A DNA stretch of 64,000 nt from assembly GCA_002633005.1 (NCBI GenBank), contig NMRA01000495.1, positions 160,837 through 224,836 of the forward strand, in the 5' to 3' direction. Below are positions 1 to 64,000 of the stretch, one piece after another (positions within the stretch are counted from its first letter, which is position 1; every line of letters begins with the position of its first letter). Under the pieces are notes generated by a model. That model saw nothing but the letters and a program-made list of their open reading frames with translations. It did not search any database and was not told where the DNA came from. Made by a program: the position numbers and the translations under genes. Source of the DNA: Phoronis australis. Taxonomy: Eukaryota > Animalia > Phoronida.

Positions 1-117
1 CTTACATTTGGGGTAATGAGCAATGTCCTGAATACAGTCAAAGGGTTCTTTTTCTACCATAAAAGATTCCGGGTAATTCTCTTCAAAGCATTTCTACATT
101 GAACAGCCCACTCCTAC

Positions 118-282
118 CTGAACTTCACTCCATCAATGCTCACTTGCAGCACACAACCACTGAGACCTCGTGCAACACCAGTGCGTGTCATGACACGTGT
201 CATATCTGGAACACCACCAACATGCACGCAGCCATCTGTGTTGAGCGCCTCCAATGATCCTGTGGCTCCACCTTGTGTTGTG
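118..282 (-). CDS. EGF/LamG gene exon 34 (LamG2 C-terminal part)
   Basis: [25 protein letters not shown]...[13 protein letters not shown]; LamG-type (Y/V)xGG and GC motifs; AG/GT sites, phase 2-2. Confidence 0.85.
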
Positions 283-3200
283 CTGAGAAACAAAAGAACA
301 GAGGGTGTAATGGCTGAACAAATTAAAAAGACTGATGTTTACGCTTGCATCTCAACACATTGGTTTCATATTACAATATTGCTTCATTACGTAACAATTT
401 CCACATCCTGAATTCAACTCTCCTCTTCATAGAGGTAAAACATGCATTGCGTGACTGATCGAGTTTTCGTAAGGTAAGAACGGAACTTTTGAGCCAAGTC
501 AGACAAATGAAGAACAATATAGTGTGCCAGCAGTTTACAGCTGTCACACATTAAGTACTCTTAGGACGCGCGGCATTGTGAATAAATGCCGCAGAATTAC
601 AGAAGACATTGTGATATTCTTGAGGTGGCTACTAGAGGATCAGTGTTGGCGAAACGGTGATAATCTGAGATCAGCCTCTGTGCGAATTTAAACCCACAAT
701 CCCCGTGGTGAAAGTCTAACGCTATGCTGGTAGAGTTAAACTTAACATGATAAATCACAAACACACAATGTATTTTAATTATTATTAATTGTTTCATAGC
801 TATGGTCAATGCTAATAACTTATCAAAAGTCAAATCCTTCAATCAATAATCCTAAAAATTAATGCATTTTTCAGTCTTAAACCAACAAAACCAACAATGG
901 CCCTTTAATGACTTACAGAAATGAACATACTTAGAGAAATGATGAGATGTCATCAATTTCTACCACTTCCTAATGAAGACCCAAGGTAACAAGTGGGGTG
1001 ATTTTCACATGGATAAATGAATCGTCTCAATTACTACTCAAGCACTGTGACAGTAACATCGTGATATTAATGTTCCCTATCCTTCAAGTTGAGCAGCTAC
1101 GCAGTAATGGCATTTCTTGCATAATAACTAAGTTATGTTAAAAAACTAAAAAATTCACCTGTAGCCTGCCACGATTAACTGAGCCCGAGTCCCATTCCTT
1201 TCAACAATAGCAGACAACCAAGTGTGCAAAGGTAATAGTTCACTCGTTAAGACACCATCACCGGCACCTGTCAAAATTTAATTCTCAGTTGAAATAACAG
1301 TCATCAGTGACCGCTCAGATGTGAACTGATTTACTATGATAGCAAGCTTTATTATCAATGAGAATGACATATCAAAAGGATGGCTAGGTGTACGGTGAAA
1401 TCTCATCCTTTCAGAGTGGATGATTTTTATTTTTGCAGATACGAAGCATCAAGTCAACTGAAGGAACTATTAGACAATGTTCGGAAATTTGAAGGCAATT
1501 AAAGAAAAAGTTGGTGAAATTCTATGGTATAAGGAAAATGCTGATCTTGTTGAAACATGTGATTATTTTCACAGCGTTTTAAAGATTGATGCATAAATCT
1601 CTCAGTAAGTTGCATTTAGAATCTTGATCAGCCATTTTTGAGATATGATGATGCCAAATTAGCCAAAGTTTGAAGTTTTCCTAGGGTTATTCATAACCTT
1701 AAATGCTATCCGGAACTCGCAAACTCAGTGTTTCAAAGAATTGAACATTAGACCATCACAAAGGCAATGCCAAATTTTGTTTAGTCAACAATTATCTTCA
1801 CTTCATGACCAGAGCTGCATTCCACAGACTCTAAAATTTGTGATCATGCAAGTCTCAGCGAGATATCGCCATGCATTGCAAGAGAAACTGGTGAACACAC
1901 AAGCTTTTCTTGCAGGTGTTTTGCGTCGACGGAATGCTACCCAGGTAATCACGTTTGTGCTAAATAGATTTCATAATTCTAAACATTACATACCAAGATT
2001 AAACTTGAGTTGTAGTCTGTTACTAGTGAGTGCTAGAGACAAGAAATCTCCTGATGGGCTGAGGTTGTTGGACACGTAAAGTAGAACGCCATCTGTTGAG
2101 TCGCTCCGGAATGTCAATGTGACACTGGTCTGACGAAGGTTCGAGGAGAGTGCTGGAGTGCAGTACTTCACGTGGGAGTTGCCATGGAAACCAGTGATGT
2201 TAACATTTGGTTCTAAAAAAATTCTGTTCAATAAGTGCTCATGTAACAACGATCAAATTTTGTTCTATTATTAATGCTTTTAATGCTGTTAAGTTAATGT
2301 TTGCACGAAAGATTTTAAAGCAGCAGTAAGAAGTTGAGACTGTCATATATAATGACCATCAACTTTTTGATATTTCGAAAAACACTAGTCTGTGAGCTAA
2401 ATAATTTAGTAATTTAGGTTACTATGAACAACAACATCAATGAACGTACAACAAAACTTGTCCAAAATTACTGAAGCGTCCATGAATTTGATTTATGGTT
2501 CCTGTCTGTTGGTTAACAGACTAACAAAAGTTCTCCACAACACAAACACAATCTGTGACAGACTACTAGAAAAGCCGAGTCAATAAAATGCCAAACGTTA
2601 GCAGACTAATTATTAGTGGCTGTTGTCTGGCGTGGCCACTGAACGACAAAAAGTTATATGGCAGAGAGCAATAAAACCAAAAGTAAATGGCAGTCAGCGT
2701 GTGGACTCTACAGTAATCTAGCACTTACTTAATCCACAGTCAGGGCCCGCATATCCTAGGGGACAGTGACACCGTTGGCCTCCACTGTCAATATAACAGG
2801 TCCCGCCCAGCTGACAAGGGTTAGAGTCACAGTCACTGAACTGGCAGTCCTTGCCAGAGAACCCTGGGTCACAGCTGCAGTTGTAACCCCCACGGGCACC
2901 CTCATGACAAGTACCACGATTACTGCAGGTTACACCTGCAATATCAGATTCAATTTGAACCCTTTGATTCAATATCAAATACAAATAACCATTCATGCAA
3001 CACTTGATATACATCAGAGGCTTATAAGTTTTTTGAAGAAATGCCGAGTCTCATTTCAATTTAGTGCTGTCATAAAGGAAGCACATTTTGATTGTTTGTA
3101 CAAGTTTTGATGCAACAATTGCGAGATTGACAACAGAATGAAACATAAAAGGCCAGATTCAATTATATGTAACATAGAATAGAAGGACATCTGACTGATA

Positions 3201-6200
3201 TATCTTACCGCGGGTTTATTAGCTTTTAGTCTTATAATAAAACCCCACTTAGTCTAACTACCTGGGCAGGCTGGTTGGAAACAGGAATCAATGTTGTATG
3301 CTTGAAACACATCCTGAAGAAGGTTGAGAGATTGGCCAGAAATCTCCAAAGAATGCACACAACCTGTCAGGTTGGGCACCACGGCACGAACAGCTTGACC
3401 ACCTATAAAATGAATAACATAAACTCATTCACAGCCAAGTTTTTACAACTCCATTTTCTTATACTTATGTAAACTAATTTGAAGTCTTGGTAGTGATATC
3501 CTCCGACAGACATTTGTAAGCAGGTGATAAGTAACGTAGAAAATAAATCTGAAAATAAATAAAGCGATCCGGATCCTCTCAAGGATACTATTGTTTCACA
3601 AAATGAAGAACATAAAATACATTAAATAGGTAAACAAAACAACAAGAATGGATCAACCGAAATTTTCGGATGTAATAACGTCCTTTGTCAACAGAAACAG
3701 AAATAAGGTCTTTATTTAATCTGTTTCTGTTGACAAAGAACGTTATTACATCCGAAAATTTCAGTTGATCCATTCTTGTTGTTTTATTTACCTATTTATA
3801 TTGAGCAGGTGAGACATGTTTACATTTGACCTGACACCTAGTGTCAGGAACAAGAGGAAAAAAAAGAAGAGGGTGAACACTCTCGTGATGAAGACATGGC
3901 TGAAATCTAGGTGCGTAACTGATGCATGCAATTACTGTCCACACAAAGAAATTATCACTGTTGCGCAAAGGAATAATTCAATCATTCAAGCAAAAGACAA
4001 ATTTTGCAGAACATTTGCAAACCAAAAAATAATTTTGTTTTTGTCAACTCAGCTCGTTTGCTTCGTGACACCAGAATTTGAAATTATTTCGACAAGAGAA
4101 GGTTGGATATTCCCTTTTGCAAGGACATAGTTGGATATTCCCTTTTGCAAGGACATAGTTGGAATGGAATACAAAACAATAAACAATTTACTCTGACAGC
4201 AGCAAATGATTGTACGAGCAAGAAATGTTTGAAGTCAACATAACAATGAGTTTGTTTTCAACAGACAAAATTTAATAGTCAAATTTAAACTTAATAGGAA
4301 GTTTTCACGCACAAAAGTCACTCTCAAAATCTTTTACAAACGACACAAATCTATTAATGCTTCATTATTACGTAAGATTTCTTGTATCTTCTTCTGTCAG
4401 AGGAAGTCTCAAATTAAGAACTTACCTATATAGAATGTCCACGTGCCCACAATATCCGACACCGAGAGAGACCTGACTATCGTTTCCATGCCGATCCCCA
4501 AAACAACATGGCTGCTGTTCTGTACCACAGAGACCGTGTGTTGTTCCCCGTCACTGTACGAACTTACAGATCTCATCACAAATTCCGTGGAGAAACCATG
4601 CTGCATGCGGAAGAATACTCGCCCTGACTCGATATTTACTGAGTGATAAAAACTTCCTGTCTCAGCGTGAACAAGGACACCGTTGGCTGCTTTACTGCGA
4701 AAGCTGGCCCGCAGAGAGACCTTGTTGTTCAGGTAGGGCCTGATGTACGACAGATAACCGCTTCCATTAAATCCCGGAGTTGCTACTGAAACACCTAGAA
4801 CAAACAATGACACACTCTCAGAGGTTCAGCAGTGCAAACATGACCAACAGGTGTCACTTAAATGACATTCATTGTGAACTCTCCTTATCATTGTCAATCA
4901 TAACACGTTAATCGTATCAGTTCAGATATCAATGGCAAGACACTTCCGGAGACGAATATTTGTCGGTAGTTTTATATCATTTACCAATTCTAGACAAATA
5001 AGAAAATCAATTACAAAATAAAAAAATGTTGCATTGAATAAAGTTTTGACTCTTCCATATCACAGCAGCCTTATTACTAAGTCTATGTGAACACTTTTCA
5101 CCGCTATTTTAGCAGACAACTACACTCACAGTGTTCAAGTTATCCTTTGTTTTTTCTTTTAAGAAACTACAAAATCAAAACTACACTTCCTCTCCACTTA
5201 CAAGTCAATTGTGACAACAAGAAAATATGCAAATTATGTCTATCAAAGGCCACTTAACCTGTGCTTTCATTTATTGAAGCCTGCGAAACCTAGGATTTTT
5301 CTGAAGCATCTTTCATCTTGCAATTGGTCTCAATGTTCAAAAATACAATTCCATTACGAAGAGGTGAGTTGTGTAGCAGTAAGTGACCTGGTTTTGAGTT
5401 AGCTTTTTGGATGGATAAACAGAAGGACGCGCTACTCAAAAGTTAAATATGGAACTTTTTGTTAAAAAGTCCTAATATTATGCATAACTGGGTAGTTTCA
5501 AGACAAAGTACTTTTCCCCCACTCACTCTGTTCACACCGAACCCCTTTGCGCCCCAGAGGACAATAGCACAAGTAAGATGTGTCAACCACACTGCACAGG
5601 GTGCCTGGAGCCGTGCCACAGGGGTCACCAGAGCACGGGGTCAAGGAACAGTCCACACCAGTGTAGGGGGATGGACAGGTGCAACTAAAACCATTCAGCT
5701 GAAACAATGATATCTAAGTGTTAGGTTAGTTTACACGCAGAATTTACAAGAACAAGGCCGTTAATTCATGATAAAGGCACCTATGTCCCTATTTCTGGAA
5801 TAGTAAGGAGACAACGGGTGGCTTTAAATTCAGAGTGAGAAATATTATCTCACACATATAAAATGCATCCATTCACAAATAAGTCATATGGGCCCTTAGG
5901 CCAGACGCTCCCATGCTGATTTCCGGCAATCTGCTCTGGGGTTATTCAGACATTATAAAGAGAGGTAATTTCTATTCATCAGCATCATCAAAGACTAGCA
6001 TGCCAGAGTATTTCAAGCATTTTTAACTTGTTGTTAAGTGTTCTGCCTTGATTTCAGCGAATGTCCGATAGACAATGGCTAGAATTGGCGATTTGTAACA
6101 AAATCACAAAACAACGGATTTTGAGGAATGTTTTATAACACTGGTCAAAGCTAATAACTTCAGGAAGTCTATCCCATCCCAAAACTGTGATTTGTAAGTA

Positions 6201-9200
6201 AAAATAGTAATGTCCCTTCAATGTCATATCCGCGTTATGATTATAACAAAATAATCTCACTATATCATAACTATTATGACTATAATAAAATGTCATTATC
6301 TCATAACTACAATGACTCTAATTAAAATATTGCCACTATGCCATAATTATGATTATCATCACTCCTAAAACTGCACTGACGTGGTGATGCAGTAGCATTA
6401 CATCTAAAATTTCTCGGTCTATTGAAATAAGCCCGAAGTTGGACTGTAAATTTACCAAGAGATTCTAGACACCATGTTATGATTATGATAAAATGTCACT
6501 AAGTCATAAATACAATGATTCAGTATTTCAGCTAATCACCTGGTCAGCGCATGTACCAGAGTTACGGCAGGGGTTGGGAGAGCAGTCATCGATGTTGACG
6601 TCACAATTAACACCTGTCAGACCAGGTGAGCAAACACACTTGTAACCTGCAATTATTACGAAAGGCTGTAAGCAACCAAATCGATAACGAGTTTGAGTAA
6701 TGGATCCATTGTCCGCATAAATATCCAGAGCTAACAGGATCTGCTGTAAAACACAAAATGAGAAATCCAGAGCTAATGGGATCTGCTGTAAAACACAATA
6801 TAAGAATCGACTCACACACTAAAGAGAAATCGATGTATAAATTACTGTTAATGACGAAAATCGAAAGGCCTGAAAATCAGCGATAAAGATTTGCCAAGCA
6901 ACTGAAATCGATTGAGGTCGTCCCAAACAAATTGCATATATCAAACATAATACATTTAAAGAAACGAGATGAAAAATAAAGATACGAGTTTACCTAATTT
7001 GCAAATATTGCATTTTTTCAAAAGGTTGACAATAACCTACAGCACTAGACAAAAGTAATTGGACAAAATACCGCATCCCCGTCATGATAGCTAAATCTAT
7101 AACAGCAAAAATGACTGGTAATGACTATTATGCCGAGAATGACTAAGCCACCTTGTTAAATTTCCCGTTGATTCCCCTTCATTCTCAGTCACAAGTTCAG
7201 CTTTTGCCCAGGTCATTTTGTCTGAACACTTTTGTCCTGTACTGTAAATGCAGGCCTCCCAAAAGCTTTTCCCCAAAAAAGTACGAAAAAGTAGGAAAAT
7301 ATTCAGTGTTGAGAGGCCTGTAAATGACTCCAGCAGTAATACATGATGCACCAGTTATTTTAAATGGATTTATCACCCTATCAACACTGACCAGTAGGTG
7401 TCACTTGGCACTCACTACCCTGTGAACAGGAAGCAGTGCGACAGTAATCCACCTGTTGGCAACGATCACCGATGTAGTTGTTAAAGCAGGAACACTTGAA
7501 CTGAAGGCTGGACGTACGGTTGTTCAACGAGACGCACAAACCATTGTCACCACATGGTTTGCCTGTAAATGTGGAACAAGACAAGTTAAACATTTTCAAT
7601 TTTTGCTCAAATTTCAAATTGGCAGACTTCATCGCATTTCCCAGTGCTTGAGGTTAAAATCTAACACTCGGATAAATCAAATTCACACAAAAAACTTTGT
7701 AAACTTCAAAAAAAAAAAACACTTGACAATATCCATTCAGAATTAGTTGCCAACAATAAGACCACAAATCTTTAAATTCTCAGAACTGCAGTGAAGAAAA
7801 TACTTAAATTCTGTAATCTAAAGAATGGCCCATGTCTTTAAATTCCACCATTTTCAGTGTAGAACGCGTTTTTATAAATTCACATACTGAGCAAATGCCT
7901 CTTTAAATTCTCTCACCTGCACAGGCATCAGTGAAACCACAGTGCTGGCCAAAGTAGCCTGAGGCACACTGACACCTATAGGCCTGCAGTTGATTGACAC
8001 ATGTTCCACCACTCTCACAAGTCACACCCACGCAGTTGTCTATCAACTGCTCACAGGTGGCGCCAGTGTAACCTCCACTACACGTACACCTGAAAAGCAT
8101 TACAAAAGTAAATCCAATGAAGAAGCATGCACATTGTGCAGGCTATCTTCCGCAAAATCACTTCACCTGATCACAATTTGATTACCAGGTTGTGACCGAA
8201 GGGTCAAAGTGTGTGTGTGTGTCTGCATCTGAACAAGACTATTTCACACATTTGGTAGATCTTAGAAGTGAAATATTTACCTTCGATCACAATTTATAAT
8301 TGCCTGATCCACACGCTCACAAACATATTAACAGCCAATGAATGCAATTCAATTATTACAAGATAAAATTTTTTCCTTTTATCCTGAAATGACCATAACA
8401 TCCCAGGAATATATTTCAAATTTTGAAATTAGGTTTTGGCAATCATTTTTAGTTACAGCACTGAAAAATGTAACCCATTGCAATATAACACTCCAGTTAC
8501 TTAAAGCCACGCCTGAACGCATGTGTGCACAAACATGCAAACACACTCACACGCACACGCACACACACACACGTTATTTAAGAGTCACACACACATACAC
8601 AAACCCGCAAGTCATTGAAATCCTTACTTAAGGCAACACATGTACGCAAGCACACACGAACATGCACACACATGCACGCTTACTTAAAGCCCGCTCCCTG
8701 GTTCTGACAGTAGGCACCATTCTTGCAGGGCGAGGAGTAGCAGTAATTGTAGAACTGACAGTTAACTCCATAGTAGTTTGTAGGGCAGTCGCACGTGTAC
8801 TGGGACCCGTACACGGTGTTGGGTACGCCCCGACAGTTACCACGGAGACAAGGAGAGTTGGCACAGCTGTCCCGTTCAGCGCAGAACTGCCCAGAGAATC
8901 CGGGTGAACAAGAACAACTACAAATTAAGACAGAGGTGATGTCTTTGTCATATTTTAATATTTCTTGTAACAGAGACGTCGCCTTGTCAAATACCAAAAT
9001 TTTTACAGATAACATAGAAATGCATCAAACCATCATTTAACGGAAACAATTTTGGAGCAAATATTTTAAACAAATTCTTTTTTGTTTTACAGTTTGTTGT
9101 CACAAATAAATCAATCCACAAGGAAATACAATCTGAGACTCAAGCTTAAGATTTCTGACAACATGGGAAGGTGTGCAGTTGACTTTCAACTTGTAACCAA

Positions 9201-12200
9201 GACAACTAACCTGTAGGAGTTGATCCTGTCTACACACGATGCCCCATTTTGACAACTATGTCCTACACAGTCATCAATGTTTGTGGAGCAGTCAGCACTG
9301 GTGAAACCTAGAGGTTGAGGAAAAATTAGCAGACGTCAGATTACATTTAGATTCAAAACATGGTGCAGCACAAGTTTTTATCAGATGTTTTTGTAAGAAC
9401 TATTGTGACAATTTCAGGTGTATTTAAAATGCAAATACACCAAATTTTGATGCCAAAAACATATACGTCGTTTGAACCAAACCATTTACCACAATGAAAT
9501 TGCTCCCGAGTAGAACCTTATTCAGATAAGATTTCAAAAGTTTCCAGAGACTGGCCTCGATGATTTACGGGCTGACGTTTACAAAAGCACCAAAAGCAAT
9601 ACGGCTGATAGCTGAATGAGAAAAGCCTGTTCTATTCCTTAACACTAAATGGAGTTACCAGGCTAATAACTCCATCTGAGTGAATTCTTAACAGCTTTAA
9701 ACTCAGTTTATGTGTTTAAAGGAAACAACATCGTTTGGTGCTGTTTGAACAAAATCAAAACTTTTAGTGTTGAAATCACCCCATTTTGTGATAGTTAAGT
9801 TTGAAAACTGAAATCGCAAATTTTCCATGTTGAGTCTGAAAAACATCGTACCGTTTCACGTTGAGTTTGAACAAAATCACTACTTTTCATTACAACTGAG
9901 TTAAAAAAATCTGAATTCCAGTACCTGTGGCACAGGTACATGTATAGGACACAGTAGATCCTCCATCAGAGCAGGTCGCGCCGTTCTTACAGGGCAAACG
10001 TGTGCATGCTGGCAGTAAAGTCTCACAGGTGGCGCCGGTGTAGCCAGCCTTACAGGAGCACTTGAATGTAGTGTCACTAGGTCGAGTGCAAGACCCGCCG
10101 TTCTTACATGGCACAACTGAAAAAAATAAAACAGGGCTGTGAATAGATCCTGAGCAAAGATTATGGTGACCGTACAAACAACTCCAGAATTTACAAATAA
10201 TGCTTACTTAACATGTATGTGCGAACTGAAATAAGAGAATTAAAGACAGGTAGCCAATTTAGCACAAATTCACTTAGGGAAATTATCGACCAGAAAACTG
10301 AGATCTGCCTCAGCACAAAATCGAACCTGCAACCCCTAAGGTTACAGTCTAATGCTATGACGTCGAGCTAAACTCTACTTCGTAAAGGGTAGACTAGTTT
10401 AAGTGTATTTAATTGGTAAAATCATCGGCCTCGATTTCAGCGAATGTCTGGCAGACAATGGTGAGAATTGTTGATCGTAATTATAAAAGCACAAAAAACA
10501 ATGTATTTCAGGAGGCAGTGTGGGCTAATTAGATAAGTGTCCACTTCCTTTACTCAAGGTCGTGGGTTTGTGTCTCACTGGAGCATGCGCTAGAGCCTTG
10601 AGTCAGGTCTCTAGCTCCGCACGTCGGTTCTAAATGATCAGTACAAAGGGCCCATCTGAGTAGCCTGTCCACGTCTGATACAACGTGTATCAGACCGCCT
10701 GCAATTATTTTTAAAAGTATCTTCAAGATGTCAGTAACCCCAAAAGTGCATTTTTTAGCTGAAAACTAATGATGCCCCTTTAAAGCCAAAAGAGCTGCAA
10801 ACCTCCATTCCTGTCAAAACAACTTTTGAAGTCGCCCAATTTTGATAAAAAAAGTAAATATTTTTCTTACTCTTTAGTCTGATAAGAAATGATTTCTTAG
10901 TTTGAGAAGAACTCATAGTTCATTGTTACTTCTAACCACTCCTGAAGTAAGCTTGTCACGGCAGGTTAAATTTAGTCGGCAAAGCAATAGCCTTGTCATA
11001 GGAAGTTTTGGTGTCTTATTGCAACCAATTTCGGTTCAAAAAAAGAAGAAAACCCGATGAACTTGAATGCTTGGAAGAGCATAATACGTATATGAAGACA
11101 CTTGCTTTTATCCCCAGAGCCTGGTTTGTAGTGATTTTGATGGTTGTACATGGTTTAATGAGAACTGACAACATCGAATTTGAAAGAAGCTCATATCACC
11201 CATTCAAATTAGATCGGGGAAATCAAATGTCTGACATGTGACATACAGGGAACTGTTATGTCACGTGCAATACCGATGCATGTTCCAGTAAAATGTAGAC
11301 GTTAATCAACTTCATTTCAAAAGTACCCACTTCTAAAGGACACCTAATTTATTATCTATGGCCTCAACAAGAAAATCATAGAATAGGCTTTAGTTTATGA
11401 TAACTTTTAAACAAACTGGTTCCAAAATATTGACCATACCAGCACAGGGATCGATCAGCTGGCACTGCCTGCCGATACGTCCAGGGGAACATTTACACTG
11501 GAACCTTCCAAAGCCATCTTCGATACAGCTTCCCCCATTGCAGGGGTCGGGATTGCATCCCACCACTGGGGTTTGACATCTGTCTCCCTAAAATGCAGAT
11601 TTAGATAACAGTGATACGCCTTTACTACTAACACATTTGGGAAACATTTAGATAATAATTAAAACCAAAGGGGTACATTTTATCAAAGGTCATACGGCCA
11701 GTTGCAACTTACAGGTGGATGTAGCCACAAGATTGTGAACGCAATAAAACTGCAAAATGCAACTAAATTTTAAATTAAAATTGACTGCAGTCTGTATTTC
11801 CCATACAAAAACCATCTTCATAATCAGACCAATATAATGAACTTTGTCAGTAAAAAAAAACAAAAAAACAACGGTCTCAGAAATGACAGGGTGCATGACC
11901 ATTGACAAAATGGGCATCTGATTACTTGCGCAAATATTGAAGGTCTGAATAAAATAAAAAAACACAGAAATAATCTCAAATTTGCAAATAAAAGTAAATG
12001 TGACATGTTACTGGATGCACATTTTTCAAATGAACAATGAGGTTTTGCTGAAACGTACAGTGTTGATTGCTCTATGTGAACACAAAATATCTCACCACCA
12101 ATACGTACAATGTATCCATTAGCACAGTCGCAAACTGCCTTGCCTTGATACTGGAAACACTGGCCTTTGTTGAGACATGGGTTTGGATTACACAAGCCTG

Positions 12201-15200
12201 CAAACAAAGTAATTCTGTTATAATGTCAACAACTGTACTTGACTGATTTCACCAGTTCTGGTGGGTCAACCGACCACGGCATCTGATTAGTCCGTAACCT
12301 GGAAGTTGTCATCGAGAACCAGTCATATGCCTTTATAGTGTAGACCTGGTGGAGCCGGCAAAGTCAATCAAATACAACCCCTGCGTGAGCGAGAGTACTT
12401 GTCTGAATGCCGTTTTTCACGTGTTAACTCAATCTTCAGGCAGTTTTGTAATCTTAGAAGTTAATACTCTGTTAGCTCCCATGTAAAGGGGTCCAATGTA
12501 AATTTTTAGACTAACAGCAACAACATTGGGTATGAATAACGACACCATTTTGTGAAAAACGACCTTAAAAAATAAACAAACTTAAGGTTATGCAGGATAT
12601 TAGAAACATGTCCAAATCTATCTGACTTTAGAACACCATATCTCAGAAACAGATGATTGGATTCATATGAAACTCTTCCCCAAAACGATGTTAGGTTTTG
12701 TTATAAATTTAAAATGCTCCAATTTCATATGAGGGGCTATTAAAAATAGGATTTTTAAAATTTTTACAAAAAAACTCTAAAGTGTCATAAAACAAAAACA
12801 AAATGATAAGTAAGAAAATGTAACCTCACACTTCACCTTTGACCTGCCAGTGACATTTAACCTTTGACCTGCCAGTGACATTTAACCTTTGACCTACCAA
12901 CAATGAGTTGACAGAGAAGCCCATTGTATCCAGGAGGACACTCACAGAACACACCCACAAAGTCTGCGAAACATGTACCCCCCTGCTGACAGGGGTTGGG
13001 TAGGCACGACTTAATCTCCACATCACAGTTACGACCTAAAACGTGATGAATTTGATAAGTAAGTCACACGCATCTTGGCAAATAGAAACACAGTGACTAT
13101 ACTTCTGAACACTGATTAGGTATAAAACTGAATGCCTAATGGTTTCACAGCTCAACCTTAAACTCCATTTAGCTGGTGTTCTACTACAGCCAAACTGAAT
13201 GTTATTTTGAAGACACCATGAAGAACAGTCACTGTCAGTCTTTAAGAGAGTGGTTCAAACCTTTCATTAAAGGCTGACATTGTTTTTCATCATGTTAGAG
13301 TACTTGCAGTGCACAATGGTGACTAATTTGCAGAAGGCCAAAAAATCTGCAACTTTAAACTAAATTGGATGAAACAATTCGAGATGGTTTCACATGCCAA
13401 AAGCACTGGCTATGATTTCCAGCCCAGACACAGTTTAATTGCGAATAAATAAAAGTCATTGTTAAACAATTTGCTTTATTACAAACAGAAATATAATTAT
13501 TTTTTCTGCTTATTGCAAAGTCGAAACAAAGTAAGATTTGCCTCTAAAACTCATAATTATGCGTCTCAACGCAATACCCACACATCACTTATCTGTGAAC
13601 GGTGCTCACTCACCTGTGAACGGTGCAGCACAGACACAGGTGTACCCGTCCAATGTGTCCAGACACTGTCCACGGTTCTTGCACGGCTTGCTTTCACACG
13701 CGCTCACCTTCTTCTCACAGTTGCGTCCTTAATTAAAAACATCATTCGACTTGACAATAAGTGCACATCTCATTATCCACCCAGCTCGCAACAAAACATG
13801 TCTAACACTTGACTTTGACTATGTGCTACTAGAAAGCTTGCCTTAACTTGTTTCACGCATAAAACTAGCAGTTCCTCATTGCAAAAAGACCTCCGTGGCA
13901 TTCCATAGATACGAAACAATCTTGCAAGAAAGCAACATCACTTGAGCCAAAGGTGACTGTTTCGCGAGTATACTCCGGACCTTAGTGTACTCTTAGACTA
14001 GTAAAAAGCTGACGCAATTGGTTGAGCAGGTTGGAGTGTGAAATTATGAAATAGAATTCATGGATTTCGATCCAAAAGACTTCTCATTGCAATTGATACG
14101 CGAGTATCTTGGGTCTATAGAAAGCACTCCCTGCATGAGAAGTTGGCTTGATGAGCCAATTGTAAGTAGTAAAAATTCAAGTTTGGAATTGTGAAAGAAG
14201 GCAGGCATATCAGGAACTCAAAACAAGGGATGTCTTTAACAAAAATTATAAGACATGGCAAGGATTATTCAAATGCGTGGAATCAAAAAAAATGCCTAAC
14301 CACATTCTTCTGCAGTCACATAAAAAACAAAATACAAAAAATTCCCTAGTTTAAATTTTGAATTTCAAGTGGTAAAACAGAAATTGACAAACTACAATGT
14401 ACATGTGAAGTCTTGTAATTAAAAATAAACATCATTTATCTAGTAATAACAACAGGCAATAAATTAGATTTTTTGAAAATAAAAAACACTATTTTAAAAA
14501 ACAATTACAATAAAACTTTTTTTCAAATTTTTCTCACTTCGAGAGTCATGTCTAACTAGTTGTTACCCTTTTTTACTTATTTTAGACAGGAGATTTAATC
14601 AGTGTATACACCTCCCTTAAGGGTTTTCAAAATTGTATGTTTCTATTGAAGAATGCATTTAAGTCCTCTAAATACTAAGGAAAAACATCTATTTATAAGA
14701 AAGTGCTCTTTAAGTTGTCGAAACACACAGAAAGACATAGGTAAACCTCTGGCTTCCTAGGAATTAAATATCCGAAACGTTTCGTGAGTTGTGAATAAAC
14801 CAGTCAGTTATCAGTATCACCCCTAAGATGCTTCTGACAGTCAAGAACTTCAGGCAGCAAAATGAAATAACATTTGACAGTTGGGAATGAACAGCATTGT
14901 GGGAGGACGTGTATGCGTACCTGTGTAGTCCGGCTTGCACCGACAGGAGTAGACATCGCCGTTATCACTGCAGGTGGCATTGTTCTGACACGGTGATGAA
15001 TCACAGGGCAGGATACGAGTCTGGCAAGTGGCACCTGAGTCATAAAATAGTGCAATATACACACTGATGTTCATACCTCTGAGAATGAGAATTTATAATT
15101 AATTGAATCAGTCTAAGTTACAAGAAGCTTTCGATCCCGATCTGTTGCATTTCCAACTAGAAATTGGTCATGTCGGGAGTGTCGCCTGGTGCTGGCATTG

Positions 15201-18200
15201 AAAACCAGCAATTGGTACAGATCAGGAAAAGTTAAAATTTTTTGGCGCACGTCCAATTTTCTCAATCACAGAACCATCAGTAGGTGATCTGGAGAGTCTT
15301 ATGAAAACATCAACTTGCCGTCTCCAGACATCTGGGTGATGGCCGGCTGATGCCAGGCAGACATGTTCATGGTTGTCTTATGACTGGAGTTGCAGCACAT
15401 TGTACTACATCAATTTTGCACCTTTTACCCAAACCCAACGTCACATATTGAGCGATACTCAGCAGATTCTGCTGACTGCATGGGGCAATTTTTTGTCTGA
15501 TTGGAGGGTAGCGGTCGCATTCAAGATACGTAAAATCGATACTTCTGATGTCATCGGTACATAACTCAATCAGCCGCATCGCCCGAGAGGCACCTGACCT
15601 GCAACTTAGGCATTTAACAGGCACGAAAGATGTCTACATCACATTAAAACACTCACTGGTACATCTTTGAGACTAAGCTGTTCTTTCACACCAAAGCAGA
15701 TTTTATTACATTTAAGCCTAAACCGACATCAGGTAGTCTAGTTCAAAAGATACACCAATAAATGTATCATACCAATGCAGAGGTCTTCTTGTGACTTTTA
15801 CTGAATATCCTGAATAAACAATAGCAATAATAACAGTATACAGACAGGATACCTGTATAACCAGGTTGGCAAGTGCAGGTGAACGAATCATTGGTATTGA
15901 CACATGTGGCCCTGTTAAAACATGGTTGTTGATCGCATGGCTGTATTCTCGTCTCGCAGTCCTGTCCAGTGTAGTCTACCGTACAGGAGCATCTGTAGGA
16001 GGTTCCTGAATTCCGGCAAACGCCCCCATGCTGGCAGGGGTCAAGGTCACACGGCAACTGGGCGCGGTCACACTGAGAGCCTGGAAAATGGAAGCGAATC
16101 CCTATTAGTATTAATACACAAAAGCAGTTTTAAAGAAGGCTGACAACTTCCATAATAATTTGTCTGACTTCTGAAGGTGGTATGTGGAATATCGTGAGGA
16201 CTTCAGATTGAAGACATTCTGTAGCAAACAGTTAAAAAATTAGTTGCAAATCATCTGAAAATTTCACCAAAGAGAGCTGAGAAAATGTCTGTTCAATGCA
16301 CTAGCAATGGTGCCATGCTGAAACCAGACAACACTAAGTTGGCATTATAGTATTTATATATTATATTTATTTTGCACTAAACAAATTGTCATTTACGTTT
16401 TTCAAAGGCTGATTACTTTTCTGCAAATAATGGGAAAATTACCACAGATTGTTGAGAACCAGCGTCATACCCATTATTCAGTGGAGAAAACTGGTTCTCA
16501 ACATGCCGGCACGTTATATCCAACCATTACCTTTTATTTTTTGCAGAAAAATTTGATGAGCAAATAAAAATTCACTTGTCGTCCATATCGTGTTCTAAAT
16601 ACGAGAAGAAATATCATACGCAGTATATCGAATAAACAATCTCAGCAGGTGCTCACAGAACTTTCATCAGTTTTCTAATCTGTGGATCCAGTTAAGTTCA
16701 GTTACTCTTACGGCAATTAGCGTTTTACACTTCGTGAGACCAGCAGAAACTAGTCTGAGGCAGAACCATATCAAGGCTAATGACATGCTCGGAAGAAAAC
16801 AACCCAGAAGGAAAACGAGAATTGGTAGACAATTAGCAGAAAGTCGAAAGATAATTTATCTATCCGCTCATTAGAAGATACTCAGTTGAAAATTTATGCT
16901 CCAATATTTTGTCCATATATGACTAGAGGAGATTTTGCACCTATAACTACCAATGGCTTTTGTAAGACTATGTGGAACCCTAGAAAAATGTCCAAATTTG
17001 GTTAATTTTGGAATGCCCTGTCTCAGAAATGGCCGACTGCATTGAACTTCAACATGGTGTGTTTTATGCACACTTCTCAAAAAACATTTTGAATAGAGAT
17101 TATTATTAAAATGTCTCACTTTTGCCAGAGGGAAATTAAAAATAGGACTTTTATGCTTTTCTGAAAAAATGAAAGAGCCACACGATCTACTTTGTGAAAC
17201 AAAAATTGTTTTAGTTGAACAGTAGTTATTTGATCTCTCAGGCTTCGCCCAAGTGAACCCGCCTTCAGTTTTTGGTACTAAAGTTGTAGCAGAGATAAAT
17301 CAGGACATATCCGAAGACGATGAAAACAACCAAGAGAATTATTCTACTAAGTGATGTCTGTCCTACCTGCAAACCCATCATTACAGATGCACTTCACTTT
17401 TCCCTGGTCAGTCACGCACGTTCCATTGATACATGTACTGGCATCGCACACAACAATAGCAGTGTCACAGTTCTGACCCGTGTACCCCGTGAAACACGAG
17501 CAGCGAAACACGTTCAAGTTCACGTTGATGCACGTCCCCTGTTGGCAAGTATGGCCAACACACGGCAAAAGGGATTCACATCTGGAATGGCAGACAAAGA
17601 CTATTGTACAGGACTTTCACCAGGGTGCGCAATCAGGGCAGTCTCAGCTATACAGAGAGACTCATGTCTGGTATTAGCAAAGAGTAAGCACATGCCAATG
17701 AGACATTCGATATTCATTAGGTGATTGGGTAACTCAATAAAGGTTGCTCTTTTTGACACCTGAATATTAGATTGAGAGCAGACAGCACTCCATCTGCACC
17801 GGGGCGCTTGTTTGATAAGGGACCCATGTGACTTACCTGAATGAAGACATTCCTATGTGATGATCTTTGATTTAATTGTGACACCTGGAGAAACTTTTAG
17901 TCGGTGATAGACTAACTTCCCAAAGCTTGATGAATCTTTACTGTCAAGATCAATTAAGCAATGCCTTATTCAAACTAGGCCAATAGAATTCAAGCTTGGC
18001 CATCATTTTCACGCTTTTCACAGTTGAGCAAAAATTATTTGCCAAGAGGATTAATTATCAACTTACTTTTTACTTTGTTGTATTGGGATTAAAAAAATTT
18101 TCCAAAAACATGTGCGCATCATTAGACCAAGTTTTAATGACTCGAGCTGTAAGTAGCTTTTCATGTAACAGGACCCAGGTGTTCTCACCTGCTACCCGTA

Positions 18201-21200
18201 TACTCCTGACCACACTGGCACGTGTAGGAGGTGCCACTGTTAAAACATCGGCCATTGTTCTGGCATGGCATACTGCCGCACGGGTTGGACGTCTCGCAAT
18301 TACGGCCAGCGTAATTAGCTGGGCACGAGCACACATAACCTGTAAACGATCAGCACCTCAATTCAGAAGTTCCCACAGAGATGAGACAAGATCACAAGTA
18401 GAATTACAACAATGCAACTGACCTTTTCATTACTGAAGCCTTCCATTTTGTTTCAACTCCAGACCGAAGTGGTTTCTAAATCAAGCTAAATTCAGATCGC
18501 AATCTAGTAGTCCCTTAAGCTGCCCATGGGTTTTTTGTCTGGCACCATGACTCCCATCCCAATTATCTACTACGGTCCAAAGACTCACTAAAACCATTCA
18601 TCAACACGTACCAGAAAAACGAAACCCAACTCATCTATTTTTATTATCTTTCTTCAGGTAAAAATGGTACTAATTGAGCTTTTTACAAAGAACTCAATTT
18701 TAGAGGCCTAATATTTAAAAAAATGACCAAGTTTTACCCCAGTGTTTTATTGTCGTGTCTCTAATACCTAAACTACCCTACACCACTCAAATAGGACCTT
18801 AGATTACATTTCCAGACGAACAAGTCTCTTGACGACAGTTGGACTTGTGCAAATCTATTAACTATTAAGTACAGGACACCATGAAATGGACTGAGTTTCT
18901 AATGGGCCACATCGCCCCTCCCACGTCGACGAACCTTTTTGAACAACCACGCGCACTTCCATACTAGGGACGATTCCAAGATACCAATTGACCCAACACA
19001 AACCGTGGCATCTACAGAATATGGGTTAGTTTGAAAAGGCCCGTATACTTTGCACAGACAACTGTAACAAGCTGCTTCCACATAAACCATGCACCTGGTA
19101 GTATGACATGATACTTCATAAAAGGACCCCAATGTGTAATGGTCCACAAAGTGACCAATATTGCATCAGGTGCCCAACCACAAACAGACACCTTTTGGAA
19201 ATAAAAATGATGCATTGTATAATTTTTTGTGCATTTTAATAGCAGACGGACCATTTTGGCGACCATGACGTAGGATTTGTTAGTAACATCATATTATTAT
19301 ATAATCATGGCTTTAAAAATGTATTTGATACAACACAATGCTTAAAAACAAAAAGTTTTTTTTAATATTGCGATCGGGGTAACTTTGAAATGCCATGCGA
19401 ACACATCTTAAGTACACCAGCTAGTGAAACCTTTGATGACATGTAACAAACCTCAGACTGTAACTTACAGTTAACTCACCACAAGCAACCACAAAGTCAT
19501 GAAATAATGGACCAAAATGTATTTCTTATTGGACTCTGATTACCTGATGGGTAGTTGGAACAGATGCCTTGATTGAGGCAGGGTGACGATACACAAGGTA
19601 AGTACGTCTCACACCTTGAGCCCGTATAGCCAGCTTTACAGGAACAGCTGTAGTCTCTCCCGACGTTTACGCAACGCTCTGTTCCGAGACTGTAACATGG
19701 CGAATAGTAGGAACATGCGTCCAGCTTTTCACACTGTTTACCCACATAGGGGGCATCGCAGTTCTGACATAGGAACGAGTCGCCGTTATTCAGGCAATTT
19801 CCATTGTTGAAGCAAGGCGAGCTACGACAAGGGATGTTGGACTCGCAATTTTTTCCGGCGTACGTGCCAACACAGTCGCACCTGTATCCCGAGATTTCAT
19901 TCACGCAGACACCTTGGTTCAGACATGGCGACAGGGAGCATGGAAGACGAGTCTCGCAGCGTGATCCAGTATATTCTGGTGCACAGGCGCATGTGAACGA
20001 ATCTCCAGATATGTCGTCGGTACAGTTGCCGCCATGTTGACAAGGAGAACTGGAACATCTCAGAACGGTTTCACAATTCTTCCCTGTGAACGCGCTCGGA
20101 CAGTTACAGATATAGCTACCAGGTATATCCACACACGTGCCTTGCAAACATGGGTTACTGGAGCACCCGAACATCACATCGCAGCGCTCCCCCGTGTAAT
20201 TTGGAGCACACATACACTTGTACCCCGCGCCACTATTTGTGCAATTTGCACCGTTCAAGCACGGCGAGCTGGAACAGGGAATGTAGGTATCACAGATGTC
20301 ACCGGTGTAGTTAAACGTACATGTGCAATCAAAACCACCACCAGGTTTGTTTAAGCACGAAGCCCCATTTTTGCAGGGACCGAGACTACAGGGAAGGAGA
20401 AACTCACAGTTGACGCCCGTGTAATCATGAGAACACAGACAGTTGTACCCGTCAACCCCAACATTTTCGCACGTAGCGTTATTCAGGCAGGGCTGAGAGG
20501 AGCATGGTATAACACTTTCACACTGTTTCCCCGTGAAATCAGTCAAGCACTGACATTGAAATTCGGTCTCGCTTACATCTCTACACAAGCCGCCATTGCC
20601 ACAGGGGTTGCTGCTGCATGGACTGTAGAGTTCACAACGTTCCCCCTTGAACTGGGGTGTACAAGTACACGAGTACTCGGTCAAGCCGCGGTTGGCACAT
20701 GCTCCGTTATTTAAGCACGGACTTGACGTGCACGCTAATGAGGTTTCACAGTTAGAGCCTGTGTAATCCTTCCCACATTGACACCGAAACTGCAACAAGT
20801 CCACGTTGCGACACCGGCCTCCATTCTGACACGGTCCTGATGCACACGGCTGCACATGTTCGCAGTGGATGCCAGTATAGTTGCTGGAACACCGGCAGGC
20901 ATACGAAGTCCCGAAATCGATGCACGTTCCATGGTTTTGGCAAGGTTTGTGGTAGCATGGTTTGGGGTGTTCGCAGTGTTTTCCGTAGAAATTCTGATCA
21001 CAAGCGCACGTGAAGTCCGTTCCGTTATTCTGACATGTCGAGTTCCCATTACACGGTGAACTAGCGCAGGGATTGGAAATCTCACACTGGCTGCCTGGAA
21101 GAACGAACACAACAAAGTGCAGATTCAACATCTACAACATTAATTTTTCACTTTTCAAGTGCTTGTGAACAATAGTTTTCTATCTTAAACAATCCCAATC

Positions 21201-24200
21201 TCCGATCGATTGTGACAATCTTCGGACTAGTATCTTTGCATTTTAGTGAAACAGTCGAATGCCCTTGATGTAGTCAAGAAGACATTGCCAGAGAACGCAC
21301 TTGAAGCCACGTCACTTTTACCATCCTGGTAAAGTCTTCGCCTATTAAGCACAAATAATCGTGTACTGTTAACATCCACCCAATCAGGACCAGATTTTCT
21401 TCCTCAAACAATTTTGTTAAGCCTAGACAGAGAACTTCGTTATACTCGAAGTCCTTTTTTATTCAAGCCATTCAACAGTGGAACGACTTGCCAAATAGCC
21501 TAAAGGATATGATGACTTCAGACACAAACTCATCAGTTACCTGTAAATGTGGTCATCATACCTGTCCTCCCCAGTCATTTCATTGTATATACCATATAAA
21601 AGTTTTTTATTTATTTATAATTTAATTTGTAATTTTAAATTGTAAAATATTCATTTAATTTAATCTAACTTAATTTATTCAATTTAATTTATTGCAGGGA
21701 GAGGACCATGATGCTGTTTTGGTTAAAGCATGTTTTCAAAATCTATTGTATTTTATCCTCTATGAATAAAGTTTATTATAAGTTGCTATTGTTATTGTTA
21801 TTAATGGTACATTAGATCGTATCTTGTGAGTGCACAGCCGTAAGCTTCACCTGTTCTGTCATTTCAATCATTTCACCACTCCTCAAGAAGACGGTGGGAT
21901 ACTCCCGAGATTTTGCAGATTTGATCAAAGTCCAGCTGAACAGATTTAATTTCTTTTAAGATGAACTTTGATCTTGGATGGATAAAGATTTGCATTTCAG
22001 GGTGAAATATATTCTGTCAAATTTCTCCACAAAACAAGAATTAGGAGAACTTTAATCCATTATTAGCTTGGTTTGTACTGTGCAGATACCACGAAACAAT
22101 GTAAAAGTCCCTACTATTTGCAATAAATGGAAATAACTTTTGTGGACAATAATGAGTGCAAAATAATGTTGCGCTAACAAGAAATCAAGAAATACTCTAA
22201 CAAGTCAATCAAGCCGGACTCCAACATTTTCTTGCAAGATAACATGATAGAATCAACAAGCAGTTCCTATTTAGTCCATAGTTCTTTGTGGCAATGGAAA
22301 TAATTTCCAATCACGGTAAGAGACCAATATTGGGTAAGTGGCCTTGCTTTTAGTAGATTTTCCGCCAGCTTAACAAGTGGAAATACAGCTTTAACAGACA
22401 ATTGGCTAGCTTGGTGTACTACAGACACAATTCAAAGTTAACGTACCTGTGTAAGTTAGCGGGCAGGTGCACACGTAATCATTGCCCACCTCAGAACACA
22501 TTCCGCCATGCCTACAAGGGCTGGACAGACAAGGGCTGGTTCGCTGGTCACACAGGGAACCTAGAAAAAACAGTAAAAAGGCCACTAGATAGTGCAAAAT
22601 ATGTCAAACCCATCTGAAACGTTAACAGGTGCATGTCATTGTTTTTTAATAGAAAGCTATTTATGAAATTTCATAAAAATCCATAAAGGAATTTCAGAGA
22701 AACAGAGGAAAACAGAAAAAAAATGAAATTGCTACAGCATTCGTCGTTATTTTTATATGAATACAATTGCAAAATTAAATAAAGATCCTACAGAGGGTTT
22801 AGGAGATACAGCTATGGGTGCAAAAAATAATACTGCCACTAGGAAGCAGCACAGAAGTTGAAGTCACCATCCTCAACCGTCCTCTTCACACTAAGAGCAT
22901 ATATGCCAATTTTCGCAATCATTCTTAGAATGGTTTGGTTGATAGAGGGGTGGATGCCAGAAAAAAAGACTAGAAAACAGCAAAAATGGCCACTAGGTGG
23001 CGCAAAATACCTAGCATCCATCCAAAAAGAAGAGAATAGCGTCATCTCACCAATAGATGCCTAAATGCCAAATTTTATGAAAATTCTACGAGGACCTTTG
23101 GAGATACAGAGGTAAATGTAAAAAACCTAAAAATTGTCACTAAGGGGCACACCGGTAGCCGGACCCGTCTGAAAGTTTGCTCATGCTATCCCATTCATGA
23201 AAGGAACACACATTCAAAATTTCATGAACATACATCAAAGGGTTTTGGAGATAAGATCAGCGGACGCCTGACAGACGTAGATGATGGCATAATGCCTCCA
23301 TGTATAAGTATGTAAGCGCATTAAAATGCAGTGAAATTCCTCTTCTTCAAATCTCCATCCAAGTTTCCATGATACATGTAACAGGCCATACAGCCTACGA
23401 CTATAATGGTACCTGTGAATCCAGCAGGGCAGTAACACTGATAGTCCTGAGTGAGGTAAAAGCAGGCACCATTCCTGGGGCAGCAAATGCCGCCATTCTG
23501 ACAAGGATTTGGACTGCAGTAGTCGACCTTTGTCCCACACCTTAATCCTGTGTAACCTTGGTTACACACACACTTGTAGGAGTTTACGTAGTCAACACAC
23601 TGACCTAAAACGATAACACAATCTGCAGTTAATAAACTTTTACAGAATTCACTATTAATAATCTAACAATTCATTGTATCAGTTATCCAAATATCAAGGT
23701 GCGTTAATTGGGAAGTTCTTATTTATAGTACATTCACATTCAATGTTATAATAAAAGTCGTGTAATGAAACAAAATACGCATAAATTATAAGTGCTTAAG
23801 TATGATCGTGGCCGTATAACCCAGTCTAGTCACTTGGGGCAAAAATCTAACGTACAAGTTGGATTTTGTCATTGAAAGAAAAGTCATATAACAAGCCAAT
23901 GCTCCACAGACCCAAGAAACACACACAAGAACTTCCAACAAGAATTACACGCTTTTAGATCGGAAGCAGTAAATTCTATTCCATAATTCAACATCGCACT
24001 CTCACCATCTATCACTACTGCAATCAATAGTGGCCATCTAACTAATGTAAGCTGATCAGGTTCTAACAAAGGGTGACTTTGAGTGCTCTCGCGTGACCTT
24101 GCTTTTTCGAGAGATTATTACACAGCTTGTAAGGAATGCAGCCCACTCCAAATTCCTTTCTTCAGTCTACCAAATCTACCAAATTCTTTTGGTCAATTAC

Positions 24201-27200
24201 GCCAAATAATTACCCACATATTTTTGTATTGAAAATCAAAATTTGAGCATACGGCAATTCTTCACTTATTCAGCACACCGGCGATACAATCGACGAGCGA
24301 AACACTATTTTGTTGAATTTCTTCCCAAATACAAAAACGAAGAAAAATTTAGTCTGTTACTAGCACGTTTTTTTCCGTTTCAATGCCATAAAACGACATT
24401 TGGTACAGTTACCCCATTTGTGGCAAAGTAATTGGCCTATGGAAAATAGGCAGAGAGAAATTTGGCGATAATTTGTGAGCAAAGTAAGTGGAGAGCAATC
24501 GTAGTTGTTATATCCTAAGGACATCATGGTGACAAACAATTGCGTCACAGGAATGAAATTGTGGCGGGACACGCTATCAACCCTTAGCGCGAGTCACTAT
24601 TCATATTCTGATGTCCACTGTGATGTCTACTGTAACCTATTTGTTGGATATAGACATGCGGGTTCTCTGGAGACCTCCTGGTTTGAGTCAGTAGGCTTTT
24701 ATCGAAGTTCATGAAACTAGCTGTATTGTTGATATACGTTAAGCACATGATTAAACTGCAGTAGCTGGTCTTACTATTTTCCTGTGAAATGTGAACACGT
24801 GACAAATCATTTCAGTCTTAGTATTACGTAATATCAGGCATAGCTACAATAATTTGAAAGGAAAACCTTGATTAACAGGAAGTCTACATTTATGAAGCAA
24901 ATCAAGAACTAATTATGACCATGAACCATTCGAAACAATAGTGCAGTAAAAGTCAAAAGAATGATGCGGAATTCCCCGTCATGATGGATGGGCAAAAGCC
25001 AAATTCATATCAGAGTAATCTTTTCTCATGACCGAGTATGAACAGGAAATACCAAGAAAGTTTACTTTTTTCTTTACTTTTCCACTAAACCATGTACAAT
25101 TAATGAACGACCGTGTGACTGTCTGATACATTCAAACACACGCATATACACAACACACTCTCATACATGCAAAAGCACATTTTTGAGACCAGAAACCAAG
25201 TGAGTGCAACATTAGCTGATAATCAATGAAACGGAAGAGACAAAGAAGAACATCTTCTATTGTTTTCGTATTCACAGCTTCAATCTGAAAGTTTTTTGAA
25301 AACTCTTTCCTAAAAAGATATTACGTAACAGGAAAGATGGTAAGTGGCTAAGCCATTCTGTAATCAGAATTTTGCATCAAAAAAAGATATCACCAGTCAT
25401 CTTTCTGATAACAGAATGAACTGTCATTAGAGGGAAACGGCATTGTCTTATTACTTTAGTCTTCTACAACCATTGTGACACTAACTAACATTGCGTAGTT
25501 CTCTACTTGAAAATTAATACTTAGCAATTTACTGTACTTGAGCATAATACCTCGGGGGGTCTTTTAACGAGAATTTATCCTTCCCTTGACCACTAATATG
25601 ACGTCAGTAGCATTATACAATAACAGTAATTAGTACACTGTTGGTACACTGTTGTAATGAGAACCACACAGAGAGACACATTAGCTGTCACTGCTGTGGC
25701 TGTTGTAAAGCATATTACAGCATAACAAACATTTTTCAGTTCATTAGGAGGCCAACAGGTAGCGTGACGACCAGACTTGAAAATGTTTGTGATCTGCATT
25801 TTTCACTACAGCGGTTACACACACTTTCAAAATTCCGAGTGGATAAACTAGCATCAACAGGGCTCGACGCTATTAAAATCGCCAGGTCGCATTTTGCGAC
25901 CTAGCCAAAACCCCAGGTCGCATTTTCAAAATCCAGCTCACATTCATAAATGCCAGGTCGCAAAATTTTCCCGCCATTTTACGCGCCAAATTTGATTTTT
26001 TAGATCATTGAGAAAATGTTTAGATTATACTCTTACCTACTCACAAATTTCCGATCGCAAAATTGACTTCGTTCATGCAGGTATGGCGTTACTGTTCTTC
26101 ATGACCACCATTGAAGGGCTCTAGAGCGCAAAGCAAGTTGCCGACGTGAGAGTTGAATCAGAGCTCTCTAACTGACACGTACATTCGAGTGGCTAAGTTT
26201 GCAATGTGAAAAACGACAAAATGCCCGTTGAAAAAGTATCTGGGATTTTGTTGGGTCTGACCTGCTACTGACTGTCATCAAAGTTGTTAAAGATTCAAAC
26301 TAACTTGGAGTGCAAATACAATCCACTTTTTGTTCGCAGCCCAAATTTTGCAACTTAACTCAACGTTTGAAGAACATCAGTCGAAAAAATCCGTGAAACG
26401 ATGCCCTAACCGAATGACCTATTTGGAGGCGCGGGAACAATTCAGAGCAAATTTCACAACAAAAATGTGGTACTTATACTGTTTACGTACTGAACAATTA
26501 GTTTTCCATTAAATGAGTATAACCTCGAAATAATTCCCGACTCCCTCCGCGTGGATTTCCATCGAGTAATGGCGAGTTTGCTCCTCAATACCTTCACAGT
26601 ACGAGAAAAATAGGTCAGTCACACAACGACACGCATGTCACTACTGTTAACAACAAAGCCGGAATTTACTTTTTACATATTGAGAAAAGACGTTTTTTGA
26701 AAACTGAATTTGTTGTGTAAAATGAGAGTGAGTCAACACATAGACTGCGTGTCAATTTTAAACCACGCGCAGTCGTTTGTAGCCTGAACTGTGAATTGGA
26801 AATTCTCAAAAGTTGAGGGGGAACGCTTAGTAGATCGATCAGTGAACGCTTATAATGAAACTCTTCAAAGGTAGGGAGAAGGCTTGTACGCGAGCATAGT
26901 CGTTAACCTGAGTGTTTGCGGTAATAAAATATTAAAAGACTGCAATGGTAAGAAATGTTATAATATGAGTTTGCGAGGCAAACTCCATCTAGTAGGGGTG
27001 ACTTTCTCTATATCGTTACCACCTACATGTACCCTTTTTAGCCATCCAGAATAATTTCGTTTTTAATTGCTCGCTTCAGCCGGAACAAGATTGTTTCTAT
27101 TGGAATCTGAACATTTTACGGTGGTCCGGGGAGCGAAAAGTTGCATGGGGGTGTATGAAGAGAAGAATAAAAGTTTGCTTACCACAATCTATAGTATCTG

Positions 27201-30200
27201 TTTAGTTGCAATAGCTAGCTACGGGCATAGAATATAGGGTTTAGGGAACCTCGACCTCAGGAAACATGGGGACAGGAAAATATCAGTTCTGGGTTATATT
27301 GGTCCCATGGAATATCGTAAGGCATCGGGTCTTTTATAACCGCCAGGAATCTATGAGTTCATTTCCAAATAAACCACTGGCACCCGGGTGCTTAACAGAG
27401 CCAAGACAGTATACTCTTACATGTAGGACTGTCCCTGTTCTCATTGATATGCAGCTTTGAAGTGGTGCGAACGCGTGAGTTCACGCACTTGAATCGCTGG
27501 AGAAGGCCTACACTTTATGTTGGCAACAACATTTGAAAGATTCATAATTCGTGCACATATAGCCCCAGAAACAAGTAAAGAATTTGAGAATTTCTTAGCA
27601 ACTGAAAGTAAAGACGTGGCCGTCGTTTTGGCGATTAATAGGGTTGCCATTTTCACTTTGGCTGTGTTATGCGATAAAAACGAGATGCACATCTCTAAGT
27701 CACGATTGTCTGCCGGGACCGCTTGCGCGCTAGCAACGAGACCGGCCAGTCATCTCAGTCATCTGAGTGAAGAACCGACATCACTGCACAAGGGACATCC
27801 CCTGAAGCAGTACATCCCGAAGTGTGTAGATGCTGACAGTTCCAATCAGTGGCTGATTCACTAGCCTTCTCTTTCTTCCACAAAGTCTTGATTTTCTGCA
27901 AGCAGCCCATCCAACTCCTAGCTCACGAAGTCGTTCCAAATGATGATGTTCCGATTCCTCTTGGTTCTTCTTCAGCTTCTCCCGGACCATATTCACAGTT
28001 TCCGGTTTATCAGGACACATCTTCCCTTCTGGTTTTGCTTTCCCAGCCAGCTTATCAGCACGTTCATTCCCCCTAACTCCAGCATGGCCGACCAGTGCCG
28101 CAGTGCGACATCAGGGATATTGTCGTGGATATTTGGTACATGAAATAAGGACATCTTACGCGAAAAATAGACCTATTTGTCCACCGCAAAGTTTAGTAAG
28201 TTGATCGCTTAAGAATTAGTAGAAACACCGCTGTTTTGTGACGTTTTATCACGTGTTATGCAGTTGCCTGAAACTTTCTTTGGCGAATCCGGAAATTTTC
28301 AAAAGTGGCCGAAAATGTTAGCCAATGAAACGCGTTAAAGATTCTGCATATCCCATGTTCACACGACTTGCTCACAAGTCATCGGGAGGGCTGTTCTCGG
28401 TTAGCATTCTTTTGAACTTGGATTTGGCAACAACCAAATAACGGTTGGATTAACAAGTCTAGAGTTGCTTTATATTTGCCAGGTATCTGCCGAGAAGTGT
28501 AAAAACTCAGTTCGCACTTGTTGGAAATTTCAGGTCCCATTTTGCGACTTGATACGAGCTGACAAAATCTCAGCTCGCATTTGCAAATTTCAGATCGCAA
28601 ATGCGACCTGCAGCTCGTTATGTCGAGCCCTGATCAGCTTTTGAACACGTAGAAACTAGATACCTTTAGCCATTTTCAATCACATTTTCTAAATGCCAAT
28701 CAAATCTTTCCTATTATCATTCCTAAAGGAGTGTGTTCAACACATTCCCATTGCACTGTTGTAGCTCACAACCAAAAAGTTCAAAAGATGAAAAATTTAA
28801 ATAAATGTACAAGTCTTGAAACTTCTAACAGATCTAACGTGATGTGTACTCCCAAACAAATAGCTACACAGTGGATTTCTTTGTCATTAACAACATTACC
28901 TTAAAGGAGAATGCCACAAAAAAAACAACCTATTTTGTATCAATTTAGATTGAGCAATTCCACTCGATAACAGCAAGTTCAGTTGTTTTACCTGACACCT
29001 AACAGCAGACGGAGGCGTTGAAATTAACCAATGACGTAATCGGTTCGATAAAGTCTGTTCAGCCGTTCACAACACGCTTACTGGAGTCAACTTATCGCTT
29101 GAATTCGTCGTTTTACACCAATAAATCACCAAAAGTTGATGTAAACCCCTCACAAATACATTGAGTTCTTGAACAAACATGTTGTTTTATATCACTGTTA
29201 CGAATTTATAGGTATTTGAACATACCGTAGCCTACAGAGTTCGGTAGGCCAATTTACCATGATGATCGTCGATCGCGGGAGTTTGGGTCTGTTTGGTGAT
29301 AAATTCCAATGATTCTTCCGTGAAATACAGACGGGGGAACATAGCTGTGTGTTGTACTTTTAGACTTGTGATTTTTTCAGTTCTAAACACACAAAAGGCA
29401 TGTTACTCCCCGCCAGAGGGTCGCAACCCAATCAGGCCCGTCACGGCCACCGGGACTGGACACCACGAACATAAACCAGCATAAGTTGGATACTAAACCT
29501 CCAGTCACAAAAAGACTATAATAGTGAGCCAAAGAAATAATGTGCAAATAATTATTTAGGTGAATTAGCCACGAAACTGAAAATCTACTTACTTGTTGGG
29601 GGCTACGAAGTCAGGTTCCCCTTCCACAGAACTGCCCGAGCAAAGGTTGAACAGTAACAATGATTTGAATAAATTGTTAAAGATTCCCCTAACATGTGAC
29701 CATAGCATATAAAATCGACCTATTGTTTCACAACAGCTTTCTGTCAGCAAAAACTGAATTAGCATGCGCTCACGCGTACGGCCTTGGTGCCCGGTCAACT
29801 ACCTTCATTGCATCTCAAGTCGGTAACGCAGTGGTTTATTCATTGCTGGCTTCTCAAAACATTTGCACTCACGAATACTCCAAAGGCATTACAAATTGTA
29901 TCTAATGAGACAGACTTTGTTTCAGTTTTACATAAGCATTGGTTAGGGTGAGAATAATTCATTTTGAAACAGAACGCAGAATAATAAACGTCTACATGGC
30001 AACTCGCCTGGCGCCAATCCCGACTTAGTCAAGAGCTCATACGACGAAGACTTCACGGGTCAGATTGTTAGGTTTCACAGGCTATCAGTTTGAACCGTAA
30101 TACACTGATCAAGAAATACTAGAGAGGCGCCGTGAACATGCACAGGCAACGGAACGCATGGATAGTTCTTTGGTAAGCCGGAATTCGTCAGAGAAATCAC

Positions 30201-33200
30201 TGTCCACGAAATGCCGGCCATAGACACGGAGATGTTTCACAGCCTCATACTTACTATTGACTACCGCAAGCCACTTCCTACGCATTTCGGGCTCTCGAGA
30301 AAGTCAAAAAATGATATACTCGCTTTCTTCACAGTTTCATAGTTCGGACAAGCAGGAACGATACACCACAATATAGCGGCATTCACTCCGCAGATGAACC
30401 ACTGACATCGTTGCATCGTTTCTTACCTTTCTCACAGGTTAACGCGACACCTCTCGGCAAGGTGAGGTCAACCGTATAAGAGACGATGTTTATATAGACC
30501 GAACCGATTAAGACGGTAAAAAGACTAATTAAACCGGTTGGCATTCTCCTTTAAGAGCAAGTAATTTCAGCTTAATTTCCCAATTTCAATTAAACATTGA
30601 TTTTAAGTTACCCTTAGTGCCACACGGGTTGCCCACACAATCATCAATGTTCTCCTGGCAGGTGTCACCGGTGTAGCCTGGCAGACAGTAGCATCGCTTA
30701 CGAGGACTCAGCGAAGTGGTTGGATGACACACGCCATAGTTCAGGCAAGGATCGCCTAGAAATCGAACAAAGTACCAGATTAGTCACCATGTGGCGCTTG
30801 TTTTCCGCTAGTTACTACGAATTTCGAAATACAAGTTTCCAGTTCAAGACAGACAACCTCTGGTNNNNNNNNNNNNNNNNNNNNNNNNNNNNNNNNNNNN
30901 NNNNNNNNNNNNNNNNNNNNNNNNNNNNNNNNNNNNNNNNNNNNNNNNNNNNNNNNNNNNNNNNNNNNNNNNNNNNNNNNNNNNNNNNNNNNNNNNNNNN
31001 NNNNNNNNNNNNNNNNNNNNNNNNNNNNNNNNNNNNNNNNNNNNNNNNNNNNNNNNNNNNNNNNNNNNNNNNNNNNNNNNNNNNNNNNNNNNNNNNNNNN
31101 NNNNNNNNNNNNNNNNNNNNNNNNNNNNNNNNNNNNNNNNNNNNNNNNNNNNNNNNNNNNNNNNNNNNNNNNNNNNNNNNNNNNNNNNNNNNNNNNNNNN
31201 NNNNNNNNNNNNNNNNNNNNNNNNNNNNNNNNNNNNNNNNNNNNNNNNNNNNNNNNNNNNNNNNNNNNNNNNNNNNNNNNNNNNNNNNNNNNNNNNNNNN
31301 NNNNNNNNNNNNNNNNNNNNNNNNNNNNNNNNNNNNNNNNNNNNNNNNNNNNNNNNNNNNNNNNNNNNNNNNNNNNNNNNNNNNNNNNNNNNNNNNNNNN
31401 NNNNNNNNNNNNNNNNNNNNNNNNNNNNNNNNNNNNNNNNNNNNNNNNNNNNNNNNNNNNTTCTTTTGAACTTGGATTTGGCAACAACCAAATAACGGTT
31501 GGATTAACAAGTCTAGAGTTGCTTTATATTTGCCAGGTATCTGCCGAGAAGTGTAAAGACTCAGCTCGCACTTGTTGGAAATTTCAGGTCCCATTTTGCG
31601 ACTTGATACGAGCTGACAAAATCTCAGCTCGCATTTGCAAATTTCAGATCGCAAATGCGACCTGCAGCTCGTTATGTCGAGCCCTGATCAGCTTTTGAAC
31701 ACGTAGAAACTAGATACCTTTAGCCATTTTCAATCACATTTTCTAAATGCCAATCAAATCTTTCCTATTATCATTCCTAAAGGAGTGTGTTCAACACATT
31801 CCCATTGCACTGTTGTAGCTCACAACCAAAAAGTTCAAAAGATGAAAAATTTGAATAAATGTACAAGTTTTGAAATTTCTAACAGATCTAACGTGATGTG
31901 TACTCCCAAACAAATAGCTACACAGTGGATTTCTTTGTCGTTACCTTAAAGGAGAATGCCACCCAAAAAACAACCTATTTGTAACAATTTAGATTGAGCA
32001 ATTCCACTCGATAACAGCAAGTTCAGTTGTTTTACCCGACACCTAACAGCAGACGAAGGTGTTGAAATTAACCAATGACGTAATCGGTTCGATAAAGTCT
32101 GTTCAGCCGTTCACAACATGCTTACTGGAGTCAACTTATCGCTTGAACTCATTGTTTTACACCAATAAATCACCAAAAGTTGATGTAAACCCATTACAAA
32201 TACATCGAGTTCTTGAACAAACGTGTTGTTTTATTTCACTGTTACGAATTTATAGGTATTTGAACATACCGTAGCCTACAGAGTTCGGTAGGCCAATTTA
32301 CCATGATGATCGTCGATCGCGGGAGTTTGGGTCTGTTTGGTGATAAATTCCAATCATTCTTCCGTGAAATACAGACGGGGAACGTAGCTGTGTTGTACTT
32401 TTAGACTTGTGATTTTTTCAGTTCTAAGCACACAAAAGGCATGTTACTCCCCGCCAGAGGGTTGCAACCCGATCAGGGCCGTCGTGGCCACCGGGACAGG
32501 ACATCACGAACATAAACCAGCATAAGTTGGAAACTAAAACCTCCAGTCACGAAAAGACTATAATAGTGAGCCAAAGAAATAATGTGCACATAATTATTTA
32601 GGTGAATTAGCCACGAAACTGAAAATCTACTTACTTGTTGGGGGCTGCGAAGTCAGGTTCCCCTTCCACAGAACTGCCTGAGCAAAGGTTGAACAGTAAC
32701 AATGATTTGAATAAATTATTAAAGATTCCCCTAACATGTGACCATAGCATATAAAATCGACCTATTGTTTCACAACAGCTTTCTGTCAGCAAAAACTGAA
32801 TTAGCATGCGCTCACACGTACGGCCTTGGTGCCCGGTCAACTACCTTCATTGCATCTAAAGTCGGTAACGCAGTGGTTTATTCATTACTGGCTTCTCAAA
32901 ACATTTGCACTCACGAATACTCCAAAGGCCTTACAAATTGTATTTCATGAGACAGACTTTGTTTCAGTTTTACATAAGCATTGGTTAGGGTGAGAATAAC
33001 TCATTTTGAAACAGAACGCAGAATAATAAACGTCTACATGGCAACTCACCTGGCGTCAATCCCGACTTAGTCGAGCTCATCCGACGAAGACTTCACGGGT
33101 CAGATTGTTAGGTTTCACAGGCTATCAGTTTGAACCGCAATACACTGATCAAGAAATACTAGAGGCGCTGTGAACATGCACAGGCAATGGAACGCATGGA

Positions 33201-36200
33201 TAGTTCTTTGGTAAGCCGGAATTCGTTAGAGAAATCGCTGTCCACGAAATGCCGGCCATAGACACGGAGATGTTTCACAGCCTCATACTTGCTATTATAT
33301 TTCATTCTTCACTACCGCAAGCCACTTCCTAAGCATTTCGGGCTCTTGAGAAAGTCAAAAAAATGATATACCCGCTTTCTTCACAGCTTCATAGTTCCGA
33401 CAAGCAGGAACGATACACCACAATATAGAGGCATTCACTCCGCAGATGAACCACTGACATCGCTGCATCGTTTCTTACCTTTCTCACAGATTAACGCGAC
33501 ACCTCTCGGCAAGGTGAGGTCATCCGTATAAGAGACGATGTTTATATAGACCGATTAAGACGGTAAAAAGACTAATTAAATCGGTTGGCATTCTCCTTTA
33601 AGAGCAAGTAATTTCAGCTTAATTTCCCAATTTCAATTAAACAATGATTTTAAGTTACCCTTAGTGCCACATGGGTTGCCCACACAATCATCAATGTTCT
33701 CCTGGCAGATGTCACCGGTGTAGCCTGGCAGACAGTAGCATCGCTTACGAGGATTCAGTGAAGTGGTTGGATGACACACGCCATAGTTCAGGCAAGGATC
33801 GCCTAGAAATCGAACAAAGTACCAGATTAGTCACCGTGTGGCGCTTGTTTTCCGCTAGTTACTACGAATTTCGAAATACAAGTTTCCAGTTCAAGACAGA
33901 CAACCTCTGGTGAACCATATACACTTGTCCCACAGGTGGGAGCAGACGTTCGCATGTGTATAATATTAAACAGCTAGCCATTGAAATCAGTTGATTACAA
34001 TACACATGTTGCCTGAGGCAAAGATTCGTGTCAACAACAACTGAAAACAGTTCCCTGTAAGCATGTCTATGAAATAAACATCACTACCAGAGATTTCTGC
34101 AGAGAAGAGCGGGTTATACATTTGAACAATACATTAGTTTAAGGACCAAAAGTCAAATCCCAGCATATACTTGTTAGGTACAGAAGAATAAATGTTAAAT
34201 GCATATTAAAATACTGTAGCTGGCAAGCCAATACAAAAGGGCCCTTGGTTGTATTGTGTGAGCCTCTTACAAAATGGTCCTTAAAAGACCGGTTATATAA
34301 TTCAACATAACTCACATAGTATAACGTGCTCATTCAAGTACTGAGGGTCTGTTTCATTCAAGTTTTTATCAGGAAAGGTTGGACGAAAACGAAGAAGATG
34401 ACAATATCGATGACAGTTGTAACACCTTGATTAGATGTTGCCGTTCACCAGCGTTGTCAAAAACCCCGCCTGGTTCAGTTCTTGTTCCTGGATTCACAAG
34501 TAATCGTGAACCACAAGAACAGGCAGAGACATCACAACAAATCACATTTCGAAAGTCGTCATCGAACTATTCAATGTTGCATCACTAGACTGAGGTTCTT
34601 CACCAGCAATCCTGACGAAAATTGCATAGTTTCTCTTCATTTGTTTCAATCCCAACCCATTTTTTAAGAAAGTGGTGTAAAGTTTTTGTCCCATGCTTAT
34701 AGTGCATAATTTGTTCAACAGTACATTTAGCATGATGAACCCATTTACATAAACTGGCCTCATTATTGATTTGAAACTAAAGTTAAATTAATCATAACAC
34801 CACAAAATTTGAAAATACATTTATTTTGTAGAAGCATGAATTATTTTCCCTTAGAATCAAGCACTTCTCGAAAAGCTATGCGTCATTCATTATCTGATTA
34901 GCTAAGGCGCATATGGTGGAAAATGGCAGTCAATGTGCATGCGTGCTTTGTAGCGACATTAGGTATCTCAATTTTATTTGGGCCACTCTGTTGAAATAGC
35001 AAATTTGCTTATTTATGCCACTTCTGATGAGTTCACAACTTGAGCCTGTTGAGCTCTACCATTGAGTGTTGACATAGGGACCAACGTGTTGCTTATTTGA
35101 ATGGGTATTGCTTTAGCACAGTAGCATCTGGGGAACCAAACCAGTATTCCAAAATTAGTATCTTTCGCACACGAAACCCTTTCATTACATTTGTAGTAGG
35201 ATTGGTGTATTATTTAGACGTGGTATAAGACTTTTCAAGTCAAAATTTTGGAAGTATTAGGACCTAAGACGAATGGTACAAAACAACATTGATGCCCCTT
35301 TATTTCACCTGTTCAATGTGTGTAAAGAAGGAGAGAGTTGTTAGTTGGCAGTACTTTCATAGGCTACACCATACGTCAGTAAGATGGATCAGATTCAGAG
35401 CAGCGTGCATTTGACCTTCAAATGAAACCCCCGTGGAGCATGTACGTATGCTGCTGTTGGAGTGCGATTTTGAGTATAGGCCTAGTGGTTATTTCTGGAG
35501 TACCAATGTCAGTTGTATTTAAGAAGTTAACGTTTTGTGAGCATTCAAAATTTTTAAACATGGATGTGAGTTCGGGAAAATAGACAATCCAAACCGCGAC
35601 TAGCAGACGACCATGACTAGCAGACAGCATACTTGAAGGAAGTAAGACCTGATAACACACCAGGTGCCGCAAGTGAACAGTGACATCATGGCTTGTGTGC
35701 ACGATCACAGATTTCGTGCATTGAGAATATACGAGTCGGTGGTCCACCTACTAAAAATAGCCTATGGTCACTTAGCATTTAGTACATTTGCTGTGGCACT
35801 GACAGATAGACTCTTGCTATTTGAACAACAAAAAAATCCCATCGTTCACAGTTTTGGCCAGTTTCTGCTGCAATTATACATTGTCACAGATAATGACAAA
35901 AATACATGAAAGCTTTGTTCACATTTCTGGTGACAGCACATTAAAGGCCAAGTATGGTGCCAAAATGACTATTTTTACATCTAAAATACATTTATTGATA
36001 AAAAACATCAAAATACTGTGTCATAGTATACCCCAGTCGGTAATTAAGTAGGCCTTTGACAATACGAAACGCCATCACGAACCCCATTTAGCGCCAAAAA
36101 AAACTTGAGACGGCGCTCGCGCCAATCGAAGTCTATGACATCATCGTTACCACTAATTTGGCTTTTACCGTGTCTCCACAGTATTGAAATCAGCGATGAC

Positions 36201-39200
36201 TGGCCATTTAATTTAGTGCAAAATACGTGGAAAATCAAGGAAACACATTAATTTTTCATTTCATGTCATTTAATATTAAAATTAATCAAAATCACTACCT
36301 TTAGAATTTTTATTTAATTATTTAGCACACATTCTAATACGGGCCGGTATGGGAATCCCCGGGAGTGTGACAGGTGTCGTCGAAACAGCTGGAAAAACAA
36401 AGCGATTCGTCTGAATTATTATCAGCAATTTCCCAATGTTTATTTATAAAGTGTAATTTGTTTGATACAAAAACTTTGATGTTAGTAACTTTCCATTCAT
36501 GTCTTTTTGAAGCCGAAGGTGTGAACTCTGCGCAATTCCAATACGGACGGCTGTCCAGTGTGTGTCCCGTATGGGTATAGACGACAACAGGCCACTTAAT
36601 TTGGTGCAAAATACTTAGAAACGTTAAGCTTACAGCACATATCAGCATGATCTTTTCGTACAATGCAACTACATTCAAATTCATTGAAAATTTTATATTA
36701 GAAGCTCAATTTTCAAAATAAATCACCTTGAAATGCTGCAACCAGTAATCGGTCAAGCTAAAAAAAATTGAAAATTTAATAGCAACACAACATTGTGCGT
36801 GTCCGAAATAAATTAAAACTACGAAATAAAATCTGTATTGCATGAAAACATACCCAGTCAATTGAACGTTTTAAATTCAGTATCAGAATTCCGTTAGGCC
36901 TACGGGAACGACTCAAATCAGACAAAATATTCCGGATTTGGGCCGGATTCCCTATACTCTGGGCCGGAACAGTGACACGAAATGTCGCAGTGCACACTGC
37001 AGGCCTTGTCGTGGATACGGATCTATTCCAGGCACGGCACACGACATGATCGGTGGGGAAGTTGTGCAAATGTATCCCATTGCCGCTGACATTGCTGCAC
37101 CCGCACACCACGCAAAGAGGCATTTTAGCCCAGAGATCGAATAGTACAGAACGTCCGAGAAATGGCACTCAGCTGTTACGCAGTGTGGCTCCCCAGTAAA
37201 TTCGTGGCCACGATGATGTCATATGAACCACTTTACGCTGATTGGTTGAGATTTTTTCTGGGGCGCTCGAAGGGGCTACGAATTATGAGCGGTGTAATTT
37301 GCGTTGCAATTAATTACTTTCCGTGGTACGTAAGAAGCAAAAACAATATTTTTTACGAACACTTTATACATGGATTTCTGGTGCCAAAAAGGTGTTTTAG
37401 CCGCTGGACGCTGTCTTTAACGGTACTGACGCTAACTTACCCTCTGAACACTGTCCATAATTACTTCCAATTATGATACCATAACTTCCATTTAATTGCA
37501 TACTAGGTAAAGTTGGACACTTACCATCGGAACAATATTGAACACGTTCACAGTTCTTCCCGGCTCTGGTGGCAGCACAAACACACTGGTAATGCGCGAT
37601 CCCATCGACACATGTTCCCCCAGCCTGGCATGGGTCTGATGCACACTCGTTGATATTCTGTTCACAATTGGGACCTGTTGTCAAACAACATAGCATAAGG
37701 ATACTCATAAAGCTTTGTTCAAGCTGGTCAATGCCGCATGAGAAAATTCAATTTCGGCTTGAAATCCTGCATCCCAAATTTTAGGGACTTCCCAAACTAA
37801 AGACTGATGTATTACAAATGAAAAGCGCACCACAAAATGAATGACACATGCCACAGTACAACTAAGTCCTAACATGTTCGTTTTCATGGCAGTAACACGA
37901 CTGATAATATTACAACACAACTGCAATGCACCACTGGACAAAAGACAAATAGATTTCACACAAGGTTCCTGAAACAGTCAGCCACTGAGCACCTGCTGCA
38001 CGTGAATAACCTTTCAACATAAAGCATACGACAATTCTATCACCAAAATTTCAAAACGCACGACCCCTCAAAGTGCTCCACCCTATTCCAAACAAAACCC
38101 ACAAGTGGGACAAAAGAATAAAAAGTGACACAAAAAACTACAAAAATAATTTGAGGTATCACTCATGGCCACATAACACACACCTCACAAATTTTCACAC
38201 TGAAACGCCTATGCCAATCCTTCACTTATTGCGTGCTAAAATGTTTGCCAAGGCTGAGTACCTTTTGCAAACAACTTGAAATCAAGCAAGTATTGTTTTC
38301 AAACATCTAGACACTACAATCCATGCTTGTAATAGACTGATGTTCTTAACTTTTGTGGAGAAATTCAACAAAAAATAGAATTTCAGTTTGGTGGCTATAC
38401 TGTGTTCTGAACACAAAATGAATTATGTAACCATACCATTCGTCCAACCCCATAATTACAGAGTATTACAACTTATATTTCCTACAAAGAGCTCAATGTG
38501 TTACGATACTTACTGGATAGGGTTGAGTAATTTACAGGGGATCATTTTCGACACAAAACTCGTTCTTAAAAACATTTAGGCATTTTAAACCTACTTCACA
38601 TTCACATCGTCGCTATATGTTGTGTTTCTAACTAATTTGACCAAGCAATCACAGAGACAATGAATTAGCTTGCCAAGTTCCACTTTAAAAATATTATCTA
38701 AAAATTGTGTATAAAAATGAATGTTCTATTTGAGTATTGCACATGATGCAGCTGACATAAATTCAATGGTCCTGTCAGTAACCTAAATCGGCCTTCGTTT
38801 AACTTTGACTCCTGCACGTGATGTGGCAACTCTTGGGTCTGAACTGATAGCACTACAAATCATGGCTTTCCACAACAAATACTAGTTTTGTCCAATTGAA
38901 GAATCTCTATGAAAATCAATGAAAACAAAGTAGCAAGGTAGACAGAACTTAACGCCTCATGCAACTTTTTCCTATAATTTTCCTAACATGTTTTCCCATA
39001 GCACCACACAGCATTCCTTAATTGCTAGTCCGAATCATAGGTTACCTTGGAAACTGTTTCACAGGTCATTATGTGCAATTATGTGACAGAAATATCTGTA
39101 CCAGCCACCAATTCGTGAATCAAATTTCCGTTTTGAGCACACACGTCATACATATGTCTCTATAAAAGCGGCGTCAAAGAAACAGAACATGTTAAAAATT

Positions 39201-42200
39201 TGTTGACGGCAGATTAACAAACAAGTCAGACTCTACCGTTGGGACCACCCACTAAAGTTCTAAGGTAATGATTATTTTTTATTATTAAAAGCATAGACGT
39301 ACACATCACCTGTACGTATCTTCAGCATTGAGATCACGGGTTAAGTTCTTGTTTCTATCTAACCTCCCAATTTTTTATTAATTTTTGTCTTCACTTTCTT
39401 TTGGTTAATATGTAATTTGTTAGTAATGAAAACATGGTAAAGTACACTTCACCTTGTGCCATGTGATTCCATAATCTGACATACCGTAATCGTTCGGGTT
39501 AACGCCCATGCTCAGTTAACCGCACATCCCCGACTTTAAGTGGATTTTCGATTTAACCGCCCACTGCTCGGTTAACCACCCTCCCCCGATTTTTTGAAGT
39601 CGCCAATTTAACCGCCCAGGGCGTTAACCCGAACGATTACGGTATATTCAACAATTTTTTGTTGAAACAACATTCTGTAAATGGGTGGACGAGAAGCCCA
39701 AAATCAAGACTTTTCTGTAAATACTTGGCAATTTCCTAGCATGAAGAGGCAGAAATACTCCAGCAACCCAACTGACCCATTGATCTTTATACGGGTAGCG
39801 CGGGATGTCAAACCCACAAAGGATTGTGGGAAACCGATCTACCGAAGCGCATTTCCAGTATTTGAAGATACCCGATCAGTAGAGCTCACTTTACCGGTAG
39901 CATTTCTAGCAGACAGAACTGTGTCACAGATACATTAAAGAAATGAGTTAAGGAACCGTTCACAATTACCACAATTTTCAGGTGAAATAGTTTACTTGAT
40001 GAGCGCCACTAAACCAGCAAACTCCACAATGTTGCTGTAGATGGCATTCATACACCAGCAATTTCCTTGCTTTAGTTAGTTTAATGCCTTTGTGACCTTG
40101 TAGCCAGTAACTGTACTCATTTTGTACTTCTAGAGCGTGAACAAACACAGAGATTGCCACAGCAGAAGAGAATAAGTATGTCTACAGACAACGTATCAGT
40201 GCTTAACTTTAGAACAGAGAGCAAGATGACCAGTCCAGTCATGAGCCCAGTGAGCTTCGATTACAGTAATTTTGTAGCTATTGCAGATGACAGGTTATGG
40301 GACGAATCAGCACAGAGTATTGGTTTTGTGAGAGACGAAACACCGTATCCCAAAGAGCGGAAAACCAGCAATGAGACTGGCATTGTTCTATCACGAGAGC
40401 GGAAAATAAGTGACATTAGTGGGCTAGCGATTGCCGAAGCAGTGAAAAACACCCAAGCAGATCATGTGCGAAAAGCGTGGGAAGACATTTTCCCAGTGAC
40501 TGACGCGAAAAGGGGAAAAGTACAGCGCATGAGTGTCATCTGCACATCTCACAATGGCAACCGACACCAGACAGCTGATTACATGAGGGAGACAAAGCCA
40601 GGTGTTAAAGTGCACGTGTCAAATAGGACTAAAATAAGCATGGCGTCAAGGGACAAGGGGGAACGATCGAAGACAGTGACATTCTCACAGAACTTGACAA
40701 CAGCGTACAGCTACCCATTCCAGCAAGACAGTCAGAAGCGGACAAAGATGTGCTGTATTCTTTGATATCTGACTCAGAACATTATTGTGCAAAACAGTGG
40801 GAAAACATGACTGTTTAAACTAGAACACAGTATGGTTGAACAGTGAAATTTGTTGGCAAATAGACATTTTTGATAAACTGTTACTAGCCAGTGCAGCAAT
40901 TAGCCACCAACATATGGTGAAATTCTGAGCGTAGTAGCCCTGGAAAAATAAAGAATTGAAAAACAGGAAGTTACACACTCTTCTGAACCAACTGTTGTGT
41001 TTATACAATGCAATGTTCTCTGTGGGGGGCAGTCTTGGAGATTCCACCATCTCGGTTCTAACTCTTGCCACAACTTTCACAAAAATACACTTGATAAATT
41101 TCACAAAGATCTAGCAGAGGGTTTGGGACATACAGCCACAGATGCAAAAAACAAACTGTCACTAGGGGACGCCACAGTAGTCCGACCCATCCAAAAATAA
41201 CTGTTAACTATGCTATTCATAATAGGAACACATGTGCCACTTTTTCACAATGATTCTCTTAGTTATTTGGCCAAGAGAAAGTCAGACTCGAAAACAGTGA
41301 AAATGGTAAATAGGTGGGTAAAATACTTCAAATCCATAAAAATGGAAGGTAACGTTGTCTCTCAGCCAGATAACTATTTGAAAATCCATTAAGGAACTCC
41401 GAAGACACAGTGGCAAAAAATAAACATGCCACTAGAGGGCACAGCCATAATTCGATCTGTCCCAAAATTTGCCCATGCCTACCCATCTATGATAAGAACA
41501 GACTTGCGCACTTCCTGTACATCTATCAAGAGCCTTTGGAGACACAGCAGCATACACTGGATGCCAGACAAGACTCCAGACGGACAGGGATGACGCCATA
41601 ATACACTCACATATCAATATATGGGCACATAAACTCCATGTTCTTATTGTTAACACGGTCAATCCTAAAACATTTGGAGAAAGTTTGAAAACTCCTTACA
41701 AAGTGTACTATAAACAGTTGAGACAAATGCTTTATGTGTCTGAGTTGCACAACGACATCGGGGAAAGACCGTCGACTTCAAAACACAAAATCCAGTTTTG
41801 TCATTCCAGGCAGGAACACATGGGGCACTAGCAGGTGAAAGTACCAGCTTTGTGCAAAACCTTCGGAACAGAATTTAGTATCTTTTTAACTGACCAACAG
41901 ACCAAACACAAGTCATCTCTAAGTTGACCAATGTCATAACTGTGTTGAGACTGCCGCCCATACATGGAAACAAGAGACCACACCCATCCCCACTACTAGA
42001 CCTTTGACTTCAATTTACCCAAAATAAGAACAAGGTCAAAGGTTTGCCTATCAACCCGCTTATTTGAAACACTAATTATACCTTGATATCCCGGCTGGCA
42101 TGCACACTGATAGCCATTCACGATATCGACGCATGACCCACCATTTTGGCAGGGGAAGCTGACGCAGTCATCTAGTTGAACTTCACACTGTCTACCAGCG

Positions 42201-45200
42201 AAACCCCGTTGGCAACTGCAGCGGAAACTTCCATCCTCAATCTACAACAACGGATTATTCTGTAGCAATGTCAACGAAATCAACAAGACACCTCGTGCTC
42301 TTGCTGATACATCCAACAGTCTCACAGCACTCAACATGAAATTTGAATATTCTAATCAACAGAAAAGGTTATTTGTAAAAGTGTCGCCATTTGAGGAAAA
42401 CCCTTCCAACTGGACGTGTTAAAGGATGGGAAATATCTACCTAAATTTTTAATGATCAATGAAAATGAATAGATTTCAGGGGGTCTCTGGTTTGATCCCT
42501 GGTCAGGGTATAAATCTTTTCGGAAGCTGTCTTGATGGACTTATCAAAGGCCTTTGACATCATTTAACCATCTCCACAGTAATGTACTCCTTAACAAGAA
42601 CACAATGTGAATTTACAGAAGCGTGCTTTAGTATCTGATTTTGAAGGAAAAGAAGCATGGTAATTTTATGGGAAACGGTAAAATCTCACCAATTAAGGTT
42701 ACACGTACCACTATTTCACAAAAAAAACATTAAAAACATTGGCGCTGACTATGGAAAATCCCAGACACACTTTCTCTATGAATTTTTGCAGAAGTTTTAA
42801 TACAGAAAACTTGGAGAATGCTGGTGAAAGGATTTTTCCCAATCAATGTACCTTAGTTTTAAAAACAACACTTTTGCCAAAAAGGCATGATCACGTAACC
42901 ACAAAAATGGTACAGTGTTGTGGATGACATGATTAGATTTTTCTCTGTCAATTCCTAGTTTCAGAAAATGTATTACTTTGTGAATTGACGCGTCAGTTAC
43001 TTACTAATAATAAATATTTCAAGAAGGCAAAATTTTAATTAGAGATACGCATAACCTTAAGGCCACAATATGGCCGACAGGTGAACTAACACAGAATGAA
43101 GGCTCCTATCAGTCTTAAGTTGTATACCATGATACATACCATCAGACAGTGTTTTGAAAAAGTGAAGGCATTCACAACTACAAGTTAGAAGCTTTTGAAA
43201 TCAAAAAAAACGCTAATTTTGACAATTATTTTAGTCCAAAAATGGTGAAACGTTACCATTTCCATCCCAGAATGCAACACCAGAAAAACGTTCCGATGAG
43301 TGCAATCGGTGGCCTTTTTAGCAAACAGCTACATGTAGTTACTGTATTGATAGGAAATTACTTACATAACAGTTACCGGAGTTCTGACACGGCAGCAACG
43401 AACATGGATTTGTTAGCTGACTACAGGTTGAGCCACTGTAACCTAAGAAATGGATATAAAGTGGTCTGTTTAGTTAAACAAAATAAACAGCAATAAGTGT
43501 GACTAAAACACATAGAATGCTAAACTACAAGTGTTATGGGTGAACGCCACTAACTTAGGCAACTGCGTGTCAAATAAATAATTTTGCGTGGCTGAAGTTT
43601 AATATACTTATGCCACGTATTAAAACTTTTAAAAAGATTTAATCCAAGTTGTTTCACTAACTCCCATGCAAATAAAGCTAGTCACGTGACCGTACAATAA
43701 TTGTTACACAGACACCTGACAAAGTTATTGCGTGGGCATATCGAAACGTGTCGTATCAAGTTTATTTTGATGTTTTATGGGCACAAATATCAGGGATCAC
43801 GTACTGGAGTTTTCAGTTATTCCAGCAAGGAAACCAACCATACTGTATTCGACAAAAAAAGCTTTAAACTGGTAATGAACCCGCGTTCTGTCAAAGAGGC
43901 GAAACTTTGATTTCGACTACTCACCACTATAAAATTGGTCTCCACTTCTTGTTCTTTACTCAATTGAGAAGTGAGTTCAGGGTTTGCATGGAAATGACTG
44001 TCAGTCATTTCTCGATACCCTGCTCGACGCAAAAAACGACACGCCGTGAAAAGCTAAATTCAGTTGAGGCTTTTGCAGCCCTGAAATCACCTCCAGTTTA
44101 ACTAAGGATCAGTATGCAGTCTAAATCAAAGACCTTCGGGTGGTTTTTGTGATGGAAGGCGGGTTCATAGCAGCTTTATTAACACTTCCCTCAAAAATGT
44201 GCTGGCTTAACCGGCCAAATGTATCAAATAGAAATTAAATTCTGTCAAGTCTGTGTGGACAATAAGTTAAGGTTGCGTGCGACCTTGTCTGGGTATAGAG
44301 CCCAGTAAGTACAATATCATAGATTTTAAATCAGTAAAAGAGATTCTGTAGAGGTTGGTTTTTGGCATTATACTAGTCTGCTACTAATGCAGTCATGTAT
44401 GTAATGTCTTTTTAGTAAAATTTAACACAAAAATTTCATAGTTAGCAAAAACAACAGTACCAATAACATAACTTTTGTTTGACACGAAATCTCAAAAATG
44501 CTGCTAAAATTTTCTAACCTATCATTTTGTGTTCGTTTTATGCACCTTTTGAATTTTTCCTGTTTTTGATAGCCCTTCATGCAAAACTGTAACATTTTAA
44601 AAACAATTTGTCTTGAAGAAGAGAGTATAAAGCATGATGATGTCTGAAAGTTCCACACGAGTCCATACTGCCATGTCTGAGAGAAGCTGTTCTGAAATTT
44701 GAAGGTCCTAAATAACATCAATACCTGGCTTGCAGCTACAATGATAGCCAGACCGAAGAGCTGTACAGACGCCGTTCAGACAAGGTGAGGGGTCGCAAAC
44801 TCTGGGATTAATTGGTGGTAGACTTGTTGTAGTCACGGCAACAGAAATCAACTAAAAGTAGCAAATTCACCAATATGAACATTTAGGACACAAGGGCTGC
44901 AACAAAAAACAAAACAGTGCAGGTTTCAGGCTAGGCTGTGAAAGTATAACAAATGCCATAAAGTTCGTAATTTCAAACACGTACATTGGCTGATGTGAAT
45001 TTCCATAAATGAAATTGCAGGATTTTTTGGTAAAATGTGACAATATAAATAAAAAAGTCTAGATGCCATTTTGTAAAGAAAAACAATAACAGTTAACCGA
45101 CATTACCAAAATCAAAAGTTATTATTTATTACAAAGATTTACCACGAAAATCTATAGAAGACATCTTAAAAAATTTTCATAATTGGTGCTTAAATAATGC

Positions 45201-48200
45201 ATTTAAGAGAATTTATGATAAGAGAAGTCAATTATGTACATTGAACGATTTGCAAAAAAACATGAAGGTTGACAACTATCTAATAAATAAATGTAATTTT
45301 TCTTTTGCTTGCCAATCTTCAAAAGATTTTATAAATTTCACACTTTCTTGTTCTCAGATACCTTTTTGAACATGTATAATGCCATGGCCTGTTTGTAAGC
45401 ACTAACAATGTATTGGAATGGCTGCAACATTTTTGCAAAATAGTTACAAGTGTCACCCAACTTTAACAATGTCTTTACTGCACTACATTAGGCTGAACCA
45501 CAATTATGGCAATTACTAATTAATTATAATAAGCGCATTAAGCAGGTATTATGCAATTAACTTAGCACAAATAGGACATTTTACTGCAATCAGTTATAAG
45601 TACATTAGGCAGATATATATACTGTCTTAGTCTGGTATGTACTTAAGGTAGCGCAAATAGTCAACTTTGCAGCAGTCACTAATAAGCGCATTAGGCAGGT
45701 ATTATGTACTTTAAGTAGCGCAAATAGTCAACTTCGCAGCAGTCACTAATAAATGCATTAGGCACGTATATACGTACTTAAAGTAGTGCAAATAGTACAT
45801 TTTGCATTACAAAGAAGTTCTGTAAGTACATGCTTCCAATTTGTAGCTACTCACCCACTTCCAACAAGTTTGGATTTTCATTGCTTCTCATAGCATTACG
45901 TTTTTGTACGCAGATATGAAAGTTGGTTGGGATGACTTCAATTGATAGAAATTACATGGCAAATCTTTATCGGCCATATTAAGACCTCTTGAAATTCAAA
46001 CTTTAAGCTGTTTTTGCACTAGAAGTAGTCCAGACTAATCTGTGGTTCGAGCATAACTTCGATTAGCAATTACGACAACCAACCGAGGGGTAAAGTGCCA
46101 CCTTTCCCTGTTGACATAATTTTGAAAGCTGCGCATTAAAAGGATTCATTTTTTGTCCAAGCAACATAACTGTGATCAAGACCTTTGTCTGATTTATTCT
46201 TTGGGAATAACTTTGAATGAGACAGCCCTAACTGCCCTTCATGTTTGCTGCAAACATGACTGAAGACACGTAACGATCCTGTTCATCGACCATATCAGAC
46301 ATTGTCCACAAAATTTCTACGAACTTTGTGAGAGCATGTTTCAATCTCTGTCAGTCCTTATTTGTCAAACATATTTTGCTTGTTTATTCCTTTATAACAA
46401 GGAGGTGCACCAGAGAGTATTTACGAGCTAGAGCAGATGGATTTTAAACAGCAGCCATCTACTGACAGGAACACAAAATTAAATGTAAATTCGCTTTACA
46501 TCAAACTTTTATACAACACTTGTTAGCAAGCAAAACAAAAACGGAGGTTAAGACCACAGCAGGTGATTTTACCAACCTCTTCATAAAAGTTAATAACATC
46601 TATTAATTTAAGAAAGAAGTCAAAACTTTTTGCGCTCAAAGTTTTTGAGGAATTCTTTCGGCTATTTTTTACATGTCAAAGACAACAGCTGTTCCAAATC
46701 ACACCCAGAGGCAGGTTACCAAGCAATTTACAACAAGCGTGAAAATAATACAGTCTAAACCTTTCGCATGACTGTGGTTAATATAAGCGGAATTTATAGT
46801 CTGCTCACTAATCTTTTTTTTTTCACTGTTCTAACTTCTGCACCGTCCTAAATGTAGTTCAATTTCAATATACCTTTTGCGTTAGGACTAAAATTCTTGT
46901 GATCGTAAAACAAAGTCCACAGGTATAACTCATTACTGTGGACCAGTATGAGATCCTAGCTCTGTAGTGAGAAAGGCAATACAGTTTTGAACATCCATTT
47001 CTCTTTAGTGAGCGATCGATTCGCATCAAGTTTTGCTATGGTGGAGGGTACCATGTTTCAGATTTTTCACTTTGCGTTGAACAACGGAGATAACGTACGA
47101 AAACAAAGAAAACTTTTGCGATGAGGTTTTAAGGCTACGTAGGACCAAGTTTGTGTACTTACGAAAACAATAAAAAACTAATGAATTTTAACTTCGTAAT
47201 AAAAGTACATGCTTTCTGAAAGTAGAAGAGATGTAGAATTTGATTTTAGACTTTTTACTTACGCCATTGATTGGGTCAGGTGACCACGTCTTTTCAGTGA
47301 AATTTAACAAAAAAGAAACATAAGATACGTTGATAGACAAGCAACATTTATCACAAACACGTCTCGACTAAATTTCATTTCACATAAATAGTCGAGATCA
47401 GTTTGTTAGTTTTCTAAATTTTCGTTTCATTTTCGTGTTATGCAACTCTGACTTTTCATGAAAATCATAATAAATTATTTATAATAAAGTCCTATTTTGT
47501 GACAGTCCCCTATGCAAACATGGAACATTTTAATATCAATAATCCCTAAAAGCATTTTACAGAAGAGTACATATACCAGTATTAATACAAAATATTCAAA
47601 AATGAAAAAGAGCTACACAGCCATGTATTATCTGAAAGGTTTGGGTGAATTTTGGAAAACCATTTCTCAGATCGGATGTTCAAAAGTTCGCCAAATTTCG
47701 AATTTTTATGCGGTCCTAAATAACAAGTGACTTCCATGGCTTAATCCTCAGTCTGTTGCTCGAGAGTAAAACAAGAACATCAAGTTTATTTACGCACTCG
47801 CCAACAATTCATTTAAAAATTCACGTTCAAAGAAAAATGCGATTATTATCGTGAAAATGGTGGTCACATGATTATAAATGATAGGGTGATGTTTTACGCC
47901 ACAAATTCACTCTGGGTCACAAAGGAAGTATTCAGAAAAAGTTGTTTTCCTGAAATGTGAAAGGACTTCACAAGTAAACAGTTAACCTTACTAACCGGCT
48001 GGCAGGCTCTACAGGAAGTGTCAATGTGAGGTTGACACAAACAATAGCAGAACAATAAAAAGACCACGCACTCAGACCTGCCAGACAACTAAACGACAGC
48101 TTATTTGTCTCTAGAGTAGGAGTATGGTGGCTAACAAATAGTTCTGAACACGTTGTCAAGAAAAATTGCCACCCAGGGTTCTTCTCAGGGAAAAAATCAC

Positions 48201-51200
48201 AACATGGCTCAAATTGCACATCGCTTTGCGCTTTTGCATTTTAATCTTCCTATCTGCCTATTTACAGATTAAAACTAACAGTAACACTGTTTCCTGAGCA
48301 TGTAATCACCATTAACTGCACAACAAAAGAATAGCCACAGCAAAATCTCGCCAATTTAGGACACACAATATGGGGGACAGATCTATGAGACATTATTTTC
48401 TCATTTTTTCATAAAAGATAATGTGGCATCATATCAATGCTTTGTCATGTTCAAGTTATGTACCATCAAAAAATATTTTTTGAAAAAGGTAGTCATTCGC
48501 AACAATTTTAGGAGACCTTGTAAAACGAAACAAGAGCAATGCGCACCGTTGATAGGCACCCACCATGTGCATCGCATGTAGCGCGGAGACAATATTATTG
48601 TTGATTACTATATTAAAAAATCTCACTAAACGGAACCATGCTAATAAACTTAAAATAGCCTCTAGGGCACGCATAGCAAGTCAGAAATAATCTCCTCAAT
48701 AGGAACACACTTGCCAAGACCGTAAAAAAAACTGGCACTCGGGGCATTTTGTGAAGTGTGGCTGTGTTCCGTAGTCATGAGAAAATCACCAAAAGGTGAA
48801 ACGAGAATGTTTCGCGAGCATGCTAGGAAGTTAGCCACTAAGGTGATTGGTCGGTGAGGTTGGAATGTTGAATTATGGGATAGAATTCACTCATTCCATT
48901 CCACAAGTGAAGAAATCTCACCAGAGTGTCTTAGGTCTAAGGAACACAATCCTGAGTTTGAATGGCACAGCGGTTTTCAGTAGAAAAGCCCACGGGCATT
49001 TCATCGGGTGGGCTTATCTACAGAAAGTCCCGGTATTGGTTAGCACACTACGAGGCTATAGAACTAAGGGCCTATTTCCTTCCTGTATTAGGTCTCAGCA
49101 GGAGTGCGTGAAAGGAAGTGAACGTGCAGATTGGTTAAAGCCCCTCATGGGAGAAAGGCCCAGGAGAGATGTTGTTACGGTCGTAGCAAAAATAATGAAA
49201 TAAAATGAATGTTACCTGAGTGGGCGACGTCTCTGGAGCAGTAGTTACCGACAGTGTTGTAGTACCATCTGTTGTCATCAGTGAAGGATTAGAGGTGGCA
49301 AGTGGGTTCCCTGAGTTATCGGGGGGAGATGTAATGTCGATATTAGCAGATGCGCTGGCAAGCAAGGTCTACAAATAATGAAAGAATATTATAAATTATG
49401 CATGTAACTAAACAGTGGCACTAAAATATTAATGAGGCAATATTTGAAATAGATGCTCAAGAGGGTTTTTTTTTGAAATGCGTCCGCGACAACAATGCAA
49501 AGAGTGTGCTTCTAGAGGTGTTAATTAGTATCAAAAATAGACACTAGGTGGTGCAGAAAATGTCAAATCCATCCCAAAATGGATAGATGCTATCGCCATC
49601 ATAACAGAAACTTGTTTACCGCATTTCAACAAAAACTGTCACAAAACTCAGAATGTATATTAATACAGAATGTAAAAACTAAAATTGACACTAGGAGGTA
49701 CAGCAGTAATTAAAGCCGTCCAAAAGCCGTAAGTAGCTGTAGTCACATTGATAATTCTTGCAAAATTTCACAAAGACTCTTCAAAGAAGTGAGGAGATAC
49801 GACAGAGGAAGCGTCACAGTTGTCAAATCTGTCCACAAATCAACATCTTCTTATCAGGAACAAAAAAAATCGCACTAGAAAATAAAAATGGCCACTAGGT
49901 GATGCAAAAATACATCAAATCCATACAAAAATGGAAGACTATTATGGTCATCTCCTTAATAGAAACTTATTTTCTGATTATCACAAAAAAACAAACAATG
50001 AACTCCGAAAATACTGACTGAGGCAAACCTAAACAACTAAAACTGCCACTAGGCGACACAGTCAGTGGTAGTCGAAAGGGTCTGAAACACATCATAAAAT
50101 GTTGTGAGCTCCATAGGAACACGTCTGCCAAATTTCACGAAGATCCTAAAAAGGTTGAGGAGACACAGCTGCACATGAAAAAAAAACACTAAGGGGCGCC
50201 AAAGTAATGAAACCCATCTGAATATCAACGTCAACCGTAGTGTTCTGATCAGGAACGCATCTGCCTAATTTTCACAATGATCCTCCAAGTAGTTTGGCGG
50301 ATAGAAAGGCAGACGCACAAAATGGATTCGAAACTGCTAAAAATTCCCACTAGGAGGCATACAATACAAAAAATCTATCTGAAAATGGAAAGGCATTGTC
50401 ATCACCTTAATAGAAACCTATTTGACAAGTTTCATGAAAATCCATCAATGATTTCCAAAGATACACTGTAAAACGTAACTAGGGGCACACCAATTATTGT
50501 ATTGGGCTGAAACTCGTCACCATCTGTTGTCCATAGAAACACATCTGCCAAATTTCACAAAGTTCTTGCAAAGTGTAAAGGAGATACAGCCATGATACAA
50601 AATGAAAGAAAATGTCCACTGGGGCGGCAGAGTACTCGAACACACCCAAAAATCGACATCAATTGCGGTATCCTCATCAGAAACACACCAGCCAATTTTC
50701 ATAATGATCCTTCCAGTGGTTTGACAGATAAGAAAGGTGGACACCAAAAATGAACTTGAAAATTTAAAAAACGGACACTAGGTGGATCGTCAAAGACATC
50801 AGAAAATGTAAAGGTGTCATCGCCTTCATAATAGAAACCTATTTGTCAAATTCAAGAATTACGAAGATACAGAAGCAACCGCAAAAAAATAAAATTGCCA
50901 CTAGGGGGCATAGCGGTAGTCCGATTTGTCCGAAAGTCGGCGTCATCCGTCGTCAGCTTCATAGGAACACACCTGCCCAATCTCATTTAGATCATGTAAA
51001 GGGTTTAGGAGACACAGCAGTGGATGCCGGATGCCTTGACGTCCAGACAGAGATGATGGCAATATGCACCTGCATAAAAATATGCGGGTGCATAAATGCA
51101 TATACATTGACTCACATTCTCAATGCTCTTTTTCCCACCAGAGGTCACCACTCTGCTGTCAGTAATTACATCTGATTGGGTGGTTGCTGCTGCAGTTGTG

Positions 51201-54200
51201 CCAACAGAGACCTCTGTGGTGGCTGGTTCACGTGATTCTGTAGTTACACGAGCTTGTGTTGTAGATTCAGCACTTGGTGATGAAGTAACTGTTGTTGACT
51301 CTTGGTTCTAAGGAATATGCCGTATTTTAACATCAACAACATGCTGCAAATCTAACAACAAATAGAGATCAAAAACATCTAGAATGAATATTTCCACGTT
51401 CATTTAGTAATTATCCAACAAAGCAAAAGGAACAGAGAAACATTTTTTACTTTTCAAGTACATCAGATAAAAGCCATTACTCTCAATTTTGTTAAGGCTA
51501 TAGTCAGCCTTACATCGACAAGTAAAAGAATTAAAGTAAGATAAAATAAGAAATTAGAAACATTTTCTTAGGTCAAAAATAACACCTGTGAGCTTTAATC
51601 CAAATACAGCATAACCATAGAAGACTAGATGTCATTGAGTTAACTTGCCTTATTTCACAGCTAACTGACTTGCCACTAAATCAATATTTAAACTGCTGAC
51701 ACTCGCCATTGTGTGAAATGGGATGTCCCAAAGGAATAGCCACATTACCAACGAATATAACTTAAATGCAATACATCACTCAACGAGGAGACAAGCAGAT
51801 AATAACATAACACGTCTTCGGTAACCTTTGACAACAGTGGCTCCACTTCAAAACATAGTTCAACATGGTGATGTTCACCCCACCTACCGTAGTTAACCGT
51901 TCGCTTGTCTTGTCCAGTGTAGTGGCTGAAGCTTTAAACTGGCAGTTATTTCCACTGGTGCCAGCTGGACACGTGCACATATAGTAGGCTACGGTGATCC
52001 TGTCACGACGACTGAACGCTTCACACGAACCGCCATTCAGACATGGTTGACTGTGGCAGGAGTCGACTGAAAAAGATGCAAAGCTAGATAGCGTTTGAGG
52101 TGCACAGACTTCCAAAATTAATGGTGTGTAATAACAAGTGTCAGCTGGGCGGAGCCTAAACGCAATTACTACCTATAATGATAAGAATAATGACCAGTAT
52201 TCCATAAGAGGTCAGTGACCACTCGCCACTATGGCAAAAGAAACACTTCATTCACAATTACCATATAAATATTAAAGAAGCATTTAAATGATAAAAATGG
52301 ACTCGAAACACTTCCTTATATTCGGTTTCTGCCAATAGGAATGTCCACTTTCCGATATAGCAGGGACGTGATGAAATATGCCTCGTCGCAGGACAGCACT
52401 TTGGAAACTGTGTCAAGCATTTAAGGATTCAGTTTTAAGGTAAACAATTATCATTAATAATTTACTAAAGACCATTTTCTAAGTGTATAAAATGATAGTC
52501 ATTTGGCTATGGGAGAAATCATGAATGCAATGTCTTGCCAAAATAAACAGAATTTTTAAGTATTTTAAAACAATCTATGAGATTTTCAGAACAAGCAAAC
52601 CGTTACCGAAAATACACACATAGCCATACTTCTTGAAAATTTTCAGAAAATAAGTTCATCGGCATACTTTTGGTTGACCCTATTTTGGGAAATTACCGGT
52701 GCTGCAGTAATTTTAAAAATTTGACAGTGAATAAGAAGGAAACGTCAACTTAAATTCTTACCAGGCTGAAGTCCCATGACACTGTTACATGTAGCGTTAG
52801 ACTCATCTGAGCCTCCAGGGCAGTCAACCTTACCATCACACACCCAGTCACACATTGTGCAATCAGTGACAACAGGGTGACCACAGGACATCTGGCAGAT
52901 GAACGAGTTGTCTGGACATCCATCCATAACTAGTGGAAGATAAGAGATCTATTTCTAGACACTATTAAATTGGTAAAAAATGAAGTTAAAACTTTTTATT
53001 TATGCCATTTATCATGGTCTTATCTTGCTCCTTGCCGAGTCAAGAAAAACTGATCTCTGAGCTCCAGAAGAACTGTCAGTTTGTTATTTTTTTTAGATCA
53101 AGGTAACAAAATTTTACGAGCTTGGTCTAAGGAAATAACAGACTACAAGTTCTTTGCAAGACCAAAACCATTTCTCATCTGAGTAAGGAACAAGTTGAGA
53201 CCAATTTTGTAGTGGTAAGTGGTCTAAAACAGGTTTATTGCTGTTTCAAGTACTTCTAAAACAGACCGTAACTGAATTGGTTTCCTTTAACCACACCAAT
53301 AGCAGTGAGTCAGGATAATTCAACTATGGGACACAATAGACACCATGTACTATACAATTCCAATCATAGTGATATATTATTACATAAATTATTACATACA
53401 TTGACACTACAAATTAACCAATGGAGACTACAAGTAAGCACCTTGACTACAGTTAATTGTAACCAATGGAGACTACAAGTAAGTACCTTGACTACAGTTA
53501 ATTGTAACCAATGGAGACTACAAGTAAGCACCTTGACTACAGTTAATTGTAACCAATGGAGACTACAAGTAAGCACCTTGACTACAGTTAATTGTAACCA
53601 ATGGAGACTACAAGTAAGCACCTTGACTACAGTTAATTGTAATTAGCACAGATAAAACAGTGATATTACATAAGACTGTTGATGTCAGAGCGAGACCAAT
53701 TAAAAAAGTAATGCTAAATTGGTAGTTAGCTGTTTGGCTCATCACTCCATCATGGGAGCTCATTGTGAACTGTTGGACGATACCTCTCATATAAACTATA
53801 AGTGAAGAAGGGAGTAAAACGTATGTAGAAACTTTTGCTGCGACCGAGACTTGAATCGGCGTTGACCGTGCGATACTAGTAACCGAGCATCCAAACCATT
53901 CATTCAAGAGGCAACTGCCACTTGACAAATAATTTAGGGAGGCTTTTTATTGCTGTACATCACACTCGGAAGTCACTTGTCATAACACGTAATTATGCCA
54001 TTATATTGGAATATAGATGTGTCGCAAGTGTAGCAAGGTTCCCAATCTCGCCATTACAAGACACTCGCATTAACCTGCTGCTTGACATTTGATCAGGGTC
54101 TGACAGTGAATGACCCCGATCAAAGGTCAAACAGCAGCCTGTTACAGTGATCTACACGTGCCACATACTAGTAGTATCAAGATTGCAAACCTCACCCGAT

Positions 54201-55381
54201 CCAGCGCATCTATATCTATGAGTAACGGTGTATGTATTTCTCCCTCCCATCTTTACTATACAAGAGCAATGTTCTAACAGATAATTCAAATATAACTATA
54301 TCAATTGAAATCTTATCTTCCTCTCAAAGCTCTCAAGTTAATATGTAATTCCCTTGGCCTCATTCACTTAAACTACGGCATTGCAACTTGGGGTTTTAGC
54401 AACACTAAGAAACTCCAGACAGTCCAGAAGAGAATCCTTAAGAATATATCAAATTCACACTCTGCCCACACGTAAGGAACTTCACCTCCCTCTACTTCAA
54501 GACATCTTTAAAATCTCACAACAAAATTTACTTCAGCTTCCTAAGTATTTTTACGCTAACAAAAACTTCTGTAGTAACCCCATCCAATATAAACCAACCA
54601 GACACATTAAAACTCCTACATACCAAAATCAATACTTAGCTGCTATTCCGACAATACAACCCAAAATTTTAATTCCCCCGTCCAACAAATTGTCATCAAG
54701 AGCCTATATCAGATTTGAAATTCCTCACCTTTTAAACAACAACGAAATATCAGTCTCTGCTTTAAATATAATAAAAACACACTCTTTGCAAGCATTTTCC
54801 AGGTCCTTAACCAATTTTGTAATTAGCAACTATGATCCAATCTGTCATATTTCCAATTGCTTCACATGTAACAGTATCTACCGTAAATGCGTTCACAGTG
54901 CCAGTCTATTGCTTGGTTCCTGGCGTGTGGGCCATTTTCAGCGCTAATTCACTTTCTGTTCTTAAGTATATCTCATAATTCTGTATTTTCCACTTTTGGG
55001 TTATTCACTTATTCCTACTGATTATTATATTTACTTATTTTTGCATAGGGGACCTTCTTACTGGCGGTCGAAAACCTTTAGAAGGCCTCCCAATTTAAAT
55101 CACATTTATCTAATCATTGAATTGTCTTAATGTAAAAAAGTGTTTCTTTCTCTCTCTCTCTCCCTCTCTCTAACAATTAAGCTCCCAAACGTTGCAATGA
55201 ACTCAATGAGACACTGGCCGTGGACTGAGTTGAAACAACGATCAAATTACTTACACTGACATTTAACGACCGCGATGTGTATAACTGTAGCGTACAGAAG
55301 TACGGATACAGAAAACAAAATGAGACTATGAGTGTGACAATGTTTTGAATATGGCGCTTCTTGGGCTCCAAATAACGTCAT
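118..55381 (-). CDS. Large secreted or membrane EGF-repeat/laminin-G protein (EYS/Crumbs-like), 34 coding exons, 3' end outside window
   Basis: Exons joined by hand with GT-AG sites and matching phases: 55255-55381, 52762-52929, 51888-52066, 51116-51307, 49216-49368, 44725-44851, 43366-43442, 42082-42241, 37525-37674, 33659-33802, 23413-23604, 22447-22560, 19544-21094, 18189-18339, 17367-17581, 15853-16080, 14921-15034, 13614-13727, 12898-13035, 12109-12197, 11440-11587, 9925-10116, 9211-9307, 8684-8917, 7917-8089, 7392-7562, 6540-6646, 5527-5698, 4426-4794, 3262-3402, 2729-2935, 1994-2212, 1159-1267, 118-282. The frame is open throughout and the EGF cysteine pattern is continuous across junctions. 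Confidence 0.9.
1159..1267 (-). CDS. EGF/LamG gene exon 33 (LamG2)
   Basis: [36 protein letters not shown]; phase 1-2. Confidence 0.85.
1994..2212 (-). CDS. EGF/LamG gene exon 32 (LamG2 N-terminal part)
   Basis: GFHGNSHV...[14 protein letters not shown]...GDFLSLAL...KFNLG; phase 1-1. Confidence 0.9.
2729..2935 (-). CDS. EGF/LamG gene exon 31 (two EGFs between the LamG domains)
   Basis: CSNRGTC...[12 protein letters not shown]...[12 protein letters not shown]...[12 protein letters not shown]. Confidence 0.9.
3262..3402 (-). CDS. EGF/LamG gene exon 30 (LamG1 C-terminal part)
   Basis: [28 protein letters not shown]...[11 protein letters not shown]; phase 1-1; not in ORF track. Confidence 0.85.
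3623..3798. repeat. Foldback palindrome (about 78-bp arms)
   Basis: TAAATAGGTAAA...CAGAAACAGA / TCTGTTTCTG...TTTACCTATTTA with few mismatches. Confidence 0.85.
4426..4794 (-). CDS. EGF/LamG gene exon 29 (LamG1)
   Basis: [11 protein letters not shown]...[11 protein letters not shown]...YSDGEQHTV...FYIG; phase 1-1. Confidence 0.9.
5527..5698 (-). CDS. EGF/LamG gene exon 28 (EGF)
   Basis: [17 protein letters not shown]...[14 protein letters not shown]; phase 0-1. Confidence 0.9.
6540..6646 (-). CDS. EGF/LamG gene exon 27 (EGF)
   Basis: [36 protein letters not shown]; phase 1-0. Confidence 0.9.
7392..7562 (-). CDS. EGF/LamG gene exon 26 (EGF)
   Basis: KPCGDNGLC...[20 protein letters not shown]...; phase 1-1. 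Confidence 0.9.
7917..8089 (-). CDS. EGF/LamG gene exon 25 (EGF)
   Basis: [19 protein letters not shown]...[14 protein letters not shown]; phase 2-1. Confidence 0.9.
8520..8678. repeat. Imperfect (CA)n microsatellite
   Basis: CACACA/CACG runs. Confidence 0.8.
8684..8917 (-). CDS. EGF/LamG gene exon 24 (EGF)
   Basis: [12 protein letters not shown]...[11 protein letters not shown]...[12 protein letters not shown]; phase 2-2. Confidence 0.9.
9211..9307 (-). CDS. EGF/LamG gene exon 23 (EGF)
   Basis: [32 protein letters not shown]; phase 1-2; not in ORF track. Confidence 0.9.
9925..10116 (-). CDS. EGF/LamG gene exon 22 (EGF)
   Basis: PCKNGGSC...[14 protein letters not shown]...PCKNGATC; phase 1-1. 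Confidence 0.9.
10300..10505 (-). repeat. Repeat with decayed tRNA-like segment (related copy about 6044-6120)
   Basis: Minus strand TAGCTCGACGTCATAGCATTAGACTGTAAC...GCAGGTTCGAT; CCT(C/T)GATTTCAGCGAATGTC shared with 6046. Confidence 0.45.
11440..11587 (-). CDS. EGF/LamG gene exon 21 (EGF)
   Basis: [49 protein letters not shown]; phase 0-1; not in ORF track. Confidence 0.9.
12109..12197 (-). CDS. EGF/LamG gene exon 20 (EGF)
   Basis: [30 protein letters not shown]; phase 1-0. Confidence 0.88.
12898..13035 (-). CDS. EGF/LamG gene exon 19 (EGF)
   Basis: [46 protein letters not shown]; phase 1-1. Confidence 0.9.
13614..13727 (-). CDS. EGF/LamG gene exon 18 (114-nt EGF)
   Basis: [38 protein letters not shown]; phase 1-1. 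Confidence 0.9.
14921..15034 (-). CDS. EGF/LamG gene exon 17 (114-nt EGF)
   Basis: [38 protein letters not shown]; phase 1-1. Confidence 0.9.
15853..16080 (-). CDS. EGF/LamG gene exon 16 (two EGFs, 228 nt)
   Basis: [22 protein letters not shown]...[10 protein letters not shown]; phase 1-1. Confidence 0.9.
17367..17581 (-). CDS. EGF/LamG gene exon 15 (EGF)
   Basis: [17 protein letters not shown]...KCICNDGFA; phase 2-1. Confidence 0.9.
18189..18339 (-). CDS. EGF/LamG gene exon 14 (EGF)
   Basis: [32 protein letters not shown]...[12 protein letters not shown]; phase 1-2. Confidence 0.9.
19544..21094 (-). CDS. EGF/LamG gene exon 13 (1551-nt exon, about 13.5 EGF repeats)
   Basis: Lies within the 544-aa ORF 19497-21131; acceptor ttccag, donor gtaatc; phase 1-1. 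Confidence 0.95.
21200..21805 (+). mobile_element. CR1/Jockey-group LINE 3' fragment
   Basis: [25 protein letters not shown], typical ORF2 C-terminus; then AATAAA at about 21765 and a TTA/TTG-rich tail; 5' boundary approximate. Confidence 0.7.
22447..22560 (-). CDS. EGF/LamG gene exon 12 (114-nt EGF)
   Basis: [38 protein letters not shown]. Confidence 0.9.
22575..23325. repeat. Same CACTAGG-unit repeat family
   Basis: Recurring GCCACTAG / AAATTTCAT / GGAGATACAG motifs. Confidence 0.55.
23413..23604 (-). CDS. EGF/LamG gene exon 11 (EGF)
   Basis: [23 protein letters not shown]...[10 protein letters not shown]; phase 1-1. Confidence 0.9.
23890..24020 (-). repeat. Interspersed repeat family (other copies about 14015-14130 and 48845-48950 on +)
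   Basis: Shared GTTGAATTATGG(A/G)ATAGAATT core and flanks. Confidence 0.55.
25858..28632. mobile_element. hAT-like non-autonomous DNA transposon
   Basis: TIR CAGGGCTCGAC...GTCGAGCCCTG plus inverted subterminal CAGGTCGCATTT(T)GCGA repeats; no clear 8-bp TSD. Confidence 0.65.
27750..28090 (-). mobile_element. 5'-truncated non-LTR retrotransposon 3' end with RNase H motif
   Basis: [18 protein letters not shown] in frame with ORF 27781-28020; stop followed by a short AGATGACTG repeat tail. Confidence 0.7.
28905..30550. mobile_element. Kolobok-like DNA transposon remnant with decayed THAP domain (copy 1)
   Basis: TTAA TSD; TIR AGGAGAATGCCA...TGGCATTCTCCT; frameshifted VPAC...RRKWL...LRVYGRHF on minus at about 30190-30385. 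Confidence 0.8.
30612..30755 (-). CDS. Second copy of EGF exon 10 (probable allelic duplicate)
   Basis: 144-nt exon with intact splice sites; differs from 33659-33802 by a few substitutions; lies in a block duplicated across an N gap. Confidence 0.5.
30865..31460. other. Assembly gap (N run)
   Basis: 596 N between near-identical blocks 28407-30864 and 31461-33911. Confidence 0.98.
31950..33597. mobile_element. Kolobok-like element (copy 2, duplicated block)
   Basis: Same TTAA-flanked TIRs and internal sequence as 28905-30550. Confidence 0.75.
33659..33802 (-). CDS. EGF/LamG gene exon 10 (EGF)
   Basis: [48 protein letters not shown]; phase 1-1; not in ORF track. Confidence 0.88.
35945..37416 (-). 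mobile_element. Decayed THAP-encoding element, possibly Kolobok
   Basis: [11 protein letters not shown]...LHNFPTD...RAW...VC(frameshift)HF at about 36975-37123; TTAA+AG at both putative ends but TIRs weak, so boundaries are uncertain. Confidence 0.55.
37525..37674 (-). CDS. EGF/LamG gene exon 9 (calcium-binding-type EGF)
   Basis: [50 protein letters not shown]. Confidence 0.9.
39041..39167 (+). promoter_or_regulatory. Putative promoter of the nested gene (RFX X-box, CRE half-site, TATA)
   Basis: GTTACCTTGGAAAC at 39041-39054, CGTCA near 39144, TATAAAA at 39161-39167. Confidence 0.5.
39484..39642. mobile_element. MITE (Tc1/mariner-pogo type)
   Basis: Perfect 24-bp TIR CCGTAATCGTTCGGGTTAACGCCC with TA on both sides. 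Confidence 0.85.
40178..40765 (+). CDS. Nested intronic gene: 195-aa hydrophilic protein with C-terminal CaaX (CCIL) and RVxF-like motif
   Basis: Clean ATG-to-TGA ORF; acceptor at 40132-40133 just upstream; likely non-coding exon 1 ending 39264 (AAG|gtaatg); TATA box at 39161; AATAAA at 40947. Confidence 0.7.
   Translation: MSTDNVSVLNFRTESKMTSPVMSPVSFDYSNFVAIADDRLWDESAQSIGFVRDETPYPKERKTSNETGIVLSRERKISDISGLAIAEAVKNTQADHVRKAWEDIFPVTDAKRGKVQRMSVICTSHNGNRHQTADYMRETKPGVKVHVSNRTKISMASRDKGERSKTVTFSQNLTTAYSYPFQQDSQKRTKMCCIL
41040..41632. repeat. Same CACTAGG-unit repeat family
   Basis: GTCACTAGGGGAC, GCCACTAGAGGG, GGAGACACAGC motifs and a similar 3' end. Confidence 0.5.
42082..42241 (-). CDS. EGF/LamG gene exon 8 (EGF)
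   Basis: [53 protein letters not shown]; phase 0-1; not in ORF track. Confidence 0.9.
43366..43442 (-). CDS. EGF/LamG gene exon 7 (EGF)
   Basis: [26 protein letters not shown]; donor gtaagt; phase 1-0. Confidence 0.88.
44725..44851 (-). CDS. EGF/LamG gene exon 6 (stalk end plus first EGF of the array)
   Basis: [42 protein letters not shown]; phase 0-1. Confidence 0.88.
45515..45805. repeat. Degenerate tandem repeat (about 67-bp unit)
   Basis: Recurring AATAAGCGCATTAGGCAGGTATTATGTACTTTAAGTAGCGCAAATAG. Confidence 0.7.
49216..49368 (-). CDS. EGF/LamG gene exon 5 (Ser/Thr/Pro-rich, mucin-like)
   Basis: [20 protein letters not shown]...[10 protein letters not shown]; phase 0-0, good AG/GT sites. 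Confidence 0.75.
49480..51097. repeat. Degenerate ~145-bp tandem-unit element (CACTAGG...AAATTTCA), possibly Helentron-associated (HINE/DINE-like)
   Basis: About 10 recurring CACTAGGNGG units; terminal stem-loop TATGCACCTGCATA-AAAA-TATGCGGGTGCATA at 51063-51094; relatives at about 22575-23325 and 41040-41632. Confidence 0.6.
51116..51307 (-). CDS. EGF/LamG gene exon 4 (Thr-rich, mucin-like)
   Basis: [43 protein letters not shown]...; phase 0-0, donor gtgagt. Confidence 0.75.
51888..52066 (-). CDS. EGF/LamG gene exon 3 (isolated EGF)
   Basis: [15 protein letters not shown]...[16 protein letters not shown]; phase 1-0. Confidence 0.88.
52762..52929 (-). CDS. EGF/LamG gene exon 2 (LDL-receptor class A module)
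   Basis: CPDNSFIC...[20 protein letters not shown], LDLa CDGxxDC..SDE signature; phase 1-1. Confidence 0.85.
53416..53640. repeat. Minisatellite, 45 bp x 5
   Basis: AACCAATGGAGACTACAAGTAAGCACCTTGACTACAGTTAATTGT, near-perfect copies. Confidence 0.95.
54300..55170 (+). mobile_element. CR1-group (L2/Crack-like) LINE 3' fragment with (CT)n tail
   Basis: HTLP..KEL.L..LQDI...THSLQAFS...[13 protein letters not shown] in ORF 54381-54947; CT microsatellite tail; related tails at 57586-57692 and 57900-58022. Confidence 0.65.
55255..55381 (-). CDS. EGF/LamG gene exon 1 (signal peptide)
   Basis: ACAATG with an in-frame upstream stop; [42 protein letters not shown]; donor gtaagt in phase 1 matching the LDLa exon. 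Confidence 0.75.
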
Positions 55382-56515
55382 TGTTCCGTAATTTTAACAC
55401 TTATTAACCGTCACACAAGATAGTTATTATGAGCCTTCTTGCGGCTAGACGGGTTGAAGCAGACCACATAGCCAACAAACGCGATTTTTGCCGTTCAACT
55501 TCGTCAGCATCGTCAAAAGTTTACATCGCGACTTCTCCATTCAGCTGTTCGGTTGCGCATCGGTTGCTGCCGAAGTAAATGCAGCGCTCCCTGTCGCTCG
55601 GATGAGGTCATCGGTTTCCAGGTGTGTCAAAAATGAATAAAGTGCTATAACCCTAGAATATTCTCATATAACAAAAAAAAATAGAAATACGTCAAAATAC
55701 TGCAATAATCTGGTTCAATTTTGACTTTTCTTCAATTTGTCTTGACGTTACATCGCAAAGGTCGAACCGAAACCTTTTATTTTGTGTTCAGAGCGACACA
55801 CTTTGGTCACGCTTCAAGGTAAAGTGTTGGAGGCTGGTCTCCGAACAAGTGAAATGAAGGTTTGTACTTCATGGTCGACACAATGTTTGGAAGTCCTTGA
55901 TTTAGTTTACCAGTTTCATCCACTGAATAACATGTGTTGAGCCGCGTAGATGTTTCTAGGGTTTTATCATTTCGCAGAGACGTGCAGTAGCCAGCTAGCT
56001 GTAACCCCTCACCCTCGGTTGGCCGGTTAGGCCAGGGGCTTACAGCCGCTTACATGTTACACTGTTCCCATCGCTTTCTTAACGAATTTCGTTCTGTGTA
56101 TTTTAAACGGGGAAAATTAGGTCACTGATTAAGAGTTTTTACCTCGTCAAAAATACATTCCATACTTAAAACTATCACTTAGAAAGGCGCTTACTTTCTT
56201 TTCTGAAGTCTTCAGTGTTCCTTTCTACTACTTCCACATATGATCATATCTTCGTTTGACGAAGCTTAGTTACGAGAATTAAGGTGACTTTGGTGAAGAA
56301 TTCCAACTCCACTTTTTTGGTCACCGATAATCACAGAGTATTTCAACTGAGGCACTGAGTTAGGCAAAGTCTAGTGCGAGACTGAGCGAAGGGCGTGATG
56401 CTAGCGCGTGACACTTGCAAAACAGCATGGGAAGGTATCAAGTGAAATTCGTAAGATTGGTGTCCCGTGGAGTTTTTATTTCTCAGCGTGCGTGATTTCA
56501 TATAACTTCCTCAAA
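55382..56515. promoter_or_regulatory. Divergent (head-to-head) promoter region of the EGF/LamG gene and ATPAF1
   Basis: About 1.1 kb between the opposite ATGs; YY1-like CAAAATGGC at 56512-56520. Confidence 0.55.
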
Positions 56516-56793
56516 ATGGCAACTGGTAGGAGAAACTCGAGCAAACCGCGACAGGTTTTCATCGATTTGTTCAAATTATCTTGACTGAATCATCTCCAGA
56601 CTTATGGCATGTGTTAATTATAACTCCATGTGCATATGTGCATATATGCATGTTTCATTTGCTTTTATTTCTTGTATTTTGAAATTCGTAACATTTTGTG
56701 GGGATGTACTATCACCCCTGTATGCCTGCTGCTTACAGTCAGCAGTGAAAGCTTTGCAGTTATGCACCCATCACAAACCTTTTCTATTTGCAG

Positions 56794-56993
56794 GCTGCAA
56801 GGATGCTTCATCTTGCACTGTGTCAACTCAAGCAATGTCAGTTGATGACTCGGATTACAACATGTTCAGTGCCTGGACAGCTCTGTTCACAGTTCAACAG
56901 ACACATGAGTAAAGCAGCTGAGGACGTCGGCAAGGAGCTGAACGACAACCCGTTCCTCGATAAATACCTGTCCAAGATACAAAGTCTTAAAGA
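56794..56993 (+). CDS. ATPAF1: Second copy of the ATPAF1 presequence exon (probable allelic duplicate)
   Basis: 200-nt exon near-identical to 60342-60541; possible upstream exon 56516-56554. Confidence 0.5.
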
Positions 56994-58175
56994 GTGCGTT
57001 TAGCCATGGGTTATTGTACATGAACCACCGATTCTGTGTGTTCTCAATGCACGAGATCTGTGATGTTGCAGACAAACCACAACATCTGTACTACTGGTGC
57101 CACCTGCTCAGTTAGCTAGAACTGATAATTTTTGTTGCGTCGTTAGAGCTTGAAATTTACAATTTCATTTCCCGAGCTATTGCCAAAAATATTCACGATA
57201 AAATGAATTACTGTACGATCTATATAATGCAGCATAGTTTTTGCAATTTTATAAAAATACCAACTGATAATGGAACCACAGTGAGGCGGCATTGGCACAT
57301 ATCATTGAACTCATTTTGGCTAGAGCTGATGGACTATTTTATTAGTGACGGATTTTATGACTTAGAATTCACACGTGAATTCTTGGCACCCTGGCAGGTA
57401 GTCTACACACTGTTGTGGTTTCAGCCAGGTGTTCAGGTTCAAGTAAATGCAACATCGCAAGGTCAGTTCTTTGCGCCCACGGTGTAGGGGTACATGTTGA
57501 AAGATTCAAGTGCAGTATTTGGGTGAATAGTTTGGTCCAAACTTTCTGGACGTGCTTCATTTTTGTGCAAGTTATGTGCCTAGCNATTACCTTTAGAAGG
57601 CCTCCTAATTGAAATCAAATTTTAATCTATGTATTATTATTATGTACTGTAAATAAAAGCGTTTTCTCTCTCTCTCTCTCTCTTCTCTCTCTCATATTTC
57701 CAATTGCTTCACATGTAACAGTATCTACATGCGTTCACAGTGCCAGTCTATTTCTTGGTTCCTGGCGTGTGGGCCATTTTCAGCACTAATTCACTTTCTG
57801 TTCTTAAGTATATCTCATAATTCTGTATTTTCCTCTTTTGTGTTATTCACTTATTCCTACTGATTTTTATTTATATTCTACTTATTTATTTTTGTATAGG
57901 GGACCTTCTTAATGGCGGTCGAAAACCTTAAGAAGGCCTCCCAATTTAAATCGCATTTATCTAATCATTGTATTATGTCTTAATGTAAATAAAAGTGTTT
58001 CTTTCTCTCTCTCTCTCCCTCTAACAATTAAGTTCCCAAACGCTGCAATGAACTCAATGAGACACTGGCCGTGGACAGTCGTGGACTGAGTTGAAACATA
58101 GCAGGTTTGATTGTGTCTTGATGCTGATCCTTAGGTATTAGTTTTCTGTGCAAATACAACGATCAAATTACTTAC

Positions 58176-58302
58176 ACTGACATTTAACGACCGCGATGGG
58201 TATGACTGTCGCGTACAGAAGTACGGATACAGAAAACAAAATGAGACTATGAGTGTGACAATGTTTTGAATATGGCGCTTCTTGGGCTCCAAATAACGTC
58301 AT
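58176..58302 (-). CDS. Second copy of signal-peptide exon 1 (probable allelic duplicate)
   Basis: Near-identical to 55255-55381 (one H-to-P change seen) in the block duplicated across the n at 57585. Confidence 0.5.
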
Positions 58303-58911
58303 TGTTCCGTAATTTTAACACTTATTAAGCGTCACACAGGATAGTTATGATGAGCCTTCTTGCGGCTAGACGGGTTGAAGCAGACCACATAGCCAACAAA
58401 CGCGATTTTTGCCGTTCAACTTCGTCAGCATCGTCAAAAGTTTACATCGCGACTTCTCCGTTCAGCTGTTCGGTTGCGCATCGGTTGCTGCCGAAGTAAA
58501 TGCAGCGCTCCCTGTTGCTCGGATGAGGTCATCAGTTTCCAGGTGTGTCAAAAATGAATAAAGCGCTATAACCCTGGAATATTATTATATAACAAAAAAA
58601 ACTAGAAATGCGTCAAAATACTGCAATAATCTGGTTCAATTTTGACTTTTCTTCAATTTGTGTTGACGTTACATCGCAAAGGTTGAACCGAAACCTATTA
58701 TTTTGTGTTCAGAGCGACACACTTTGGTCACGCTTCAAGGTAAAGTGTTGGAGGCTGGTCTCCGAACAAGTGAAATGAAGGTTTGTACTTCATGGTCGAC
58801 ACAATTTTTGGAAGTCCTTGATTCAGTTTACCAGTTTCATCCACTGGATAACATGTGTTGAGCCGCGTAGATGTTTCTAGGGTTTTATCATTTCGCAGAG
58901 ACATACAGTAG

Positions 58912-59544
58912 TGTAGTAATAGCCGAGATAACCCGACCCGGGGATCGAACCAGCGACCCCCATAAAAAACCGGCAAGCGTGCTAACCATTCAGCTAATAG
59001 GCAATTGCCCGTTAGCGAGTAGCTAACAGAGGCTCATATAATGCACCGGAACCAAATCTACAACATTCCCCCCTTTCCTACGGAACTGGCACGCGACAGG
59101 AAGGTAAACACCAGGATGTCTCGCATACAGGTCATCAACGTCCCTTGGTACCTTTACCACCACAACACAGGTGAACACAAGGTCGTCTCTCATACAGGTC
59201 CTTGACTCCTGGAACCTTCCACGCATGCTGTCCCAAGGTCCGTGGGTACTAGTTGGCAGTGCTTCATCGGTAGATCATCCGTCCTGCCGACTAGGCCAAA
59301 TGTTGTATTCCTACAGGTTCACTAGTTAGGCACAAGAGTACTTACTTTTATGAAGATATAAGTCAGTCAGTTGACGCCAAGCGGAGCAACCATAGATGAC
59401 TCGTCTTGCCGATTCTTGAAAAAAAACCATCCGACAGTGGCGCCAACGACTTATATAGGAGACATACGGGGAACACACAAAAACAGACCAATCACAAGAC
59501 GCCACAGGAAAAACAAAGGGCCAATGATGTTGCCGATTACAACA
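58912..59544 (-). mobile_element. Non-autonomous LTR/TRIM-like insertion with two dissimilar terminal units
   Basis: TG...CA ends; GTAG TSD (58908-58911 and 59545-59548); empty site at 55987-55990; tRNA-Ser-like PBS 59282-59298; PPT 59066-59078. Confidence 0.85.
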
Positions 59545-60341
59545 GTAGCTAGCCAGCTGTAGCCCCTCACCCTCGGTTGACCGGTTAGGGGCTTACAGCC
59601 GCTTACAGCAAGTTACACTACTTCCCATCGCTTTCTGTACGAATTTCGTTGTGCGTATTTTAAACGGGATGTAGGGAAAATTCGGTCACTGATTAAGAGT
59701 TTTTACCTCGTCAAAAATGCATTCCATTCTTAAAACTATCACTTAAAAAGGCGCTTACTTTCTTTTCTGAAGTCTTCAGTGTTCCTTTCTACTACATATG
59801 ATCATATCGTTATTCGACGAAGCTTAGTTACGAGAATTAAGGTGACTTTGGTGAAGAATTCCAACTCCACTTTTTTGGTCAACGATAATCACAGAGTATT
59901 TCAACTAAGTCACGTGGGTTAGGCAAAGTCTAGTGCGAGACTGAGTGAAGGGCGTGATGCTAGCGCGCGACACTTGCAAAACAGCATGGGAAGGTATCAA
60001 GTGAAATTCGTAAGATTGGTGTCCCGTGTAGTTTTTATTTCTCAGCTTGCGTGATTTCATGTAACTTCCTCAAAATGGCAACTAGTAGGAGAAACTCTAG
60101 CAAACCGCGACAGGTTTTCATCAATTTGTTCAAATTATCTTGACTGAATCGTCTCTAGACTTATGGCATGTGTTAATTATAACTCCATGTGCATACATGC
60201 ATGTTTCATTTGCTTTTATTTCTTGTATTTTGAAATTCGTAACATTTTGTGGGTATGTACTGTCACCCCTGTATGCCTGCTGCTTACAGTCAGTGAAAGC
60301 TTTGCAGTTATGCACCCATCACAAACCTTTTCTGTTTGCAG

Positions 60342-63115
60342 ACTGCGAGGATGCTTCATCTTGCACTGTGTCAACTCAAGCAATGCCAGTTGATGACTCG
60401 GATTACAACATGTTCAGTGCCTGGACAGCTCTGTTCACAGTTCAACAGACACATGAGTAAAGCAGCTGAGGACGTCGGCAAGGAGCTCAACGACAACCCA
60501 TTCCTTGATAAATACCTGTCCAAGATACAAAGTCTTAAAGAGTATGTTTAACCATAGGATATTGTACATGAACCGCCGATTCTGTGTGTTCTCAATGCAT
60601 GAGATCTGTGATGTTGCAGACAAACCACATCTGTACTACTGGTGCCACCTGCTCAGTTAGCTAGAACTGATAATTTTTGTTGCGTCGTTAGAGCTTGAAA
60701 TTTACAATTTCATTTCCCGAGCTATTGCCAAAAATATTCACGATAGAATGAATTACTCTACGATCTATATAATGCAGCATAGTTTTTGCAATTTTATAAA
60801 AATACCAACTGATAATGGAACCACAGTGAGGCGGCATTGGCACATATCATTGAACTCATTTTGGCTACAGCTGATGGACTATTTTATTAGTGACGGATTT
60901 TATGACTTAGAATTCACACGTGAATTCTTGGCACCCTGGCAGGTAGTCTACACACTGTTGTGGTTTCAGCCAGGTGTTCAGGTTCAAGTAAATGCAACAT
61001 CGCAAGGTCAGTTCTTTGCGCCCACGGTGTAGGGGTACATGTTGAAAGATTCAAGTGCAGTATTTGGGTGAATAGTTTGGTCCAAACTTTCTAGACGTGC
61101 TTCATTTTTGTGCAAGTTATGTGCCTAGCTGACTCCTATAAAATGCCACTACATGACCAATGTGCTATTGCAACAGTTTTGGAAGTTAACTCAGTTGTCT
61201 TTTGTGATACCCTGATATTTGTTTGTATGAACGACATTGTTAATAATTTGGTCCACAAGTGTAATACACAGTAGTTTAGGACACAGTATGGCAGAACATT
61301 GAAATTTGGTTTTATAAAAATGCCTAAGAAAAATAAAGAAACTAGAAGAAAACTTAACGTCACAATTTGCCTTGGTAATGTTGTACTTCTGTCATCAGCA
61401 AACACGCACGGTGAAACTTTGAGCATTTTTCACTTTGAAAAATGGAATTATATTACTATGTTAGGAATCATTTTTGTGGAAACTTCACTGTGACAATGTA
61501 ATCTTATGGTGCAACAGGCATGTATTGTAATGGCGCGGATCCTGGTGTTGGTTTTATAATCATTTCTCTTGCAAGTGTATAATGTGTCCCAAATTCTTTT
61601 GTAGGACTTCACCTGAGGAGTATAACACCAAGTTGGAAGAGTTAAATAAAGCAAAGACAAAGTACAGGTCTGAAGATGAAGGGGATGTGAAACAGAATAA
61701 ACCCAAAGCTGCGATGACTACCAAGTCAGTTGATGTCTCAAGTCAACCAACCCCTGTCAAGCCAAAGGTGACTTACTCGAGCATTTTGTTGAAGTTCCTT
61801 TAAGACCTGTGCATGGAGAAATCTTCACTTATGGCGTGGAGACGGCAAATTCCAGCGCATAATTAAACATTCTGACAACCCATTTCTGTAGCAGCTATTT
61901 TGCTAGGGTACGCTTGTAAGCTTCTGAAGATACTTGTGAAACTCGCGCTTTCTTTGGTCTGGTCTTGCGTGATTCTGCTTTTTGACGAGTTTCCCGCTCT
62001 CATCAATTTTTGTTGTCAGAATGCATTTTTTAATTAGACCACTTTCTGCAATGAAGTTCTACCTTACTTTGATCAGATTTCTTAGTGATTGCTGGGCATG
62101 AGGAGACAGGAAAATTGTTGTTTAAGACTGAGCTCTATTAGTTGTAATGCTCACCATATAATTTAATATGTGCCAAAATTTGTTTATCGGTGCATTAATC
62201 AATTTATTGCAGAGTGCGTATATGCTTTGACTTTTTTTTTGTTAAAAAGTAATTCTGGTGATGAGGAAACAAACTGGCTGGTTGCATAAATGACCCCCGC
62301 GTGGACAGCATATTTATCGGGCTAAACGCTAGCATTTTCAACATTGATGTGAACTAGGCATAAGACTTTAGTACATAAACCCTGTTGAATGTTGGAACTT
62401 GAAAAGTTGCGTACCGTCACATGGGAACTGATATCCTGCCTTCCACTGATTGCTATTTGTCATTTCGTTTATATTTTTCTTTGTCCCATTCAGTGTTCGA
62501 AATGTTTCTTTACAGAGTTTAGACGATGTTTTAAAGTTAGACATGATAAAAGACAAGTCTCGTAATGAAATTGAACAGGTAAGACAATGTTTGCCTGCTG
62601 GTTGGTTTCACGTTGAAGCGCAAATTTTCTGAGTGGTTTTCTATGTTTTTCATTTTATTTGATAGCTTGTTTATTTTTCTATAAAGTATAACATTTCCTT
62701 ACAACACGATCAACTACAGCTGGCATAGAAGTCACGGCAATGTCGTTTATTCATGATTTCAAACTGGCTTGCAGTTCAATAGGACCTGTCACTCTTGAGA
62801 TTTTTGCAGCAAAAAAATCTTGGCTGATGCAGCAGAAGTAGCGACCGTCCTGTGTGTTTACCTAAGTCATTTTTTCCCATTATTCAACATGCTAGTTTAG
62901 CTGTTCCGTGGCGGCCATTTTGGAATTAAAGTCGCAAGCTCACTCCCAAGATGCTAGTGAGATCTTGCGTCACACCAGCGTGATGTTGCAAGGCATTGCC
63001 CTTTTTGCGCGGACACCTGCTGTGTTGCTGTATTGCTTTGGATGGCTACATGGTATTCTTTCAGATTTGGAAACAATATCACAGTAGGAGGTCTGGCCTG
63101 TTTGCAGTGTTAGAG
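60342..63115 (+). CDS. ATPAF1: ATP synthase mitochondrial F1 complex assembly factor 1 (ATP11), 5' part; continues past window
   Basis: Exons 60342-60541, 61605-61767, 62516-62578, 63065-63115 (possible exon 60075-60113). An acid-free presequence precedes ELNDNPFLDKYLSKIQSLKETSPEEY...SLDDVLKLDMIKDKSRNEIEQ|IWKQYH, matching ATPAF1 motifs NPF..KY..KI and EI.QIW.QY as I recall them. Confidence 0.85.
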
Positions 63116-63537
63116 GTAGGTGATGGTTTGATGATGTGGCAATCTAGTAATGTAACTAGGAGTAGTTTTCTGTAGTCTGTTGTTCAGGGGTTTCACTGCA
63201 GCTGTACTTGTATCCTCTGTTATGCACAAAAGCTGTGGCAATGCAATAGAGGTGGAATGTGTAAGGTCACCTTGCTTTAATAGTCCAAGAGACAGCACCA
63301 TTTTGGCTCTAATTCTTGCATTTCTCTCTGGGAAACTTCATCAAAACATAAGTTTTGACTACGAAATCACCAGTTAATCTCCGTTTTAGAAAGAAAAAAC
63401 TGTCGGGATGCTGGTATGTGTGGTTCTCATATTCTGTGGCATGAGCTTCAGATTTTAAGAAAGTTTTTGTCGAATTTTGTCAGTTTGAACGCAAGCAAAT
63501 CGGCCACCGCCACATTGTCTCCAATTTGGCGCAGTTA

Positions 63538-63638
63538 CTAGGGGTGTGACATCCGTTGCTAGGGGTGTGACATCCGTTGCTAGGGGTGTGACATCCATTG
63601 CTAGGGGTGTGACATCCGTTGCTAGGGGTGTGACATCC
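63538..63638. repeat. Minisatellite, 21 bp x about 4.8
   Basis: CTAGGGGTGTGACATCCGTTG units. Confidence 0.95.
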
Positions 63639-63802
63639 CTCTCCATCACTATAATGGATGTATTAGAGAGGGGAATCTTGTGGTGTATAGTGAAGGAAGA
63701 AAATGTCTTAGAATGGACTATAATATTACTTTTAGAGAACTTCACTGAGTGTGTTTGTGCATGTAACAGAATGGTAGCAGCCCATCGTTTGCACAAACTT
63801 CA

Positions 63803-63954
63803 TTGAAAACACGACTAAACTTTTTGTTTGAAAGCTTGACATAGAGTCACTCGTAGTGTCGAAAGTATCTCCTTTCTTCAGAAAGTAGATTGTTTCAACA
63901 CTACAAGCGACTCTGTATCAAGCTTTGAAACAAAAAGTTTAGTCGTGTTTTCAA
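63803..63954. repeat. Foldback palindrome (about 65-bp arms)
   Basis: TTGAAAACACGACTAAACTTTTTGTTT... mirrored by ...AAACAAAAAGTTTAGTCGTGTTTTCAA. Confidence 0.85.
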
Positions 63955-64000
63955 CAAAGTAACAGAATGGACAACCATCTGAATTTCCCTTTCGTCTTCA

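What the first reader, a model, noticed from the sequence alone, without database searches (positions are those of the whole stretch)
58912..59544. LTR-type retroelement whose two 'LTRs' are unrelated, one Pol II-like and one tRNA-like
Seen, reading the minus strand: unit A (59544 to 59301, TGTTGTA...TACAACA, with ATTGG boxes and TATATAA at 59451-59457); TT; PBS TGGCCTAGTCGGCAGGA (one mismatch to the complement of the tRNA-Ser 3' end); a 235-bp non-coding interior; PPT GGAAAGGGGGGAA; unit B (59065 to 58912, TGTTGTA...TACTACA). Unit B holds a GTTAGC-N5-GCTAAC palindrome, an A box TAGCTGAATGG and a B box GGTTCGATCCC. A GTAG TSD flanks the whole element and the sister block has the empty site. 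Established: reverse transcription makes the two LTRs identical, and small-RNA-carrying non-autonomous LTR elements are known (Cassandra with 5S; Helenus/Ajax with 5S or tRNA-like parts). Inference: this A-PBS-PPT-B unit is either a solo 'composite LTR' from an alternating A/B tandem element or a recombinant of two TRIM families, which could be an undescribed two-LTR design.
Basis: partly seen in the sequence, partly recalled or inferred. Interest (0 to 1): 0.78.

Follow-up and report, generated by a model that had tools for sequence, protein, structure and literature searches.

The report
Hybrid retrotransposon with two unrelated LTRs
This 633-base jumping element has the left end-repeat of one retrotransposon family joined, at the primer site both share, to the body and right end-repeat of an abundant tRNA-bearing mini-element; it is likely a one-off hybrid made when the two families were copied in the same particle, not a new self-spreading design.

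Summary
The anatomy is real: A-PBS-interior-PPT-B, with a 4-bp TSD and an empty site. A and B are unrelated. Public reads of this species show both parents as ordinary elements. B plus this interior is a high-copy new family of the Helenus kind (tRNA-derived LTR): B-PBS-interior junctions occur in all four DNA runs (one sample) and both RNA runs laid. A is far rarer (depth over the interior is about ten or more times higher). Elsewhere A is followed by a different interior and preceded by a different PPT. The switch lies at the end of the shared tRNA-Ser PBS, where this copy matches the tRNA better than either parent as displayed. Best reading (0.62): intermolecular plus-strand transfer between co-packaged RNAs, then normal integration; likely a dead end. 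The 'sister block' lies across a scaffold gap and is probably the other allele. The scan noted a like PBS fusion in a fungus (e1-9831002, unchecked). New variant of a known kind; interest 0.45.

The parts
59545..59548 (-). 5' target-site duplication (CTAC; GTAG on +)
   Evidence: single copy at the empty site near 55986-55989
59301..59544 (-). Unit A: complete 244-bp LTR of a low-copy, Pol II-type LTR family (CCAAT boxes, TATA at 59457-59451, CATAAA at 59352-59347); serves as 5' LTR here
   Evidence: own interior and own PPT in other copies
59282..59298 (-). tRNA-Ser primer-binding site, 16 of 17 match; the family switch lies at its 3' end (about 59285-59282)
   Evidence: junction variants (table 5c; table 7)
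59066..59300 (-). 235-bp non-coding interior of the B (Helenus-type) family, with a 32-bp direct repeat (59200-59169, 59133-59102, 84%)
59066..59078 (-). Polypurine tract abutting unit B
58912..59065 (-). Unit B: complete 154-bp Helenus-type LTR with palindrome (59027-59011), A box (58996-58986), T6 run (58969-58964), B box (58951-58941); 3' LTR here
   Evidence: layout like bivalve Helenus LTRs by eye
58908..58911 (-). 3' target-site duplication (CTAC)
   Evidence: junction present in X1 and X3 contigs
55985..55990 (.). Empty site in the 94-97% identical block across the N at 57585, probably the other allele
   Evidence: X4 record 25 equals this block

Best explanation
The element is a hybrid of a low-copy LTR family (unit A) and a high-copy Helenus-type mini-element (interior plus unit B), joined at their shared tRNA-Ser primer site and likely made by an intermolecular plus-strand transfer during reverse transcription, then likely integrated as one piece. 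Shown: both families exist with their own PBS-side and PPT-side junctions; they share TGTTGTA starts, TAC(A/T)ACA ends, a purine tract ending GGGGAA and a 14-nt PBS core; one TSD flanks the hybrid. Inferred steps: (1) RNAs of the two families were packaged in one Gypsy-type particle; (2) each made its own minus strand; (3) the A-family plus-strand strong-stop DNA (whole LTR A plus a copy of the tRNA end) annealed by the PBS to the Helenus minus strand instead of its own; (4) extension both ways gave A-PBS-interior-PPT-B; (5) integrase accepted both ends because the termini are near-identical. With unrelated LTRs it has no shared R region, so it would be a dead end unless its transcript jumps to a co-packaged partner again, which would swap LTRs.
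For: B-PBS-interior junction: 8 of the 12 rows shown in table 5c, in X1-X4 (one sample), top depth 204; 9 contigs in X1, 29 reads in X6, 26 in X7 at 59282. B has many unrelated flanks at both ends: agreement 0.37-0.40 for 15-33 contigs, equal to the 0.37-0.38 simulated for 27-31 unrelated sequences. Summed X1 depth: flank about 31, B 2e4-2e5, interior 1e4-3e4, A 3e2-1.3e3. A plus 14-nt PBS core runs into other sequence in 6 X1 contigs (agreement 0.66; 99th percentile for unrelated 0.54). A is preceded by a different purine tract in X6 (6 reads) and X7 (14 reads). At PBS positions 15-16 this copy reads GG like tRNA-Ser; all displayed B-family junctions read a single A there and the 6 A contigs leave the match there, which places the switch where a tRNA-copied plus strand ends. 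A TSD marks a single integration; recombination between neighbouring insertions gives none (PMC1950507 passages). Plus-strand DNA copies the LTR and part of the tRNA and transfers by the PBS (PMC3187697 passage). This copy has near-private letters (59235: 5823 of 5873 X1 depth differ; 59043: 75521 of 75725), so it is not one of many identical copies.
Against: One copy only; the PBS signature is n=1 and could come from an A copy with a full PBS that was not displayed (18 of 53 loose-end rows, 8 of 94 pieces shown). The second transfer is described as intramolecular in retroviruses (PMC5086612 passage), so this must be a rare event. The reciprocal product (B-PBS-A interior-A) was not looked for. 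No displayed contig or read bridges A into this interior, so the junction is not confirmed outside the assembly. Summed contig depth is not a copy number. The G-to-C change at 59294 fits neither parent nor tRNA and is taken as a later mutation.
Confidence: 0.62

Rival explanations
1. Same two parents, joined at DNA level before or during integration: two finished cDNAs recombined at the 14-nt PBS core, or integrase paired the left end of an A-family cDNA with the right end of a Helenus cDNA and the gap was closed by microhomology at the PBS.
For: Gives the same layout and a TSD; the termini are near-identical and the PBS core is shared.
Against: Does not predict the tRNA-like GG at PBS positions 15-16; 14 nt is short for homologous recombination (general knowledge).
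Confidence: 0.17
2. One reading: an alternating master (A-interior-B-second interior-A...) or a 'composite LTR' element exists, and A-interior-B is its solo form or a recurring, spreading product.
For: About 8 single-copy depths of sequence identical to the first 83 bp of A (X1 record 8, depth 351) show a young A group whose downstream part was not resolved; a second PPT precedes A; most rows of the read tables were not displayed.
Against: A-PBS leads to other sequence in 6 contigs; this interior follows B in all displayed LTR-PBS junctions; A is far rarer than the interior; no 59544-to-59066 joint shown; this copy's A allele at 59412 is at about single-copy depth or absent.
Confidence: 0.1
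3. Post-insertion replacement: a normal B-interior-B copy inserted, then its 5' LTR was overwritten by an A LTR through conversion using the 7-bp terminus and the PBS as microhomologies.
For: Keeps the TSD and puts the switch at the PBS.
Against: Needs two exact switches on 7 and 14 nt of homology between otherwise unrelated sequences.
Confidence: 0.06
4. Assembly artefact or collapse: the true allele is longer and was joined at the PBS.
For: The assembly has gaps and likely haplotype duplications here; the A-side junctions were not among displayed pieces.
Against: A starts exactly at the TSD that B's confirmed junction closes; 14-17 nt is below usual assembly word sizes; even a longer allele would still have unlike outer ends.
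Confidence: 0.05

Closest known systems
Animal Helenus (TRIMp3), Kojima 2024, PMC10886601 (read: parts 1-4 of 6 of the text, searched passages, three motif searches of the supplement)
   Same: Under 1 kb, non-coding, tRNA-type A box (TRGCY..YGG) and B box (GGTTC) in the LTR, PBS on a tRNA 3' end, PPT, 4-bp TSD. Helenus-2/3_PiNo LTRs have a like GTTAG..CTAAC palindrome before the A box (seen by eye).
   Different: This copy has one Helenus LTR and one foreign LTR. No listed family has this PBS ('tggcgtagtcggc' and 'gtagtcggc' 0 hits), so the parent B family is new relative to that supplement. 'Chimer' and 'hybrid' have 0 hits in text and supplement.
Template-switch complexes of Triticeae, rice and maize, Sabot and Schulman 2007, PMC1950507 (passages)
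   Same: Chimera of two co-packaged RNAs integrated as one unit with a TSD.
   Different: Those switch at R in the first transfer, have three LTRs and matching outer LTRs; here two unrelated LTRs and a switch at the PBS.
Chimeric TRIMs of sugar beet, PMC13570524 (passages)
   Same: Hybrids among non-autonomous families, for example TRIM-08 with LTRs donated by TRIM-01 or TRIM-05; template switching reshuffles LTRs and interiors.
   Different: Plant; described as additional LTRs; the passages seen do not map a switch to the PBS or involve a tRNA-derived LTR.
Recombination during reverse transcription within a family (Ty1, ONSEN), Drost and Sanchez 2019, PMC6894440 (passages)
   Same: Co-packaging and strand transfer between two RNAs.
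   Different: Their scheme has intermolecular first transfer and copy choice and ends in two identical LTRs; an intermolecular second transfer between unrelated families is not in the passages seen.
Gypsy elements primed by tRNA-Ser (loci L002, L014)
   Same: The same 17-nt PBS two bases after the LTR end, followed by gag and PR-RT-RH-IN.
   Different: Other organisms, LTRs unrelated to A and B (only the PBS matched); they show the helper type, not the helper.

Membership tests
Helenus (animal TRIMp3) | tRNA-derived A and B boxes in the LTR | tested here: met
   Unit B A box 58996-58986, B box 58951-58941 fit the paper's motifs. ARAGORN finds no tRNA and Rfam no tRNA hit, in line with a promoter-only remnant.
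Helenus (animal TRIMp3) | Short (under about 1 kb) and non-coding | tested here: met
   633 bp, longest ATG frame 67 codons; B-interior-B would be about 543 bp (inferred from junctions).
Helenus (animal TRIMp3) | PBS on a tRNA 3' end and a PPT | tested here: met
   16 of 17 match to tRNA-Ser; PPT 59078-59066.
Helenus (animal TRIMp3) | 4-bp TSD | tested here: met
   CTAC both sides, once at the empty site; one locus only.
Helenus (animal TRIMp3) | Two matching LTRs | tested here: not met
   Not met in this copy. The parent family has B before the PBS and after the PPT, so the parent, not this copy, is the member.
Helenus (animal TRIMp3) | Pol III transcription from the LTR | not tested
   RNA reads were laid only on 59232-59591, not on B. 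This copy has T6 between the boxes; 31509 of 54350 X1 depth lack two bases there.
Helenus (animal TRIMp3) | Mobilised by a Gypsy with the same primer | tested here: inconclusive
   The same PBS heads Gypsy gag-pol in other organisms; no helper identified in this species.
Conventional LTR family (unit A parent) | A followed by PBS and its own interior; A preceded by its own PPT | tested here: met
   6 X1 contigs at 59285; 6 and 14 RNA reads at 59544. That both belong to one element is inferred.
Conventional LTR family (unit A parent) | Encodes gag-pol (autonomous helper) | not testable with these tools
   Only 30 letters beyond A are shown by the read tool; no genome held; no metagenome match to A-PBS.
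   Depth caps them at a small share of interiors and none was displayed, but they could not be counted.
   No such joint among those shown; A-PBS leads elsewhere in 6 contigs.

The most novel reading that the evidence does not exclude
A-interior-B is not a single accident: hybrids switching at the PBS recur at many sites (or stem from an alternating A/B master), A is the LTR of the Gypsy helper, and such hybrids are the working intermediate by which Pol III mini-elements trade LTRs and promoters with their helpers, in animals as in the fungal case the scan noted.
Probability: 0.2. Interest if true: 0.75.

Novelty: new variant of a known kind. Interest (0 to 1): 0.45.

Why it matters
Kojima 2024 states that how a TRIM stays tied to its autonomous partner is not known, and partners are guessed from PBS likeness. 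A hybrid switched at the PBS and flanked by one TSD would be a physical record that two families shared a particle. It names the partner family directly and gives a search rule for finding helper-parasite pairs in any genome. It would also show a second strand transfer between unrelated RNAs, a step described as intramolecular. Practically, LTR finders that need similar LTRs miss such copies. If it is a single dead-end copy, its value is as one clean example plus a new Helenus family.

Tried and rejected
No genome is held, so no genome-wide classing of copies. A/B homology rejected. Recombination between two neighbouring insertions rejected: a TSD is present and no host DNA is lost. Nesting plus deletion rejected: it would leave a piece of B at the left or A at the right. 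tRNA gene or ribozyme in B: none (2 chance Rfam hits, E 4 and 7). Metagenome scan for A end plus PBS: 0. Broader PBS scans gave 19 metagenome and 1 viral locus; none matched A, B or the interior beyond the PBS. Host placing with an EGF-repeat exon failed (best 42% identity): an invertebrate animal by inference only. RNA reads over A differ from this copy (cleanest reads with up to 8 differences in 59382-59412) and say nothing on this locus. biv-TRIM (PMC6934838, part 1 of 5) has other sizes and no clear PBS. Paper searches for a described case: 0 hits; listings showed none by title or abstract start. Repbase and Dfam are not available, and Du 2010 (LTR swapping) and Maiwald 2021 were not held, so absence from print is not established. 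The Helenus supplement was searched by motif, not read whole.

Full report
Observation. On the minus strand the window holds a 633-bp insertion: unit A (59544-59301, 244 bp), TT, a PBS (59298-59282), a non-coding interior, a PPT (59078-59066) and unit B (59065-58912, 154 bp), with CTAC on both sides. A and B share only their terminal 7 bases and chance words (local score 16 against 17.1 +/- 2.4; 742 of 1000 shuffles as high). The 94-97% identical block to the left has the empty site with one CTAC and no lost host bases. That block is cut off by an N at 57585, and the window's other duplicated pair also flanks a gap, so I read it as the other allele; this is inferred. Public contigs hold the B 3' junction (X1 record 1, X3 record 17) and the empty form (X4 record 25, whose 5 and 13 substitutions and 16 gap letters equal the sister block's). 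The two A-side junctions were not among the pieces displayed.

Unit B. It has the A-box and B-box motifs that define Helenus LTRs (PMC10886601), and by eye the same palindrome-then-tRNA layout as Helenus-2/3_PiNo. It folds better than shuffles (z -3.7) but is no tRNA gene. Animal Helenus make 4-bp TSDs, as here. No family in the supplement has this PBS.

What the reads show. No genome is held, so I used public runs of the same species label. X1-X4 are one sample and may be the window's source, so they are not independent support. Summed X1 depth is about 31 on the flank, 2e4-2e5 on B, 1e4-3e4 on the interior and 3e2-1.3e3 on A; this is a rough ranking, not a copy number. B has unrelated flanks at both ends (agreement 0.37-0.40, as simulated for unrelated sequence). 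B followed by the PBS and this same interior is seen in 8 of 12 displayed rows of table 5c, in all four DNA runs, and in 9 X1 contigs, 29 X6 reads and 26 X7 reads (X6 and X7 are other samples of a second study). So B-interior-B is the normal, abundant element. A has its own context. In 6 X1 contigs A and a 14-nt PBS core run into other, partly shared sequence (agreement 0.66 against a 99th percentile of 0.54). In 6 X6 and 14 X7 reads A is preceded by a purine tract unlike this PPT. One 1432-bp contig has A's 3' end with no PBS match after it. No joint from this PPT to A was displayed (15 of 48 and 12 of 22 rows shown). This copy carries near-private letters in B, interior and A (59043, 59106, 59235, 59412). 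Against over-reading: only 18 of 53 loose-end rows and 8 of 94 pieces were shown, a contig over the A-interior junction would likely be shorter than those listed, and a young A group (83 bp identical, depth 351) is unresolved downstream.

The junction. The PBS matches the complement of the tRNA-Ser 3' end at 16 of 17 bases (PMC3299991 oligo). The B family leaves the tRNA match after 14 bases in every displayed junction, and the 6 A contigs leave it at the same place. This copy keeps it to base 17 and then continues in the B-family interior. Plus-strand strong-stop DNA consists of the LTR and a copy of part of the tRNA and transfers by the PBS (PMC3187697). A whole foreign LTR, tRNA-like bases and a switch at that point are what a transfer of A-family plus strand onto a Helenus minus strand would leave. 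It is one copy, so the signature is suggestive only.

Mechanism. The two families share their LTR starts, near-identical ends, the last bases of the PPT, and the primer, which suggests one machinery (inferred). The same PBS heads gag-pol elements with Gypsy domain order in metagenome loci L002 and L014 from other organisms, in line with Kojima's Gypsy link for animal Helenus. I put 0.62 on intermolecular plus-strand transfer in a shared particle followed by normal integration; 0.17 on a DNA-level join of two cDNAs at the PBS; 0.10 on an alternating or composite-LTR master; 0.06 on later overwriting of the 5' LTR; 0.05 on mis-assembly. A TSD argues for a single integration, since recombination between neighbours leaves none (PMC1950507). 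The second transfer is described as intramolecular (PMC5086612), so the event would be rare. Lacking a shared R region, the hybrid would not copy itself by the standard route.

Comparison. The parent of B and the interior meets the Helenus features tested; this copy fails the two-matching-LTR feature and is not a canonical member. Chimeric LTR elements are known (PMC1950507, PMC13570524, PMC6894440; passages only), but those passages describe switches at R or in the interior, or extra LTRs. Searches for a case with two unrelated LTRs switched at the PBS gave no hit or no evident match; Repbase, Dfam and two relevant papers were out of reach, so this is weak. The scan's note e1-9831002 reports a fungal Helenus fused to Copia helpers at the primer site; I had written the same reading before seeing it and did not check its data.

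Verdict. A real and well-formed hybrid insertion, probably a one-off and probably heterozygous, plus a new Helenus-type family. New variant of a known kind, interest 0.45. It would rise to about 0.75 if such hybrids recur and A proves to be the helper's LTR.

Noticed in passing
window 54841-57584 / 57688-61129 and 28407-30864 / 31461-33911: Both near-identical block pairs (91-97%) flank a scaffold gap (N at 57585; 30865-31460), which suggests haplotypes assembled in tandem, not true duplications.
   Followed up: partly
window 59549-59763: The element inserted beside a hairpin at the edge of another high-copy repeat (summed X1 depth up to about 2e4 over 59612-59763); the repeat was not identified.
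   Followed up: no
window 59477-59544: A related LTR shares only the first 68 bp of A and then diverges (7 X6 reads); one X1 contig joins this part in opposite orientation to the A end and PBS.
   Followed up: no
window 58964-58969: A run of six T between the A and B boxes would stop Pol III in this copy; over half of the family depth lacks two bases there.
   Followed up: partly
window 4412-52172, minus strand (large exon 19500-21131): Exons of an EGF-repeat and laminin-G-like protein gene; best database match 42%, so the host has no close relative among the proteins searched.
   Followed up: partly
window 3623-3798 and 63797-63960: Long inverted repeats (79 nt at 96%; 81 nt at 86%), MITE- or foldback-like.
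   Followed up: no
window 53415-53642 and 63534-63638: Minisatellites of 45 bp and 21 bp.
   Followed up: no
window 42479-42511: Isolated B-box-like stretch, 82% like unit B over 34 bp; perhaps a SINE or Helenus remnant.
   Followed up: no
L002 2157-7566, L014 675-5792; also L006, L008, L010, L013, L016, L019: Metagenome contigs with the tRNA-Ser PBS after an LTR-like end; L002 and L014 carry PNMA-type gag and Gypsy pol, and L014/L015 holds two copies in tandem.
   Followed up: partly
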